A stretch of 64,000 nt of DNA from an uncultured virus (IMG/VR IMGVR_UViG_3300025816_000007) (taxonomy: Duplodnaviria > Heunggongvirae > Uroviricota > Caudoviricetes): IMG/VR virus record IMGVR_UViG_3300025816_000007. The stretch is one strand, 5' to 3'. Positions within the stretch are counted from its first letter, which is position 1. Each line of letters starts with the position of its first letter. Under the pieces are notes generated by a model. It searched no databases. It saw only the letters and a list, made by a program, of their open reading frames with translations, and was not told the DNA's origin. Of this stretch, positions 1 to 64,000 are shown in pieces. The translations under genes were made by a program, and so were the position numbers.

Positions 1-32
1 GCGGTTAAGCCCTGTCCATATGTTTAATTCAT

Positions 33-483
33 TACTTTGTATGTAGTAATGTTATACTGCTAAATTATGCCATAGGCTACTATGTAAGTGGCCTATTTTG
101 AGGCAGATTAGCCCCGAACTAGCTCCATCTATGTGTTATTCTGGAGATCTTGTCCTGGTTCGCAATCAATACTTTGTATATTGTATTGTCTTACTGCTAA
201 ATTATGCCATAGGCTACTATGTAGGTGGCCTATTTTGAGGCAGATTAGCCCCGAACTAGCTCCATCTATGTGTTATTCCGGAGATCTTGTCCTAATTTGC
301 AATCAATACTTTGTATATTGTATTGTCTTACTGCTAAATTATGCCATAGGCTACTATGTAAGTGGCCTATTTGTGGCAGATTAGCCCCGAACTAGCTCCA
401 TCTGTGTGTTATTCTGGAGATCTTGTCCTTGGTTCGCAATCAATACTTTGTATATTGTATTGTATTACTGCTAAATTACGCCA
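33..483. repeat. 137-bp tandem direct repeat, about 3.3 copies
   Basis: ACTGCTAAATTA recurs at 56, 193, 330 and 467 (period 137) with near-identical intervening sequence. Confidence 0.95.
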
Positions 484-489
484 CCGGTC

Positions 490-497
490 TTTATCAA
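490..497 (+). promoter_or_regulatory. Putative archaeal TATA box for the leaderless TFB-like gene
   Basis: TTTATCAA at -30..-23 from ATG 520. Confidence 0.45.
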
Positions 498-519
498 ATG
501 GCACCCATTACGCCTGTAC

Positions 520-1479
520 ATGGCTGACGTGTCTGAATATGCCCCGATGGAGTCTAGGGCATTCACAAATTTACAGTGTCCAGAATGGGAAATGATTGAA
601 GAATGCATAATCACTGCAATTAAGAGTGGAAAATCGGCTGAAGGATTATACAGTGGGAAATCCAGCCTGTCAGATAAGCTTCAAAATACAAACAAAATGT
701 ATGAAATCACTTGTAAAGCATGCGGCCTTTCAGTCCCTTTCGACATATTAGAAACAAATAATCCAGAGTTTGACGGGAACCGCAATGTAACAAACATGAA
801 CATGACGCTTTCGAAAACTGGCGCTCAAAGACGAAGAGAGGAAGCAATTGAAATCATGGTGAATGTTGCAGATGCTTTCAACTTCGATTCCAAAATGATT
901 GCAGAAGCCAATAAATTATTGAATATATTTCATAATGCAGGGGGGTCATCTGGAGGAAGAGGATTCAAAACATCGACAGTAGCTGCGTTGAGAGTTGCTA
1001 GTTTGAATGCAGGCAGGCCGATTTCTGTTTCTAGGTTCTGTGCAGCTCACCCTGAAAAACCTGGAGAAAGAGTCGTCAATCGATTGATTAAAGATGTTAG
1101 GAGAAACGGATTAATACCAAATGTAAATGAATTTTCTATTAATGATAGACTTGTGAAAATAGGCTCGTATGTTGGAGCAGATGCCCAGCTAATTGAGTTT
1201 GCAAAAAAATATACTGCAATCTCTACACCGTTGCCCTTAGATGTTCAAGCCGCAGCAGCACTATACCTTGCTGCAGGCGAAGATGGAAAAAGGCCGTCAA
1301 AATATAGTGCGGCTTCAATTGCACGTCAAACATTTATGAACAGAAAGAGAATCAACAGGGCAGCAAGAATGCTGCAAAATTTAGGCGGATTTGTTGTGAA
1401 AGAAAACCCGCCGAAAGAAAAAACCATACAAATGCCGGCTTCAATAATTCAAGAATTAAGAAGAGTTCGAAAGAGATAG
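520..1479 (+). CDS. tfb: Transcription initiation factor IIB (TFB)-like protein
   Basis: Split Zn-ribbon (CPEW...CKACG) followed by two cyclin-like repeats (GRGFKTSTVAALRVAS...RPIS; QAAAALYLAA...SAASIA). Confidence 0.8.
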   Translation: MADVSEYAPMESRAFTNLQCPEWEMIEECIITAIKSGKSAEGLYSGKSSLSDKLQNTNKMYEITCKACGLSVPFDILETNNPEFDGNRNVTNMNMTLSKTGAQRRREEAIEIMVNVADAFNFDSKMIAEANKLLNIFHNAGGSSGGRGFKTSTVAALRVASLNAGRPISVSRFCAAHPEKPGERVVNRLIKDVRRNGLIPNVNEFSINDRLVKIGSYVGADAQLIEFAKKYTAISTPLPLDVQAAAALYLAAGEDGKRPSKYSAASIARQTFMNRKRINRAARMLQNLGGFVVKENPPKEKTIQMPASIIQELRRVRKR

Positions 1480-1866
1480 ATAGTTCGGTGGAAGATCTAA
1501 AACAAAGTCTTTCTTCAACCGATAAACTAAGTAAAAGATTTCTCTTTTTTGATATTTGCCTTTTGTTTTCTTGACTTGAATGAATGAATACCTGATGTTT
1601 CCATCCTCAGTCATATATTTCGCAATCTCCCTATTGTCTATCCCCATATCACTGCAAATAGAATCTAATGAGCCAAGTTCGTCAGGAATGTAGCGCCACA
1701 GGTTTTTCGCAACCTTTTGAAATATTTTTTTATTAGACGACAAAGTTCCCAATACCTGGGGAGGGCTTAACCCTAATTTTTCACGAATTGCTTCAAATGG
1801 GAGAATGTTTGTCCCCTCTGCTTTGAAAATATCTTCTATGATTCTAATAAGCTTACTTTTCCCCAT
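1456..1866 (-). CDS. Winged-helix (HARE-HTH-like) protein
   Basis: LIRIIEDIF...LPFEAIREKLG...LSSNKKIFQKVAKNLWR pattern; start moved to ATG 1866, which overlaps the upstream small ORF. Confidence 0.55.
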   Translation of the reverse strand: MGKSKLIRIIEDIFKAEGTNILPFEAIREKLGLSPPQVLGTLSSNKKIFQKVAKNLWRYIPDELGSLDSICSDMGIDNREIAKYMTEDGNIRYSFIQVKKTKGKYQKREIFYLVYRLKKDFVLDLPPNYLSLSNSS

Positions 1867-2008
1867 TATTTTCATCCTCGACTTGTAAACTGTCTTTTTC
1901 TGCAACATCAAGTAGTCGCTTGATAATATCGCAATAAGAGTCACCGAAGCGGCCATGATTTTTTAGCCTCGTATGTGTTTCGTCATCAACTGCTATTGTT
2001 CGACCCAT
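1853..2008 (-). CDS. Small RHH/antitoxin-like DNA-binding protein (51 aa, not in ORF track)
   Basis: MGRTIAVDDETHTRLKNHGRFGDSYCDIIKRLL; preceded by SD GAGGGG. Confidence 0.7.
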   Translation of the reverse strand: MGRTIAVDDETHTRLKNHGRFGDSYCDIIKRLLDVAEKDSLQVEDENNGEK

Positions 2009-2101
2009 TGCATCCCCTCTAAACTCTACGAGTTATTTAATCCCTATAATCTTTACATTTCATGTGAAGGATAAATAAACCTCCAATATATGTAAACAAT
2101 T

Positions 2102-2341
2102 ATGAGAGGCGAGCCAGAAGTGCACGAATTTGTTGAAACGATTGAGGAATACCAAGAAATGCTAGAAAAAATGAGCAAGGATGATTTTAGAAAATTACTT
2201 GATATTTCCGGCCAGATATTCGACCAATTGAAGAGTAACGACATCAAAGCCCCAAGTGTTGCAATCCTTCTTTTGGAAATACACAAACAGTCAGAAATCA
2301 GAGAAAATGATAAACCTGATTATGATTATGCCTTTGGTTAG
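2102..2341 (+). CDS. Hypothetical protein
   Basis: 79-aa ORF with TATA-like ATAAATAA at 2071-2078. Confidence 0.6.
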   Translation: MRGEPEVHEFVETIEEYQEMLEKMSKDDFRKLLDISGQIFDQLKSNDIKAPSVAILLLEIHKQSEIRENDKPDYDYAFG

Positions 2342-2345
2342 ACTC

Positions 2346-2353
2346 AAAGGGAC
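2346..2353 (+). promoter_or_regulatory. AAAGGGAC motif, 19 nt before ATG
   Basis: Recurs with fixed spacing (see findings). Confidence 0.65.
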
Positions 2354-2372
2354 AAAACCATTCGGATTACAC

Positions 2373-4748
2373 ATGGACGGATTAATCTTCTTCGGCAACC
2401 CCCCGATGTTGCCTACCGGTTACGCCAAGCAATTGAAGCACCTCCAATCATTCTTGAATGGAAAATATGCCATGGCACACATCAGCGATTGGGGATATGA
2501 AGGACCCCCGTTCGAATACAACGGAGTCAAGGTGTACGGAGTGTCCGAGCATCCTGGCGTGGTTACTTCATCACATATCCAGGAATGTGTTCAAAACTTC
2601 TTGAAAGAATCCAATGTAGATCGCTGGTGCATTGTTGCTTTAGGGAATATGTCAAAATATAGCGTTCTTGCCGGATTTCCAACCATAGGACTCTGCCCTG
2701 TTGAAACAAGAGCGTTGACTGATTCTGAATTAGAAGGTATTAGTTCAGTTTCACCAGTAGGCTTGAACCACTATGGAATTAAGACAATGCAAAAAAATGG
2801 TTTTATTGATGTTTACAAAAAACCTATTTCACACGTAGTTGACTTTGATGATTTGCCATCCAAAAGTAGCATAGCTCTAAGGAGTACTACAAAATGGCCG
2901 TTTGATTCAACAAATGTTTTCGTCACTGGGTTCTTTGGAGATTTAACTTCAAGGAAAAGACCAGATTTAGTAACTTTGGCTTGGAGTAAGTTTTCTGAAG
3001 GAAAGGGCGATGTTAGACTGTGGGTGCATCATTCAAATCACGTAAGTATGGACAACTACCAACTGGGCAGCCTTTCAGCTTTAGGCGCCTACATTACCAA
3101 CACTAATCACGGCTGGTCCGATAAACGCATGATGGAAACTCTAAAATCGATTGATTGTTTACTGCACCCATCCGATGTAGAGGCTTTCGGTGTGTTGCAA
3201 ATAGAAGCGCAAGCCGTAGGAACCCCTGTGGTTTCACTGGAAAGCGAAATAAACTACAACCTCTATCCCTCTTTAATTGCACCTAGAGCCACAGGCAATA
3301 ATAGAATCGTGGATGAGATCGTTAGCCGTTTAGAGTTCCTGTATTCCATGTGGAAAAATAAAGATTACGAAGTAAATACATCAGTTGGAACCGCTGCTGC
3401 GAGTAATTTTAATTTTGAATGGGGTTTCAAAGATTTGCAGAACATGATAGAGTTCCATTTAGCGCAATTTTTCCCCCCAATTGCTGAATCAAAGCCCAAA
3501 AGAATGAAACATCTGTGTTTGGTTACTACGTGGGAACAGGATTGCGGGATTGCCACATATTCCAAAATGCTTGTAGATAAACTCAAAGACAAATATCAAA
3601 TCACTATTTTGGCTGAGACCAATGGGAACTTTCACGCAGAAGCGACAATGAAGGATGGAGTAAAGGTTATTGATTGTTGGAATAGACACTTTTCATCTGG
3701 AGGTTCATTGAAGGGAGTGATAGATGCCTTAAATCCAGATGTTGTACACATTCAGCATGAGTCGAACCTTTACAAAATGCAAACTGATTTGCTTGAGCAT
3801 ATTTACGATACCGGAGCCAAAATTGTGACAACACTACATACGCCCGATTTTAACAATCAGGCCGTAGTTGAATTCGCTTCGCAAAGTGACCTTGTTTTAG
3901 TACACAATGAACCACTAGCACGTAGCGTCAATGGTTCAATCCCTGCTCCCCTGCAGTATATCCCGCATGGCGTTCAAGAGTTCACTACGACTCATTCAAG
4001 AGAAGAGTCAGGCGTTCCTTCTAGCATCCCTCTATTATTCAATTATGGTTTTTGCAGCCCAACGAAAGGAGTTTTAGAATTCATACAAGCTTGCAAAATG
4101 CTCAAGCAAAACCAACTACTAGATTCAAATGGAGATATTCTGACAACTACTCATTTTGAGGTTGTAATTTATGCAGGCGTCAAGCCAGGACAAAATGCTT
4201 ATTTCGAAAGGTGCCTATCCGAAGCTGAAGGTGTTGATGGATTAACAATATCGAACCAAGTCTTGTCAGAGGAAACAATTGATTTTTGGGCTTCGGTTTG
4301 TGACTATTCAGTATTCCCTTACAGCCCATCGGGGCACCCGTTTAGAATCAACTCAACTTCCGGTGCTTTGATGAGAGTATTGCATGGCGGAAAGCCAATC
4401 ATCGCTACTGATGAGGGAAGGCTTAGAGATGTAATCGGAGGAGTTCACGGTTTCAAATCAAGCAAAGGCTCTCCTGAATCTTTGGCTTTGACGCTTTATC
4501 ATGCAATCAACCAGTTCAACTTCAACAAAAAAGGTTACAATGCAATGTCTAATTCTGTAAAAGAATTAGCCAACACCTATGCTTGGTCTAAAGTTGCTGA
4601 AACGCATCGTGAAGCATATACGAGGTTATGCACATTACACCACTTTAGAACAAAAACTTTGATTGAAAAGCCTATATCAAAAACAAAACAAGTGCCTTTG
4701 TTTTTAGAACACGATTTCGAACAAGAACTAGGAGGGGAAGAGGAATGA
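2373..4748 (+). CDS. Double-domain GT-B (GT4-like) glycosyltransferase
   Basis: Domain 1: PTGYA, RKRP, EAFGVLQIEAQAVGTPVV. Domain 2: CGIATYS, DVVHIQHE, KGVLEFI, SGALMR..GKPIIATD. Start set at the motif-preceded ATG. Confidence 0.88.
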   Translation: MDGLIFFGNPPMLPTGYAKQLKHLQSFLNGKYAMAHISDWGYEGPPFEYNGVKVYGVSEHPGVVTSSHIQECVQNFLKESNVDRWCIVALGNMSKYSVLAGFPTIGLCPVETRALTDSELEGISSVSPVGLNHYGIKTMQKNGFIDVYKKPISHVVDFDDLPSKSSIALRSTTKWPFDSTNVFVTGFFGDLTSRKRPDLVTLAWSKFSEGKGDVRLWVHHSNHVSMDNYQLGSLSALGAYITNTNHGWSDKRMMETLKSIDCLLHPSDVEAFGVLQIEAQAVGTPVVSLESEINYNLYPSLIAPRATGNNRIVDEIVSRLEFLYSMWKNKDYEVNTSVGTAAASNFNFEWGFKDLQNMIEFHLAQFFPPIAESKPKRMKHLCLVTTWEQDCGIATYSKMLVDKLKDKYQITILAETNGNFHAEATMKDGVKVIDCWNRHFSSGGSLKGVIDALNPDVVHIQHESNLYKMQTDLLEHIYDTGAKIVTTLHTPDFNNQAVVEFASQSDLVLVHNEPLARSVNGSIPAPLQYIPHGVQEFTTTHSREESGVPSSIPLLFNYGFCSPTKGVLEFIQACKMLKQNQLLDSNGDILTTTHFEVVIYAGVKPGQNAYFERCLSEAEGVDGLTISNQVLSEETIDFWASVCDYSVFPYSPSGHPFRINSTSGALMRVLHGGKPIIATDEGRLRDVIGGVHGFKSSKGSPESLALTLYHAINQFNFNKKGYNAMSNSVKELANTYAWSKVAETHREAYTRLCTLHHFRTKTLIEKPISKTKQVPLFLEHDFEQELGGEEE

Positions 4749-4882
4749 GGGGGGACTTCGGGCGGCTTTGTATCAATCGCGTGTGCTGGGGCATACCAAT
4801 GAGAGGTTTCCGTAAATGCCCTGCCTGCATGAAAGGACAAGGCCCAATAGGGCCAAATGGCGTGAAAGAGGAGGAAGAATAG
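4745..4882 (+). CDS. Small Cys-rich protein (45 aa, not in ORF track)
   Basis: MRGDFGRLCINRVC...CPAC; ATGA-coupled to the upstream stop and abuts the next ATG. Confidence 0.55.
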   Translation: MRGDFGRLCINRVCWGIPMRGFRKCPACMKGQGPIGPNGVKEEEE

Positions 4883-5071
4883 ATGTTAGTATGTCTCGTA
4901 TGTAAAAGCAAACGGCTAGAATCAGATGTTGTAATAATGCAAGGAAAGTGGAGTCGATTATTCAACTATTCAAATAAACAGTTCAACGCGATTAGTTGCC
5001 AAGATTGCGGGCATACGATGTTGTTCAAAAAAGATTCAAAGTTCAATGTAGTCGAGGCACTACTGGGGTGA
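4883..5071 (+). CDS. Zn-ribbon protein (DUF2082/zinc_ribbon_13-like)
   Basis: CLVC...WSRLFNYSNKQFNAISCQDCGHT pattern. Confidence 0.7.
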   Translation: MLVCLVCKSKRLESDVVIMQGKWSRLFNYSNKQFNAISCQDCGHTMLFKKDSKFNVVEALLG

Positions 5072-5075
5072 TTTC

Positions 5076-5867
5076 GTGAAGGTAAGTGTAGTTGTCATAA
5101 CCGCTAGGGCTGACCCTGGCTTCAAAGAGTTAGCGAATTCATTGTTGAAATCATCTCATAAAGATTTTGAATTGATTTTGGTTGACCGGTTGTTGAAGGA
5201 ACGAACAGAATCCTGGAGTGAAGCTTGTAAAGCTGCTGGTATCGATTTTACACATGTGCAAGATGATTCCCCTCAAGGGCCATGCCCAAGTGCCGCTAGA
5301 AATTTGGGTATAACGGCTGCATCTGGTGATTACATCATCTGCATTGATGATTTGACTTCTTTTTCTGCAAATCTCATAGATGAACATGTGACCGTAGCAA
5401 GAGATTACGGTTTTGATGCCATTTGCGGTAGTTACGTGGAAAGAATTGGCGATTCCGATAAAATAGACCCACGAACTTTAGATCCGCATCAAAGTCATGG
5501 CAAATGGATTTCTCAACGATTTTATGGAATGCACATGGGCTTTACAAAATCTGCTTGGGAAACTGTAGGCGGCTTTGATGAGTCCTTTGATGGCGCATAC
5601 GGATTCGAGGATTGTGATTTTGGAAGAAGGTTGTTTCGAGCAGGGTTAGCTATTGGTTGGTTCCCAAGCCTTTCTGTTGTATGTTACAAGGATTCGAGGC
5701 ATGACCTGGAACATCTAAATGTCAACAGAGGTTACAAAGGCGCAGGAGTTGAAAGAAGTTTTACGGACGAGCCTCTTGCGAATGTTTACGGGTCATTCAA
5801 GTGGAAGAATGATAAGTTAATTCTTCTAAATGACAAAATAGGCAAAATAGGAAGTGGCAATAAATGA
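5076..5867 (+). CDS. GT2 (GT-A) glycosyltransferase
   Basis: KVSVVV, FELILVD, SAARNLGI, IDD, VGGFDESF, GFEDCDFGRRL. Confidence 0.9.
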   Translation: MKVSVVVITARADPGFKELANSLLKSSHKDFELILVDRLLKERTESWSEACKAAGIDFTHVQDDSPQGPCPSAARNLGITAASGDYIICIDDLTSFSANLIDEHVTVARDYGFDAICGSYVERIGDSDKIDPRTLDPHQSHGKWISQRFYGMHMGFTKSAWETVGGFDESFDGAYGFEDCDFGRRLFRAGLAIGWFPSLSVVCYKDSRHDLEHLNVNRGYKGAGVERSFTDEPLANVYGSFKWKNDKLILLNDKIGKIGSGNK

Positions 5868-6508
5868 AAAATGATATGAAAATTGATTTAGACAATTGGG
5901 AAAATCATTGCCCCATTTGTGAAATGATTGTAAAAGAAAAGGAATGGCCTCGAACTATTGTTTGCGGAGAAATAGGTTCACCAGAAGTGCAGAGAGGCGA
6001 AAAACACCCCCCTTGTATCATGTGCGATAGCAAAGAATTGACAGAATTTTACTTGACAGTCCCTACTGCAGACAATAAAGCAGTTACTCACACACGCTTA
6101 CTGCGGTGCGACAGTTGCGGTTGCGGTCAATATTTTGAGGGCATAGATGCTGCGTCAAACAGACCGAAAGTAATTTACAAATATCCTCCAGAACTTGAAC
6201 GGGTAGAACTCGTCAAAAAACTTGAAGAAGCACTAGCTAACGAAGAGGAAAATGAAGACTTGATTTCAAAGGTTCGTTTCTCTGTTGCTATGGAGGCTTT
6301 CTTTCGACCAATTCAACATTATTGTTTAGATAAAGGATGGGATCTATTAGGTTACGGAGTTAGGCCACTAGAGAGGACTGAAATTATGAATCAATTTTAT
6401 GTTTGGACAAACAAGGAAGCAATGTCCGAGGCTGATGAATCCGATAATCCCCTTAGCAGAAATGCCAAGCATAAAGTCAAAAAGCGTGGAAGTTGGAGAA
6501 AAAGGTAG
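5864..6508 (+). CDS. Hypothetical Zn-binding protein
   Basis: CPIC, CIMC and CDSC pairs; translationally coupled. Confidence 0.6.
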   Translation: MKNDMKIDLDNWENHCPICEMIVKEKEWPRTIVCGEIGSPEVQRGEKHPPCIMCDSKELTEFYLTVPTADNKAVTHTRLLRCDSCGCGQYFEGIDAASNRPKVIYKYPPELERVELVKKLEEALANEEENEDLISKVRFSVAMEAFFRPIQHYCLDKGWDLLGYGVRPLERTEIMNQFYVWTNKEAMSEADESDNPLSRNAKHKVKKRGSWRKR

Positions 6509-6513
6509 TCCTT

Positions 6514-6521
6514 AAAGGGAC
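6514..6521 (+). promoter_or_regulatory. AAAGGGAC motif, 19 nt before ATG
   Basis: ATG at 6541. Confidence 0.65.
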
Positions 6522-6540
6522 GAGGCGTTTGATATGATTC

Positions 6541-6699
6541 ATGCGAGACCCAACAGTTGAGATAGTAATAAGCGGAAAGAATTCAGAAGGAAACGAAGTT
6601 GTTCTTAAGAAAGAAACTTCACCAGCAAACGCAAAATTCGTGTACGGCGAATTGCTCAATTTGCTGAAAGAACTTACTGGCTCTGACAGTGAAGCTTAA
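6541..6699 (+). CDS. Small hypothetical protein (52 aa, not in ORF track)
   Basis: MRDPTVEIVISGKNSEG...; ATG lies 19 nt after AAAGGGAC. Confidence 0.6.
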   Translation: MRDPTVEIVISGKNSEGNEVVLKKETSPANAKFVYGELLNLLKELTGSDSEA

Positions 6700-6737
6700 T
6701 CGGCAAGTTCAAGCGGTCAAACCCTTTCGCCTGATGT

Positions 6738-7235
6738 ATGGCGGGAAGCATGAATCATGCGCTTGTACCTTTTCACGAGGTATTAAACGACTCCCAGGCT
6801 GCTGCTGAACTAGAGCCCTACGGCATTGTCGACGAGCAAGGGACAATCAAATTATCATCTTTACCTCCAATTCCAATGGACGACCCTGCTCTACTCAGCG
6901 CATGCGTCCCAAGACCAACAGGCGTTAGTGCTTCTTGGCCCTTGAATAAAGTTGTCAGAATAGAACGCCGAAGTATATTTGCTGGAGCTAGTATATCTTA
7001 TCGCTGTGTCAGCAGCATCAGTGCATTTCCTACGGCCTACAAGGGGAGGCCGAGATGCGATCAACTTGCTTTGAAAGACTTACAATCAGAAGACATTGCC
7101 ACTGCTGATTTCCAAAATGTTGATTTGGATGACATAAATCTAGTTTTAGAGGAAGTCGATGAAGAGGATGCATTTGATGAGCAAACACTGGCTGATTTAG
7201 AAGAAACAGCCAAAATAGGAAGTGAAGAAGAATGA
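6738..7235 (+). CDS. rpoH: RNA polymerase subunit H (Rpo5/RPB5)-like protein with acidic tail
   Basis: HALVPFHEVL, LPPIPMDDPA, VVRIERRS..AG.SISYRCV match RpoH hallmarks; D/E-rich C-terminal extension. Confidence 0.85.
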   Translation: MAGSMNHALVPFHEVLNDSQAAAELEPYGIVDEQGTIKLSSLPPIPMDDPALLSACVPRPTGVSASWPLNKVVRIERRSIFAGASISYRCVSSISAFPTAYKGRPRCDQLALKDLQSEDIATADFQNVDLDDINLVLEEVDEEDAFDEQTLADLEETAKIGSEEE

Positions 7236-7882
7236 TGCCCGCAAGCACCGTAAATGCCAAGAATTACCATTTGTTAGGAAATAGATTAACTGGAGAGTCC
7301 AGAGCTTCAAGAATGAGGCGTGTCAATGAACACACGCCTTACTCACCTTCACTCATTCAACGTGAGCCAGCAAAGATGTACAAGATAAATCCAACAAAAC
7401 CTTTGAATTTGGGTTCGTCCCACGCAGGTTCCCTTAATACACGTGTTAGTTCAATGGTGATAGGGGGCGCCTCTGCATTTGGACTTACGGTTTTAGCAAA
7501 CGCTGGTAAGACAAGTAGGAAAGATACCGTACAATCTTCTATATTTGGAGCACTTGGAGGGCTAGCAATTGGAGTTATCTCAGGTGCAACCCTTAACAAT
7601 GAGAAAATCGGGCTCCTAAAGACGGGTGGCGGAAATAGTTTGACGGATAATATGACCCTTGCAGGTGCAAGCTTAGCTCTACCGCTGCTTGCTGCCGGAT
7701 TACCCCGCTCTAAAACCAAAAACCGGACTAAAAAACAAAAGAAAATCGATTATACCCGAGCCGTACAACTTGGGGCACCAGGCGTAGTCGCCTCCTTTAC
7801 AACAAATGCAAGTTACACTATACCAATTTACTTGGCGGCTTTAGTTGGAACCTTTGCTGCTAGAAGATACAGCAAGATTTGA
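7232..7882 (+). CDS. Putative membrane protein
   Basis: Several Gly/Ala-rich hydrophobic segments; NLGSS motif. Confidence 0.6.
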   Translation: MMPASTVNAKNYHLLGNRLTGESRASRMRRVNEHTPYSPSLIQREPAKMYKINPTKPLNLGSSHAGSLNTRVSSMVIGGASAFGLTVLANAGKTSRKDTVQSSIFGALGGLAIGVISGATLNNEKIGLLKTGGGNSLTDNMTLAGASLALPLLAAGLPRSKTKNRTKKQKKIDYTRAVQLGAPGVVASFTTNASYTIPIYLAALVGTFAARRYSKI

Positions 7883-7917
7883 GAAACTACCAAAAGGACC
7901 GAAGGCATGGGATATGC

Positions 7918-8337
7918 ATGAACCCCGAAGATAACAACGATACTTTGAGAATTTTTGTTCTCTTATTTGTTAACTCATTTTTGATTGGAGCAGCCGTAGC
8001 AATTCATAAGCAGGGCTTATGGTTCCCTGATGAAAGTAGTTGGTTCAAAATTGGCGGCTTGTACATGATGGCGGCTACATTTGTACAAATGGTAAGTTTT
8101 ATGCTCTACAAAGTATTCTTTCAGGAAAGAATGGAAGACCAAACTTACATTCAGAATCTCGTCACCCAATCTAGGCGCAATATGAAAAAGATGAATGCCG
8201 AATTACAAAAATTTCAAATGTCTATGGAAATGGAAAGCAGAAGAAGGCAATTTGAAACGGCCATGGAAAGTCAAAAACAAAAAATGGAAGATGGCGAAGA
8301 TTTCACGCCCATCATAGGCTTGGAAGCTATGAGGTGA
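7918..8337 (+). CDS. Two-TM membrane protein with C-terminal coiled coil
   Basis: Two hydrophobic helices then a Q/E/M/K-rich heptad region; start at the motif-preceded ATG. Confidence 0.65.
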   Translation: MNPEDNNDTLRIFVLLFVNSFLIGAAVAIHKQGLWFPDESSWFKIGGLYMMAATFVQMVSFMLYKVFFQERMEDQTYIQNLVTQSRRNMKKMNAELQKFQMSMEMESRRRQFETAMESQKQKMEDGEDFTPIIGLEAMR

Positions 8338-8341
8338 TTTT

Positions 8342-8548
8342 TTGCCTTCGTTATTCCCTACAGAGGTAGAGTCGGCTTTTGAAACGATGGCTCTTGCATT
8401 TCATGAAAAAAACAAATGGGATGCTAGGTGGTTTAAGATCCAGATATTGCTTTACTCCATATTCTCAAGCGTTTTTAGCATGTTCATATTAACACTAACA
8501 GAATGGTTTTTTGGATTCAATCTTTTCTCCTGGTTATTTGGTGTTTGA
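8342..8548 (+). CDS. Small membrane protein
   Basis: Hydrophobic C-terminal half; SD GAGGTG before TTG. Confidence 0.65.
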   Translation: MPSLFPTEVESAFETMALAFHEKNKWDARWFKIQILLYSIFSSVFSMFILTLTEWFFGFNLFSWLFGV

Positions 8549-8560
8549 TGCGATTTATTC

Positions 8561-8568
8561 AAAGGGAC
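8561..8568 (+). promoter_or_regulatory. AAAGGGAC motif, 19 nt before ATG
   Basis: ATG at 8588. Confidence 0.65.
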
Positions 8569-8587
8569 GAAACGCCTCCCCCTATTC

Positions 8588-9280
8588 ATGGCAATGAGCG
8601 TTTTCATAGGATTACCAACCAAACCTAACAAAAGTCACAACTCAGCAATCGCTAGAGCTAGTGGCATGGCAGAAAAGGACGACCCCAAGCAGTATGTATG
8701 GGCATTTGAGAAAAAGAAACTTAGAATAATGCTTGAGGATATGCGAGACGCCTTGAAGATGGATCGTGAATGGGCAGATGAGGTCGGCTGGATTCATAAT
8801 TGGTCTATCGTAGTACAGATTGCCACTAATCGCACTCCAGAAGATTATTTGGAATGGATGTCTTTGATTACAATGTTGTGTAAAAGTAATAACGCTACAT
8901 TTTTGTTTTTCGATGAAGGAAGTGGCGACCCTCAAGTAAGATACAGACTAACTGATTTCTTCCAAGGCGTTTTAGACGGCAACATGCATGACGAAAACGG
9001 TGCTGCTGTGGAAACAGAAGAAGTCGTTGAACAAGAAGATACCTTTGAAACACCTTCCCCCGCACACGCACAAGTTCCCGCACCCACGCCAGCCCTCACG
9101 CCCGCACCCGAGCCGGAGATGAGTTCTGATTTGCAAGATTTGATTAGACAGGAACTGGAAAAAGGCGGATACTACAGGAAACTCCAAGAGGAAAATGTTC
9201 CAACTACAGGACAAACAGCAATAGATTTAGAACCTGCGGAAGACGACTTTGAGTTATATGATGACTGGGATGAAGACTGA
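8588..9280 (+). CDS. Hypothetical protein with acidic/Pro-rich C-terminus
   Basis: 230-aa ORF; AAAGGGAC-N19-ATG upstream. Confidence 0.65.
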   Translation: MAMSVFIGLPTKPNKSHNSAIARASGMAEKDDPKQYVWAFEKKKLRIMLEDMRDALKMDREWADEVGWIHNWSIVVQIATNRTPEDYLEWMSLITMLCKSNNATFLFFDEGSGDPQVRYRLTDFFQGVLDGNMHDENGAAVETEEVVEQEDTFETPSPAHAQVPAPTPALTPAPEPEMSSDLQDLIRQELEKGGYYRKLQEENVPTTGQTAIDLEPAEDDFELYDDWDED

Positions 9281-9288
9281 GGGTTTGA

Positions 9289-10038
9289 ATGGTTGACCCT
9301 GGATTTGCTGTCGCTTATGGCGGTTTTCTGTATTTGAAACACATCTGGGATACATGGAGAGCACATAAATTTGGAATTTACGGCATATGGGGAGTCGGAA
9401 AAACCACGCTGTCACGTCAGCTCTCAACAAGTGGAGAGCTAGAAGACATGAACTTAACCGGCGATACTGCCACAGAACACCCTTTCGACCCCGAACTTGG
9501 AAGATATCTTCCACCCCCTTCATCCAGAAAGCGCATTGCGTTAAAAAATACTAATACTCTAAAGATGGTGAACCGGACAATCCTATCAACTGATATTGGA
9601 GGCCAAATGAAGTATTTTTCACTTTGGCTTGAGGACATGGTTGGTAGGAATGTTGAAGCCGTCATTTGGCTTGTAGATCATAGACACCTGGCTAATCCTC
9701 AAGACACATCACAAGTTGATGCTTTCAATCGATTTGTAGAATGCATTGTTTCAAGAGATTACGGTTTTGAAACTAAATCTATGAAGAAGAAAGCAAAAAC
9801 ATATCGTCCGGCAGTAGTAGGTTTGGTGGCTAACAAAGCTGATGTATGGTTGGATGAAAACTGGGAAAATCATTGGAATACAAATCGAATGTCTGAACAC
9901 CCGATATTTGAACCATTTAAGCCAGGTCTTGCAAGATTGCAACGTGAAATGATTCCAACCATTAAGCGACCTGTTAGTGCGTTAAGGAATTGGTCTTGTG
10001 AGTCTACTGTATGGGATATAATGCAAGCTAAGATTTAG
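9289..10038 (+). CDS. Small (Ras/Arf-superfamily-like) GTPase with N-terminal hydrophobic anchor
   Basis: G1 GIWGVGKTT, G3 DIGGQ, G4 NKAD, G5 VSA. Confidence 0.88.
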   Translation: MVDPGFAVAYGGFLYLKHIWDTWRAHKFGIYGIWGVGKTTLSRQLSTSGELEDMNLTGDTATEHPFDPELGRYLPPPSSRKRIALKNTNTLKMVNRTILSTDIGGQMKYFSLWLEDMVGRNVEAVIWLVDHRHLANPQDTSQVDAFNRFVECIVSRDYGFETKSMKKKAKTYRPAVVGLVANKADVWLDENWENHWNTNRMSEHPIFEPFKPGLARLQREMIPTIKRPVSALRNWSCESTVWDIMQAKI

Positions 10039-10225
10039 TGTCGCAAAAAGGGCATTCTTCCCAATCAGAGTAAAACAACACAACTTTGCATTTTTTCCCA
10101 TTAGATTTGATACAATAAGGATACATCATTTCATATTCGCATTCGGCCATCAGTTACCCCCATGAGCGTAATAGATATAAGAGCTTCAGCTAATATTTCA
10201 CTATGCGGTTGATTTATGCGGACGA

Positions 10226-10954
10226 ATGCCTTGGCTTTACATGATGATGGACCCTCATGTGGACTACACCGCAAATGCGAAATTCGATTTCGACCAAGAT
10301 CCCGACCCGATAAAGCGACGGAAAAAAAATATCAAAAAGGCTAGAAAGTTCTTACGGCCTGCAAGAAAATATGGCTTCATCAAATTCAATGAACAAGGGC
10401 AATGCTGCGTCACTGGCATTATGTTGGCTGCGCTAGGGCCCGATGCATACAATGTCCCTTTGCTTGACCCTGACACAATGAAACCTATGGAGGGAGGGAA
10501 AACCCTTGCTTCTCAATTTTTCACAGATCATTTGAGTGGTAAACCCGCACCATTCACCGCCCTATCTAACATCGACTCAGGATATATGTTAATGTCAGGA
10601 TATGCCCCTGAGTTGCTGATGATTTATTGGCTCCTTACACAGTGGAAATTGGCCCAGCATATTGATAATCAAAGCCAACACTCGGTTTGGCTTTGGAAGA
10701 AGAGAAATATTAAGTTAGTTCCAATACAAAAAAAAGCCTCAACAACTAAATCAAAACCAAAATTAGTCGAGGCCATGGAACCGTTTTATCAGATGTGTTT
10801 AGAACACCAAGGGCAGGGGATTGAGATTATGGAAGTTAAGAATCACAGCACAGGCGAAGTTGACCTGTGCGGGATATGGCTAGACCTCAGATACATGCGA
10901 TATCTAGAAGAATTACAAGGGCAATCCTCTTTTGATGGAACAACATCGGAGTGA
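10226..10954 (+). CDS. Hypothetical protein (start may be 10244)
   Basis: 242-aa ORF; motif-like ATGCGGAC at 10216-10223. Confidence 0.6.
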   Translation: MPWLYMMMDPHVDYTANAKFDFDQDPDPIKRRKKNIKKARKFLRPARKYGFIKFNEQGQCCVTGIMLAALGPDAYNVPLLDPDTMKPMEGGKTLASQFFTDHLSGKPAPFTALSNIDSGYMLMSGYAPELLMIYWLLTQWKLAQHIDNQSQHSVWLWKKRNIKLVPIQKKASTTKSKPKLVEAMEPFYQMCLEHQGQGIEIMEVKNHSTGEVDLCGIWLDLRYMRYLEELQGQSSFDGTTSE

Positions 10955-11691
10955 CAAGGGCGGAGAGAAATATGGACGATTTTTTAGCAAATTCTGGACC
11001 TGCACCAATGGCAAGTCAACAACCATCAAATTACAACAATGTTTACATGAATGCTGCACCACAAGCAAGTAATGGCTGGCCGAACCAAGGCCAGCAACAG
11101 AATGTTCCTTGGGGCTCACCGGAACAATCGATGCAAACTGCGTCGATGATGTATCAACAAATGGGATATTACAGTGGAAACCCGACAGAGGTTGACATTA
11201 TATCGGATTTATTGAAAGCTCAAGCACCTGTCGCAAAGTTCTTGGCTTCTGAAAAAGGACTACTCATTTTGACACAATTGTTTTCCACTTTGTTTGATTA
11301 CAAAATGGTAAACTTCTTCAAAAACTTCAAACTTCAAGTTATGCAAGATGAAGCACAAAATATGTTCATCACGCCGGCACTGGAACAAACAACTGAGGCG
11401 GGAAAGAAACTAGCACAGTTTACATCTGCAGAGGTTCAAACTGAAATGTCAAGAATCACCGATTTACTGCGTGCAGAAATGCTGGCAAATTCAGAAGCAA
11501 CTATCCAAAGCCACCGACAAGCGGCGCAGTTGAAAGCGCAGTCTACCGGATTGAGTAGTTTGATAGACGAAGCTACGGGAGCAAAGCAGGGAGGAGGAGG
11601 ATTGGCTAAGCTTGTCAACTTCACTGCACGCTCAGTTGGGATGCCGATACCCCCATTGAACAATAATCCTCCGCCACCACCAGGAAGGTGA
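10951..11691 (+). CDS. Hypothetical protein with Q/N-rich N-terminus and polyproline C-terminus
   Basis: Low-complexity ends, helical core. Confidence 0.65.
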   Translation: MTRAERNMDDFLANSGPAPMASQQPSNYNNVYMNAAPQASNGWPNQGQQQNVPWGSPEQSMQTASMMYQQMGYYSGNPTEVDIISDLLKAQAPVAKFLASEKGLLILTQLFSTLFDYKMVNFFKNFKLQVMQDEAQNMFITPALEQTTEAGKKLAQFTSAEVQTEMSRITDLLRAEMLANSEATIQSHRQAAQLKAQSTGLSSLIDEATGAKQGGGGLAKLVNFTARSVGMPIPPLNNNPPPPPGR

Positions 11692-11695
11692 TTAG

Positions 11696-11977
11696 ATGAG
11701 TGAAGAAGTTGAAGATATTGGAGTCATTTTAGATCGCATAGGAAATAACCAGAAGCAAGAGGATTTGTCAGTATACACGCTGATGAATGAATGGTTTAAT
11801 CCTCGAAAGTCTTTGATGAAACATGTGATTGTCATTCAGATGATTGCATGTTTCATTGTAGGATTGTTTTTGATAGTTACAGCAGGTAACGACTTGAGCG
11901 CAGATTCCTTGATGGTAGTTGTATTAGGATTCATGGTATTTGTTGCGGCAGCATTCGGAGTTTATGGGAAGTTATAG
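11696..11977 (+). CDS. Two-TM membrane protein
   Basis: Two hydrophobic helices; SD AGGTGA. Confidence 0.7.
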   Translation: MSEEVEDIGVILDRIGNNQKQEDLSVYTLMNEWFNPRKSLMKHVIVIQMIACFIVGLFLIVTAGNDLSADSLMVVVLGFMVFVAAAFGVYGKL

Positions 11978-11980
11978 TGA

Positions 11981-12358
11981 GTGATTGTTATGAAGTTGAG
12001 ACGTGCAAAAGAAATAATTAGACAAGCCAAGCGTGACGAACGCAGAATGGGCACATCATTTTACAAAACTGTTACAGATGTGGATACCGGAGAAAGAAAA
12101 ATTGTTCCTGTGTATCAACACGGTATGCCTCATGCTGATTTTCCTAACAGTGGAACTCCCGTTTCAAATGCACTCGCAGTTTTGACAGGTATTGCTTCAA
12201 TTGCAATGTTAGGGTATAGTGGAATTCAACTTCAAAAGTCGTTGATTGGCAACGAGACGATAAATGAAAATCAGAAGAGGAACGCAGCATTGTTGGCACT
12301 CGGCGGGATTGCTGGTGCCTTCTCCCTCTCACCTGTAAGATACCAAATACAAAGCTAA
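11981..12358 (+). CDS. Membrane protein
   Basis: Two hydrophobic segments. Confidence 0.6.
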   Translation: MIVMKLRRAKEIIRQAKRDERRMGTSFYKTVTDVDTGERKIVPVYQHGMPHADFPNSGTPVSNALAVLTGIASIAMLGYSGIQLQKSLIGNETINENQKRNAALLALGGIAGAFSLSPVRYQIQS

Positions 12359-12359
12359 G

Positions 12360-12659
12360 GTGAGTCTCATGAATGAATTTGGAGTCCAAAACATACCAGT
12401 AAGAGATGGGAATGTTGATTTCAATTTCGTATCACACCCACCTGCACCTGAACCATCGATTAGAAGCCAGTTAGTGAACCTAGGTTCTACCGGCAAGTTA
12501 GGGCAAACAGGAAAGGTCGATAAAAAAAAGTTTACGATAACTCTAGGTGCAACTGGATTAACCGCATATTCGGCTTACCTAGCACGAGAAAAAAGGAACA
12601 GGCGATTGATTGAATCTGCCATAACCCTAGTTGTCGGTTTGTTTTGGTCTATGAGTTGA
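12360..12659 (+). CDS. Small membrane protein
   Basis: Hydrophobic C-terminus; NLGSTGKLGQTG motif. Confidence 0.6.
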   Translation: MSLMNEFGVQNIPVRDGNVDFNFVSHPPAPEPSIRSQLVNLGSTGKLGQTGKVDKKKFTITLGATGLTAYSAYLAREKRNRRLIESAITLVVGLFWSMS

Positions 12660-12663
12660 TTTA

Positions 12664-12828
12664 ATGTTCAATCAGCTTAGTGGTTCGCAAAAGTTAACTT
12701 TAGCAGTCACCTTCACGTACTTAGGAGTAACTGCTTTTCACGCAAGGGAAGGTCGAAAGGGTCTTGCACTAGCTTTCTTGGGATACAGTATTGCTAATGT
12801 AGGCATGATCTATGCGGAAGGAAACTAA
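12664..12828 (+). CDS. Small membrane protein (54 aa, not in ORF track)
   Basis: MFNQLSG...LALAFLGYSIANVGMIY; fills the gap between convergent operons. Confidence 0.6.
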   Translation: MFNQLSGSQKLTLAVTFTYLGVTAFHAREGRKGLALAFLGYSIANVGMIYAEGN

Positions 12829-13026
12829 TCACTCCTGGTGCCACACACAAGTTTTTTTTCCGTTTAATCTCCAGTGACCGCACCTTACACCCTTTATGTT
12901 ATTGGCTATGCACCGGTATTCTTCCGAAGGCCCTTTCATCCTACATTTAGAGCAAATAGACATTGATGTACTTTGTGGCTTTTTACGGTATCGCCTATTG
13001 CATAATATACACACTTCAACGGCCAT
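12829..13026 (-). CDS. Small Zn-finger protein
   Basis: CILC, CSKC, C..C..CVWH. Confidence 0.65.
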   Translation of the reverse strand: MAVEVCILCNRRYRKKPQSTSMSICSKCRMKGPSEEYRCIANNIKGVRCGHWRLNGKKTCVWHQE

Positions 13027-13615
13027 TCCGACCTCTCCGAGGCCTCATTGACATCAATGAATCAACAACTAATTTGTCTGCGGTAATCTTTTGTAATTCC
13101 TTACGGGTCTTTTTCTTTACATCGGGGTTCCAGTCTTTCCTGTCAAGAGTAATATCCCTAACAAATGCACCTCGCCTGCTGTCTTTTCTTTCGACTTGAA
13201 TGTGTACAATCCTCAACGATACAAAACTATATCCTGAAAAGTCACGCCATTTTTCAAAAAACTCATCGCATAATTCTAGTGCACTTTCATAGTCCAAGCA
13301 TACTTCTTCTATACCACCATTGACCCCCTCTTTTGTTTTTTCACCACAATGGCCGCACCGCAAAGGCATTCGATTATTGAATAAAATGTATATGTCCTTA
13401 TATTTGCCCCTAAGACGATCCCATAACTTCGGCTTCTTGTATGAAACCTGGGCGGTCAGCAAGTTTTGTAATTCGTGCTGATGCATTTTGGTTAGCTTCT
13501 CAATCCTATCTTTGTAATGGATAGTGGTTTCTTCATTTGCTCTTTGTAAAGCAAGCTGGAACTCCAGGTTATCTTTTATTGTTGCTTTTTGGTCTTGTGT
13601 AGTTTTCTCACTCAT
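13016..13615 (-). CDS. Hypothetical protein
   Basis: 199-aa ORF with SD; CGHC. Confidence 0.6.
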   Translation of the reverse strand: MSEKTTQDQKATIKDNLEFQLALQRANEETTIHYKDRIEKLTKMHQHELQNLLTAQVSYKKPKLWDRLRGKYKDIYILFNNRMPLRCGHCGEKTKEGVNGGIEEVCLDYESALELCDEFFEKWRDFSGYSFVSLRIVHIQVERKDSRRGAFVRDITLDRKDWNPDVKKKTRKELQKITADKLVVDSLMSMRPRRGRNGR

Positions 13616-13791
13616 AGTTCCCTCTCCTGTTCACTTTTCCATTCTTGATATTTATCGAATCCATAAATTCCAGAGATTACAAACCCCATTACTGCAAATG
13701 GAATGCTATTGATGTAAAATCCAGCGCCGATTGTCAAAAGTCCAATTCTAGCAAAGGTTTTTTTGAATCTGTTTTCCAGTGTGTTTAACAT
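13612..13791 (-). CDS. Small membrane protein (59 aa, not in ORF track)
   Basis: MLNTLENRFKKTFARIGLLTIGAG...; ATGA-coupled to the downstream gene. Confidence 0.55.
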   Translation of the reverse strand: MLNTLENRFKKTFARIGLLTIGAGFYINSIPFAVMGFVISGIYGFDKYQEWKSEQEREL

Positions 13792-13792
13792 T

Positions 13793-14230
13793 TTATACCC
13801 CCATTTTCCTATCCCAATCTCTCACTTCATAGGTAGGAACTAAGTCCATTCCTTTACTTTTGCACAAACCGCAAGACCCCTTGAATCTTTGAAATCCTTC
13901 ACACGCTTTTTTTGTACAAACATAATACTTGGTTGGTATAGGAATCGACTCAAAAAAAGTATCTTTCATTTCACATTCGACAAAACACCATTTGATTTTG
14001 AAATAGTCAGTATCGTTTTCATCCAAATCATTCGCTGCCATTTTCTGTGCTTTCTCTAATGTTTCAAAAGGACCATGGCATGCACCTAGAGCTTGCATTG
14101 GCATCAGAATTACTTTTGCTGTGTATGAATCAAATTGTTTTATTTTTTCTTCTAAGTCATGTTTGACATTTGAACTAGTTTTGTAATCAAGGCCTAAAAG
14201 AGTCAGGTTGATGGCATAGAAAGCTGTCAT
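13793..14230 (-). CDS. Hypothetical protein with C-terminal Zn-finger
   Basis: CTKKAC...CGLC. Confidence 0.6.
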   Translation of the reverse strand: MTAFYAINLTLLGLDYKTSSNVKHDLEEKIKQFDSYTAKVILMPMQALGACHGPFETLEKAQKMAANDLDENDTDYFKIKWCFVECEMKDTFFESIPIPTKYYVCTKKACEGFQRFKGSCGLCKSKGMDLVPTYEVRDWDRKMGV

Positions 14231-14463
14231 TTGTTTTCCCCCTGTAGTTCTCTTAAAGTTTGAGATATTCGCATTGCTTGTTGCTTAAGGTCTTCTGTCG
14301 TAATTGCGAGATCTTTCTTTGTAAAAAATGCCACTAGCCATTCAACGGCAGTGCCTACAATCAAACTCAAGCCAAACGATTCCGAAAAATTCATACTTGT
14401 AGCCGCCCATATCAAAGAAATAAAACCAACAACCGCCCCTGCGATTATTGAAATGTGTCTCAC
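14227..14463 (-). CDS. Small two-TM protein
   Basis: Hydrophobic N-terminal hairpin. Confidence 0.6.
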   Translation of the reverse strand: MRHISIIAGAVVGFISLIWAATSMNFSESFGLSLIVGTAVEWLVAFFTKKDLAITTEDLKQQAMRISQTLRELQGENK

Positions 14464-14612
14464 TCTTCTTCCCCCCCATACACCATACCAACGGCCTCTC
14501 CATAGTTAATCAACATTTTATGTGGCTGAGGAACAGAAGAATCGGGATATAAAACACGGCCTAGCAAATACAGAAAGGAACAAAACAGTAATCCAACAAT
14601 TATTTCAATCAT
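14460..14612 (-). CDS. Small membrane protein (50 aa, not in ORF track)
   Basis: MIEIIVGLLFCSFLYLLG...GGEEE; overlaps both neighbours. Confidence 0.5.
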   Translation of the reverse strand: MIEIIVGLLFCSFLYLLGRVLYPDSSVPQPHKMLINYGEAVGMVYGGEEE

Positions 14613-14790
14613 TTATTCTCCTCCAATGCCTATTTAGCTCGTGCACCGCCCATCGATGAGAATTTTGATAATATTCAGGAAGTCCTTCTCTTTCTTCATA
14701 AAGTAATTCAAACACTCCGATAATAGGTTCTGACAATATTTTTGCAACTTGTTTTGTGTAATTATTTTGCCACTTAGTTCCAATCATCAC
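14605..14790 (-). CDS. Small hypothetical protein
   Basis: 61-aa coupled ORF. Confidence 0.55.
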   Translation of the reverse strand: MMIGTKWQNNYTKQVAKILSEPIIGVFELLYEEREGLPEYYQNSHRWAVHELNRHWRRIND

Positions 14791-15611
14791 TCTTCCTCCT
14801 GTATCGTACCGTTAAGTCGAGATTCAATATCATTAGCTTCATCAACCGTTAAAAATAATATTGGTTCCCACTTGGATTCCTCATCTGGTTTTTCTTTTCC
14901 AAAGATGTATAAGTGCCTCCTATTAATTATGTTAGTCACAGTCCCATAAGACCAGATTACATTGTTTTTCCTTGTCCTAATACTCGATTCAACGAGGAAA
15001 TTACATATTTGTGCGACAGTTGAACCCTCTAATATTTTATCAAAAATAAGCCGTACTACTGCCGCTTCTTCATCATTTACTATTAGTTGACCTTTGTTTG
15101 TCCTGTTACCGTTGTCGTCATACTCAACTGGGATATTGTACCCATATGGAGCACCGCCAATATAGCGGCCAATATTTCTAGCAGCACCCTGGCCCATAAT
15201 CACACGTTCACTAATTTGTTCACGCTCCATTTGTGCTAATGAGGACATCACATTCATTATAAATCGGCCATATGGAGTGCTGGTATCAACTTGCTCTGTG
15301 ACACTAGCCACATAGCAATCATTCTTGCCCACTGAATCGAAAAATTGAACCTGGTTCCGAAGATTTCTATTAAGACGATCTAACTTCCAAACATACACAA
15401 TATCCCATTCAGATTTCATGTTGTTAACCATTGTTTGATAATTCGGCCTATGTTCAAAGGTACTACCTGAACCCACATCATAGTAAGAATTTACAACATC
15501 ATGCCCATGTAATTCAATTAATTGTATGCATTGCCTGTGTTGTTCATCCAATGAATGTCCATCTTGAGCTTGGTCCGAAGTAGACACTCTTGTATAAATG
15601 ACAGCCCTCAT
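14787..15611 (-). CDS. Serine recombinase (resolvase catalytic domain plus recombinase DNA-binding domain)
   Basis: MRAVIYTRVST, SGS..RP, KLDRLNR, ERE.ISER, GG.PYGY; start reassigned to MRAVIY. Confidence 0.93.
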   Translation of the reverse strand: MRAVIYTRVSTSDQAQDGHSLDEQHRQCIQLIELHGHDVVNSYYDVGSGSTFEHRPNYQTMVNNMKSEWDIVYVWKLDRLNRNLRNQVQFFDSVGKNDCYVASVTEQVDTSTPYGRFIMNVMSSLAQMEREQISERVIMGQGAARNIGRYIGGAPYGYNIPVEYDDNGNRTNKGQLIVNDEEAAVVRLIFDKILEGSTVAQICNFLVESSIRTRKNNVIWSYGTVTNIINRRHLYIFGKEKPDEESKWEPILFLTVDEANDIESRLNGTIQEEE

Positions 15612-15630
15612 AAAACAATTCATGGGACTT

Positions 15631-15638
15631 ATCCCTTT
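15631..15638 (-). promoter_or_regulatory. AAAGGGAT motif, 19 nt before the recombinase ATG
   Basis: ATG at 15611. Confidence 0.6.
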
Positions 15639-15898
15639 AAGCCTGTTCATTATGGACATAAAAATTACACTCCATGCTAAATGGAGAACCCACTCCCTAG
15701 CCCCATTTGTAATAAAACCCAAGAGGCACTCCCCCGTTCATAACAAAGCACCTGTACCGCAACCAATAGCCATAGGGTTCATGTAAAAAATGTAGCATTT
15801 TATATTATTTTTATGACCCACATACTCTATACAATGTATTTTTTATTGTAATTATAATTTCTTTACATAAAACGCATAATTTACATAGAAGGTATTAT

Positions 15899-16831
15899 TT
15901 GAGGCAGATACTACGCATATATAGTTCGCACCTTGTTGCGCCTTGTTGCATGGAGTTGCATGAGATGTTTGAAAAAATACCCTACTTATTCAAAAATAAG
16001 GCCGGAAAAAGGATATTACAAAGTAACAAACAATACCACATATCAAATTATCCAGATTCGACCAAAACTATGTGTGGAGAAGACATGGGGTCACACTGGG
16101 ACATTACCACATTTGGGTTTCGCCCAGGATTAAGCGGGGTTGTATCAATATCGGAAAAAGGTCAGCTGTTAGATAAAATGGGTATAACATACCATTCCTA
16201 TGACCTCTGCCCAAAGTGTTTTTCTTGTTTAGAATCGGTTGAAGAACCTGCGTGGAAGAAGGTCCTTGAGCACAATTTTCAAAGAATGGATCCATTTAGA
16301 GTATCAGATATTTATGATACAGCAGAGGTAGTGAAGGCTCCTTCAAATTATGTGATGGGGTGGTGTAATGTGCAGAGGCCGGCTCATAGAGATAAAAAGG
16401 GGATTTACCGTAAATACAGGAATTTCAACACGCCAGTAATGGTTATTCGCAAGGATATTGCAAGTGTTTTAGCAAATGAGCTTTTCATTTTAAGAAAGGG
16501 CATCGAACACGTGTGGATGAATGCAAAAGTGGCAATAGAACTCTATTCCCTTGAAGACTGCCACTTCCTAGGTTCAATGCGAGAGGGAAGATTCACTTTT
16601 TGTAATTTCTTTACCCAAACACCCCCCCTTGAAGGGGTAAAAGTCAAAAAACTTGCAATTCAAGAATTCTTAACTTTTATCAGAGGTTACGAGTTAGACA
16701 AAAAATGCAATTGTAAAGAACCAATTGAATTTATTTTGCATGAGACATGGAATGTGCCAAAGACTGGTTGTAAAGCATGTAATGTAGCTGAAACACAAAA
16801 GCCAAATTTAGAATTACGAGACTTCGATTAA
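15899..16831 (+). CDS. Hypothetical Cys-containing protein
   Basis: Long ORF divergent from the recombinase; CPKC, CNC, CKAC; start uncertain. Confidence 0.6.
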   Translation: MRQILRIYSSHLVAPCCMELHEMFEKIPYLFKNKAGKRILQSNKQYHISNYPDSTKTMCGEDMGSHWDITTFGFRPGLSGVVSISEKGQLLDKMGITYHSYDLCPKCFSCLESVEEPAWKKVLEHNFQRMDPFRVSDIYDTAEVVKAPSNYVMGWCNVQRPAHRDKKGIYRKYRNFNTPVMVIRKDIASVLANELFILRKGIEHVWMNAKVAIELYSLEDCHFLGSMREGRFTFCNFFTQTPPLEGVKVKKLAIQEFLTFIRGYELDKKCNCKEPIEFILHETWNVPKTGCKACNVAETQKPNLELRDFD

Positions 16832-17005
16832 AATAAGTCTATGTGTCTTGCAAACAGCACAGATTTCCGTATAGCCCACGCCTACATGTTCGATGATTTG
16901 CAGTTCTTTCTTACAATTATGGCAAAGTTGCATAATATCAAACCTTTCTGAACATAAGAAGCAGGCTACCATAAGGGCTGTTGTCAAAAGCATATAGGTC
17001 AGCAT
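16814..17005 (-). CDS. Small Zn-finger protein
   Basis: CHNC...CAVC; start uncertain. Confidence 0.4.
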   Translation of the reverse strand: MLTYMLLTTALMVACFLCSERFDIMQLCHNCKKELQIIEHVGVGYTEICAVCKTHRLILIEVS

Positions 17006-17378
17006 GTCTAATCACTCCACCTTGGCCCATTTTGGATAACCAAAAGTTGCTTCCTGTTTCCCTTCTAGCACCATGTTTTACATCAATATGACCGTTTACA
17101 TTAAAGCCAAAAATTGCTACATCTGCATCTGCTTCGCTATTTGTTGGGACGAACCCATGCTTGTGATAAAAAACGATAAATTCAGAAAAGGAAGAAGTGC
17201 CATCGTAGTCAAGATCTATCTCTGTCCATACCCAACGCTTTTCTTCACCAATTGTAAAAGCTATACAGTTAAATGTATTATTAAATCGCTCCACAATTTC
17301 GACGGTCAAACCAGGGAATTGATTCCTGTATGTTTTCATCAACTGCGGAATCGATTTTTTTAGTCCTCTTAGCATCAA
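16938..17378 (-). CDS. Hypothetical protein
   Basis: 146-aa ORF in operon. Confidence 0.55.
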   Translation of the reverse strand: MMLRGLKKSIPQLMKTYRNQFPGLTVEIVERFNNTFNCIAFTIGEEKRWVWTEIDLDYDGTSSFSEFIVFYHKHGFVPTNSEADADVAIFGFNVNGHIDVKHGARRETGSNFWLSKMGQGGVIRHADLYAFDNSPYGSLLLMFRKV

Positions 17379-17387
17379 ATCAACCCA

Positions 17388-17897
17388 TCATTCGAAAATA
17401 GTACGAACCCGGACCATAATCACATACGCTATTGAACTTGTACGACCACTGCCCTTTGTTTCAGTTACTGTGCACGTAGTTAAGAAATCTTGCGTGACTT
17501 CCCCGCCCTCAGCACTGCTACATGTGATTGTTAATATGGGTTGGAAAGTGCCGGCGTTGGTTGCCCCTCCAGAGACTACAGTACTGCCTCCACCGCCCTT
17601 GAGTCCAGAGGACGACATTGACCACGAATAGGTCAAGCCGGTATCATTTCCAGATGGTTCTCGATATATTTTTAAATCTATGTCGCCGGCAGAGGTGGTA
17701 AATGAGCTGCCGGCTGTAGCATCGCCGATTTGAAGTGTAACCAAGAAATCAAAGGGAAAATCAGTGTATTCCCTACTAGATTTTCTTTGGGAATTGCCAC
17801 TGACTTCATCCGTTAAACGAAATCTCAGTGGACCCAAACCAAACTTTTCTTGAACTCCAGGATTGGCGAAATACATATCAAACACCCAGGACCACAT
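17388..17897 (-). CDS. Beta-rich putative virion protein
   Basis: T/S/G-rich beta-strand pattern next to the fiber-like gene. Confidence 0.5.
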   Translation of the reverse strand: MWSWVFDMYFANPGVQEKFGLGPLRFRLTDEVSGNSQRKSSREYTDFPFDFLVTLQIGDATAGSSFTTSAGDIDLKIYREPSGNDTGLTYSWSMSSSGLKGGGGSTVVSGGATNAGTFQPILTITCSSAEGGEVTQDFLTTCTVTETKGSGRTSSIAYVIMVRVRTIFE

Positions 17898-18426
17898 AAT
17901 TGTTTGTTGATGTTTGAACTGCTGTCACAGAGCTGTATTGACTAACTGTGATGTCTCCTTGTCCCCCATTCATTGTATCGCCATTTCCCGCCCCACTGCC
18001 AGTACGAAGAGTGAATGAGTTCGCAGAAGAAGCAATTATAGTAAAATGTGTACCTGTAGTAGGACCATTTGGTAGAGTGATTACAATTCCGCTGCCACTT
18101 ACCGTAACATAGTAACCAGCATGGTTGCCAACAGACAAAGATGTACTGCTAGTAAGGGCGACAATTTTCAACCTAGGCGCTCTAAAAAAGCCGGCAGTAC
18201 CAAGCAGGGTTAGATCAGCGCCATCGGCTAGAGTTACATCGGCAGTCGTAGTCAACTGACCTGTGATAGCCAAAGTAGTGCCATCAAAAGTAGCATTAGC
18301 TTCGCCAACTAAACCACCAGAACCGTCAGATGTAATTACTCTGTTGTTTGCTTCGTTAGAAACCGTGACAGAACTTCCTCCGCCTCCGCCACCAGAATAC
18401 TTTTTAGCCAAATCTTCAACTCCCAA
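17878..18426 (-). CDS. Spike/fiber-like virion protein
   Basis: NNRVITSDGSGGLVGEANATFDGTTL and ITLP..PTTGTHFTII segments resemble marine virus fiber proteins. Confidence 0.6.
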   Translation of the reverse strand: MGVEDLAKKYSGGGGGGSSVTVSNEANNRVITSDGSGGLVGEANATFDGTTLAITGQLTTTADVTLADGADLTLLGTAGFFRAPRLKIVALTSSTSLSVGNHAGYYVTVSGSGIVITLPNGPTTGTHFTIIASSANSFTLRTGSGAGNGDTMNGGQGDITVSQYSSVTAVQTSTNNYVVLGV

Positions 18427-19141
18427 AAATTGTAATTGTAGAGTCGTTCGTGCCCTTCACAAAGATGTTTGATGGTTCAGTCATTTCAAATGTCATTGCT
18501 GCGCTTGATGCTAATGTTGCTGTAGGAAACAATGAAAATCTAGAGGATGGAACAGCTACTTCGTGTAATCCATGTTCTTTTGTAGCATCGACATAAATAC
18601 CTATTGCATTTGTTGTATCATTATTCACAACTGTAATGTCTCGGTCCACTCTTAACGGGGGTAATTTAAAAGTTGTATCGAAAGTAAGTGCTGCATCATT
18701 AGCAGGGGTGCTTGCTAAGTTTCCAGATTTACTCCTCTTGAAATATATTGTAGTCACACTAGGGGCTATGAAAACTTTGAAGACTGTACTGTTAGTGACA
18801 GAAGTCACTAAATATGTGCCAGCAACTCCGGCGATTGTAAAAAACATGCCTCTGCAGATGGATCCAGTGCCGCCATCGATAACAAGTTTAGCCGTTGCAT
18901 CTAAGTCTTTGAATTGTCCGTTCTCTGAAGAAAAATGATTCCCTTCTGATGGATAATCAAGGCCGGGAGTACCAGTTGTACCACCAGTGCCGTCAGAGAC
19001 CACAAGATTCTCTGCTTGGACGGCGGCTAGGGCTTCGTCTCCTGACAATTGGCCGGCTCCAGCTACCGCATACGATGTTGGCCCAATCGTAATGTTGCAG
19101 GCGAATGCGTTTTTGCTTACAAGTCTATTTTTACGACTCAT
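18416..19141 (-). CDS. Putative virion structural protein
   Basis: Beta-rich, T/G/A-rich; start MSRKN. Confidence 0.5.
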   Translation of the reverse strand: MSRKNRLVSKNAFACNITIGPTSYAVAGAGQLSGDEALAAVQAENLVVSDGTGGTTGTPGLDYPSEGNHFSSENGQFKDLDATAKLVIDGGTGSICRGMFFTIAGVAGTYLVTSVTNSTVFKVFIAPSVTTIYFKRSKSGNLASTPANDAALTFDTTFKLPPLRVDRDITVVNNDTTNAIGIYVDATKEHGLHEVAVPSSRFSLFPTATLASSAAMTFEMTEPSNIFVKGTNDSTITIFGS

Positions 19142-19142
19142 T

Positions 19143-19778
19143 TTAATACCCCATTTTATCGAACGGCAAACCTCTAATTTGATTTGACTTTCCTTCTTTA
19201 TTAGTACTTCTTTTCCTTGCAATTTCAACAAATTCAACATTCAGTGAACCTGTTGCATCTGTGTTGAAAACTTCAAATCTAATTCTATGTTTGTAATCTG
19301 AATTCCCTCTATATATTGCGATAATTTCATCTGTTTCATCAACAGTTAGAAACCACATACCAAACTGCTCAGGTAAATTCAATTGACCAACAGTGAGTAA
19401 GGTGACTCCAGCAACTGATGTTTGAAGAGCAGGGTCATAAACGGATTCAAAACCGCCCTGGGCATATCCGTCAAGTTGCAAAAACAAAGCAAGTTTTGAT
19501 GGATCGGTGCCTGTTGAGGAAGATGTGTCGGTAGGCAGTTTCCTAGTGACTTTTATCATCACGTAGTTAAGTCTGCCCGATTCGTGGTTGTCAATGATTC
19601 TGACTTTTGTTTTAGCGGCAACGAGGACATTTCTTTTTCTAACTGTAATGTTTCGGTTGTCCTCATTTCTAAACTCTTCTACACCCATGTCTACTGGTGA
19701 AAGCATCAAAATATCATCATCAATTTCCTCGCCTGCAATATCGGTTATTCCGTCTGGTAATATGTTATGGTCTGCCAT
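19143..19778 (-). CDS. Putative beta-sandwich virion protein
   Basis: Beta-strand pattern, in structural operon. Confidence 0.45.
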   Translation of the reverse strand: MADHNILPDGITDIAGEEIDDDILMLSPVDMGVEEFRNEDNRNITVRKRNVLVAAKTKVRIIDNHESGRLNYVMIKVTRKLPTDTSSSTGTDPSKLALFLQLDGYAQGGFESVYDPALQTSVAGVTLLTVGQLNLPEQFGMWFLTVDETDEIIAIYRGNSDYKHRIRFEVFNTDATGSLNVEFVEIARKRSTNKEGKSNQIRGLPFDKMGY

Positions 19779-19780
19779 CT

Positions 19781-21181
19781 TCAAATCCCCCTGTGTCTTC
19801 TACGTGGGTCATCACGTATTTGCTTTGGGTTTGAACCCGCTGTCCCATATAGTTGATTCCTAGATTGTGTCGTAATATTTTCAATCAAATCCTTATAGTC
19901 TTGATAACTCATTTTTCGACCCCTTTGTGATTCAACGGCTGCTTTCCAACCGTTGGCGGGGCCTGTTACTCCATCTGTTTGACTTTTGTATGCTTGAACT
20001 GGGTCTTCAATTATTTTGTAATTGAATTTTCCAGAACGCCTAATCATTTCTTTTACCTCAGCCTCAGATACTTCTTCCAAAACTAATTTCGAACCGACAA
20101 GAAGAATGTGTGGATCTCTCATCTCACCAAGATTGTCTTGCAATAATTGGAATGTTGGCAAAGAACCGTCCGATGATGAAGAATTTGTAATAATTCGGTA
20201 TTTTGGGTTTAGTGATAGAGTTGATGTATCTGATGCAGTCAAAAAGCCTGTCTTATTTACTCCACGTGTCAAACTTCCGCTTGTGATGTCTGACCCTTTG
20301 CTTCTGTCGGTTGCAAATCTCACTACCCCTGCCGGTTGTTCGATTCTTATTTTCGGAGAAATCATTCCTGAAAATCGAGTCATGTTCATGCCATATCCTG
20401 AATCGCCATGTCTAGCTCCACCAAAAGCACCTGCAGTGGCAGCGGCAGTTTCTTGAGAACCATCAAAGTCCCTTTCTGCGTTTGCACTTCTTACGATAAT
20501 AGAACCTAATTGTTGCGTACCATATTGAGTTGAGGTCAGTTCCAATGATTCGGGAGCTAACCCTGCGTCGGTAATATCTCCGTCACGGCCTGTGTATTTT
20601 GGATGTAATGAAATACCAAAAACAAGGTCGTAAACGGTAAGCCCTGATGATGGACTTTCTAGTATGCCAAATGATTTCTTTTCTAAAAGAAGATTGTTGT
20701 TTGTTGAATCTGTGCTAGCCGATGGCACGAATAGCAAGGTAGCATCCGTTTCGTTTGTGAACTGGCTGTTTATGTTTTCATTTGTAGATACTGCAAAGGT
20801 TCCTGATGTGCCAGTAGCGGCATCAGAAGCTACTGTCACTACTTGGACTCTGTTGTTTGAGCCTTGAGCCCCTATGTGTATGTTCACACCTGCAGGTACA
20901 GTGAAACTTGTTGCTTTGATATTACTATCATTTTCTAATATTTTGAAATTTCCCGCAGTCGCACCTGTGCGAGTGAAAGTCCCCGAAATACCCATGTGGA
21001 GCATCAAGGACAACTTTTCGTTAGACTTGACCCTGTAAAGGCCTCCAGAGAGCATCACCAGTTGTCCTGGTTTATGCATTTCGTTAACTTCGAATTTAGT
21101 AGCTACCGGAGCCCTACCAAAAGGAGGTTGTGGTTGCAGTTGGTCTGCGGGTTTAGGTTGCGTTAATTCTTTTATTGCCAA
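19781..21181 (-). CDS. Candidate capsid protein, larger paralog of 21198..21968
   Basis: Shares KPG..L.G..Y.V, G.ISP....PAG..R, KTGF, LP.F, GKF.YKII blocks with the upstream gene. Confidence 0.55.
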   Translation of the reverse strand: MAIKELTQPKPADQLQPQPPFGRAPVATKFEVNEMHKPGQLVMLSGGLYRVKSNEKLSLMLHMGISGTFTRTGATAGNFKILENDSNIKATSFTVPAGVNIHIGAQGSNNRVQVVTVASDAATGTSGTFAVSTNENINSQFTNETDATLLFVPSASTDSTNNNLLLEKKSFGILESPSSGLTVYDLVFGISLHPKYTGRDGDITDAGLAPESLELTSTQYGTQQLGSIIVRSANAERDFDGSQETAAATAGAFGGARHGDSGYGMNMTRFSGMISPKIRIEQPAGVVRFATDRSKGSDITSGSLTRGVNKTGFLTASDTSTLSLNPKYRIITNSSSSDGSLPTFQLLQDNLGEMRDPHILLVGSKLVLEEVSEAEVKEMIRRSGKFNYKIIEDPVQAYKSQTDGVTGPANGWKAAVESQRGRKMSYQDYKDLIENITTQSRNQLYGTAGSNPKQIRDDPRRRHRGI

Positions 21182-21197
21182 TCAAAAAACCCCCTAT

Positions 21198-21968
21198 TCA
21201 GTTGGGGTTGTAATCGGCTGCCATAGAACCTGCGTGCGGTAGTCCTTGTGGTTTGATTATTTTGTACACAAACTTGCCCCCATTAGCATCTCTAGCCTTC
21301 TGAATGTCAATCTTAGACATAGGCTGTAATTTAGCTTTGAACCCCTGTAGATATATTACTGGATTGAAAATTGCTTCTCCGGTTGTATTAACCATGCGGA
21401 ACTGTGGCAATTGTGATTCACCTGATTCTATCCATATTGCAAAATTCGGGTTAGGATCTTCATGTGGACTGACTGTTACATCTATGAATCCTGTCTTATC
21501 GTTTTCTGGAGCTTCATCAGCATGCCATCGTGGAATCCCCGCAGGGTGTTTCAAATATACTCTTGGGCTAATAAGCCCAACCATAGTTCTTGCTGCAGCA
21601 CCAATAGTTTTTGTTCCTGCGGTCAGTGTAACTTCTGTTGTATCATTCGGGAAACCTACCTCGTCATAGCCCCCTGCTCGGTTTATGAATTTAGGTTGTC
21701 CAGATAACGAAGGAACAAGGCAATATAGGTGATTTCTAAATGGTTCTAAATCTTCATCTTCAAAGTATCCAGAATCAAATCCTTTTGATATCTCTGTCCC
21801 AGCCGTGTTACCATTAGCAGTTACTACAAGCTCGAATGTGAGCCCTTCAACTGCGTCTACGAGATAGAATTGCCCTCGTAGCTGGATAACGTGTCCAGGT
21901 TTCAATGTGTTCGTCAACGGGTTATACCCTCTTACTGTCGGTGTTCTTCCAAAATTTACTCTTGCCAT
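21198..21968 (-). CDS. Candidate (jelly-roll) capsid protein
   Basis: Beta-rich; paralog of 19781..21181; strong SD. Confidence 0.55.
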   Translation of the reverse strand: MARVNFGRTPTVRGYNPLTNTLKPGHVIQLRGQFYLVDAVEGLTFELVVTANGNTAGTEISKGFDSGYFEDEDLEPFRNHLYCLVPSLSGQPKFINRAGGYDEVGFPNDTTEVTLTAGTKTIGAAARTMVGLISPRVYLKHPAGIPRWHADEAPENDKTGFIDVTVSPHEDPNPNFAIWIESGESQLPQFRMVNTTGEAIFNPVIYLQGFKAKLQPMSKIDIQKARDANGGKFVYKIIKPQGLPHAGSMAADYNPN

Positions 21969-22013
21969 ATCATCATCTCCCCCTTATGTGTGTAAAATAG
22001 GGAATTTATCATC

Positions 22014-22250
22014 TTAAATCGTTGAACCTCCTAAGTCCAAAACTTTACTTTGAATATACCGAAGGATGTCTCCTCCATACATAACTGCAAGAACTGTTGC
22101 TGTTAATCCGCCAATCATTGCCCCTTGTGAGAATGGAGCAATGATGTGCCCAGTAGCGCCAAGACGCTCTCCACGCAACGGAGTCATGTTAGAATTGCCG
22201 GCTAATACCTTTTCTAAGGTGCTTGTTTTCATATCCAAGCCCCCCATCAC
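22014..22250 (-). CDS. Small membrane protein
   Basis: RLGATG motif and one TM helix. Confidence 0.6.
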   Translation of the reverse strand: MMGGLDMKTSTLEKVLAGNSNMTPLRGERLGATGHIIAPFSQGAMIGGLTATVLAVMYGGDILRYIQSKVLDLGGSTI

Positions 22251-22534
22251 GATATCATTTGCTTTGCCTTTTTACTGACTTTATCGAAGAATTTGTATTC
22301 CTGGGCTATGTAAAATATCCCAAGGAGTCCCATTCCAGTGATAACCATTGTTGCGATTTCCTGATTTCTGGCGTTAGATCCATGATTGCTTCCTAAGCCA
22401 CGTGTACCTCGGAGAGCATCACTATTACCGTAGTTAGCAAAGTAGCCAGTACGACCACCTGCATAACCAAGTTTTGTGCCTCTCCAGCCGTCTCCCAAAA
22501 AAACCACCTTAGTTAGTTGGTTGAATGAAAGCAA
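22247..22534 (-). CDS. Small membrane protein (true start probably TTG near 22498)
   Basis: KLGYAGG and GLGSN motifs; one TM helix. Confidence 0.55.
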   Translation of the reverse strand: MLSFNQLTKVVFLGDGWRGTKLGYAGGRTGYFANYGNSDALRGTRGLGSNHGSNARNQEIATMVITGMGLLGIFYIAQEYKFFDKVSKKAKQMIS

Positions 22535-23063
22535 TCACGTTGAAGAACAGGCTGGTTGTTCCGCCAGTGAAGTCGCCAAGGCCTGCGCTGCCATCTGGTA
22601 CGACAGCCGGGTGGCCTACTGAGAAGGTAAGCGAATTGCCTGAGATCGAGTGTACTGCTGTTGCACAAGCAGCGTCTACTGCAGATCCACCGCCTAAGTC
22701 TGCACCGCAGTTTACGGTTCCACCTATGACTGTGATGTTCTGGTTAGCATCTGCTCCCATGGTCGCAAAAGTAGTACCGATGTCACCGAAGGACAAGATG
22801 TAAGTTGCGTGAATGTCTGCTGTTGCGCTACCTGCTGTTTGCTTCAATGTAAACCCGCCACCTTGAGTGACCGTCAAGTCTGCTGTTGCGGCGCCTGTGC
22901 CTACTGCAGTCGAAACTGTCCCATCTGCGTCTACTGTATAACCTACATCGGTTTGGGCTTGGAATTCCAAGTTAAATTGTAGTACTGCGATTCTAGCTGC
23001 GTTTCCACCAGGAGCGTTGTCTAAACCGCCCAGTGTAAAGCCATCTGTATTATCTAGTGCCAT
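22509..23063 (-). CDS. Virion protein, FTxGG family paralog 1
   Basis: MALDNTDGFTLGGL; beta-rich; SD AGGTGA. Confidence 0.6.
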   Translation of the reverse strand: MALDNTDGFTLGGLDNAPGGNAARIAVLQFNLEFQAQTDVGYTVDADGTVSTAVGTGAATADLTVTQGGGFTLKQTAGSATADIHATYILSFGDIGTTFATMGADANQNITVIGGTVNCGADLGGGSAVDAACATAVHSISGNSLTFSVGHPAVVPDGSAGLGDFTGGTTSLFFNVIAFIQPTN

Positions 23064-23102
23064 ATCATTTCACCTCATTAATTGTAAGTTCCCAGTTGGG
23101 CC

Positions 23103-23729
23103 TCAAGAAAGCTCCGATGTTGAGAAAGTCTGTTGAATTAAAGCATGGTGTTGAGCAACTACTAGTCCAAGGATTCTTAGAGATTCGCCTTGTAGAGTTC
23201 CAGTACCGTCTGTTCCTACAGTGGTTCTTAGAGACCAGTCTAGACTTTTCTCCGGTTCGATGACCAGGGGCTCACTCATATAACATAGTGGCTCTTCCAA
23301 GATACTTAGAATCAAGTGAGAATGGACTGGAGTAGTAATTCCAGCAATTCTGAATTGGTTTTCTGTTGTTCTGATAGGAGAAGTGTTGTATTGTAGCCCA
23401 GTGAACATGTAGTAAGCTTCTTCGATTGTCTTAATTGAAATTGCTTTGTCAATCCAGCCGCCACCTAGAGTGGAGGATGCTGCACCGCCAGCTTGTCCAG
23501 AGTTGGTTGTTCCATCAGTTCCGTCAGCAGGTACGATCCATCGGCCTTCTGTGTCAAGTAGTCCCATGTGGTCTGCTCTCAAGCTACCCATTCCGTACTC
23601 GCCCTTAGCGTGTACCCCTCTGTTTTGAGAGCCCCAATTGGGAAAGGCGAAAGATATGAATCCTTCGATTGAGCTAATATATTCGTTAATCAAGTTTTGT
23701 GGTCTGTCCCAGTATACTGTCCATTGCAT
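23103..23729 (-). CDS. Candidate single-jelly-roll major capsid protein
   Basis: First gene of the structural operon; perfect AGGTGA SD before ATG 23729; about 208 aa with beta-rich C-terminal half (EPLVIEPEKSL...LRILGLVV). Confidence 0.5.
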   Translation of the reverse strand: MQWTVYWDRPQNLINEYISSIEGFISFAFPNWGSQNRGVHAKGEYGMGSLRADHMGLLDTEGRWIVPADGTDGTTNSGQAGGAASSTLGGGWIDKAISIKTIEEAYYMFTGLQYNTSPIRTTENQFRIAGITTPVHSHLILSILEEPLCYMSEPLVIEPEKSLDWSLRTTVGTDGTGTLQGESLRILGLVVAQHHALIQQTFSTSELS

Positions 23730-23910
23730 TTTTTTCACCTATTTTTTTATTGATATGCAGTTTGTGGCTGCTTATGTTCTGCTCATACCGGTAGGGGTTA
23801 TAATAGAGCGTGTGCCTTTAGTCCACAAAAGGCTACAAGGCGTACACAAATGACCCCCTGTAATGATTGAACCGATGTAGTTTTGTCGAATTTTAATAAT
23901 CGGTTGAATG

Positions 23911-23918
23911 ATAGGGAC
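23911..23918 (+). promoter_or_regulatory. ATAGGGAC motif, 20 nt before ATG
   Basis: Shares GGGACGAAACGC with the 8561 site. Confidence 0.6.
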
Positions 23919-23938
23919 GAAACGCTTCCACCAGTTTG

Positions 23939-24166
23939 ATGAGCGACAATAAGGGCGGTAAGACTGTGAAAGTAAGGCTTTCTGCAGAACAGTTGTCCAG
24001 ATTAGAAGCTTATGCTGAACGCATGGCTTACAACGGACTATCAACTGTTTTGCGTGCACTGGCATTCGAGAATTTGAATAATAAAGAATCAGAACACACC
24101 GAGGAAATCAAAAGAAAGAAACTTGCACAAGACAGTTTACGACGACAGTTAGGTGGAAGTCAATGA
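23939..24166 (+). CDS. RHH (CopG-like) transcriptional regulator
   Basis: TVKVRLSAEQLSRLEAYAE...LSTVLRALA. Confidence 0.8.
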   Translation: MSDNKGGKTVKVRLSAEQLSRLEAYAERMAYNGLSTVLRALAFENLNNKESEHTEEIKRKKLAQDSLRRQLGGSQ

Positions 24167-24600
24167 AACGATGTAAGACATGCTCTAACATCTGCAGGTT
24201 AGATGCGAAAGAATGTCCTGAATGCGACGGGACAGTATTCGACCCACTTACGATAGATAATGAAAAAAAACCCATTTACGAAGTAAGTGTATTTAGAGAC
24301 ATTGATGCCCTACCTGGCAACAAGGATTATGAAAAATTTCAGAAGTGGCAAATAGAAGTCATTGACAAAATGACCGAATACAAAGAATACTTCAACAATG
24401 CATCTGTTGAAGTGGCTAAAGTTGAAGAAGATGGATTAGCGATCTCTTACGGCCACGTAAGAATTACGTGGAAGTTTCCGTATGATGCTTGGTTATTATC
24501 GTTTCAGTTAGCTCAGAATCTCTTCCCAATGCTGGATACAGACTTCTTACAAGGTTGTGAGTTGGAACATTTCTTGAATGTTTATCCAGAAGAAGATTAG
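24163..24600 (+). CDS. Zn-ribbon protein
   Basis: CKTC...CPEC at the N-terminus. Confidence 0.65.
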   Translation: MKRCKTCSNICRLDAKECPECDGTVFDPLTIDNEKKPIYEVSVFRDIDALPGNKDYEKFQKWQIEVIDKMTEYKEYFNNASVEVAKVEEDGLAISYGHVRITWKFPYDAWLLSFQLAQNLFPMLDTDFLQGCELEHFLNVYPEED

Positions 24601-25280
24601 ATTTTCCTCGATAGTTGCAGTTTCACAGATGGGATTGCACTTGAGAAAGCCATTAATCCAGCTCCGGCAGCCATTTGTTTCGGATTGTTGTCTTTTGCAC
24701 CTATCAAAACAGATGAGCCCCCCGCCCACCACGCACTTGTCTTTACAGGTTGTGTAATTAACGCATGTGCAAGTTTTTCCGATTCACTTTTGTTACTTGT
24801 TTTCAGTTTCTTATTGTTGACTAGCATATATGCAGGGACACTCAAAAGTAAGCCTCCTCCTAACAATATTGCAGTAAATTTCACAACTTCAATCGCTACG
24901 AATTGTATGTTATCAGTATTTCCAATCATCTGAACCCTACGTGTAGATCCAAGCTTCCTGGCATGAAGTTCGTTGTGCAAGGTTTTGACTCTACCTTTGA
25001 ACCAAGACATGTCCTGGTAAGTCGGCTCATTGTTAGGAGCTAAGTTCTTTGGCTTTGGTGCAAAACCTAAGTTTCTGAGTTTGTCCGCTTGGCCCTTATG
25101 CATCTTAGATGCCGCATTTAGTTGCTTAGATACTTGATTTAACACATTCTTTTCGTTTGAAGTCAATCCCATCTGTGAAACTCTTGAAGAACCAAGGTTA
25201 TATTCTGTACCATGTACAGCACAATGAGGATTTACTTTCAATGTTCCAAGCATGGTTTTGGCGCAGTGACAGTGTGGCAT
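24597..25280 (-). CDS. Membrane protein with LG-delimited N-terminal modules
   Basis: MLGT, NLGSS, QMG, NLGF, KLGST repeats followed by TM segments. Confidence 0.65.
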   Translation of the reverse strand: MPHCHCAKTMLGTLKVNPHCAVHGTEYNLGSSRVSQMGLTSNEKNVLNQVSKQLNAASKMHKGQADKLRNLGFAPKPKNLAPNNEPTYQDMSWFKGRVKTLHNELHARKLGSTRRVQMIGNTDNIQFVAIEVVKFTAILLGGGLLLSVPAYMLVNNKKLKTSNKSESEKLAHALITQPVKTSAWWAGGSSVLIGAKDNNPKQMAAGAGLMAFSSAIPSVKLQLSRKI

Positions 25281-25292
25281 ATCATTTTCTCC

Positions 25293-25358
25293 TTACATAG
25301 CAAATAGTAGTCCTAGCCAAAGAAAACCTATGGCAACGCCAACTGTGTCTCGATTCAT
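25293..25358 (-). CDS. 21-aa hydrophobic micropeptide
   Basis: MNRDTVGVAIGFLWLGLLFAM; ATGA-coupled to the upstream stop. Confidence 0.5.
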   Translation of the reverse strand: MNRDTVGVAIGFLWLGLLFAM

Positions 25359-25939
25359 ATCTTCAACCTCTTAGCTATCGCAATAATGTCGAAATTAATC
25401 ATAGCAAATTCGTTAAAGGCTATTTGAGTGCCCCCCTCCGGCTCATAGGGCACGCCAATAGCAATTTTCAGATGATTTCCATCAATAGACTTCAATCCGA
25501 CAGGCGCTGGGGCCGAGTTATCAGGAGGGGCAATGCCGTGGGTAAGGACACGCTGACCGGCGTCACCTATAGACCAACCAACATTCGCAAAGGCCCCAAT
25601 TATTTGTAGGCCACCTGGCTGATGTGCGCGAATTATTCCGTCGCCAAATGCAATACATAAAACAAGGCCTGCCCCCTCAATAGTTGTAGTTCCTGTACCG
25701 TCTACATCTATGGATTCAGTTGTTATCAACCCAGCTCCAAAATCTAAATCAATGTCATCAACAGTTGCGGTGCTCCCAGCTAATACTGTTACCACCCCGT
25801 CTCCATCTACTTTGTACTCGCTTTCGTGACCTGCATCGATATTAATCATCCTCCCTCGCATTGCTACAAGAACTGTTCCATCCCCCCCGCCCCCGGTAAG
25901 GCCGCCTATGGTAAATGCATCTGAAAAACTCTGTGCCAT
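25355..25939 (-). CDS. Virion protein, FTxGG family paralog 2
   Basis: DAFTIGGL N-terminus; PYEPEGGTQI near the C-terminus. Confidence 0.65.
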   Translation of the reverse strand: MAQSFSDAFTIGGLTGGGGDGTVLVAMRGRMINIDAGHESEYKVDGDGVVTVLAGSTATVDDIDLDFGAGLITTESIDVDGTGTTTIEGAGLVLCIAFGDGIIRAHQPGGLQIIGAFANVGWSIGDAGQRVLTHGIAPPDNSAPAPVGLKSIDGNHLKIAIGVPYEPEGGTQIAFNEFAMINFDIIAIAKRLKI

Positions 25940-26845
25940 TCAAATTCCTCCATTGTCTGCAACTGCCATTATACAAAATTTGAGAACGGTATTTTCTGTA
26001 ATTTCTTCTTGAGCTCCACCTTCTTGCTCATAGGGTAAACTGATATGAAAAATTGCCGTGTTACCCGCAACTCTATGACAAGCACCGAAAGCCACTCGGT
26101 CAACTTGGGTCGCTTTAGTTGCAACAGAAGAGGCTGGGTCAATAACCATCATACCTGCAGCAGTCATGTCAAATCCAAAAGAACCTACTGCAGTAACTAA
26201 ATTTAAACTATCTGTTAGATCAACTTCACTACCGAAAGTAAATTCCATTGACAATCCAGTTCCCATCCTGTTTATCCGTTCATGGTCTTCAAATTGACCC
26301 GATGGCGCTGCCGTTTGGTCGTCGACACCATAAATGCTAATTCTTCCAGCCCCCACATTCATGAAGAGGTTTTGTAAACCGGATTCTAAGCCGCCCCCGT
26401 GTCCCGAAACTTCGGTCACTACACCGTCAGGACTAATGTCATAAACTGTAGCGACAGAAATTTCTGCGTTGTTGGATGCTGTAGGTGTCCTAGCAGGCAC
26501 CACTAAAGGGTCAGGATATGTTTGCCCAAAGCCGGCACCTATGGTAATATCTTCGTGACCGCTTACGGGGGTGATGGCCGTCACTGTACCAAGTTCTTCA
26601 AAGCGAAATGTCAAAAAGCCGGATTGAAATATACGGTCTCCGACAGAAATTTTAGAACTTGCCGATACACCGTCTGTCCTTATTACAGTACCACTAACAA
26701 CAGAACCGTCAACCAGAACACCAGTCGGAGCAGATTGTGTCAAATTTTTAACTTCGCCTTGCATCATAACGATTTTTCTTCTGGAATTCTTGGCTATTGG
26801 CAGTAGCCCGCCCCCAAGTGAACCTTCCATTGTGTCAAGTGCCAT
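25940..26845 (-). CDS. Virion protein, FTxGG family paralog 3 with inserted domain
   Basis: MALDTMEGSLGGG; YDISPDGVVT; PYEQEGGAQE. Confidence 0.65.
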   Translation of the reverse strand: MALDTMEGSLGGGLLPIAKNSRRKIVMMQGEVKNLTQSAPTGVLVDGSVVSGTVIRTDGVSASSKISVGDRIFQSGFLTFRFEELGTVTAITPVSGHEDITIGAGFGQTYPDPLVVPARTPTASNNAEISVATVYDISPDGVVTEVSGHGGGLESGLQNLFMNVGAGRISIYGVDDQTAAPSGQFEDHERINRMGTGLSMEFTFGSEVDLTDSLNLVTAVGSFGFDMTAAGMMVIDPASSVATKATQVDRVAFGACHRVAGNTAIFHISLPYEQEGGAQEEITENTVLKFCIMAVADNGGI

Positions 26846-26856
26846 TTAGTGACACC

Positions 26857-28005
26857 TCACAAAGTATATTTGCTTAAATTGGTATATCCATTTTGATGCA
26901 GTTCGTTGTGATTCTGCTGTGTCATATCATTGGAGTATTTTCCTCTGGAGCCCCTGCCCCATACATTTCCGTCAAACATAGTGTGGTGGTTGTGTGGTGT
27001 ATTCCAAGCTGTGAATTTGTGCTTCGCAGATGTAGTGTTATTTCCTCTTTCCCATTGATTTTGTGATACTTGATTGACGATGGGGTTAGCTAATTGTGCG
27101 TTAAGGCCATTACCTGCCGCTGGATTATTCGCTGGATTATTCACTGGATTATTCACTGGATTATTCGCTGGATTATTCGCTGGATTATTCGCTGGATTCG
27201 CTGGATTCACAGAAACCGGAGCCACGTTGTTAGGTAGGAGTGGCCTGTTAGTCTTGAAATTCATGTAGTTGAAGTTATTGTCAATACCTGACGGAATATT
27301 TACTCTGTGGGTCTTACTCCAACTAGAGGGATTTCGACCTGCGACCCAACTGCCGTATCTTGGACTGAATAGTTTGAAGAATCTGTCAGTTAGGCCAGGC
27401 CTTACTGATGGATCGCTTAGGTCTCCTCTGATGACTTCATTCATTGCACGTATGTTGCTTGGCCTGTTGAAGTAAGGACCCTGGCCGGTGTAAATCGCTG
27501 CTGGCAAGTCTGCATCAAACAAAGCTTGGAAACGCTTTCCAACATGACCTTTGCTTAATCCAGTTAGTAATCTTCCAGTTGCAAATGCTGTTGAGCCTGC
27601 AATCATGATTTTTTTCTCATCTTTGAATCTTGAAAAGAAATTAGGAACTACAGTCTTGCCAAATTTAGAATCTAGGAATTTAATAGCAAGTCCGGTTGAA
27701 CCTACAATCAAACCTGTTTGTGTGACTAAACCTAAGTCTGTGTTAGTTAACCATGCATCAGTCTTGTAAGTAGCGTCCGGCAATAGTGTTTGACCTATAC
27801 CTTTTGCAACGGTGTATGTAGTGGCGTAAGCTAGTCCAGTTGCAGTTAGAGCAAATCCGGCCTTAGTGTAGGGTTTCAAGGATTTCAGAGTTGCATTTTT
27901 TTTAAGTTGAGACTTTAATTTGCCGCCTGAAGACTTGAGTTTGCTCCTTGTCTTTGAAAGAAATTTCGCTTTCCTTCGGCCTTTCCTAGACTTCTTACGT
28001 GCCAC
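26857..28005 (-). CDS. Protein with basic N-terminus, membrane segments and NNP repeats
   Basis: MARKKSRKGRRK; hydrophobic segments; (NNPA/V)n. Confidence 0.65.
   Translation of the reverse strand: MARKKSRKGRRKAKFLSKTRSKLKSSGGKLKSQLKKNATLKSLKPYTKAGFALTATGLAYATTYTVAKGIGQTLLPDATYKTDAWLTNTDLGLVTQTGLIVGSTGLAIKFLDSKFGKTVVPNFFSRFKDEKKIMIAGSTAFATGRLLTGLSKGHVGKRFQALFDADLPAAIYTGQGPYFNRPSNIRAMNEVIRGDLSDPSVRPGLTDRFFKLFSPRYGSWVAGRNPSSWSKTHRVNIPSGIDNNFNYMNFKTNRPLLPNNVAPVSVNPANPANNPANNPANNPVNNPVNNPANNPAAGNGLNAQLANPIVNQVSQNQWERGNNTTSAKHKFTAWNTPHNHHTMFDGNVWGRGSRGKYSNDMTQQNHNELHQNGYTNLSKYTL
27121..27210. repeat. 12-bp coding tandem repeat (NNPA/NNPV)
   Basis: TGGATTATTC(G/A)C units. Confidence 0.9.
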
Positions 28006-28020
28006 TTAGAAACCCCCTAT

Positions 28021-29406
28021 TCAAAAGAGGTTTACACGGCTGCTACCAAGCCCTCTGCCTTTTGTCCCAAAGAATGCGTTTGCACCTGGGCCACCCATTG
28101 CTTGAGTCGCTGCAGTTGGAGCAGATACATTCTGAGGAAGCATCATAGCGCCGTTGTGAGCGCCGAAGAACTTCTTGTTGGTTACAGATCCCATGTGACC
28201 GCCTCCAACATGATACATACCCATGTTGTTGTGAGCGCCGCCGACATTTCCGTGAGCCATTCCTAGAGTACCATAGGTCTGAGGAGCAGTTGCACTTCCG
28301 CCGATTTCATTCATAGCACCAGAGAAGTCACCCATTGCTAAGCTTCTGAATGCGCCACCAATGTTGTAGGTTTGTAATTCAGTAACCATTTGAGCAGCGT
28401 AGAACAATCCTGTTAGTTTGACTACACTCATTGCTAGTTTGGAATCGATTAGCCCCAGTGCTTTCTTGTTGGATAGTAAGTAACCAAGTGCTGCAACTGA
28501 GCCGGTGTGTAGAGCTTTGTTTCCAAAGTTACCAAGGTCTGCTGCCATGGATGGAGTAATTACTGGAATCATGTCTGCTGCTTGCTGGATGTATCCGGTT
28601 GAACCAGTGACATTGAATCTGTCCCATGCCATAGATTTGATAGAGTTGTAAAGACCCATGCCAACTAGTGCAGTTCCTACTGTAATCATTCCTGGGACTA
28701 ACATATCAGTTCCTTTCATGAATGAATCATAAACTGACTTGCCTTGCTTTGCAACGCCCATTTTGCGAGCCTTTCTGGAACCTTTTCTCTTGCCAGCATT
28801 ACGCTTGCGAGTTGCTGCTGCTTTCTTTGCTGCACGACTTCTCTTGCTTGCATTGCGCTTGCGAGTTGCTGCTGCTTTCTTTGCGGCTGCTCTGCGTTTT
28901 GCTGCAGTTGGTCGGCCAGATTTGCGGCTACCCTTTCTTGCGTTACGCTTGCGAGTTGCTGCTGCTTTCTTTGCTGCAGATTTTCTCTTGCTTGCATTGC
29001 GCTTGCGAGTTGCTGCTGCTTTCTTTGCTGCTGCACTTCGAGAAGCTTTTGTGGAACGGACTGATTTTCTCTTGCCCTTTGAAGCATTTCTTTTACGAGT
29101 TGCTGCTGCTTTCTTAGCTGCTGCACTTCTCTTGCTTGCATTACGCTTGCGAGTTGCTGCTGCTTTCTTAGCTGCTGCGCTTCGAGAAGATTTTGATGAA
29201 CGGGTTGCTTTGCGCTTACCCTTGGAAGCATTTCTTTTTCGAGTTGCTGCTGCTTTCTTAGCTGCTGCGCTTCTCTTTGATGCGTTTCTCTTTCTTGTTG
29301 CTGCTGCCTTTTTAGCGGCTGCCGATCTTGATGCTTTACTTCTATTAGCCATTTTTCTTCCACCTTTTTTGGGCGGGTTTATCAGGAGTAGTTGATTGCC
29401 CGCCAT
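28021..29406 (-). CDS. Histone H1/protamine-like DNA-condensing core protein with membrane domain
   Basis: 8 copies of AAKKAAATRKRNA, then hydrophobic helices; begins LLLINPPKK. Confidence 0.75.
   Translation of the reverse strand: MAGNQLLLINPPKKGGRKMANRSKASRSAAAKKAAATRKRNASKRSAAAKKAAATRKRNASKGKRKATRSSKSSRSAAAKKAAATRKRNASKRSAAAKKAAATRKRNASKGKRKSVRSTKASRSAAAKKAAATRKRNASKRKSAAKKAAATRKRNARKGSRKSGRPTAAKRRAAAKKAAATRKRNASKRSRAAKKAAATRKRNAGKRKGSRKARKMGVAKQGKSVYDSFMKGTDMLVPGMITVGTALVGMGLYNSIKSMAWDRFNVTGSTGYIQQAADMIPVITPSMAADLGNFGNKALHTGSVAALGYLLSNKKALGLIDSKLAMSVVKLTGLFYAAQMVTELQTYNIGGAFRSLAMGDFSGAMNEIGGSATAPQTYGTLGMAHGNVGGAHNNMGMYHVGGGHMGSVTNKKFFGAHNGAMMLPQNVSAPTAATQAMGGPGANAFFGTKGRGLGSSRVNLF
28795..29325. 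repeat. Coding repeat array, 8 x AAKKAAATRKRNA
   Basis: GCGAGTTGCTGCTGCTTTCTT-type units. Confidence 0.9.
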
Positions 29407-29499
29407 GAGTATTGGTCAAGTAGGTTCCCTTATTATAGGAGATGCAAAACAACAGTTTCAAAGCGAATACAATGAGTTCAAATGTATTCCATGCAATTC

Positions 29500-29507
29500 A
29501 AAAGGAT
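29500..29507 (+). promoter_or_regulatory. AAAAGGAT motif, 19 nt before ATG
   Basis: ATG at 29527. Confidence 0.6.
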
Positions 29508-29526
29508 AAACGCCTTCGACACACCT

Positions 29527-29745
29527 ATGGGAACGGACAAACCAGCAAACAGCACCCATACTATGACTATCAGATTGCCTCACGAACTGCACCAGCAAGT
29601 CGAGAAGCGTGCCGAAAGCGAAAATAGGAGCCGGTCTAATTTGGTTATTACATATCTTACAATGGTACTGAATCTGTCTCCAGAAGAGTTGAAACAAATA
29701 CTTGATAGCAGAAGGCGACGGAGAAAATCACGTAATGGTCGGTGA
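29527..29745 (+). CDS. RHH (Arc-like) regulator
   Basis: TMTIRLPHELHQQVEKRAESENRSRSNLV; ATG 19 nt after AAAAGGAT. Confidence 0.82.
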   Translation: MGTDKPANSTHTMTIRLPHELHQQVEKRAESENRSRSNLVITYLTMVLNLSPEELKQILDSRRRRRKSRNGR

Positions 29746-29749
29746 TTAA

Positions 29750-30517
29750 GTGGACTCTCCTTTACCCATCATCACATCAGAGGAACCTTTGTTCAAGGCG
29801 TTATCAAAAGGACATACAGTAATTGCTGGGCAGACACAGTATGGAAAAACAACTGCCGCCATGCGTTTGTTCACTTGTGGATTCTTAGATAATAGAACTA
29901 ACCCATGTTACATATTCGTAGATACCAAGCATGATGATGCAGTTGTAAAGTATGGTGTCATAGTTCGAAACATAAAAGACTTGATGGGCCACTTGATGCT
30001 AAAGACTTCAAGAATTATTTATCGTCCGCCGGGAGATGATTCAAGATCGCAGGCGCTGACTGAAATAGTGAACTTACTCTTCACCCTCAAATCAGACAAA
30101 CCGCCCGTTTCAGGGCACAAAAACCGCCATTTCGCTTTATTCATTGATGAAATTCAACTTTATGCAGGGAATCAGTCAAAGCATAAAGGCTTACAGAGAC
30201 TAGCTACAACTGGATTAGGGAAGAAGATATTGATGATAGCTTTAGGTCAAAGAATACAGGACATCAACAAGCAAGTATATTCCCAATGCAATAACAGTAT
30301 TTTGTTTTTCATGCGTGAGCGTGAGGATTACTTGAAAAATCAAGGACTAGGCGCTTACTCTAAAGTAAAAAGTTGGTTGAGAACTCACCCCTATTATTTC
30401 GCTTACATTTTTGCCGGTGATGATGTTCTAAGGCTCCATTCTCCATTACCTCTGCCTGGAGTAGATTCAACCCTCGTCAATTTGGTAAAGGATAGTTTAG
30501 GCGGATATGGAGACTAA
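29750..30517 (+). CDS. FtsK/HerA-superfamily ATPase, probable A32/P9-like genome-packaging ATPase
   Basis: Walker A GQTQYGKTT, Walker B ALFIDE, TTGLGK, ALGQR.Q.INKQVYSQC; stand-alone 255 aa. Confidence 0.8.
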   Translation: MDSPLPIITSEEPLFKALSKGHTVIAGQTQYGKTTAAMRLFTCGFLDNRTNPCYIFVDTKHDDAVVKYGVIVRNIKDLMGHLMLKTSRIIYRPPGDDSRSQALTEIVNLLFTLKSDKPPVSGHKNRHFALFIDEIQLYAGNQSKHKGLQRLATTGLGKKILMIALGQRIQDINKQVYSQCNNSILFFMREREDYLKNQGLGAYSKVKSWLRTHPYYFAYIFAGDDVLRLHSPLPLPGVDSTLVNLVKDSLGGYGD

Positions 30518-30699
30518 TCTGTTTGTGTAAAGGCGCTCCTTTTTTTGCCCCTTTTCACATCTTGCCCGCAATCAACGCAGATAAAACGACCATTGTTCCT
30601 TAGAACTGGCGAACAGGTTTTGCCCCCTTTTCGTTTTGGGCATATTTTTTTCATATCAATCAATCGTTGGTATGTACTCTCTTGTTGCCCTATACCCAT
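30514..30699 (-). CDS. Small Zn-finger protein
   Basis: CPK..C..CVDCG. Confidence 0.55.
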   Translation of the reverse strand: MGIGQQESTYQRLIDMKKICPKRKGGKTCSPVLRNNGRFICVDCGQDVKRGKKRSAFTQTD

Positions 30700-30919
30700 G
30701 TTTTACTATCAAGTTACAAAGTTCTTCTGCTACTTCTGATTTTTTCGGATACCAAAACAATGTTCTTTTCACCGGTTCATCTGTATCTCCAAAAGGCCCA
30801 ATATCTCCTCCGTCAAACTTATACTTCGATTTGAACAGTTCTTTTGGTAACTCCTGTTCCCACTCAAACGGATCTTCATCGTTTTTTATGACTTTAATTA
30901 TCGAAACGCTATGTATCAT
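30656..30919 (-). CDS. Hypothetical protein
   Basis: 87-aa coupled ORF. Confidence 0.55.
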   Translation of the reverse strand: MIHSVSIIKVIKNDEDPFEWEQELPKELFKSKYKFDGGDIGPFGDTDEPVKRTLFWYPKKSEVAEELCNLIVKHGYRATREYIPTID

Positions 30920-32466
30920 CAGTCTTTCCTCCTTTCCGCCTCTGCAAATATCTCTTGAATAGGTTTCGCTAAGATGATAGAGTGTGTCCTAAGAAGAGAT
31001 ACAGCATTCTCAACAGCCCCATTTAGTGCGGATTCTACAACTGCTAAAGGTTCAAACACTAGCATTGTCATAAGTTCCATTTCATCGACATTTACTCCCA
31101 AGCTCGGTTCTTTTTGTAGGTGTACTGTCACGTCCATAATATCCATACCTGCAGATTCAGCAAGTGTTTGAGGAATGATTAGTAAAGATTCAGCGAATGC
31201 CTTACGTGCTACTTCGACTTTACCCGTGTACTGTTGTTCACAGTTGAGTAGGTCATAAGACATCAAAGATTGAATTGTTCCAGCACCGGGCACCAACCTG
31301 CGGTCTTTTACAGCAAGATAAGCAACACCAAGAGCGTCCTCCATTGCTCTTTGAAATTCCTCTCCAGACTGTTCAGTTGGCGCTGGCATAATGATTGAAG
31401 CGGCTTGAATGTGTTCGCCTTTGATTGTCACGTAATCATTTACTGATTCAACAACCTCGACCTCGCCATGACCCAAGTCCTCTTCGTTTACATCTGCAAA
31501 ATCGCTTATGACATGGCAATCCATCGATGATGCTAGTTTGAGCATGTTGCTTCTTTTGATGTGCCGGAATGCTACAATTCCGTTTGTCCTCAATAGTTGA
31601 AGGACTTTCGAATCGATGTTCTTTTGGCAGAATATAGCTTTGACTTCATGTTTAACGAAGTTATTCACAGTATGTTCAATGAATTTCTGTTGTATTTCGA
31701 CGATTTCTGCGATTTTGGCTGGGTCGTTTAGAGTTACTTGCGCTTGAGGTGGGGCCAAGTCTTGCTCAATCAAAGCAACCTTTCCAGTCGTCTTAGATGG
31801 CATACCAGCCGTAGCGGGTGATTTTAGTAAAACAAGGCCTTCAATCAGTTCTGCATCATTTGTATTACCTGGTATTGTAAGAAGCATCATATCACTTGGT
31901 TTTGAAATCATAGCAGCACGTGAACAAATATCGCTTAGAACATCAACAAAGTCTTCTGCAGATTTACCAGTGATTGCCGTTCTTGCTGCGGCCCTTCCAG
32001 CTTCATACGGTTCTTTCTCAATACTGTGCGTCTTCGCAGATTCCAATGCCTCGCCTAAACCGAGCCTGTATCCCTTGATGATTGCATTTGGGTGAACTCC
32101 CCTTGAAATTAATTCGTCTGCTCGCCTCAATAGCTCCCCCATCACAACAATACATGTGGTAGTTCCATCGAATGCGTTTTGCTCTTGACTTTTCGCTACC
32201 TCAGCAATAATTGAAGCTACGGGGTCTTTGGTTTCCAAAGAACGGAGTATTGTTGCGCCATCGTTAGTGAGCACCTTATTTCCGATACGATCTACAAGCA
32301 TCATATCCATTCCTTTTGGACCCAAGGTGTGCCTAACTGCATCAGCCATTTCCATCGCAGTATCTACAATCCATCGTTGCGCCTCTCGGCCACTAATGAT
32401 TTTATTATCATCCATGAAACGGGGAAGTGTTTTGTCCCTATCAATGAAACGCTTAGTAAAAGCCAT
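30919..32466 (-). CDS. ths: Group II chaperonin (thermosome-like), divergent
   Basis: TLGPKGMD, TNDGATIL, DGTTT, GVHP..I..GY, TAITGK, FCQK.ID, VPGAG, IP.TLAE.AG, VFEP. Confidence 0.93.
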   Translation of the reverse strand: MAFTKRFIDRDKTLPRFMDDNKIISGREAQRWIVDTAMEMADAVRHTLGPKGMDMMLVDRIGNKVLTNDGATILRSLETKDPVASIIAEVAKSQEQNAFDGTTTCIVVMGELLRRADELISRGVHPNAIIKGYRLGLGEALESAKTHSIEKEPYEAGRAAARTAITGKSAEDFVDVLSDICSRAAMISKPSDMMLLTIPGNTNDAELIEGLVLLKSPATAGMPSKTTGKVALIEQDLAPPQAQVTLNDPAKIAEIVEIQQKFIEHTVNNFVKHEVKAIFCQKNIDSKVLQLLRTNGIVAFRHIKRSNMLKLASSMDCHVISDFADVNEEDLGHGEVEVVESVNDYVTIKGEHIQAASIIMPAPTEQSGEEFQRAMEDALGVAYLAVKDRRLVPGAGTIQSLMSYDLLNCEQQYTGKVEVARKAFAESLLIIPQTLAESAGMDIMDVTVHLQKEPSLGVNVDEMELMTMLVFEPLAVVESALNGAVENAVSLLRTHSIILAKPIQEIFAEAERRKD

Positions 32467-35400
32467 GTATGTCAATCATATCTGGTGGATTTTTCTTAGT
32501 TCTTTGGTTGATTTGTGAAGGAGACAGCATGTATGCCCTATATTTTGCTTGGAACTCTGGAATGGTTTTATTGAAATGGTTTGTTATGTATTTAGTAAGT
32601 TCAGAAGTCAGGTATGGTTCTTCACCCATTTTGTTCACAAAATTTTGTTCGGCTACATCGAATTCAGTTTCAATATCGCTTTCAAATTCTTCAATCACTT
32701 CAACCATATCTTCTAATTTTTCTTTCTTAGAGAACCTAAACCAGTCAATTCTATCTGCTATTATAGTAAAGAAATCTTTTACACCATGCACAGTAAACAT
32801 ACCATGCATGACTTTGAAATCGTCTGGACTTGTTTGCGATGGCTCCCAAGCAGCAGGGTGGGTGTGCATCCAAGCTTCACCGCCTTCTATCATCAATCCA
32901 TCAACATTCACGTAGTTATCTGCATTGTTGCCCTTCCTCCAATACAGGTGGCCGTCTTTTACCCAACCTTGGCCTTCACCAAAGTTTTGCATTTTTGCCG
33001 ATATCTGTTCAAAGAATTCGGTTGAACCAATAGGGCCCTCTAGTTTGTACTTCTTGTAAGATGTTGGAATCTTTGAATCTTCAATTGGTATATGGTCGTC
33101 CAAATACTGTTGAGCATATCTAGTTGGATTCAACAACAATTGACTAATTTTAACTGAATCGTATAGGTCATGGGTTTTGCCTCGTACTCTGATGAAGCCG
33201 GATTTATTTCCAAACTGTAACATACCCCTTGTTTCAACTCTTAGTCTTGGTTCGCTTTTCTTTGTAGGGAAGTGTTTCAAGATTGCTAAACCATCAATAT
33301 TCACTTTTGATTTAACATAGAAGTGCTTGCCACCAGTCTCAATAGAAATCACATAATCTGTGTTTGCATCGCCCCTACTTAGTTTGAAGCCGGCTGATTT
33401 TCTAAACATATTGATTCTGATGATATTGCCCATTTTTTTGTCAAGGGTTTCTCCAGTGGCTACTCCTTGCACATCTAATTCGGGTTTGCCTTTGATTACA
33501 GAAATTGTGGCATCTCTAACTACTTCATCTGTCACATCCATAACGAATTTACCCTCCGAAGGGATTGCTACTACTGGAGGATTGGCTTTAGGTGCATTAT
33601 TCCATTCGTCCCAATTAGGCACTCTGCCCTGTTTACTGCGCCAATCTCTTTTGCTGGTTTTGTAGCCATCAATTAGCTTAAACTCTTTACTCCAATCGTC
33701 CTCTTTAGCATTACCTTGACCTTTTTGATTGGTAGGCTTTTCCTTTTGAGCCTGATTCCATTTATTCCAATCCTGTTTATTTTTCGGCTTGAACTTATTT
33801 TTGAACTCGTTGTTCGTCATAAATTTACCATCAATCTTTCTTCTTTCCCTTGTATCAGTTTGGGAACCAGGCGCTATTGTTTTTGATGCGCCGGGGATGA
33901 TAGCTTCCATAATCGACTTTGTGACATCTGTTGAAAGTTTCATCTTTTGTGCTTTGGCTTCAACAAAGTCAGTAAGTTTTGTTGCTTTTATTTGAGCTTT
34001 AGAAGCCAATTGCCCTAGTGCCTTTTCTCGATCTAACTTATCTCCTTTCTTAGAGACATTGATGTTCCTGTACTTCAATTCTTTTTCCAAATCTTCATCT
34101 TCGGAAAAATCCCCTACGATGTGAAACTTTTGTAGTGCTTTGCTACGATTTAGTTTATTGCCCTTTTTGGGCTCATCTATATTGTATTTCCTAAGTGCCT
34201 CTTTGATTTCATTGTCAGTGCTATTTTCTGACAGCCCTGAATCAAACATAGCTACTATTTTTTTATACTGTTCATCAGTCAAATGGTTAATGTTTTTCTT
34301 TTTCCTATTGTTGTTCCAACCCGTAAAAGCCGATACATTTCCAGTTTGAATATACTTTACAACCTTATCAATGTCTTTGTTACCCTCAACGCCTATGTCT
34401 TTCAATTCTTTCCTTGCATCTTTCTCAGGTTCAAAGGGATTCATGATGGGTTGTTTTTCCGCTGACTCTGTGATTAAGTCTTGAATCAAGATAACTTCAT
34501 CATTCGTAAGGTGTTCTGCTTTTCTCAACAAAGCATCTTTTTTCCCCCTTTGAAGGCCGATAGTTGGTCTTTCGTCCATACCTGGTGGCAACCCAAATGT
34601 AAGAAAATCTGTAATAGTACCTGTTACCCTGTCTAATGTCTTTTTACGCAGGGTAAATCCTTTATCAATCATTTCTAACTCCATTATCTCTGGAAATACT
34701 AATTTTTTGTTCAATGGAGTCGAAAGGGGGAGCGAAATAGTGAATTGGTGATATCTTGCTCCTTCTGGCAATAAACTCGGTGGATTTGGTGAAACTCCCA
34801 ATGCGAAATCTGCTAAAGCTTCTGCTAAGTCCTCAACTAAATCAGTCCTAGTTTCATTTATCTCAATCAAGAAAGAACTCAAATCGTAAGATAGCCCCTT
34901 GTTTTGAATGAAGTGTTGTGTTTCATTAGCTAATTCAATGTATATTGAAGCGTCTGGAATTCTCTTTTGTATGTACTCAAATAGTTCAAGAGTATCCAAG
35001 TTGTCTTCATCTGTATGATATGGCCCATTATGAAATAATACAATGTCGTAGTCAGCCCATACAGGATAGTAAGGCGGGTAAGAATGTATATCGAATAACA
35101 TATCTGCTTGAGGCAAGGTATCATCTAGTGTTTTGTGGAACTCGTGATTTTCAGATTCAAGCCTGTTTAAGTCCAAGTCATCACGATCTATTTCGCCCTT
35201 TAGGAGTAATACAGGAACTCCTCTATTGTGAAGAGTGCTGTGTAGTTCATCTGCTAATGATTCGGATAACCAATCAGTATCGTGGCCGTCTTCTTTTTTG
35301 TCATCGAATGTATGTGGTGCAGTGATTATGATTTCGGGGTCGTATGGGTTATTGTGTGAAACAACCTCTTTGTCAGTCAGTAAAGATATCAGGGTACTTT

Positions 35401-35776
35401 TCGGCGCTTCGTCCGCAGCTCTCACTTGTTGTATATCTGATGTTGTGTAAGGGCTGCCATCTAAGGGGTGCAGCCTTGGTCTAATCTTTTTCCAATCGCT
35501 ACCCCTTACAACACCGGTAATGACCTGCTTTTCTAAATGGTATTCGAATATTTCTCCAGGATATTTATTCTCGAATTCCCATACATAACTTTTGGAATTG
35601 AATTGTTTTTTCGCCTCTCTTTTACTAGAATAAGCAATAGCACCGACAACACCATTCTGGTCTCGACGGAACATTTTACGAACAATCGGATTAACTTCGC
35701 CTCTAAGTTTTCGTCCTTTCGGCTTTTTCATCTTTTTCAAACGCATGATGGGGTTTGACCTTGGTTCGTGATTCAT
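32453..35776 (-). CDS. 1107-aa NP-delimited multidomain protein with Zn-hydrolase and JAB/MPN-like domains
   Basis: TAPH..DLNR..FDIHS..LIE (N-formylglutamate amidohydrolase-like) and WMHTHP...SPDD (JAB-like); 8 NP/NPP linkers. Confidence 0.75.
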   Translation of the reverse strand: MNHEPRSNPIMRLKKMKKPKGRKLRGEVNPIVRKMFRRDQNGVVGAIAYSSKREAKKQFNSKSYVWEFENKYPGEIFEYHLEKQVITGVVRGSDWKKIRPRLHPLDGSPYTTSDIQQVRAADEAPKSTLISLLTDKEVVSHNNPYDPEIIITAPHTFDDKKEDGHDTDWLSESLADELHSTLHNRGVPVLLLKGEIDRDDLDLNRLESENHEFHKTLDDTLPQADMLFDIHSYPPYYPVWADYDIVLFHNGPYHTDEDNLDTLELFEYIQKRIPDASIYIELANETQHFIQNKGLSYDLSSFLIEINETRTDLVEDLAEALADFALGVSPNPPSLLPEGARYHQFTISLPLSTPLNKKLVFPEIMELEMIDKGFTLRKKTLDRVTGTITDFLTFGLPPGMDERPTIGLQRGKKDALLRKAEHLTNDEVILIQDLITESAEKQPIMNPFEPEKDARKELKDIGVEGNKDIDKVVKYIQTGNVSAFTGWNNNRKKKNINHLTDEQYKKIVAMFDSGLSENSTDNEIKEALRKYNIDEPKKGNKLNRSKALQKFHIVGDFSEDEDLEKELKYRNINVSKKGDKLDREKALGQLASKAQIKATKLTDFVEAKAQKMKLSTDVTKSIMEAIIPGASKTIAPGSQTDTRERRKIDGKFMTNNEFKNKFKPKNKQDWNKWNQAQKEKPTNQKGQGNAKEDDWSKEFKLIDGYKTSKRDWRSKQGRVPNWDEWNNAPKANPPVVAIPSEGKFVMDVTDEVVRDATISVIKGKPELDVQGVATGETLDKKMGNIIRINMFRKSAGFKLSRGDANTDYVISIETGGKHFYVKSKVNIDGLAILKHFPTKKSEPRLRVETRGMLQFGNKSGFIRVRGKTHDLYDSVKISQLLLNPTRYAQQYLDDHIPIEDSKIPTSYKKYKLEGPIGSTEFFEQISAKMQNFGEGQGWVKDGHLYWRKGNNADNYVNVDGLMIEGGEAWMHTHPAAWEPSQTSPDDFKVMHGMFTVHGVKDFFTIIADRIDWFRFSKKEKLEDMVEVIEEFESDIETEFDVAEQNFVNKMGEEPYLTSELTKYITNHFNKTIPEFQAKYRAYMLSPSQINQRTKKNPPDMIDIHGFY
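32492..33130 (-). other. JAB/MPN-like metalloprotease domain
   Basis: EGQGW...HTHPAAWEPSQTSPDDF fits E..HxH..S..D. Confidence 0.55.
34787..35350 (-). other. N-formylglutamate amidohydrolase/Zn-carboxypeptidase-like domain
   Basis: ITAPH, DLNR, DIHS, LIEI. Confidence 0.6.
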
Positions 35777-38700
35777 TTCAATTCCCCCGTTTTTTCAGTC
35801 TTGGCTATTGTATTTAATTGCTCCATAACAGTTTGAAGCCATCTGTTAGTGAGGGGTGCACGCTTTTTCAATTCGGCTAATCCTGTGCCTATCCCAGCGA
35901 CAGGAATCACTATTGCGTCATATCCCCCATTGAATACACGCAAGAAGTCCTCCGACATCATCTTGACGGAGTTTTGCATATGACTATCATTCCAGAACTT
36001 TCTCGAACTGGCCTTTGTCCTCACTCCTATGGCATTCGGTTCATCACGGATTACCGCTTGACCGCCCTTCCCTGTTCTTTTTTCATTATCGCCAAAGATG
36101 AAACCGTAGTTTGGATATTGCCTCAATAGTTTTGAATCATACATCGTGCCTGTCACGATGATTGGAGGGAGCATGACTCCTGTATTCTTTGGAGGATTAG
36201 GCCGTATCAAGTGTTTTGCTAATTCTTGCGGGATTTTCCAGCCTTTCTTCTCTGCCTCAATCAAACGTGCTGCTAGTTCGGGGTGCTCCAAAGGCCATTT
36301 TGGATTTACATGCTCTTGATAGAATCCTCTTGAGTTTAGATTTCTTCGCTTTTTGCCATCAGCGCCTATCTGTTCTATCAAAGCCCCAATAGTTATTGAA
36401 TCCGTCAAATATTGCCCATGACCCCCAGGATATTCTATATCTTCCGGAAGGTCCCCAGGAGGATTAGGTTTTATTTGACCCCACTTTCCTGTTCCTTCAA
36501 GTGGAACTTGCTCTATTCTTAGATCTTGAGCGTTGATTGATTTATCTTCACGCCATTTCTTGAAAGATGGTTGTTGTAATACTGGTGCCCTAACTGTTCC
36601 TACATACAACAACTTCTTACCTTTCAATCTGAATACGGGGCAATCTTTGAAGTTGATATTACGATAAAGGAACTCCCCGACATACTTTGGCTTTACCATC
36701 TTTAGCATTCCTTTGCCCCTCACATCATGGGTTTCTCTTACTGAGTTAGAAACTACCCTACCGCCAAGCTTCATGTTAGGGGCATCGATTTGGTCTTTGC
36801 TCAATAGTTCAAGTAACTCGCCTTTCTCTTTGTCTGTTGAACCAATGACTGATTTACCCGCATAAATGAAATCACCATTAGGAAGCATCCAAGCTAAAGC
36901 GCCTCCACCAACAATAGATTCTTTGTTGCCGCCCTCTTTTCCGTGATAGTAGCCTATGATGGCTAAGTCTGCTGTGCCTTTCATCTTGATTTTGATTGAT
37001 TTGTTATCGCCATCAAATCTTAGAACCAAGCCCTCAAAGTTTGGCTCACTCATACTTTCCTCCCACAATTCAAGGACTTCCTTCACTCCCCCATCACTCT
37101 TCAACATTGGAACGCTCATGATTGATGGCAAGTCTTCACCAGCAAACAGGTTGTCCAGTGCCTCCATTCTTTCCCCATAAGGCGTGTCGATGTAATCCCT
37201 ACCGTTTAGTTCTAGAATGTCGAAGGCAGCAAAGCGGATTTGTTTCTGTCTCTCCATTGTTTTCGGAGCTACAATTATACTGCTAATCTCTTTCAACGAT
37301 AATGTTGCCCCTCCTTCATCAACAGCATACAATTCACCCAATATCTGTGCTGAATCAATCCCCTGTGATTGCAGATAATCAGTCATTTCATCCGTAATGT
37401 GGAAATTTCTTCTCCACCGGCCTCGCTTATTCCATACAACCGATTCATTTCCATTAAAGTGAATCAAAGAGCTGTCACCATCAACTTTCAAAGATACTGT
37501 ATATGGCCTATTATCATCAGCATACTTGTCCAGGAATCCCTCATGCACAGTTCCGTCTTCGTCAATAACAGTTCTCAAAGCTATTTCTTTACTGAATGAT
37601 TGCTTTTTCCATGCTTCTGCCTTATCTGGCATATCAGAGAATACACCATCTAGCCATTGATTGTGATATTTGGTTTTACCTTTATCAGTTTGAATACCCA
37701 TATCCAGTGCGCCATCGCCCTCAAAGACAGGAATATTCCTATAAAACTGCACATAGTCTTCGGGAGACACACTTGGGGGATTTTCCATGGCGTAATTGCT
37801 TTCGGAATTCCGATATGTTACAGACCCGCTAAATTTGGTTTGAACTATCAAGCCCTCTTTTTTCATGATACTGAGTATTCTCCCAATCTGCCGAGCATTC
37901 GGATGCATACGGTATCCAGCATTCTTCAATCGACCTTCAAGTGATTTTGCGGTGAATTCAATAGATGGATCTAAGTCTTTCACAAATCTTCGGACAATGG
38001 AAGTTTTGTCGTGGTGCGCTGGAGGATTCGCCATCGGTCTATTCCTCCACTTCTTGAATTCAGAGGCAATCATTTTCACATTCTTAGGTAATTCCCCCCT
38101 CTTGTTGGCTGCTATGAAATCGAAGTTCATGTTCTGGAATGTGGATAGCATACCTGTTCCGGCCTTCACCCTGCTTTCTATCTCTTCCTCAGTATGAACG
38201 CCTCTAGCAGTTAGAAGTTGCTTTCTTCTATCTTCACCCATTCCTGTTCTGATGAATACGCTGTATGTCTTATTGGGGAATGCAGCACGCATTCTTCTTA
38301 TACCCTCGAAGTTCGCATCAATAATTACTGGTTTTGAAATTGCAAAGTCTGATGCTCTGCGGCCATAGTATTCTCCATTCTTTTGTTTGACCCATAGATT
38401 CACTTCACCTGCAGTAAACTCCCCGTTCTCAATCATTTCCTCGAACTTATCTTTAGTGATAAACACGCCATCAATTCCTTCTTTCTCTTTAGGGCGCTTC
38501 TCACGTGTCATGTAAGATGGTATGATTTGCCCTTTCAGTTTCTTAGCTAACGCTTGAGCCATAGTTGATTTGCCCGAACCCGATGGACCACTTATTGTTA
38601 GAATGTCACCATACAAAGGTGTGAACTTTGGTGGGTTGTCCCAAATTATCCAGTCTGGACTGATGTTTGAGCAAAACTGCCCTGCGTTAAATTCTCCTTT

Positions 38701-41700
38701 AGGGTCATATGCGAGATTAATGTTTAACCATCCAGGAGGACTGTATTCACCACAAGGAGCATCATACATCCACCACCCTCGCTCCACTATTCTTTGAGGC
38801 GCATATCCCTCTGCGTAGGTAAGTTCTGGTTTTGCTGAAGGAATCAGTTTGAAAGCAGTAGAAGGGATTGTTGGAGGATTTATCATCGGCCTAACGCCAT
38901 ACTTCTCTTTCTCTTTACGACCAACCCATGCAACATTAGGACACTCGCCCATCTTTTCGCCCGTCACTTGAAGTGCATATCTCCAAGGGTCATGCCCCCA
39001 TATCCATAGACCTAACAGCTTACGCTTTGGTCGGCCTCTGTCGTCTAAGTAAGCACCCTGCATTCCTCTATGGCGTGTATTGAAGTTGATTTGCTTTTGA
39101 GCCCATTGCCAAAAGTCCAGCATTATGTCTCTGCCTCTGTCTTTTGATTTACGCTTAGACCATTCTTTAACAGGAGTCTCTTTCATTTTCAAGATTGCTA
39201 AAGCTGAATCTCTACCAGATGAGATCCCTGCTTCTTTAGCCTCATCTCTACTCAACCCTGCTCTTTTGTTGCCCCATTCAGAATCATAGAAGGTTTGTAG
39301 CTCATGTTTTGTCATGTTAACAAGTTCGAGCCATCTCTTACGGATCTCACGCTTCTTCTCTGTCGTCAATTCAGAACCTTTCTTTGGAATACCTGGAGGG
39401 TTTGATATTGTACTACCTTGCTCTTTGTAGCAGAATAGGCAACCACTAATACATAGTTTGTAGGAACCGACTGTACAAGGAGTGGGTTTTCTTTCCCTTT
39501 CATGCCACGCCATCGGCTCCCCTACCGAGGGTGCTTTCATTCCACCATGCCAAAACTCACAAGGCTTCCCGTCTTCCCCCTTAGTACACATCTTATCATG
39601 GAAGTGTTTGTCTGCGACTGTTTTTGCTTTTTCAAGAATCTTTTTTTCTTCTTCACGCCTTTTTCCAGTATATTCAGTTTCCCAACTCCACCTTTGACTG
39701 AAATTCTTCCGCATGTACTGTTTTACATATTCATCATGGTTTTTCCTAAGTGATGATAATTCTTCATGTAATCCTTCTTCATCTGTATACCATTCAGCTC
39801 CTTCCGTCACCCCTGGGTCGAATTGAAACACTGCGGGCGGGAAGTTCCCATGCTTCTTCTTCGGCAAAACTGGATTCCTTTTATCCGCAGGTGTTTTTTC
39901 TTCAAGTTTCTTCCACAGTTTCTTGATTCTCGGATGCCACGGTATTCGCTCGCCCTTCTTAGCACGTACTTTTTTGCGAGCCTGTTCACGGATTACTTGC
40001 TTTCCTGAGTCTGTCCTCATCAAAGCCTTCACCACTGGAGCAGGGAGGCAAAGGCGGGGCTTGCCACTTGCTGTTTGTGTCCCTTCTGCACCGCATTTCT
40101 GCGAATAATCAATTTCGCCCTTGTTGTTGACTTTGATTGAACGCCAGTCTTGGGTAGTCCAACCGTATGATTGGTAGCCCGGTGCCATTGGGTTCTTTTT
40201 GTCAGCGTAGAACGGAGCGTGTTCTTTTTGTTCTCTAAAATTCCACCAGTTGTTGTAAGGGTCATCAAGCCAACTACTGATGTAGTTTCCGTCCCAATTG
40301 GCATTCAATGATGCGTATTGGTCGCTCGATGGGACAGGGAAACGCTTTTGCCCCCAAGCGTGAGAATGTTTATGTTTCATTTTCATTTTTTCATAATCCT
40401 CATGGAATTGTTCTTCCGTGTATTGCACTGGGCGCAAGAAGTAAGACGGTATCGGGTCCATCACCGCATAGTAATGCCCATCAACGGAGAAGTAATCCGG
40501 TATGCGTTCTAATCGTTTCAGCGTTTTGTCTGCTGCTTCTGAATCGAGTTGTAGGATTACGATTGGGTCTGCTGGATTTTTATTTCCAAGCCATTTGACT
40601 ACGCCAAATCTTATAGCTACATCCAAGGAATCCGTAAAAGTTGGGTAATCTTCCTTGAAGTTGAACCATCTTGAGGCGAATATCTCCCTCGCTTTTGAAA
40701 GCGTAGTTCCGTGATAGTATGCATTATCTAAAACATCAGGTGCTGGATTTCTCTTTATCATCCAATGAGGATAACCAGTCCAACCCCTGTCCATGGCTTT
40801 GATGTAGTCGTGTGGAATGATTGGATTATTTTTAGTTCCAAACGGCTTTGTGTTAGGCCTTAATTCCACATACCACTGGGGCGGTTGTTGTTTGTCCAAT
40901 TTCATTTCTTTACGGTTTCGTCTAAGGTTGTATTTCTTCGGAACCCTAATACTTTGAATGTGCCATTTGCCTGTTGAAGATAATTTACCTGCTATCGCTT
41001 GAACGCCTTTGTATTTGTCAAATCTCCTTCTCCAACCATCCATGTGAATAGCTTTCCTACGATCTTCGGGGTCGTCCATTTGGAATGTCCTGAATGCCGT
41101 TCCATCAAATGCATCTTGGTCGAACTCCCATGGCACCTTTTGGCGGTGGGCAGTCCAGTTATCCGTAGGAGGATTTGATTTGAAAGCTGATTCAGACCTC
41201 TTCTGCCAATCTAATGAAACCGAATCTAGGTCTATAGGACCACCAGATGCCCATGTGTAACAGGTTCTAGCGGAATGGCATTTGAAGTGGTGCATCCAAC
41301 AGTAACCCAATTGCCCTTCTTTGTCAGATGTTTTTCCTGGCATGCAATCTTTCATTCTTGGACTGATATCGAAGGCAATGCAATTGCTACAATTCGAGTT
41401 TTTAGCGACTTGTGCATCAGTGTTCCACCTTTCTCCATATCGGACCCAATAATCTTCATCACTAAGATTAAGCGGACCATATTGAATGTGTGGTGCTTTT
41501 ACTGCGGCATCTCTGTTTTTGGTATTTACTTCAAGATTTTGAGTAGCCATTGGGCAAGTTGATGGAGGATTCAAAGATAGGTTCAGCAAATCAGAAACTG
41601 ACATCGACCCTGGTAAATCTAATTCTTTTGTTGGCGGTTCTGGTCCGTTTTTCTTCAATTGTGAAAGTGGAACTTGAAGTGAAAACGATTCTTTGACCGA

Positions 41701-44142
41701 GTATCTAACTTTGCTTTTCTCAAACATATCGTCAAGGCCATCGATTGTGGTCCCTAACGAAGTAATCACTGGATTCTTTAGCATAGGTAGTTTTTTCTTA
41801 CCCACTTCACGTAAATATGTCCTAACCGGAACCGCATCTGTAAATGTTGGTATTTTTATGCGCTCGTATTTGAGTTCTGTAGGCTCTACCCTTCCAATTC
41901 CCTTCTCATAGAAGGCTGGTTTCGGTAGGCTGTCGCCTTTGAACTTCCTCATCTCCGTATAATGTTCATAGATTGGTTGGCTTTCTTGTTTAGCAAAACC
42001 TTTGAAAGAAACATTCAATGTTAATTGTGCCTTAACTGGATCTATTAGCAAGTAGCCATCTTTGTACCCTGGTTGTAAAGCATGGTCCATCAGGTAGTCG
42101 AGCATCCTTCTTTTTGCTTCTGTAGTGAATCCTCTAAATGCGTTGGTAGTTCCAATAGGTACAAACGCCTCCACTGTTTTTGATTTACCATCAATTTTTA
42201 CACTCTCTTTTGAGATTAGAGCTAGAGCCACGTTTCCTACCAAATTGTTTTGAGGATTTTTGCCCTCGATGTCAAACGCAATAATTGTTGCATCTACCTG
42301 CATATCACCGTATAGATGCAAAGGTGATGCATTTTCGAATGTCATAAGAAGCTTGTTTGCGTACCCGGATTCCAATTCATCGCTAATCATTTCTGAGTAA
42401 TACAAATCAGAGTTTCTGTTAGACAACTCTACAAATTTAGCTGACTGGCTTCTGCAAGACTTAACTGTTGAAAGGGCAAGTGGGCGCAATAAATTGAAGT
42501 CTTTACCGTCTAATGCACCATATACCCTAACTTCAAGTTTAGAAAAGATTGCAATTGAATCCTCTTCATTAGTAGGTATTTCATCCATATCTACAATATA
42601 ATCAACTAATTCAAAGTCTTGATTGTCTCTTGGAGTCAAAACACCTTTAGCAATAATTTCTTTTATCCCCATAGATTCACAATAAGCAGCGAATTCTCTT
42701 GTTTGTTGGATATTTGTTATTGCATTTTCTCCATTGACGGCAAGATAACATTCGCCTCGATTGTAACTTAATATACACTCATAGCCAAACGGAATAGAGA
42801 ACACTTCAAGTGCGTTAATCAAATCATCAACTGTGCCTTCTTTAACTGCAGATGTTTCTTTCCTCATTTCAATCCATTTTGTTTTCATAGGATTCATTTC
42901 TGCTGGTTGATATTTGGTGTCCTTTGCTAAGTTTACACTTGATAAGAAATCGATTACTCCTGGAATATAAGTGCCTTTTCGATATTGAACTACTTGAGGG
43001 TGGTCGTCGTAATCAGTATCAAAAGATTCGGCATCATATACAGGAAGTAATACTCTGCCACTTTGCATTGAGGAAGGAGCTAAATCATGTGAACCTTCAA
43101 ACGGTCTGTTTGATGCTGTTTTTGCCCTTGCAGGTGCAATGTCCAAGCTAAGAGGCAATAGCATAACATCATTAGATCTTGTCGTAAATGACTCTTTACT
43201 TATTTTCAATTCGTACAGTGGCAAGTCAATGTCACGGTATGGTACTTTACTGTTTACTGCTTGAGAACCAGATGGTTTACCAATGCTGCCTAAGAAGTCA
43301 TAAGCATCATTTCTGGATACCAAACCTAAAGGTCCGCCTCCTATGAAAATAGCAGCAGTAGAACCCCATGAGCATACTAATGTCAACACTTTCATTTCTT
43401 TTTCAATCCTTTTTGATAGCCTTAAACTGCCATCGATTGCTTTCTTTGAAGTCAGGCCAATCGCACGTAGGCAAACTAATTCAGTTGCTTCGTTTGCTTT
43501 TACAGTTTCAAAACAAAGACCAGTTGTGTGATTGTTAAGCCCGATGCTCATTGCTGGAGCAAGTGTTTCATGTCTGCCCCTAGAGGAATCGAAAATAACC
43601 TTCTTTGTGTTAGGAATCAAAGCATCAATCGAAGGAAATACAGAATTAGCATACGCCTCCCTCATTTTTTGTTGCCTATTCACGAATTCCTCATTAGAAC
43701 CTTCTCGTTCTGCATTGATTGAAGTTATTGGGCGTGGCTCAATCAACGCAGATAAGTCAGGGCCAATCGTTGAACCTCGCTTTTCTGCACGATACAATAG
43801 AATCGCTTGGGCTTGGAAAGCATTTGCCGCCTGTTCTAAAGTTGCGCCTGGATAATCTCTGTCGATGATAATTGGCTTTTGGCCGTCAGCATTGATTTCT
43901 TTTGCTGCTTTTCCTTCTATCTCAACTCCAATCGGCAGTATTTGGCCTCCCAATCCACCCTTGCCGACTAGTTTAGCAACCCAACTGCGTATTGATTTTG
44001 TAAGTAATGGCCCTTCAACACCCTTACGCATTACCAAATTCCTTGCATATTTTGAGAATTGCTCCTCTGTTAAATCAGGAATTTTTTTGATGTATTGCTC
44101 TTTTAGTATGTGAGCCGCTACAGCATTCATTGGAGGTATCAA
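35773..44142 (-). CDS. 2789-aa NP(P)-delimited polyprotein-like protein
   Basis: About 14 modules separated by NP/NPP; includes ligase, guanylate kinase, ART-like and DUF3140-like domains. Confidence 0.85.
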   Translation of the reverse strand: MIPPMNAVAAHILKEQYIKKIPDLTEEQFSKYARNLVMRKGVEGPLLTKSIRSWVAKLVGKGGLGGQILPIGVEIEGKAAKEINADGQKPIIIDRDYPGATLEQAANAFQAQAILLYRAEKRGSTIGPDLSALIEPRPITSINAEREGSNEEFVNRQQKMREAYANSVFPSIDALIPNTKKVIFDSSRGRHETLAPAMSIGLNNHTTGLCFETVKANEATELVCLRAIGLTSKKAIDGSLRLSKRIEKEMKVLTLVCSWGSTAAIFIGGGPLGLVSRNDAYDFLGSIGKPSGSQAVNSKVPYRDIDLPLYELKISKESFTTRSNDVMLLPLSLDIAPARAKTASNRPFEGSHDLAPSSMQSGRVLLPVYDAESFDTDYDDHPQVVQYRKGTYIPGVIDFLSSVNLAKDTKYQPAEMNPMKTKWIEMRKETSAVKEGTVDDLINALEVFSIPFGYECILSYNRGECYLAVNGENAITNIQQTREFAAYCESMGIKEIIAKGVLTPRDNQDFELVDYIVDMDEIPTNEEDSIAIFSKLEVRVYGALDGKDFNLLRPLALSTVKSCRSQSAKFVELSNRNSDLYYSEMISDELESGYANKLLMTFENASPLHLYGDMQVDATIIAFDIEGKNPQNNLVGNVALALISKESVKIDGKSKTVEAFVPIGTTNAFRGFTTEAKRRMLDYLMDHALQPGYKDGYLLIDPVKAQLTLNVSFKGFAKQESQPIYEHYTEMRKFKGDSLPKPAFYEKGIGRVEPTELKYERIKIPTFTDAVPVRTYLREVGKKKLPMLKNPVITSLGTTIDGLDDMFEKSKVRYSVKESFSLQVPLSQLKKNGPEPPTKELDLPGSMSVSDLLNLSLNPPSTCPMATQNLEVNTKNRDAAVKAPHIQYGPLNLSDEDYWVRYGERWNTDAQVAKNSNCSNCIAFDISPRMKDCMPGKTSDKEGQLGYCWMHHFKCHSARTCYTWASGGPIDLDSVSLDWQKRSESAFKSNPPTDNWTAHRQKVPWEFDQDAFDGTAFRTFQMDDPEDRRKAIHMDGWRRRFDKYKGVQAIAGKLSSTGKWHIQSIRVPKKYNLRRNRKEMKLDKQQPPQWYVELRPNTKPFGTKNNPIIPHDYIKAMDRGWTGYPHWMIKRNPAPDVLDNAYYHGTTLSKAREIFASRWFNFKEDYPTFTDSLDVAIRFGVVKWLGNKNPADPIVILQLDSEAADKTLKRLERIPDYFSVDGHYYAVMDPIPSYFLRPVQYTEEQFHEDYEKMKMKHKHSHAWGQKRFPVPSSDQYASLNANWDGNYISSWLDDPYNNWWNFREQKEHAPFYADKKNPMAPGYQSYGWTTQDWRSIKVNNKGEIDYSQKCGAEGTQTASGKPRLCLPAPVVKALMRTDSGKQVIREQARKKVRAKKGERIPWHPRIKKLWKKLEEKTPADKRNPVLPKKKHGNFPPAVFQFDPGVTEGAEWYTDEEGLHEELSSLRKNHDEYVKQYMRKNFSQRWSWETEYTGKRREEEKKILEKAKTVADKHFHDKMCTKGEDGKPCEFWHGGMKAPSVGEPMAWHERERKPTPCTVGSYKLCISGCLFCYKEQGSTISNPPGIPKKGSELTTEKKREIRKRWLELVNMTKHELQTFYDSEWGNKRAGLSRDEAKEAGISSGRDSALAILKMKETPVKEWSKRKSKDRGRDIMLDFWQWAQKQINFNTRHRGMQGAYLDDRGRPKRKLLGLWIWGHDPWRYALQVTGEKMGECPNVAWVGRKEKEKYGVRPMINPPTIPSTAFKLIPSAKPELTYAEGYAPQRIVERGWWMYDAPCGEYSPPGWLNINLAYDPKGEFNAGQFCSNISPDWIIWDNPPKFTPLYGDILTISGPSGSGKSTMAQALAKKLKGQIIPSYMTREKRPKEKEGIDGVFITKDKFEEMIENGEFTAGEVNLWVKQKNGEYYGRRASDFAISKPVIIDANFEGIRRMRAAFPNKTYSVFIRTGMGEDRRKQLLTARGVHTEEEIESRVKAGTGMLSTFQNMNFDFIAANKRGELPKNVKMIASEFKKWRNRPMANPPAHHDKTSIVRRFVKDLDPSIEFTAKSLEGRLKNAGYRMHPNARQIGRILSIMKKEGLIVQTKFSGSVTYRNSESNYAMENPPSVSPEDYVQFYRNIPVFEGDGALDMGIQTDKGKTKYHNQWLDGVFSDMPDKAEAWKKQSFSKEIALRTVIDEDGTVHEGFLDKYADDNRPYTVSLKVDGDSSLIHFNGNESVVWNKRGRWRRNFHITDEMTDYLQSQGIDSAQILGELYAVDEGGATLSLKEISSIIVAPKTMERQKQIRFAAFDILELNGRDYIDTPYGERMEALDNLFAGEDLPSIMSVPMLKSDGGVKEVLELWEESMSEPNFEGLVLRFDGDNKSIKIKMKGTADLAIIGYYHGKEGGNKESIVGGGALAWMLPNGDFIYAGKSVIGSTDKEKGELLELLSKDQIDAPNMKLGGRVVSNSVRETHDVRGKGMLKMVKPKYVGEFLYRNINFKDCPVFRLKGKKLLYVGTVRAPVLQQPSFKKWREDKSINAQDLRIEQVPLEGTGKWGQIKPNPPGDLPEDIEYPGGHGQYLTDSITIGALIEQIGADGKKRRNLNSRGFYQEHVNPKWPLEHPELAARLIEAEKKGWKIPQELAKHLIRPNPPKNTGVMLPPIIVTGTMYDSKLLRQYPNYGFIFGDNEKRTGKGGQAVIRDEPNAIGVRTKASSRKFWNDSHMQNSVKMMSEDFLRVFNGGYDAIVIPVAGIGTGLAELKKRAPLTNRWLQTVMEQLNTIAKTEKTGELK
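36466..37782 (-). other. lig: ATP-dependent DNA ligase domain
   Basis: Motif I KVDG, III ILGELY, IIIa FAAFDIL, IV EGLVLR, V KIKMK, then an OB-fold region (TADLAIIGY). Confidence 0.85.
38029..38637 (-). other. gmk: Guanylate kinase domain
   Basis: ISGPSGSGKST, SYMTREKRPKEKEGIDGVFI...FEEMI, YYG, SVFI. Confidence 0.85.
38881..39402 (-). other. DUF3140-like domain
   Basis: LVNMT..EL, SGRDSA, F.TRH, IWGHDP. Confidence 0.6.
40195..40749 (-). other. ADP-ribosyltransferase-like domain
   Basis: YYHGTT...A..I, TFTDS...A..F, VILQLD, IP..F pattern. Confidence 0.5.
41572..42894 (-). other. Degenerate DNA-ligase-like domain
   Basis: Collinear by eye with the active ligase (VDATIIAF/TADLAIIGY; LVGNVALAL/IVGGGALAW) but lacks KxDG. 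Confidence 0.5.
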
Positions 44143-47100
44143 GAAGTTACCCCCGCTAATGTTTGCAACACATCCATTGCAGTTATGCCACCAATTTCCT
44201 CGAATCCATTAAAGCCAAAAGTATCGAAACCTGTGAACGCATTTTGCCAGTTTGTTTGCACCAATTGGTCAATAATTTCCTTTTCGCCTGGTGGAGTTCC
44301 AGATTCTGGAGGAACAAATGCTTCGAATAAAATCAATGCACGCTTCGCAGCATTTTTCGCGGCTTCCTTACTCAACGGTCTGTTTGGTGCAACATCATGT
44401 ATTGCAAATTGAGGGCCATCAACCGATTCTATTTCTTGGGATAGTTTGGTTGCTGTTGAGTGTATTATTTGACCTGCGCCCCTAGCTTCACTAATATTTT
44501 TTACAATTTCATTTTGGTCAGTCCCAATATTGTTAAAGAAACCTTCTAATCGAATAATTAGGTCTTTTGCGCTAGGAAATTTCAGTGTATTTTTTTGTAC
44601 GCTTGGAGGACTTGTGGCTGGCGGTGGGGGTGGAGCCTCATTTAGTCCGGTTGTTCCACCACCTCCACTTTTAGGTTCACTTTCACTTTCACTTTTTGTT
44701 CGTTCTTGTTCTTTTCGTACTTGAATCGCCTCTATGTTTGAAATTCTAATCACTTTTTCTGCTTCTGGCGACTCTTTTGTTGGGTCTGGACAGTTTCTAT
44801 TGGTTAAAATCGAGAATAAGAATGCATGACCCATATCTTCATGTACAGCCTCTACGAAGCGTTCCACCATATCTGCGTATCCGGATGCTATGTCTTTAGC
44901 CGTTTCAAGGTAAGACATTGCTTTGGCAGCATGGTAAGCTGCCGCTACTTCTGAAAACGCTTCAAGATCTACTGCGTTGTTGGAATAAGACCACTTTAGA
45001 TAATTTAATACATCGTTCTTATTCATTTTAGCATCGGATTTCATTTCTGCAGGCGAAACGGGCATCCACGTTGGAATTTCAAGAACTGTTCCTGTTTGGC
45101 CGAACCATCTCAATACTAGCCCGAATAAGGCTGGTGAAGGCGTGTTTCTTTCTGCATCAGCAATCATGTCTCGCCAATACTTACTCAAATCTGCTGTCTC
45201 TTTCGAGACCTTTCCTTTAGTTTGGGTCTTTCTTTCGAATACCAAACGGTTTCTAATTTGAGCGAACATGAGTCTGTAATATGATATCATAATCAAAGAA
45301 AAGCCATTCATCAAACCTGTAAAATTAGCTACATTAACAGAAGGAGCAACTGGAACTTTGAAAAACTTAGGCGATGTATCGCTAAAATCGCCAATGTCGA
45401 TGAAACCTTTTTCATTCAATAGATAAAGTAAGGTTTTCTTTGCTGGCTCTGTCAAGAATGACTCCAATGAAAGCATTGCGCCTTGCTGAAATATGTCTTT
45501 ATCAATTGACTCCCATCTTGAAATAGGATTAGTCACAATAGCAAATAGATATTGATAGTGTACTATGCTATGGAAAACTGCCATGCCTGGATTTTTATTT
45601 GTACCAATCAAAGACATAACAACTCTATCGAAATCAGAAGTTAGTGCCGTATCTTCAACGGTACTCACTGCTCGCTTCGCTGAATTAATCATCATTTCTT
45701 CCACCACATGCCCTAAAGCATTGAAAGCTCGTGCGTTGTGCCGAGTCAATTGATTTTGTTGTAACCCTGTGCTATCGGTGTAAGCCATAATAGCTTCAAC
45801 TGACTCCACTACACCCTCAATAGATTGGTCTTTTTCTGTGTTGTATTCGGGTTCGGGGGGCATAACTGCTGCACTTCTTGTGAACCATTCAAATTTTTTC
45901 AACAAATCAGGCTTGGTGATTCCTTCGATTAGTTTTTTTCTGTCTAAGTTCACTGTCGTATATGCGCCATCATCAATAATTGTTGTCGATACAGTGTCAC
46001 CCACTGTGCTTACAAACGCTTCGTATTCAGTGTTGAGAACATCATACAAATCGCTTTCTTTAATCGGTAGGGTTTCTTCATTATTTCTAATGTATAGAAT
46101 CATGTCGAGGACATGATTGAGTCCTTCGCTGAGGTGAAGAAATCTGCTACTGACAGAACCTATAACCGAGAAAATTTGGGAAAATTTAATGTTTAGCACT
46201 GCTTCCAAAAATGACTTCTTGCGGTTTGTTTCTGAATATAAAATCACCCAGCCAGGAATATTTACTAAAGTCCCATCGGTTATCAGTTGTTGTGAATTTT
46301 TGTCTCCCAAGTTAGTTCTCAATTTTAGTCGGTCCTTTTTAGAGTCGGATGGATCGCTTTCTGCAAATACTTTCATTGATTCGGCTACTGCAAAACTACC
46401 ATTTAGGAAAGGAATCGTTATTTCATCGGACTCCTTAACCATTTTCATGTCATTTGGTTTGTGCGTCAAAGAAATCTTTTTGGTTGGCATTTTAGAATAA
46501 ATTTGTTCTTCAACAGAATCGTAGAATTTGGTTTTTTGGTTTGTGGGTAAAATAGTGAAGAACTTTTGCAACATTCCGTATTTCACATCTAAATCCCAGG
46601 GATTGGGTTCCTCGATATCTTCAATATCTTGAGTTAGGGCTTCCTCAACCCAATCATCGGGATATCTGTAAATTGTCCTCAACCTGTCAAATGGGAATTT
46701 GTTGTCTATTTTTTCGTCGCCTAAATCCCCCTCAAGTATTTTCCTTAATTCTGTTTCAATGTCAAAATCATCTTGCCTAGAGATATTGATTCGGTCAAGT
46801 ACTAGCTTGTTGTCCCGTAGTTTGGGGAGAGCGTCGTCTGTTATTTTGCTTGCAGAAAGGTAAAAACCCAAATAACGCATCATATAGTATTTGGTGATGG
46901 GTGACATTCCGGATTCTTTTGATATGACTTTATTATTGTCTGCTTCTTTGTCCTTTGGCTGTAAATCCTTCATCAACTTGAATCTTTCAATCAATGCCTT
47001 GTTTTCCTTTCCTTTTAGAAAAGATGGCGTAGGTTCGTCACCCCATACTTTAGGGCTGAAGTATCGTAATTCATTTTCTTTTTCTTCTATGGCAGGGAAG

Positions 47101-47633
47101 ATGGTTACTTCATTTTCCCCTACTTTAAATCGTTGAAGCCTAATATCCCCTTCTTGGGAAATATATATCTGGTCTATACCCCCTAGTTCCTCTTCAACAT
47201 ATTTATATTCATCATCCGTTAGCAAACCAAACGCAACATCTCTGTCGAGATTATCTGTAATTTGGGTGTTATCATTCATCAAAGGATTTCTAAGTGCCCT
47301 ATATGAGAATAAATAGTGCCCCACAGTAATTCTATCCGAAGTTGGAAAAACTATTTCTCCCTTTTTGCTATTCACCAAATCATTTTTTACAGCATTTAGT
47401 CTTTGATATGCGACACTTTCATTTGTTGCTTCCTCTCCAATGTTTATAGCCATTAGATATTCTTGTACTATGAAATATGGTTTTCCTTTGACACCCGCCA
47501 TGTAATCTTCGTCTGCTATATCTTCTAATTTACAAAATATAATTTCATCCAAGGACGATAGGTGCATTTTTGCAGACTTCTGTAATTTCTCCTTAGCCGA
47601 TTCAATTAGTTCCGAGTCGGTTGGGTCTGCCAT
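44139..47633 (-). CDS. Large hypothetical, mostly helical protein (1164 aa)
   Basis: Long ORF; SD AGGTGA; Pro-rich linker near the C-terminus. Confidence 0.75.
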   Translation of the reverse strand: MADPTDSELIESAKEKLQKSAKMHLSSLDEIIFCKLEDIADEDYMAGVKGKPYFIVQEYLMAINIGEEATNESVAYQRLNAVKNDLVNSKKGEIVFPTSDRITVGHYLFSYRALRNPLMNDNTQITDNLDRDVAFGLLTDDEYKYVEEELGGIDQIYISQEGDIRLQRFKVGENEVTIFPAIEEKENELRYFSPKVWGDEPTPSFLKGKENKALIERFKLMKDLQPKDKEADNNKVISKESGMSPITKYYMMRYLGFYLSASKITDDALPKLRDNKLVLDRINISRQDDFDIETELRKILEGDLGDEKIDNKFPFDRLRTIYRYPDDWVEEALTQDIEDIEEPNPWDLDVKYGMLQKFFTILPTNQKTKFYDSVEEQIYSKMPTKKISLTHKPNDMKMVKESDEITIPFLNGSFAVAESMKVFAESDPSDSKKDRLKLRTNLGDKNSQQLITDGTLVNIPGWVILYSETNRKKSFLEAVLNIKFSQIFSVIGSVSSRFLHLSEGLNHVLDMILYIRNNEETLPIKESDLYDVLNTEYEAFVSTVGDTVSTTIIDDGAYTTVNLDRKKLIEGITKPDLLKKFEWFTRSAAVMPPEPEYNTEKDQSIEGVVESVEAIMAYTDSTGLQQNQLTRHNARAFNALGHVVEEMMINSAKRAVSTVEDTALTSDFDRVVMSLIGTNKNPGMAVFHSIVHYQYLFAIVTNPISRWESIDKDIFQQGAMLSLESFLTEPAKKTLLYLLNEKGFIDIGDFSDTSPKFFKVPVAPSVNVANFTGLMNGFSLIMISYYRLMFAQIRNRLVFERKTQTKGKVSKETADLSKYWRDMIADAERNTPSPALFGLVLRWFGQTGTVLEIPTWMPVSPAEMKSDAKMNKNDVLNYLKWSYSNNAVDLEAFSEVAAAYHAAKAMSYLETAKDIASGYADMVERFVEAVHEDMGHAFLFSILTNRNCPDPTKESPEAEKVIRISNIEAIQVRKEQERTKSESESEPKSGGGGTTGLNEAPPPPPATSPPSVQKNTLKFPSAKDLIIRLEGFFNNIGTDQNEIVKNISEARGAGQIIHSTATKLSQEIESVDGPQFAIHDVAPNRPLSKEAAKNAAKRALILFEAFVPPESGTPPGEKEIIDQLVQTNWQNAFTGFDTFGFNGFEEIGGITAMDVLQTLAGVTS

Positions 47634-47663
47634 TATAATTCACCTTGGACAATATCTTTTCGC

Positions 47664-47864
47664 CTACTTATCCATGGTCCTATTGATTGCCCCGTTCACT
47701 ACTTGGAAAACCAGTAGTTGCGAAGCTCCTAACACAGATGCGTAGAATAGAAAACGCAACGGGTTGGCAAATATACCAATCGGGCCATATACTGATTCTT
47801 CGGCAGTTTCCTTCATTGTCGAGTATAATTCTTTTGACTCACTTATAATATCAAATCTTCCCAT
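47664..47864 (-). CDS. Small membrane protein
   Basis: One TM helix; SD GAGGTGA. Confidence 0.65.
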   Translation of the reverse strand: MGRFDIISESKELYSTMKETAEESVYGPIGIFANPLRFLFYASVLGASQLLVFQVVNGAINRTMDK

Positions 47865-47873
47865 TTTATCACC

Positions 47874-48257
47874 TCATGCATAAATAACGAAATAGCCACC
47901 ATACAGTTTGCTGGTCGGTTTCAAACTGAATGCTTCAATCATCAACCCCATGCCCGTTAAAGTGTGAACATCTGCCATCTTCATTTTTTGAACGGGCTTG
48001 CTTGCGGCTACGAACTCGGAGAAATTTGTATGGATATCTTCTTTCAGATTTTCTCCCATTCTAATTGACACCTTCATACCATTACCAGCGTCCAATCCAA
48101 GATATTTTGCTAATTTTGCGGATAAATCCTTGCGGTCAAGTTTCAAAGCGAGCTTGCTGTTGTCAAGAACTTCCTCTAACTTTTCCTCGCCCATCGAACT
48201 GATATTTCTTTTGTAGTCGTTTTTCTTCACATGATATATTGTTATTCTTGAACCCAT
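47874..48257 (-). CDS. Hypothetical protein
   Basis: SD GAGGTGA overlapping the upstream stop. Confidence 0.65.
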   Translation of the reverse strand: MGSRITIYHVKKNDYKRNISSMGEEKLEEVLDNSKLALKLDRKDLSAKLAKYLGLDAGNGMKVSIRMGENLKEDIHTNFSEFVAASKPVQKMKMADVHTLTGMGLMIEAFSLKPTSKLYGGYFVIYA

Positions 48258-48266
48258 TTTATCACC

Positions 48267-48923
48267 TCAATGTACTAACCACTTTAGCGTCATGCTATCC
48301 GCAGTTCGATCTTCAATATCCCAATCCCCGCCAATCAACATGAGAACTGGCTTATACCCTGGGGGCGGTACTGTCACGTATAATCTTGGGCGTTCTTTTG
48401 TGATGTTTCCGTCATCGTCCTCGCCAAAGTGGTGAATGTATGTGTCCATTTCGCCCTTTTTATTTGTTTTACCGGACGTGTAGCCAATGAACGGGCAAGT
48501 TCCCTCTCCAATGGCTACTAACATGGAATGTGGCCCTCCTGAATCATCTGGAAGCCAAACCTCTTGTGTAATCATTTCCTTTGGATCTACACCGTTGAAT
48601 TCTTTGTACAATTTTATGGCGTGGTCGAAGTCTTTTTCTTCTTGTGTTGTGATTTTCTTAGACTTTGATTTCTTTCCTTTGATTGGGTTCAACTTTGCTT
48701 TGATTTTTGTCAAAGGCATCATCCACTTTCTAGTAATCGTCTTTGGCGCTTTGCCATCTTGAAAGTTCTTCACATCGCTATCCCAAGCTCTCAATCCCCT
48801 GCACAAAACTTCAAACATATTCAAGTCGTTTACTTTGTTTGAAGGCCCTGTCAAATGTACTTCAACAATATCATCTTCATCTTCATGGATTGTTAATTGC
48901 CAGGTTGAACGCTTCTTTGGCAT
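48267..48923 (-). CDS. Putative virion protein with internal NP motif
   Basis: KLNPIKGKK, then A.KLY.EF.G..P...IG...Y...YIHHF...RPRL...LIGG domain. Confidence 0.6.
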   Translation of the reverse strand: MPKKRSTWQLTIHEDEDDIVEVHLTGPSNKVNDLNMFEVLCRGLRAWDSDVKNFQDGKAPKTITRKWMMPLTKIKAKLNPIKGKKSKSKKITTQEEKDFDHAIKLYKEFNGVDPKEMITQEVWLPDDSGGPHSMLVAIGEGTCPFIGYTSGKTNKKGEMDTYIHHFGEDDDGNITKERPRLYVTVPPPGYKPVLMLIGGDWDIEDRTADSMTLKWLVH

Positions 48924-48926
48924 TGC

Positions 48927-51900
48927 TTACACCGCCTTGTATTTAGCCCCACAGCCTTTACATCGGTAGTGTGGGCCTTTGTTCATTTTAACAACTGTTC
49001 CTTTGCATTGGATACCAGAAATTATACGGATACACCTTTGGTTAGGTTTTGCGCTACCTTTTACCTTAGATGAAATAAATTTTCTTGCTTTATCTAATGT
49101 TGGCAGTGTTTTGTCATAGGCTTCTACATTCCACCCGTTCTCGACTTTCTTGATTATCACGCCTTTGTATTTACGCTCTTTTGAAGGATTATTCTTAATC
49201 ACCCCTGCTGGGTTCGGATTAATTTCGCTGACATTGTTTGGAACGATGTGCCCTGGGAAGAAAATGCTAACTAATACTTTCTCGCCCTCACGCCACAGGT
49301 AAACTGTTTCGCCCTCTTTGTTAGCTAATGCGACAGCGGCACTTTTCGCTAAGGTGTAAGAATCATAGGAGTCAGTTCTGCCTTCTTCCATTGGGTTGCT
49401 TTTTGGAGGGTTTTTCTTTTTTCCTCCAGATTCATTCCAAACTTCTGCGTTACCAAGTAAAACAATTATTGAGTTGCCTTGGCCGTATGTGAAAGGTTCT
49501 ATTCTAATATTCTTTAGAGTGTTGCCGCCCAATGCTTCTGCTTTCTTTCTAAGTTCTTCCATCAGCAGTTTTTGACACTGTGCAACCTTTTTCTCTATCG
49601 TTTTAGATCGGCCACCAATCAAGTCTCGGCCAACAGCCATGATATCTTTTAGGATATTAACACCCAATACTACTTCTGCAGTAATATGACCTACTTTACC
49701 AGATGGGGGATTTCTAAGTAATCTTCGCATACCCCCAAGTCTTTTTATTTGAAGGTCTTTTAACAAATCGTCTTTCTCTTTATCTTTTTTATCTTTATCT
49801 TGAAGGTCGACTTCCTTGTACGAAGCAATTTCCTTCACTGTATCAAAATCAAGGCCAAATAAGTTATCATCTATCATCAAAGCATCATAAACCTCATCTT
49901 TGACGGGCTGTACCCCCGTCAAATCTTTGTAATTTTCGACTGCTTCCAAAATTTGTAAATAATATTTTTCAACATCGTTCGTTTTGCCTGGTTCTCCAAA
50001 TCGGAATGAATCATCAGCCACGTTCTCGACTAGGGTTTTACTTAGTTGTTCAATCTGCCCTTTGAAATCCGATGCGTGGTCTTCCATCTTTTTAGTGGCA
50101 CCATTGATTTCCTTTTCTTCTTCATTGCCAAAATTACTTTGAGCAACATCGTCCAACATGCGAGATAATATACTTACTAATATATTTGTAGCATTCAGGA
50201 ATTCACCCCCATTCTTTTTGATTTCTTCTTCTGCTTGGCTTTGTTCTAGTTTTGTCTTTTTTAGTTCAAGCATAAGGTTTGCTATTTGGGGTTTTTCACC
50301 AACACTCCTTTTCATTTCTTCTGTTGTACTATCTCGAATCAATGTCTTTAAACTCCTCAAAGGTGTTTTTCCCCCCTCTGTGTAAGGCAAGATTGAACGG
50401 GCTCTTCTACTGGCTGTTCGCTGGTCGGTCAATAGTAGTGCAAGAATAGTCATTTGAACTACATCAATGTCGTAATTGAAAAGTTCTTTTGCACGTGCAG
50501 ATATAAGATACAATAAATCTGATAGGATTACTTGCCTATTTTTCCCATATATCATATCCCAATATTCATCGACTATTTTCATAGTTGCTATCATCCATCT
50601 TCGATCCCAACCAATCGGCTTGATTTCAAAAGCTGGCAGTTGAATAGGAATCAGTAGGAAAAGGCTCTTGTCTACTCTTTTGGCTGTCGGGATAATTGGA
50701 TACGCTAGGCCGTTTTTAACCAAGTATTCAACCAATATGTCCTGATTATTCCTTTTTCCCTCAGTACCAGGAATGGGTGTCAACACTCCATCATCTATTT
50801 CGAATATATTTCTATCGGGGTCAATTCTTTCTGTGTATTTCATCGTTGTTGTCATTCGGGTAAAAATTTGTTCTAGTTCTTTGCCATCAAAATTAGCACC
50901 ACTAGCAGGTGTCTTAATTGCTTCATTATATGAGTCTATGAAATCTCCGCCCGTCTTGATAGCCTTTAGCGCAGCATTTTCCAATGCTTTAGCGGCTTCC
51001 CGCCTATTGAAATCAAATGTTGCCAGGAATCTGCCGATTTGTTGTTGTTTTTCTGTTGCTTTTAGCACCTTTCTGTCTTCTTTATAGTTTAGGAGATTTC
51101 TCACAAATTCATCTATATATGAACTAATATCTTGAACATTCAAGGCTTCTTTGGTATCGTAAATCAAGTATGCTGTCGCCCCATTAAGAATATTGTCTGG
51201 TGTCGGCAACATAGAATTGGTGAATAATTCGGCATCTTTTACAGCGGACATTCCTGTCATGATTGATTGCATGTAATGTAGGTTGTTTTCTCTTACATCA
51301 TGGTACGCCCTAATCATGTTAGAAAAGTTAGCAATCAAAGTCGGGTCATTGAAGAAGGGTTTTGCTTGCAACCTTTCCAATAGACGCTTTTTGTTTTCAC
51401 CTTCCGCATCAATTCCTAAATCCCCAAGTGCTTGTTTCACGGTTGCAGATAGTTTTTTCTTGGCTGCCTCTTCTATGCCTTGACCCCCAGTTGGCAATGA
51501 ACCGACTATATTTGCTGCCAATAGCCTAGATTCTGGTTCCATGTGAGGCACACGTATTTTTGAACTCAAACCTACTTGTGTTTTCAATGATTCTTGCAAA
51601 GCTACCTCCCTTGGAGTCAAATTAAGCATTTTCCCATACATAGCATCGGGAATAGAATCCTGAATGTACTTATCTAGTTCTTTCACTGGACTTTTGACGG
51701 CCAAGGGAATAGTTGGCGCTGGAGACCTCCTAGTAAATCTTCCAGCATTCCTCCCTTCTCTGATTGTAATGTGTTGGTCTTGTCTGCTTTGAATCAATTC
51801 ATTAACAAGAACGCTAATGTCTTTTGAATAAGAAGCTGAATTCAGCCCTAGTGCTTTACCCTCCTCTGTCAAAATTCTTTGAATCCTCCTCATTGTATCT

Positions 51901-51944
51901 CGGCGGTTTTCACCATTTATGTATTCTATTTTTATAGTTTTCAA
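48927..51944 (-). CDS. 1005-aa protein with NPP-flanked YbjQ (UPF0145)-like domain
   Basis: RNPP-SGKVGHITAEVVLGVNILKDIMAVGRDLIGGRSK..E..KAEALGGN-KKNPP; further NP-separated small modules. Confidence 0.75.
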   Translation of the reverse strand: MKTIKIEYINGENRRDTMRRIQRILTEEGKALGLNSASYSKDISVLVNELIQSRQDQHITIREGRNAGRFTRRSPAPTIPLAVKSPVKELDKYIQDSIPDAMYGKMLNLTPREVALQESLKTQVGLSSKIRVPHMEPESRLLAANIVGSLPTGGQGIEEAAKKKLSATVKQALGDLGIDAEGENKKRLLERLQAKPFFNDPTLIANFSNMIRAYHDVRENNLHYMQSIMTGMSAVKDAELFTNSMLPTPDNILNGATAYLIYDTKEALNVQDISSYIDEFVRNLLNYKEDRKVLKATEKQQQIGRFLATFDFNRREAAKALENAALKAIKTGGDFIDSYNEAIKTPASGANFDGKELEQIFTRMTTTMKYTERIDPDRNIFEIDDGVLTPIPGTEGKRNNQDILVEYLVKNGLAYPIIPTAKRVDKSLFLLIPIQLPAFEIKPIGWDRRWMIATMKIVDEYWDMIYGKNRQVILSDLLYLISARAKELFNYDIDVVQMTILALLLTDQRTASRRARSILPYTEGGKTPLRSLKTLIRDSTTEEMKRSVGEKPQIANLMLELKKTKLEQSQAEEEIKKNGGEFLNATNILVSILSRMLDDVAQSNFGNEEEKEINGATKKMEDHASDFKGQIEQLSKTLVENVADDSFRFGEPGKTNDVEKYYLQILEAVENYKDLTGVQPVKDEVYDALMIDDNLFGLDFDTVKEIASYKEVDLQDKDKKDKEKDDLLKDLQIKRLGGMRRLLRNPPSGKVGHITAEVVLGVNILKDIMAVGRDLIGGRSKTIEKKVAQCQKLLMEELRKKAEALGGNTLKNIRIEPFTYGQGNSIIVLLGNAEVWNESGGKKKNPPKSNPMEEGRTDSYDSYTLAKSAAVALANKEGETVYLWREGEKVLVSIFFPGHIVPNNVSEINPNPAGVIKNNPSKERKYKGVIIKKVENGWNVEAYDKTLPTLDKARKFISSKVKGSAKPNQRCIRIISGIQCKGTVVKMNKGPHYRCKGCGAKYKAV

Positions 51945-54214
51945 GACGATACCTCCATTTCAACAGATGTTCCAGTTGGAGTGATTGCTTGGTAAATGAT
52001 TTGTCCATCGTTTTTTACTCTTGAAGGGTGGGCGTTGGTTGAATATTCACTGCCAGCTTCAAATCCTTTAGTTTCGTAAAGGTGGTGCATCCCGTGGTCC
52101 ACCGAGGTTCTAGGACCGATATTTTTGTCTCCCTTTTTCCGCTGTGAAGGATAAACCGCATACCCTCCACCTGGTTGCTTTCTTTTGTAAACAATTTTTC
52201 CGAAATCATTCTCAATTTCTTTCAGTAACAATTCAATAGACTCTTTACTGCTACCTTTCTTAGGTAACAAATCTTCACCACGTTTTCGAAGTATGATTTT
52301 TGGGATTACCAATCTAAATGGAACCAGTTCGTTGTTGTCTTTTCTTTTGGCATAGATCATACGCATGTTCGCTTTACCTTTTTTCATATCCGCCCATGTG
52401 CCTTTTTTCTTTAAGTCTGCAATCGCTTCTTTCTCACTTGAATATTCTTTTCCACGCCAAACCCATACAGGCTTTCGCCCTTTTCTTTGCCTCTTTATTG
52501 GATAACCTCTTGCATAGTCATTCCAAAGTTCTCTTAGCAGGCCTGTCTCGTCCTGTTTTGCTTTGTTTTTGTACCAGTCTGCTTTGTCTACTGCCGTTGA
52601 CAACCTCACATGACTTGATGGCAACAAATCAATACCCACCATTTGACCTAGGGAGACTTTTTTTTTAGACGGTTTTTTGGATGCCCTTCTGCGAGCAGAT
52701 AAGTCCATGTCTTGCAATTCAAATTCTCCGCTTACATCTTCATCTTCTGAATCAATTACGGCTATGTCTTTTTCTATTTCTTGGTCGGTATCAGTGTATG
52801 ATTCGTAAATCAAATCGACATCAACCTGCAGCATTGCAAAATGTTCGTCTTTTACCCCATATTCCTTAGTTGGTTTAGTTATAGAAACTGTCAATAAACC
52901 AATAGGTAGCAGATTTTGAATGCCGTTTGACATTATCCCGTGGACTAAGAATTTTAATACTGGCTTATCATTTTTTGCGAATGCCGTAGTTAGTCCTGTT
53001 TTTATGTTGTTATTACTCAAAACCTCGCCTGTTGCAAATTGATTATTGCCCCCGTACCAGGCCGCACCAAACAATGCAAGCCAATCTGTTGTTGTAAAGA
53101 GTGAATCGGCCTTTTTCGAGTTGGAATTGTAAGTTACAAATGTTTTGAGGCCGCTTGTACCTGAACCGCTTTTTGATTTCGGTTTCAAATTAAAGACCGT
53201 TAAATTTTTCTCTTTGCTAAGAGTGTACCCAAACCCGTTACGGCTTGCAGTCCTTTGCACAGCTCTTGCTGCATCAGACATACTTTGAATGCTTTCAGCG
53301 ATGAACCTCGTGTCTAAAGATATCATTATAGGAGTAGGGGTGCCTTTTACGCCACCTGCGCCAGCAATTGCTGAGGCAGTTCCGATGAATATGTTATTGA
53401 CATTGTTTGCAAACGCGCCAGTACCTAGCTCATATTCCTCTTGCAATTCTTGAAGATTCTCCACCGCTTTTCCAAAATCCCCTCTTTCGAAAAAGCTAAC
53501 GGCTCTTTGGGCTATTTGGAACGCCTCTAAGAGAACTGAACCAATGTCTTTAGATTTCGCCATTTTGCGTAATCCGGTGGTTGATGTAGTCAATGCAAGT
53601 TTTAGTTGCTCTATTGCACCCCTTTTTACTATTGAACGGAGATTCGTCAAGGTTTCAAAGTCTGCCGGAGTCATGGACACTTTTTCACCCAAAATCTGTT
53701 CAACTAATGATGGATCGTCTGCAAAGATTTGTGTAAAGTTGTACCTGTTGTAATTGACTTGAGGTAGCATATTGAGAATCATTGCGTGAACTCCTACCAT
53801 GTCTTTCAAGGATTTTGTTTCAGGCATTTTTTTCAGCATCTTACTCAAAAATGAATTCCATCTGTTTTCTTGAGGCATTGGTACGCCACCAGTAAGCATT
53901 GTTGGTTGCTTACGGACATATTCATTCTTATCTCCGCCCAGCATCATAAACACTAGTAGGTCTCCCATCATCAGCGCCCTATCAATTGGGTAGCCTTGGG
54001 GAATGTTGGATAAGTAATCATTCAAACCTAGATCGTCATTCACCCACTCATTTAAGAATTGTATCAATTGAACCCTAGTCAACATCGGCACGTTTCGATA
54101 GTCTGACAATTCCTCAAGTTCTTTCTTAGATAGTTTCGCCAGAATGTCAAGAACCTCATTCAAGGTTGGATATTTACTTGGGTTGTCAAATTCCATCGTC
54201 GGAGCCCCCTTCAA
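51941..54214 (-). CDS. Large hypothetical protein
   Basis: 757-aa ORF; basic C-terminal region. Confidence 0.7.
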   Translation of the reverse strand: MKGAPTMEFDNPSKYPTLNEVLDILAKLSKKELEELSDYRNVPMLTRVQLIQFLNEWVNDDLGLNDYLSNIPQGYPIDRALMMGDLLVFMMLGGDKNEYVRKQPTMLTGGVPMPQENRWNSFLSKMLKKMPETKSLKDMVGVHAMILNMLPQVNYNRYNFTQIFADDPSLVEQILGEKVSMTPADFETLTNLRSIVKRGAIEQLKLALTTSTTGLRKMAKSKDIGSVLLEAFQIAQRAVSFFERGDFGKAVENLQELQEEYELGTGAFANNVNNIFIGTASAIAGAGGVKGTPTPIMISLDTRFIAESIQSMSDAARAVQRTASRNGFGYTLSKEKNLTVFNLKPKSKSGSGTSGLKTFVTYNSNSKKADSLFTTTDWLALFGAAWYGGNNQFATGEVLSNNNIKTGLTTAFAKNDKPVLKFLVHGIMSNGIQNLLPIGLLTVSITKPTKEYGVKDEHFAMLQVDVDLIYESYTDTDQEIEKDIAVIDSEDEDVSGEFELQDMDLSARRRASKKPSKKKVSLGQMVGIDLLPSSHVRLSTAVDKADWYKNKAKQDETGLLRELWNDYARGYPIKRQRKGRKPVWVWRGKEYSSEKEAIADLKKKGTWADMKKGKANMRMIYAKRKDNNELVPFRLVIPKIILRKRGEDLLPKKGSSKESIELLLKEIENDFGKIVYKRKQPGGGYAVYPSQRKKGDKNIGPRTSVDHGMHHLYETKGFEAGSEYSTNAHPSRVKNDGQIIYQAITPTGTSVEMEVSS

Positions 54215-55602
54215 CCTAGAAATCCTTCTTGGTTCCCATTACCGGTACCGACAAATGGTTCTTGTATAGATGCATAACTTGAAGTCGACTTGCTTTTGTA
54301 ATGCGCTTTCACGGCTTGCGACCCTAGATATGCGAGTCCCGCTACTATTGATACTTGGACAATCTTACTAGAAGCAAGATGACCTAATGCTCCTGTGGCA
54401 CCTAAGTTACTACTACTACCTTTCAACATATTGTAGTTTGTACCTGCAGTTTTGTGATTCACCATTGGGCTTGGGTTTGCTTTTCCAAACAATGCTTTGT
54501 TTCTTCTAAATTGTTCAAACTTTGTACTCATTGAATCGTTGCGATAAACATCTGCTGGGTTAATGAATTTAGCGATATTATTGTTATCAGAAGGAATTAC
54601 TGTGGGCTCCTCCAAATTGTTATTTTCGGGAAAAACAAATGCTGGGTACGCATGCACAGGAACTCCTTGCCCTCTGTGCTTGGGTACAGTCTGCATAATT
54701 CTGTTTTCTACAGTAACCACACGTATTCCATCGCCAGTTCTTCCAGTTCGCCCAAGTGTTTTTGAGAAATTCTTGTAAGTTGGGTCAAATGTAGTTGAGA
54801 TTCCAGCCAATGCAAACTTATCTTCTTGAGTAGATAGGAGAGTTGATGCCTTTCTTAGAACACGGTCCATTTCATTGAAGATTTCATTTGGAGAGTTCTT
54901 GAATAGTTCAAGTGAATTAATTTGTCCGTCAAATAAGGAGTTGTTGCGCCCAATCAAATTCTCTATTTGGTTATGTATGTGCGTCGGCATTGTTCCCGAT
55001 TTTTGCCCAGCTTTGGATTGGCTCAAAATCATCGATCTAGTGGTTTCACGCTTTGCTAATTCTTTTCGTCCAAAGTTAATTTTGGTATCGCTAGTCATGC
55101 CTTTTAGTATGCCTTCAACATTTTTTAGATGAATTCCCGCTTCTAGTGAGTGAGTGGATTTTTCTTCTTGGGTGCCAAACGGTGGTAGGTGGGACAAAAA
55201 ACGGTCTCTTTCGCGCTCAAGATTCAGCATTTCAAGTTGACTTAAACTACTGATGGTGTTTGCATATTGCTCCATCAATGTATTCCATCCATCGATGTAA
55301 GCTATTTTGATTTCCTCAAAATTTACTTGGCCTGTCGAAGATGAGCCCAAAAGAAACAATTGCTCTTTACTGTTTTTTTCTAATGACAATGACGCCATCA
55401 CATCTTCTATTTCACCCCTAATGTCCAGCCATGAGGAATTCGCCGCTAATGGCGATAAAGATTTTGAATCCTCCGCCCATACCGCTGTCATAGCTTCAAC
55501 GACAGCCAATTTATCAGTGCCCATGTATTCTGTGACACCGTATTTTTTAGCCAAGTTTCTGAGTTCTCCTTTCTTCTCTTGGTGTTGACTTGAGTCCGCC
55601 AT
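54211..55602 (-). CDS. Hypothetical protein with C-terminal TM helix
   Basis: GKANPS and NLGATGALG motifs before the TM helix. Confidence 0.7.
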   Translation of the reverse strand: MADSSQHQEKKGELRNLAKKYGVTEYMGTDKLAVVEAMTAVWAEDSKSLSPLAANSSWLDIRGEIEDVMASLSLEKNSKEQLFLLGSSSTGQVNFEEIKIAYIDGWNTLMEQYANTISSLSQLEMLNLERERDRFLSHLPPFGTQEEKSTHSLEAGIHLKNVEGILKGMTSDTKINFGRKELAKRETTRSMILSQSKAGQKSGTMPTHIHNQIENLIGRNNSLFDGQINSLELFKNSPNEIFNEMDRVLRKASTLLSTQEDKFALAGISTTFDPTYKNFSKTLGRTGRTGDGIRVVTVENRIMQTVPKHRGQGVPVHAYPAFVFPENNNLEEPTVIPSDNNNIAKFINPADVYRNDSMSTKFEQFRRNKALFGKANPSPMVNHKTAGTNYNMLKGSSSNLGATGALGHLASSKIVQVSIVAGLAYLGSQAVKAHYKSKSTSSYASIQEPFVGTGNGNQEGFLG

Positions 55603-55622
55603 GATTACCCCATAGAGGCATA

Positions 55623-55660
55623 GGGTTTAATTGAAACCCGTTCCACCGTTCCGTTGGAAC
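55623..55660. terminator. Two adjacent intergenic hairpins (possible terminator or operator)
   Basis: GGGTTT-N5-AAACCC and GTTCCA-N9-TGGAAC. Confidence 0.4.
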
Positions 55661-55690
55661 CATTTATGAAGTGAATCTATTGGGTGAAGT

Positions 55691-56461
55691 CTAGCTCTTT
55701 ACGATAGTTTTCGTCAAGTCTTTCGCTGCACTTCCGACAGCCGCTACAAATTCCAAGCTACTAGCCATAATTGTTGTACCAAGCTTAACGCCGGTGCGAA
55801 TTAGGGAAGGCCCCCAATAAGGGGCAAGTATGAATACGGGGATTGCTGCAATAGCAACTGGCGCTACTGCGCCCACTCCCAAAAGTGGATCACCCCAACC
55901 TCGAAACCCTGGTAGTGCAGCAACCCTGTCTAATTTTCTTCCCATCAACCAGCCTATGAAATCTTGTCCTGGGAAAGATATTGGTTCATTTCCAAGGTCA
56001 ACAACAGTGTATCTTTTTCCCTCATCAGTCATAAACGGCCAAGCCACTGTTGGATAATATAACGAAAATGGCGCAGGGATGGGCATTTCCTCATCTTCAT
56101 TGATGACGATATTACCTGCAGTCAGAGGTAGATCGCCAGTTGCTAAGTTCATTCCAATGGCTTGTGGGTTAATCGGTGCTTGCCTAGCATTTGGATTACT
56201 AGTAGGGAAGAGTGTAACTGTTTGCTTGATATTGTCGCTTCCTACGGTCTTGTATTCATCTAATTCTCTAAAATCCATAAGGTCTTTAATTTTCCCTGAA
56301 AACTCGCTTGGAGTCGCCAATGCATCTGGAATAAGAAGATCTGTTTTTCGCCCGATTTGATTTGCTATTTCGTTAGGACTGCTTGCTCGACCTGCTTTCG
56401 GCTGAATAGAGTTGAACACGCCCGTTGCCTTGCTTAAATCAAAAAGCGGAGGCGTTGTCAA
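55691..56461 (-). CDS. Membrane protein
   Basis: Hydrophobic C-terminal segments. Confidence 0.65.
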   Translation of the reverse strand: MTTPPLFDLSKATGVFNSIQPKAGRASSPNEIANQIGRKTDLLIPDALATPSEFSGKIKDLMDFRELDEYKTVGSDNIKQTVTLFPTSNPNARQAPINPQAIGMNLATGDLPLTAGNIVINEDEEMPIPAPFSLYYPTVAWPFMTDEGKRYTVVDLGNEPISFPGQDFIGWLMGRKLDRVAALPGFRGWGDPLLGVGAVAPVAIAAIPVFILAPYWGPSLIRTGVKLGTTIMASSLEFVAAVGSAAKDLTKTIVKS

Positions 56462-56467
56462 GTACCA

Positions 56468-56902
56468 TCACCACTTACCAGCAGATTTCATGACAAAGTT
56501 GCCGCCCACAGCGATTAAGATTGCCCCTAGCACTCCTTTTGGAACTGATGCGTCGTTTAGACCAGATGAAAATACACTGCCTCCCACAGATGCTACTACA
56601 ACTCCTGTCAAGGCTCCGCCTTGCTGGAGAATTTTTCCTAATTTTTTGTTTTTACTACCTTTATTAAGTGCAACAGTTCCTAATATTCCGACTGCCAATG
56701 TTGCTAATGCTGCAGTTTGAGTTGAAGTAGCCCCAAACGTGTAACCTAGTTTAGATTGTTGATAATTAGCTACATTTGCTATGTGAGAACGGGCTTGGGT
56801 CAGTTTGCTTTTCGCCCATTCCGGCAAGGATGGGCCTCTCGGCATTGCTTGTTGCATCCTTGCAGTATTAGTTTGCAATCTGTTAAGATCGTATTTCACC
56901 AT
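56468..56902 (-). CDS. Membrane protein with N-terminal LPEW module
   Basis: LPEWAKSKLTQA..I..VANY, then KLGYTFGA and 3 TM segments. Confidence 0.65.
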   Translation of the reverse strand: MVKYDLNRLQTNTARMQQAMPRGPSLPEWAKSKLTQARSHIANVANYQQSKLGYTFGATSTQTAALATLAVGILGTVALNKGSKNKKLGKILQQGGALTGVVVASVGGSVFSSGLNDASVPKGVLGAILIAVGGNFVMKSAGKW

Positions 56903-56912
56903 GTAATTAGGA

Positions 56913-57587
56913 TTAATCCGATTTTGTAAGATGTCTTCCCCTCCATAAGTCTGTTGAAATTATCCCATCGGATGCCGTAAGTACAATTACTGAAAACTTT
57001 AGCAGTGTTGGCGTATGCTGAATCGGAATTTGTGTACCGCCTTCTTGTTCATACGGTGCTCCGATATTAAATGTTATTTTGTTGGAATCCATTATATCTA
57101 GACCCATAGGCGCTATCATGTCTACCGCCGCATTAACCGTTCCGTCATAAGTTGTGCCGCCGATATCGAACCCTCCAATCGCCCAAGCGCCGATTACGTG
57201 TGCGTGTCCAGAATCCGCCACAGACCTCCTGGTTGTGGCATTGTTTTCTGTAAAATAGTCATCGGGGTCTGTTGTTGAACCTAGGTAAAAACTTAGTTGT
57301 CCAACTGAACCTTCCGCATCAGTTCCCGTACCATCGAGGTCGATAAATCTAAGCTCTACTACTCCGGAACCATGCGTCATAACTAAAGCTTCTGCATCTG
57401 CATTAGTCGAGGTAATTACACCGTCTGGAGAAACATGCCACCGAGGAGGGGTTTGTCCCGCTTGTGAGGCAGCAACGGATGGATTTGTCAGCAAAATTTG
57501 CCCGCTAAAACACATCAAAGATGCACCTCGACCATTACCGTTTCCAAGTCCGCCTACTGTAAATTTTTCAAATATATCGTTTGCCAT
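56913..57587 (-). CDS. Virion protein, FTxGG family paralog 4
   Basis: EKFTVGGL; HVSPDGVIT; PYEQEGGTQI. Confidence 0.65.
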   Translation of the reverse strand: MANDIFEKFTVGGLGNGNGRGASLMCFSGQILLTNPSVAASQAGQTPPRWHVSPDGVITSTNADAEALVMTHGSGVVELRFIDLDGTGTDAEGSVGQLSFYLGSTTDPDDYFTENNATTRRSVADSGHAHVIGAWAIGGFDIGGTTYDGTVNAAVDMIAPMGLDIMDSNKITFNIGAPYEQEGGTQIPIQHTPTLLKFSVIVLTASDGIISTDLWRGRHLTKSD

Positions 57588-58355
57588 TTAACCACTTCTC
57601 CTAATCCGTCTACTTTTATTGAATTGTTCTAACTCTTCTTCGGACTTCATAAACGGGGCTTTCAAGATTCCACGGACCTGTGTTATAGCAGAACCCACAA
57701 TTTCAAAAGTACCTACAACCATGGTTTCGACAACTTCCATGCCCCTTTCAACAAAAAATGGTGAAAATTTGGCAACACCAAAAACGGCTACACCCATCAA
57801 AGCATAACCTAACAGGCCTTGGCCTGCGACTTGACCCGTTCGCTTCCAAAAGTTTTCTGTGTCGGCTGGGTCGGTTCTGTTTCCATCACCGTCCATGAAA
57901 ACATTGAAAGGATTAGGCACATAATCTGACATAGCAGTTTTGACATAAGCATCTGGACTAATAGTTTCAAGCGAATAGTCTACTGTTGCTACTGCCTTGT
58001 TGACAAAACCCTCTGCTTGTGCTATGTCATCTCTTTTCATCAATAAATACTGCTGAATCATTCTTTCATTTCTGCCTGCTTCTTCTTGAGTCCACCAATT
58101 TTCAAGTACTAATGCATCCGAGTTTAAGTCGCTATTGCCATCAAGTTTGCCAGTGTTAGCCGAGTCTACAGAAGTTGGGGCACCGTCCCCCCTTGGATCT
58201 AAAGAGTAAGCATAGAATCCTCTTGGAGAAGGAAGTGAAAGGTCATCTGGATTTTCTTCGATTGCTTTTTTCCGTTGCTTACTTTCTAATGTCCATTCCC
58301 TCAACGCTAGTTGGTATTCGTTTGGTAGCGTGACACCTGCTAAATTTCTATTCAA
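57588..58355 (-). CDS. Membrane protein
   Basis: TM/amphipathic C-terminus. Confidence 0.65.
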   Translation of the reverse strand: MNRNLAGVTLPNEYQLALREWTLESKQRKKAIEENPDDLSLPSPRGFYAYSLDPRGDGAPTSVDSANTGKLDGNSDLNSDALVLENWWTQEEAGRNERMIQQYLLMKRDDIAQAEGFVNKAVATVDYSLETISPDAYVKTAMSDYVPNPFNVFMDGDGNRTDPADTENFWKRTGQVAGQGLLGYALMGVAVFGVAKFSPFFVERGMEVVETMVVGTFEIVGSAITQVRGILKAPFMKSEEELEQFNKSRRIRRSG

Positions 58356-58681
58356 TTTGATACCCCCCTTTTTCGTAAATCACCGGGAGAACCTGGGTCA
58401 TATAACCAATAATAGTTCTTTCCGGTTTTGAAATTAATTTCAGAATACTGACCGAATGCCAGTATTGAAAATAATCCGAAGGCTGCTATTTCTTGTAATG
58501 TGTTATTGTTGTCTTTTAACAATAAGCCAATAGTTGTACCAATACCTGCGGTAGAAAGCCCTGCTAAAGCTATGTTGCTAAGGAAGGCTACTTTGGTTTG
58601 AGTGGTTTTCCTATCGCTAGTCAAAACATTTATTCCTCGCTCAATTCGGGATTTCTTTTTGCCAGTTCGTGTCTTTACCAT
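58352..58681 (-). CDS. Two-TM membrane protein
   Basis: Basic N-terminus; two hydrophobic helices. Confidence 0.65.
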   Translation of the reverse strand: MVKTRTGKKKSRIERGINVLTSDRKTTQTKVAFLSNIALAGLSTAGIGTTIGLLLKDNNNTLQEIAAFGLFSILAFGQYSEINFKTGKNYYWLYDPGSPGDLRKRGVSN

Positions 58682-58684
58682 CTA

Positions 58685-61600
58685 TTAGCCCTCCACGAAT
58701 CCTAAATCATCATCTAAATCGCCATAATCGGGATTAGGGGCAGAAAGTATGTCCATAACTTCCCCTAACTCATTTTCCATCTTACCTATTGAACCTGCAA
58801 ACCTGTCATATGAAGTTTGACTTGCTGATGCCCATAACTCTGCAAACGGGCTGACGCTATTAGCATCTAAGGTCGGTGCATCACCTTGACCTGTCACAAC
58901 CACAGATGCTGCGTCATATATCCATGCGTCTGCAGTAACGCTCCAAAATTGATTCCATTTAGGAGATTCACGTATTGGCATGCCTCCCTTCTTGATAGAG
59001 TCAATGATGCGCTCGAATGCAACGCTTTCTGGAGTGATGCCCATTGCATATTCCCCTATAGTCTCTAATGGAACCCAGCGCCCCGATAATACTGCACCTT
59101 CTGGAGAAGATTTCACCTCGAAATGGTATATCCTTGTCTTTTGCTCAGTCAAAGTATTCCACCCTCCAGATGCGTATATTGCAGCAGTCATTAAGTTAGG
59201 GTTTACTTTGAGGTTTTCATTTTCTGTAACAACCATTTTTCGCCTCATAACTCCGCTTTTAGGATAGAATACCATGCACCTAATAACCCCTACATCATAG
59301 AATGGAGAAGTAATTTTGCCCATGTTGTATTCATGTATTCCGCCCGTAAATGCTGATTTTTGGTCTAACAAATCAGGGCCAACGGAAGTATCAAACATCA
59401 AATGCTCAATTATGTAGCCATTGTATTCAATTGCTTCCCCGATTTTAGGCGGTACTAGCCTTGTAATCATATTTGAGCCTGTGTCTCTTTCAGCCTCATA
59501 TCTTTGTTCAAAGGATTGTAGCATAGACAAATCAACAATTGAATCTTGAGCAAGGAATATAGTCATTGTATCAAAGAATCTATCGTCGGTATTGTCTGTT
59601 TCTCCAGAAGGCCAGCCTGCATCTATTGTGGGAAACTCAATTCCCATCAAGTCGTATATGCTTCCGGCTTCGGGTTCTTTACCTGAAAGTAACGGGGGAA
59701 TGTTTTGTTGCAGTCTAAAGTTTCTTAGTCCGGAGCTATTCAAATCGCTAAGTGAACCACTTCGAGATATCCTTGCCCCTACAATACCGACAGGGGTAGT
59801 GTCTTGTTCAGTGGTTTTTCTATAAAAGAACCCTGCTGGCGCTTCAATCGCACCAATTTCTATGGTTTCTGGTGCGAACATTGTGCTTCTTGCGATTTGC
59901 ATTTCCGGATATTTTTGTGCAATTGAACTTTGCATCATTGGGGAAAGTTGGTCGTATCTTGTGGAAAGTTTGTATTCGGGGTCGCTTGGATCTCCGATGT
60001 GTTTCAATGCTGATGTCCCGTCTGCATTGATTTGTTTTAACATTTTCAGCATATATGTTCCTGGAGTTATCTCTGCTGACATAATTCCGTTATAGTCTGG
60101 TGAAAGGATTACAATATTCTTAGACGAAACCCATGAATTGTTTTCGTTAGGAATCAATGCGAATTTGACTCCTTCAACTGGCGTAGCCTCCGATATGCCT
60201 TCCCTGTATGCCTTTCTTCCTTCGGGACTCTTAAATTCTTCATACTGTAGAGTTTTATCGTCATACCCCTCTCTTGTATCCGGCAACATTTTGTCTGCTT
60301 GTTCCCAAGAATCAGATGCTTTCGGCCTTAGAACCTTGAATTGCATGTTTATTTTTTGATGAGACGGTATCGCCCCCATGTCCTGAGTAACAGACCAAAG
60401 CGAAACTATTCTTCCGGAACCTGGAGGCATTTCAATCAAATGCATGGGTAAAGGCTCCAAGAATACAGGAATTGTAATTGTGATTCTTTCTGCTACCCCT
60501 CCTTTTTCAAGCCTATAGTTGTGCGAATATAGTAATGTCTTCGGGTCAGCTTTAACTGGGGCTCCTTCTCTTCTTTCTGTATTGTCAGTCGGAGTGGAAT
60601 AAATAAATAGTCTATTGTTGCCCCAATCTTCCATCGAATTGACATTTCTTGGAGTAGTAATAGATATTTTCATAGAACCTGGCGGCATACCTTCGCCACC
60701 CGATGAACGGTATTTGTACAAAGGATGATAGTATAATTCAGGACTTAGAGATCTACCCGCCCAATTAGGAATCAAGGCTCCCGATAATGCTTGACTTGAA
60801 TCGTGCGCCATTCCAGACATACCTGTTTCGATAAGAGTCCTCCCCGATGAAAAGTTCCCTGGCTCTGAGCCGAAGTTTGTTTTGGTTGCGGCCTCTAGGA
60901 AATTAATTGGACCTCTACAAGAAATTTCATATGGCAAGCCGTCAATCAATTTTCCGTTTTGGTCTATGAACCTGACCGCTATTGCTGCCGAGGGTTTTGC
61001 ATCAACGGTTTGTAAGCTGTCTAGTGCTTGCGGCATACTCATTTCTTTGAAGCGTTCCGTGTCTCTTACAGCAAGATACATGCTTCTTTTTTCCCTGTTT
61101 GTCATAATGACCGATGAAAGTAATTCACCGGACATGTAATTTTGAAGCACCGATGGACGGATATCTTTCAAACAACGAATTCTGGATTCTAACGGATATG
61201 ATTCATAGTACAGCCTTGCCATTCTCAAGCCTTTCTTTGGACGACCAACTATTGAAGACAGAAAGCCACTACTGAATTTCAAGTCTAATACATGCTTAGG
61301 TCTCCCCGTATTGGCTGTTCCGTTTCTTTGTAGTTCAATTACAATATCTTCCGGCAATTCCGGCAGAGATAGCATAAGTGTATCTAATTCCTCGAAAGAA
61401 CCTACACCTGCAATTCCGCTAGAATCTGTCGAGATTCCCCCATAAGTGGCAACCATTTCGTCAAATTGAGCGAATGCCTCCGGAGCTGACTTAGTAAATT
61501 CAGCATCTCCTGATTTCGACGGATTGTTTGGAGTTGGAAATAACAAAGTTGCATCGACTTCCCCATAATCCAACACAACAACATAATTAGTCCCCGATGG

Positions 61601-61723
61601 AGACTCTGTTTCGAATAAAGACACTCTTCCACTTGATTTAGCAAGTGTAGATTCAGAAAGTGAATCGCCCACGGAACGGCCCAATAAGCCCCCATAGTAG
61701 GTTTTTGAGTTCATCATTGGCAC
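58685..61723 (-). CDS. Large hypothetical protein (1012 aa)
   Basis: Long ORF; SD GAGGTGA; N-terminal YGGLLG. Confidence 0.75.
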   Translation of the reverse strand: MPMMNSKTYYGGLLGRSVGDSLSESTLAKSSGRVSLFETESPSGTNYVVVLDYGEVDATLLFPTPNNPSKSGDAEFTKSAPEAFAQFDEMVATYGGISTDSSGIAGVGSFEELDTLMLSLPELPEDIVIELQRNGTANTGRPKHVLDLKFSSGFLSSIVGRPKKGLRMARLYYESYPLESRIRCLKDIRPSVLQNYMSGELLSSVIMTNREKRSMYLAVRDTERFKEMSMPQALDSLQTVDAKPSAAIAVRFIDQNGKLIDGLPYEISCRGPINFLEAATKTNFGSEPGNFSSGRTLIETGMSGMAHDSSQALSGALIPNWAGRSLSPELYYHPLYKYRSSGGEGMPPGSMKISITTPRNVNSMEDWGNNRLFIYSTPTDNTERREGAPVKADPKTLLYSHNYRLEKGGVAERITITIPVFLEPLPMHLIEMPPGSGRIVSLWSVTQDMGAIPSHQKINMQFKVLRPKASDSWEQADKMLPDTREGYDDKTLQYEEFKSPEGRKAYREGISEATPVEGVKFALIPNENNSWVSSKNIVILSPDYNGIMSAEITPGTYMLKMLKQINADGTSALKHIGDPSDPEYKLSTRYDQLSPMMQSSIAQKYPEMQIARSTMFAPETIEIGAIEAPAGFFYRKTTEQDTTPVGIVGARISRSGSLSDLNSSGLRNFRLQQNIPPLLSGKEPEAGSIYDLMGIEFPTIDAGWPSGETDNTDDRFFDTMTIFLAQDSIVDLSMLQSFEQRYEAERDTGSNMITRLVPPKIGEAIEYNGYIIEHLMFDTSVGPDLLDQKSAFTGGIHEYNMGKITSPFYDVGVIRCMVFYPKSGVMRRKMVVTENENLKVNPNLMTAAIYASGGWNTLTEQKTRIYHFEVKSSPEGAVLSGRWVPLETIGEYAMGITPESVAFERIIDSIKKGGMPIRESPKWNQFWSVTADAWIYDAASVVVTGQGDAPTLDANSVSPFAELWASASQTSYDRFAGSIGKMENELGEVMDILSAPNPDYGDLDDDLGFVEG

Positions 61724-61732
61724 TTAATCACC

Positions 61733-63994
61733 TCAATAAGTTCTGAATGTTGTCCTTGGATCGTTTGGCAAATGTCTCGGGTGGCTCGAAGAACTGGAGG
61801 TGCTTGTTGATGTCGATAGCCCCAATGTCCCTCTTAGGAAGCTTTGACTCAATTTATTTGTTGCCCTGCTTGTAGCAAGAACGCTTGCCGGCATGTTGTT
61901 AGGGTGAGATGAGGAAGTAGAAGTTGTTGTTGATACCGACATTCCGAATCCAGGTCTAAAAGAAAAACCGCCTCCGCCGTTTGGCGATATTGGCACAAGG
62001 CCGCTGTTGCCGCCACTGCCGGGCATCACAGGCCTAGTCGGGGGCGCTGGTCTTCCTGGGAAGGGAGTTGGCTTTGGCGAATTATTTTCCGGAGGATTGT
62101 TTCTTGGATTGTTAGCCATCCTATTATGAGCATACCCTTTGTTGTGCAATGACTTGTTCATTTCTGAATTCTTTGCATAAACGACGGTATTTCCATCTGC
62201 CGACCAATGTTTGTGTTCAATGAATAAATTATTGTTCGGTATGTTTTTGTTAGGTGGCATTGGTGCACCGTTGTTAGGTGGCATGTTAGGCATGTTGTTA
62301 GGTGGCATTGGTGCACCGTTGTTAGGTGGCATGTTAGGCATGTTGTTAGGTGGCATTGGTCGTGCCCCGTTGTTAGGTGGCATTGGTCGTGCCCCGTTGT
62401 TAGGTGGCATGTTAGGCATGTTGTTAGGTGGCATTGGTGCACCGTTGTTAGGTGGCATTGGTGCACCGTTGTTAGGTGGCATGTTATTAATCACGTTGTT
62501 AGGTAATGCGTTATTACGGACTAAGTTATTCGGCAAGCCGTTGCCAACATGATTGTTGTTGTTGTTGGGCACTAAGTTGTTTGGCATGGTTCCATTATTG
62601 TTAAAGGAATTGTTAACTGAGTTTAGTTCTTCCATCACTGCGAAGTAACCATTAGTCAATATTTCAAATAATTTTACCATCATGAAGTATTCCTCTTTCG
62701 AGGGGGCGTTTTGAGCAAACTGCAACATAAATCCGCTATCTGCAAGATGCCTGAGATGCCTTTGTGCAACGCTGTTTAGTTTATTACCGTATTGTTGGGC
62801 GAAATCAATTGCAATAGAAATTAATTGAGTTGTGTCTAATGTTCCGTACAATTCTTCCACATGCAGAGACAATGCTGTATCCATGGCGAATTCTTGTTCT
62901 GAAACAAATCTCATGTATGTGTCAAATAATGCGCCTGGAGTTTGTATGCGGTATTCTAATTCTGTTACTGGAATCATTGGAGCTAATGTATTGATTATTT
63001 TATAGATCCTCTCAAACATGTGTTGCCTTACTTCCGAGGTCGTCATTTGGTCTAACTTTTCCTTGTAGTTAGCAATCTCATTCACTACTTGTTCGGCATT
63101 GTTAGAATTATTTATTACATTTGCGATAGCATTGTTGTTGGAATTGTTTATTTGATTCACGACTGGAAGTACATCGTTAACAATTGCTTCCAATTCATTA
63201 ACCTTTGAATTGGTAAGACCCGACAGATATTCTAGGTATGCCCTGTCTGCTGGAGCCCAAAGTGGAGAAGATAGTGCGTATGTTATTGCTTGTTTTATTT
63301 GCTTCATTGTTGGTAAGCTAGACTTCGATTGGGCGAATATTGTCCACTCACCCTTTGGGAATACTGCTACAGGGTTTGAATTCCTGTCGGCACTCTTGTA
63401 TGTCCCATTATCTAGGAATTCGATGCTAGAACCACTCATCCAGTCGAAGTACACATTGGCTTGAACTGTGAAGATATCTTTTACTACTGTCGCAATAGAT
63501 GGCCCATTTGCCATAGCCCTTACTGTTTGTTGCATAGTCGAATTAGGTGCCCTGTAGTTCTTGGTAGGATTGTATCCCCTTCCTTGGCTCGGCACATCTA
63601 TTGTAGTCATAGTCTCGAATGTAGGAGTTTCATCCAATGCTTCTTGACGGCGATTAATTTCCTGTTGTAAGTTGTTCAAAGCAAAGGATATTTCATTTCT
63701 TGCAGTAGGATTATTCTCTAAGTCGAATTGTTGCTGTAATTGATTAGCACTCTGCATTAGAGCTTCAAGGGAAACGCCGGTTGGAGTCATGTTATACGGG
63801 TTGTAGTTGTTTTGCCATGTTTTCAGCGATGGATCGCCTCTACGTGGCCTACCTACTGGAGTCATTGCGTATGGGTCGAAATTGTTTCTAAATGGTACTG
63901 CTGGAGCGTTTGCTACTGCGTGACTTGTGTTGTTGATGTCTAAAGCTACGCTATTTTTCGCTTGTTGGACTGACATTTGACCGCACGCAACCAT
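61733..63994 (-). CDS. Hypothetical protein with Asn/Pro/Met repeats (may extend beyond the window)
   Basis: 753+ aa; PPNNGAPM and PPNNMPNM repeats; frame is open to the window edge. Confidence 0.75.
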   Translation of the reverse strand: MVACGQMSVQQAKNSVALDINNTSHAVANAPAVPFRNNFDPYAMTPVGRPRRGDPSLKTWQNNYNPYNMTPTGVSLEALMQSANQLQQQFDLENNPTARNEISFALNNLQQEINRRQEALDETPTFETMTTIDVPSQGRGYNPTKNYRAPNSTMQQTVRAMANGPSIATVVKDIFTVQANVYFDWMSGSSIEFLDNGTYKSADRNSNPVAVFPKGEWTIFAQSKSSLPTMKQIKQAITYALSSPLWAPADRAYLEYLSGLTNSKVNELEAIVNDVLPVVNQINNSNNNAIANVINNSNNAEQVVNEIANYKEKLDQMTTSEVRQHMFERIYKIINTLAPMIPVTELEYRIQTPGALFDTYMRFVSEQEFAMDTALSLHVEELYGTLDTTQLISIAIDFAQQYGNKLNSVAQRHLRHLADSGFMLQFAQNAPSKEEYFMMVKLFEILTNGYFAVMEELNSVNNSFNNNGTMPNNLVPNNNNNHVGNGLPNNLVRNNALPNNVINNMPPNNGAPMPPNNGAPMPPNNMPNMPPNNGARPMPPNNGARPMPPNNMPNMPPNNGAPMPPNNMPNMPPNNGAPMPPNKNIPNNNLFIEHKHWSADGNTVVYAKNSEMNKSLHNKGYAHNRMANNPRNNPPENNSPKPTPFPGRPAPPTRPVMPGSGGNSGLVPISPNGGGGFSFRPGFGMSVSTTTSTSSSHPNNMPASVLATSRATNKLSQSFLRGTLGLSTSTSTSSSSSHPRHLPNDPRTTFRTY
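62247..62485. repeat. Coding tandem repeats (24/27-bp units)
   Basis: GTTGTTAGGTGGCAT-based units. Confidence 0.9.
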
Positions 63995-64000
63995 TTTGAT

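Follow-up and report, generated by a model that had tools for sequence, protein, structure and literature searches.

Polyvalent proteins of phages and conjugative elements carry many unrelated enzymatic domains in one polypeptide, are extensively mosaic, include JAB/RadC among their modules and, in the available part of the survey describing them, are proposed to be processed by an embedded peptidase (Iyer et al., 2017; PMC5512222). They are the closest known kind to the giant open reading frame (ORF) analysed here, which lies in a 64,000-nucleotide stretch of DNA (the window) from an uncultured virus of the Caudoviricetes (IMG/VR record IMGVR_UViG_3300025816_000007) and whose product comprises about 14 units delimited by Asn-Pro (NP), four of them with Pfam support. 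As in polyvalent proteins, the unrelated domains number between two and fifteen and the whole is mosaic, but we file the giant ORF as a distinct form within that kind: its junctions bear a universal two-residue mark and its source is an archaeal-type virus, whereas polyvalent proteins are from bacteria and no universal inter-domain motif is described for them in the available part of PMC5512222. Its module set (LigD-like core, guanylate kinase, ligase, DUF7831 and DUF5824) is also unlike theirs, and Pfam searches of the window's protein found neither the zincin-like (MPTase) peptidase nor the MuF head-anchor typical of polyvalent proteins. In one relative (P0007), aa 990-1180 contain a HETGH...HHC..C motif that we take to be archaemetzincin-like.

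Polyproteins of eukaryotic dsDNA viruses provide a second comparison. African swine fever virus pp220 and pp62 are cut at Gly-Gly-X, and adenovirus precursors likewise at a short consensus, to yield the structural proteins of the core, always in one order, through a known cysteine protease. The scheme proposed below for the giant ORF would share with them several proteins per ORF, a single short motif and a single protease of the virus, but differs in its shuffled enzyme modules, its Asn-Pro motif and a protease that is a candidate only. Our literature searches returned no account of polyproteins punctuated by Asn-Pro, nor of any polyprotein from an archaeal tailed virus, and the word 'polyprotein' is absent from the main texts of PMC5434244 and PMC11706807.

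In the giant ORF, a conserved N-terminal core precedes about 13 modules delimited by NP (Table 1). The database copy (P0002) starts at an ATG at 44130, 4 codons later, and has 2,785 aa. At the first junction, NP stands 19-23 residues past an NGPEP anchor in all eight relatives having the anchor. The Cys-rich module that follows has at least 600 matches in IMG/VR, occurs in ORFs of 135-580 aa (mostly 135-240 aa) in 79 of 80 kept loci, and was named 'high potential iron-sulfur protein' by the depositors of four phage records. The module at aa 991-1105 invariably comes after the N-terminal block in P0001 and P0004-P0007, and that at aa 1582-1754 retains its C-terminal NP regardless of the next module. 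An earlier note on this DNA had identified the guanylate kinase and DNA ligase modules, and both identities were borne out by Pfam, the latter with its C-terminal domain; the kinase also matched NCBIfam guanyl_kin (E 8.1e-23, under the equivalog cut-off) and the ligase NCBIfam ligase models. Two other assignments were not confirmed: the supposed DUF3140-like module fails the Pfam cut-off, and the supposed ADP-ribosyltransferase (ART)-like module has a YHGT motif and a profile match, to RNA 2'-phosphotransferase, only at a non-significant E of 0.32, with no match in a single-sequence search of the PDB.

Table 1. Positions in the window of the giant ORF, its units and neighbouring genes (aa numbering is that of the giant ORF unless another protein is named).
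Feature	Position	Strand	Remarks
Giant ORF	35773..44142	(-)	Intact, 2,789 aa; begins with TTG at 44142
N-terminal block, aa 1-857	41572..44142	(-)	Common to all relatives
Predicted archaeo-eukaryotic primase / LigD polymerase-domain-like fold, aa 138-407	42922..43731	(-)	VIA-align
Predicted ATP-dependent DNA-ligase-like fold (nucleotidyltransferase + OB), aa 419-817	41692..42888	(-)	Foldseek, VIA
First junction LSL-NPP, aa 858-860	41563..41571	(-)	Conserved end of N-terminal block
Cys-rich module, aa 859-989	41176..41568	(-)	Stand-alone ~140-aa protein in many viruses
Module aa 991-1105	40828..41172	(-)	No function assigned; homology breakpoints
Conserved ~25-aa peptide, aa 1107-1131 (IIPHDYIKAMDRGWTGYP...)	40750..40824	(-)	NP at both flanks
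Module aa 1133-1316, YHGT motif	40195..40746	(-)	ADP-ribosyltransferase-like, a lead only
Module aa 1318-1422	39877..40191	(-)	No function assigned
Module aa 1424-1580, Cys-rich C-terminus	39403..39873	(-)	Present in P0005-P0008 as well
Module aa 1582-1754	38881..39399	(-)	DUF3140 similarity weak, E 0.081
Module aa 1756-1835	38638..38877	(-)	No function assigned
Guanylate kinase module, aa 1837-2038	38029..38634	(-)	Pfam PF00625 at 1848-2014, E 5.6e-15
Small module, aa 2040-2120	37783..38025	(-)	Also in P0008; no function assigned
ATP-dependent DNA ligase module, aa 2122-2559	36466..37779	(-)	Pfam PF01068 E 2.2e-10, PF04679 E 8.3e-4
Module aa 2561-2648	36199..36462	(-)	No function assigned
DUF7831 module, aa 2650-2789	35776..36195	(-)	Pfam E 3.2e-28
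Downstream carrier, 1,107 aa	32453..35776	(-)	Gene start overlaps giant ORF's stop
JAMM/MPN-like metalloprotease module (candidate), aa 915-1082 of 1,107-aa protein	32531..33034	(-)	E..HTHP..S..D
218-aa protein	48267..48923	(-)	Best conserved in neighbourhood, 56-75% identity
Upstream carrier, 1,005 aa	48927..51944	(-)	YbjQ_1 domain aa 751-833 between NPP 745 and NPP 845
Thermosome-type chaperonin	30919..32475	(-)	Directly downstream of polyprotein genes; Pfam E 5.6e-105

NPP is the most over-represented tripeptide in the window's protein and NP the most over-represented dipeptide. The excess of NPP over composition-matched expectation that the earlier note had suggested looking for was clear (9 vs 0.48 expected, a count of 9 being reached in none of 20,000 residue shuffles), and NP occurred 18 times against 8.0 expected (18 reached in 22 of 20,000 shuffles). 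Five giant relatives have 9, 16, 7, 10 and 4 NPP against 0.3-0.7 expected each; the 1,107-aa carrier has NPP at aa 331, 732 and 1096 (0.17 expected), and its 43 homologues, a partly redundant set, have 241 against 8.6 expected. Among 152 control ORFs of at least 500 aa from 79 unrelated viral loci, by comparison, NPP occurred 7 times against 9.3 expected and no ORF had three or more. The junction consensus is usually NPP, often with a basic residue two positions before, and at about half of the junctions NP is followed by V, L, I, A or K instead of the second Pro. PP, KK and PK, which are also raised within 10 aa of homology break-ends (46%, 36% and 31%, vs 69% for NP), are part of this consensus. 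Across the window, NP falls in the first 20 residues of 7 of 55 genes and the last 20 of 6 of 55 (~2.6 expected each), which is suggestive only.

All 13 NP sites on which the earlier note had based its claim of domain junctions were present, 1-7 bases from where it had placed them, and five more were found (aa 629, 790, 1106, 1189 and 2613). Twelve of the 13, together with aa 1106, coincide with homology breakpoints; the exception, aa 417, is at no breakpoint and is not conserved in relatives, but separates the two domains predicted for the N-terminal block. All 13 junctions of the window's protein carry the same short motif, and 5 of the 18 NP are non-junction. Internal BLASTP break-ends of the six giants (n = 242) lay within 5 aa of NP in 57% of cases, against 7.6% for random sites (maximum 18% over 2,000 trials), with a median distance of 3 aa against 48 aa, and NP was within 10 aa of 47 of the 53 breakpoints supported by at least three ends; because the giants are mutually related (P0006 and P0007 are close, and P0003 and P0004 nearly identical over the first ~1,135 residues), these counts are not of independent events. 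In 16 members of the other carrier family, 39% of 507 ends were near NP, against 7.9% for random sites. All 55 NPP of the six giants stand at module junctions. By hand count, Pfam envelopes, which cover 17.6% of residues, contain 3 of the 132 NP and none of the 55 NPP. NP is not obligatory at a junction, since it is absent from 6 of the 53 well-supported breakpoints, the kinase and Cys-rich modules are joined without it in P0006 and P0007, and an N-P of P0006 is replaced by N-G in P0007. On sequence grounds, the data support NP(P) as a specific mark of module junctions.

Every relative has the same modules in a different order, and both order and content vary across P0004-P0008, L001, L083 and L084, the giant being divided into two genes in L083 and L084. 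As the earlier note had anticipated, relatives swap, insert and reorder modules precisely at NP; the residue following NP moves with the downstream module, and the residues preceding N with the upstream one. Some relatives have additional modules between the ~25-aa peptide and the module preceding it; in L084 this peptide is the opening of a separate gene, and the YHGT module is located in the other carrier gene. Stand-alone homologues of DUF7831 in cultured Caulobacter, Rhizobium and Ruegeria phages align from the NPP onwards. The neighbouring 1,107-aa carrier, whose 43 homologues have varied added modules, and the 1,005-aa carrier are built on the giant ORF's plan; in the 218-aa protein, K[LR]NP is conserved near aa 89, and its C-terminal domain occurs in L001 as a fusion following NPP. 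Neither the 218-aa protein nor the C-terminus of the 1,107-aa protein has sequence relatives in the PDB. The comparisons support the modules being autonomous mobile units, several of them stand-alone elsewhere, which move between neighbouring carrier genes.

An array of this sort resembles an in-frame cassette array, and with modules moving between genes the motif might be sought in the nucleic acid, as a target for cassette recombination, or in translation, as a 2A-like 'stop-go' skip of a peptide bond. 2A peptides end in NPG with the break before the next P, and Pro-Pro bonds form slowly on ribosomes, both of which count in favour of a translational signal. The codons, however, vary: 20 different codon triplets encode NPP at 46 sites in 14 genes of five viruses, each of the four Pro codons occurring at either position, so that selection acts on the protein, and a junction motif in the DNA was ruled out, no conserved nucleotide word being found. 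Conservation of the junctions is at the protein rather than the codon level. Against the 2A version, there is no NPG in the window's protein, upstream residues are variable, half of the junctions have NP plus V, L, I, A or K, and none of this matches the 2A consensus, D(V/I)ExNPGP; to our knowledge, 2A is known from eukaryotic ribosomes only. We consider a nucleic-acid or translational signal very improbable.

At the protein level, Asn-Pro(-Pro) could be an uncleaved joint, a hinge or insulator that stops a helix or strand and adds a stiff proline step, holding the enzymes as beads on a string, the arrangement commonly supposed for phage polyvalent proteins. In both AF2 models, the NPs at junctions are found in disordered tails or in loops between domains, the loops being short and the NP 2-10 residues from the edge of a domain; according to the available part of PMC5512222, delivery of some polyvalent proteins takes place without processing, certain junctions lack NP, and the protease is a candidate only, all of which would suit a joint. 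Ordinary linkers vary freely, however, whereas here NP is constant in unrelated contexts with variable flanks, and N151/P152 of a 375-aa piece of the 1,107-aa carrier is invariant in 16 of 16 carriers. NP is also kept beside protein ends: L084 gene 2 begins MPKK-NP, a 461-aa neighbour MAGNQLLLI-NPP, and the 1,107-aa carrier MNHEPRS-NP, the last ending in NPP and a conserved tail of 9-13 aa. With nothing there to link or insulate, these termini point to processing rather than to a plain linker, as do the ~25-aa unit with NP on both sides and the way in which the residues on either side of NP stay with their own modules. We regard an uncleaved joint as rather unlikely.

The best-supported reading, to which we give an even chance, is cleavage at Asn-Pro, although we infer the cleavage, the scissile bond and the protease alike. 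Its backing is indirect and consists of the short NP-bounded leaders and tails, the ~25-aa unit, the conservation of protein rather than codons and the conserved JAMM-like module in the adjacent gene. The giant ORF would be a viral polyprotein of the polyvalent kind, with a LigD-like core and then a variable string comprising an iron-sulfur-protein-like unit, guanylate kinase, DNA ligase, DUF7831 and others; Asn-Pro would be both recognition and cleavage site, and one protease, acting in trans, would cut the chain into separate proteins. An in-frame insertion with Asn-Pro on each side would then suffice for expressing a new module; at least two neighbouring carrier genes follow the same grammar. 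The NP-bounded leaders and tails would make sense if short terminal peptides were trimmed at a consensus, much as the T4 prohead protease trims the capsid-targeting leader from T4 internal proteins and Alt; unlike T4, the window yielded no recognisable gene for a prohead protease, scaffold or capsid. The NPP form fits the specificity of Pro-Pro endopeptidases, which are secreted by Firmicutes and, in the available part of the published description, cut between the prolines of x-N-P-P-x, but a second Pro is missing at roughly half of the junctions, and no M34-type domain was found in the window. Pro-Pro endopeptidases prefer VNPPVP, again cut between the prolines.

Cleavage might also need no protease, the Asn side chain attacking its own bond to Pro (asparagine-lyase chemistry) in a cut that could proceed slowly or await a trigger, such as one within the particle. 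FlhB and YscU are autocleaved at NPTH, and uncatalysed Asn-Pro cleavage is slow, which counts against self-cleavage. What does not vary in the motif is N-P itself, profile searches (Pfam, PHROGs, NCBIfam) turned up no conventional protease, and the same Asn-Pro bond is the one cut in reovirus mu1, aquareovirus VP5 and the anti-sigma factor RsgI, two of them viral, as given in the available part of PMC10328401. According to that same part, known cases require a conserved folded turn around Asn-Pro and, like other Asn-Pro autocleavers, have a single site inside a conserved fold that activates the Asn, whereas in the giants the sites number in the dozens and occupy loops or disordered tails (two AF2 models) between unrelated modules. 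We consider self-cleavage improbable.

For the preferred reading, cleavage by a protease in trans, the processing enzyme would be a JAMM/MPN-like module of the adjacent 1,107-aa carrier, a new observation of this follow-up, bracketed by an invariant NP at aa 883 and by NPP at aa 1096. In the 375-aa piece, E202, H239, H241, S251 and D254 are invariant in 16 of 16, and HTHP..WEPSQ.SP[DE]DF..HG occurs in 42 of 43 homologues of the carrier and in the distant L001 polyprotein. The pattern E...HxH...S-x-x-D is, we take it, the JAMM/MPN+ metal site, with a spacer of 9 residues in place of the usual 7. In a wide VIA search (all against representatives) with the AF2 model (pLDDT 80.7), the top rows were almost all JAMM/MPN chains (Z 6.0-4.0), led by P. 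furiosus JAMM1 (Z 6.0, rmsd 3.6, 105 aligned; the tool's caution line is Z 8) and followed by Rpn11, BRCC36, RadC, AMSH, CSN5, AfJAMM and Cap3. Foldseek gave no match at E <= 0.001, and the region had no Pfam family at E <= 1 (JAB, Prok-JAB and RadC included) and no NCBIfam match. JAMM enzymes are known to cut behind Gly-Gly tails rather than at Asn-Pro. The call is weak because of this specificity, the Foldseek result, the Z of ~6 and the 9-residue spacer; the module is the sole conserved protease-like element found, and we name it as candidate processing protease with low confidence. That this is a plug-and-play polyprotein system of a marine archaeal dsDNA virus, in which any NP-flanked module could be inserted in frame into one of several carrier genes and then released by the JAMM-like protease or by self-cleavage, is possible, and we advance it tentatively.

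The LigD-like core is the second new observation. Annotation from sequence alone was fruitless for the N-terminal block, the single match of a PDB profile search lying outside it, and its family is rare, with 21 matches among 1.84 billion representative proteins and none in IMG/VR (single-protein or profile patterns), GTDB genomes or GenBank phage records. Its AF2 model (pLDDT 77.9, pTM 0.70; aa 832-857, adjoining NPP 858, disordered) predicts that the N-terminal 857 aa have a LigD-type fold, with an archaeo-eukaryotic primase (AEP) polymerase and a ligase nucleotidyltransferase-OB in a single chain. VIA-align matched aa 138-407 to 2r9l, 3pky, 6r4t and 5dmu (Z 11.0-11.4, rmsd 3.5-4.4, 200-215 aligned); aa 419-817 matched archaeal ligases in Foldseek (E 1.7e-10) and gave VIA Z 12-13.9 over about 280 aligned residues. 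An atlas score of 0.84 for the block is a lead only, and an hhalign comparison of its alignment with the ligase module matched only the true ligase module trailing one aligned sequence, which is uninformative about the block. The block is predicted to have an AEP fold and then an ATP-dependent ligase fold in one chain, as does bacterial LigD, the non-homologous end-joining ligase, but no sequence similarity to LigD was detectable. Judged by alignment columns rather than residue-level superposition, the AEP acidic triad is not conserved (the acidic residue of 'SLDI' varies as D/H/F/Y) and the aligned stretch of the ligase-like fold contains no conserved motif-I lysine (KxDG). The block thus apparently lacks the catalytic lysine; the core is probably no longer an enzyme and is likely, we infer, to be a scaffold or DNA binder.

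The source is probably a marine archaeal virus, with an archaeal host as the putative one; the nearest record comes from the same virus and extends the sequence by only 2.4 kb. The earlier note's 'archaeal virus' is reasonable because the best NCBIfam models for the chaperonin are archaeal thermosomes, the window has a match to RNA polymerase subunit H, and its genes have Shine-Dalgarno-like leaders. The capsid targeting or virion loading that the note had offered as a role for NP(P) found no backing: no capsid, portal, terminase, prohead protease or other structural gene was recognised in the window, and the N-terminal block resembles LigD rather than a head protein. A capsid identity for the 301-aa and 194-aa paralogues was not borne out (atlas uninformative, TM 0.36 or lower), nor was a packaging ATPase identity for the 255-aa protein (only non-significant HerA / STIV B204 rows, E 0.03-0.2).

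Until now the polyprotein strategy has been associated with retroviruses, RNA viruses and a small number of large DNA viruses of eukaryotes. If Asn-Pro is truly a processing mark, prokaryotic dsDNA viruses can use this strategy with an unusually simple, portable two-residue signal; no earlier case would then precede it of a prokaryotic virus expressing polyproteins by means of a universal cleavage mark, in a protein-level counterpart to a gene-cassette array. Behind it would be either a new protease specificity, which if JAMM-like would be new for the JAMM family, or context-free self-cleavage at Asn-Pro, and either could provide a multi-protein expression tool for archaea and bacteria. It would also give a rule for annotating giant ORFs in marine viral metagenomes, namely to divide them at NP and treat each piece separately. 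For the virus itself, the inactive-looking LigD-like core and the shuffled enzymes point to a function in an arms race.

The giant ORF, a run of 2,789 uninterrupted codons, lies in a same-strand series of large genes that overlap end to end (products of 753, 1,012, 757, 1,005, 218, 1,164, 2,789 and 1,107 aa), with a thermosome gene next after that for the 1,107-aa product. All 13 Asn-Pro (NP) sites listed in the earlier note were found in the giant, among a total of 18 NP that include nine NPP (Asn-Pro-Pro), for a composition-based expectation of 8.0 and 0.48 respectively. Of 20,000 residue shuffles, 22 gave 18 or more NP and none gave nine or more NPP; no other tripeptide in the giant is as over-represented as NPP. 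NPP also exceeded expectation in the products of two neighbouring NP-rich genes, hereafter carriers (1,107 aa, 3 versus 0.17; 1,005 aa, 2 versus 0.10), and in the latter NPP 745 and NPP 845 frame a YbjQ_1 domain (aa 751–833). Searching with the first 857 residues of the giant retrieved its relatives P0004–P0008 (2,289–4,211 aa; P0003 nearly duplicates P0004 but is truncated), all of them NPP-rich, with 9, 16, 7, 10 and 4 NPP against 0.3–0.7 expected. No NPP excess was seen in 152 control ORFs of at least 500 aa from 79 unrelated viral loci (7 observed, 9.3 expected), and no NP excess in the 753-aa protein of the window (6 observed, 11.5 expected).

Pairwise BLASTP among the six giants (the window protein and P0004–P0008) gave 242 distinct internal alignment ends. 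For 57% of them an NP was no more than 5 residues away and for 69% no more than 10, compared to 7.6% (maximum 18%) and 14% (maximum 26%) for random sites in 2,000 trials; the distance to an NP had a median of 3 residues, compared to 48. NP ranked first among dipeptides near these ends, followed by PP (46%), KK (36%) and PK (31%), which are parts of the same consensus. With ends merged into breakpoints, NP was present within 10 residues in 47 of 53 with at least three supporting ends, 13 of 20 with two and 9 of 38 singletons (mostly ragged ends within modules). In 16 members of the neighbouring carrier family, 39% of 507 ends lay within 5 residues of an NP, compared to 7.9% (maximum 13%) for random sites. 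Pfam domains of the giant (guanylate kinase, 1848–2014; DNA ligase, 2211–2375 and 2417–2534; DUF7831, 2667–2771) all fall within NP-bounded intervals with margins of ~10–90 residues, and by hand count Pfam envelopes, spanning 3,305 of 18,748 residues (17.6%), take in just 3 of the 132 NP and not one of the 55 NPP. As the giants are related to one another, P0006 and P0007 closely, these counts do not represent independent events. The observation of the earlier note, a giant ORF with NP(P) at its apparent domain junctions, is confirmed, and NP(P) as a mark of module junctions is supported.

When the six giants were cut at every NP and the pieces clustered, every one of the 55 NPP separated pieces of different families, and the 25 NP inside a family included no NPP, the junction class (n = 107) being inflated by pieces without relatives, which were scored as different. 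Position −3 of the junction consensus is hydrophobic or Pro and position −2 is Lys/Arg (54/107), then comes N-P followed by Pro (55/107) or V/L/I/A; residues preceding the Asn go with the module upstream of the junction, the residue following NP with the one downstream. The junction is conserved at the protein and not the nucleotide level: across 14 genes from five viruses, 46 NPP sites use 20 different codon triplets, the commonest (AAT CCT CCA) at nine sites, with all four Pro codons at both positions, and the CCT CCA preference is common to other Pro-Pro pairs.

The modules are autonomous and mobile. The six giants share a conserved core at the N-terminus (a ~860-aa block, a 115-aa module and a 25–35-aa peptide), followed by a module string that differs in each. 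A Cys-rich module (giant aa 859–989), named 'high potential iron-sulfur protein' in four phage records, has at least 600 matches in viral contigs and also occurs as a stand-alone ORF; in 79 of 80 loci kept it is in ORFs of 135–580 aa, mostly 135–240 aa, and in the other, L001, it is part of a polyprotein. In phages of Caulobacter, Rhizobium and Ruegeria, DUF7831 has a gene of its own, and the alignments to these genes start at the NPP of aa 2649. The gene order 757/1,005/218/1,164/giant/1,107 is conserved among metagenome relatives, and in the related loci L083 (547–10175) and L084 (6395–16110) the giant is split into two genes, one for the N-terminal block with a GNAT-like module at its end and the other, with its own ribosome-binding site, for the cargo array. 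The YHGT module (giant aa 1133–1316) is located in the L084 homologue of the 1,005-aa gene, and in the more distant L001 modules are scattered over other giant ORFs, NP-flanked there too. In P0007 an extra module (aa 990–1180) is inserted at the NP that separates the 115-aa module from the 25-aa peptide. With its HETGH...HHCTNDCIM...CPTC motif, this module resembles a zinc protease of the archaemetzincin type.

Could NP be a processing site rather than part of a linker? The 1,107-aa carrier begins with MNHEPRS-NP and, in most full-length homologues, ends with NPP and a conserved tail of 9–13 residues (..[IVL]xG[FL][FY]); the 461-aa neighbour likewise has a short NPP-bounded leader, followed by ~13 copies of a very basic unit (AAAKKAAATRKRNA) and a Gly-rich hydrophobic half; it may condense DNA or be a membrane protein. 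The second gene of L084, with a Shine-Dalgarno-like GGAGG, starts as MPKK-NP-IMPR, retaining KKNP four residues past its start. The 25-aa peptide (IIPHDYIKAMDRGWTGYP...) has NP at both sides in every giant, and the N-terminal block ends with [LA][ST][LM]-NP in all eight relatives with an NGPEP anchor. In AF2 models, residues 832–857 of this block are disordered as far as NPP 858, and in the C-terminal part of the 1,107-aa carrier NP 883 is in an inter-domain loop and NPP 1096 in a low-confidence tail. These terminal leaders and tails, the NP-flanked peptide and the loop positions are signs of processing rather than of a linker. Counting against processing are junctions lacking NP (kinase and Cys-rich module fused without it in P0006 and P0007, and N-G in P0007 replacing N-P of P0006) and NP within folds, as in the conserved GKNPQNG at aa 629. 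Cleavage at Asn-Pro is proposed as a likely reading. The 382-aa protein has nine tandem NP units at aa 267–297 (NPANPANNPANNPANNPVNNPVNNPANNPA), encoded in a DNA repeat; if NP cleavage is true, this array would be a multi-site stretch.

Polyvalent proteins of phages and conjugative elements, with many unrelated domains, mosaic architectures and proposed autoprocessing, are the closest concept to the giant, but in the passages describing them no universal junction motif is given, in contrast to Asn-Pro here (PMC5512222). The scissile bond of RsgI is Asn-Pro, with reovirus mu1 and VP5 described as analogous, but these sites are within conserved folds (PMC10328401); Pro-Pro endopeptidases are described as cleaving Pro-Pro bonds. 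No description of Asn-Pro-punctuated polyproteins was found in the literature searched.

The sole conserved protease-like element found is the C-terminal module of the 1,107-aa carrier, whose 43 homologues vary in added modules (guanylate kinase, DUF5754, DUF5824, PAP2 and ligase among them). HTHP..WEPSQ.SP[DE]DF..HG is present in 42 of the 43, and E202, H239, H241, S251 and D254 are invariant in the 16 aligned sequences, as is N151-P152 of the junction ahead of the module. Its model (pLDDT 80.7) had no Foldseek match at E ≤ 0.001 and its sequence none to Pfam JAB models, while an independent structure search placed JAMM/MPN chains on top, with P. furiosus JAMM1 (Z 6.0, rmsd 3.6, 105 aligned) and Rpn11, BRCC36, RadC, AMSH, CSN5, AfJAMM and Cap3, Z ~6 being under the caution line of the tool. 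The module is probably, though not firmly, JAMM/MPN-like; the L001 polyprotein also has an NP-flanked JAMM-like module. Known JAMM enzymes cleave after Gly-Gly tails, which would make acting at Asn-Pro a new role.

For the N-terminal block (giant aa 1–857) no family was detectable by sequence (Pfam, PDB profile search, protein atlas), and a set of 1.84 billion representative proteins contained only 21 relatives. From its AF2 model (pLDDT 77.9, pTM 0.70; 17 sequences) the block is predicted to be LigD-like in fold, since Foldseek matched the model to ATP-dependent DNA ligases (E 1.7e-10) and VIA to ligases over aa 419–817 (Z 12–13.9, ~280 residues aligned) and the LigD polymerase domain and primase Pri1 over aa 138–407 (Z 11.0–11.4, rmsd 3.5–4.4, 200–215 residues). 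Because the alignment has no conserved motif I lysine at the expected place and the Asp of 'SLDI' varies (D, H, F, Y), we infer, from alignment columns and not superposition, that the block may be a non-catalytic scaffold or DNA binder.

Features of the window (NP, Asn-Pro; NPP, Asn-Pro-Pro)
Feature	Position	Strand	Remarks
Tandem repeat, 137 bp	29–483		3.3 copies, 93% matches; lies largely ahead of the first genes
Two glycosyltransferase genes	2256–4748, 5076–5867	+	Opposite-strand arm
RNA polymerase subunit H/Rpb5-like small ORF	6738–7235	+	Opposite-strand arm
Large serine recombinase	14787–15722	−	Resolvase and Recombinase domains, E 2.8e-34
194-aa and 301-aa proteins, adjacent	25355–25939, 25940–26845	−	Common C-terminal motif PYE.EGG.Q...
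382-aa protein	26857–28005	−	Basic N-terminus, hydrophobic stretches
DNA repeat in 382-aa gene	27118–27198		12 bp x6.8
461-aa neighbour	28021–29406	−	N-terminus MAGNQLLLI-NPP
DNA repeat in 461-aa gene	28795–29277		144 bp x3.3
P-loop protein, 255 aa	29750–30517	+	Homologue in L001
Archaeal-type thermosome	30919–32475	−	Directly downstream of three polyprotein genes
1,107-aa carrier	32453–35776	−	
Giant ORF, 2,789 aa	35773–44142	−	
1,005-aa carrier	48927–51944	−	
24-bp repeat x9.6	62247–62486		Within ORF 61733–63994 (−), 753 aa; Gly/Ala/Pro/Met/Asn-rich repeat

An archaeal host appears likely from the sequence. The chaperonin best matched archaeal thermosome models (329 bits, compared to 226 for CCT), the small ORF at 6738–7235 matched RNA polymerase subunit H, Shine-Dalgarno-like leaders precede 23 of 55 genes, and in NCBI one relative is assigned to a 'Euryarchaeota archaeon' MAG, others to 'Marinimicrobia'; the GenBank phage set yielded no relative. 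Nothing in the window was recognised as a capsid, portal, terminase or prohead protease, and the virion loading of modules proposed in the earlier note is unsupported. The 301- and 194-aa proteins are paralogues, given their common C-terminal motif, and one idea is that they are capsid proteins; an atlas search with the pair gave nothing informative, with TM 0.36 or lower. The serine recombinase may act as the element's integrase, and the thermosome may help fold the giant products. The 255-aa P-loop protein has non-significant similarity (E 0.03–0.2) to HerA and the STIV B204 packaging ATPase; a packaging ATPase here, if real, would be a hint that the virion has a membrane and no tail, rather than being of the head-tail type.
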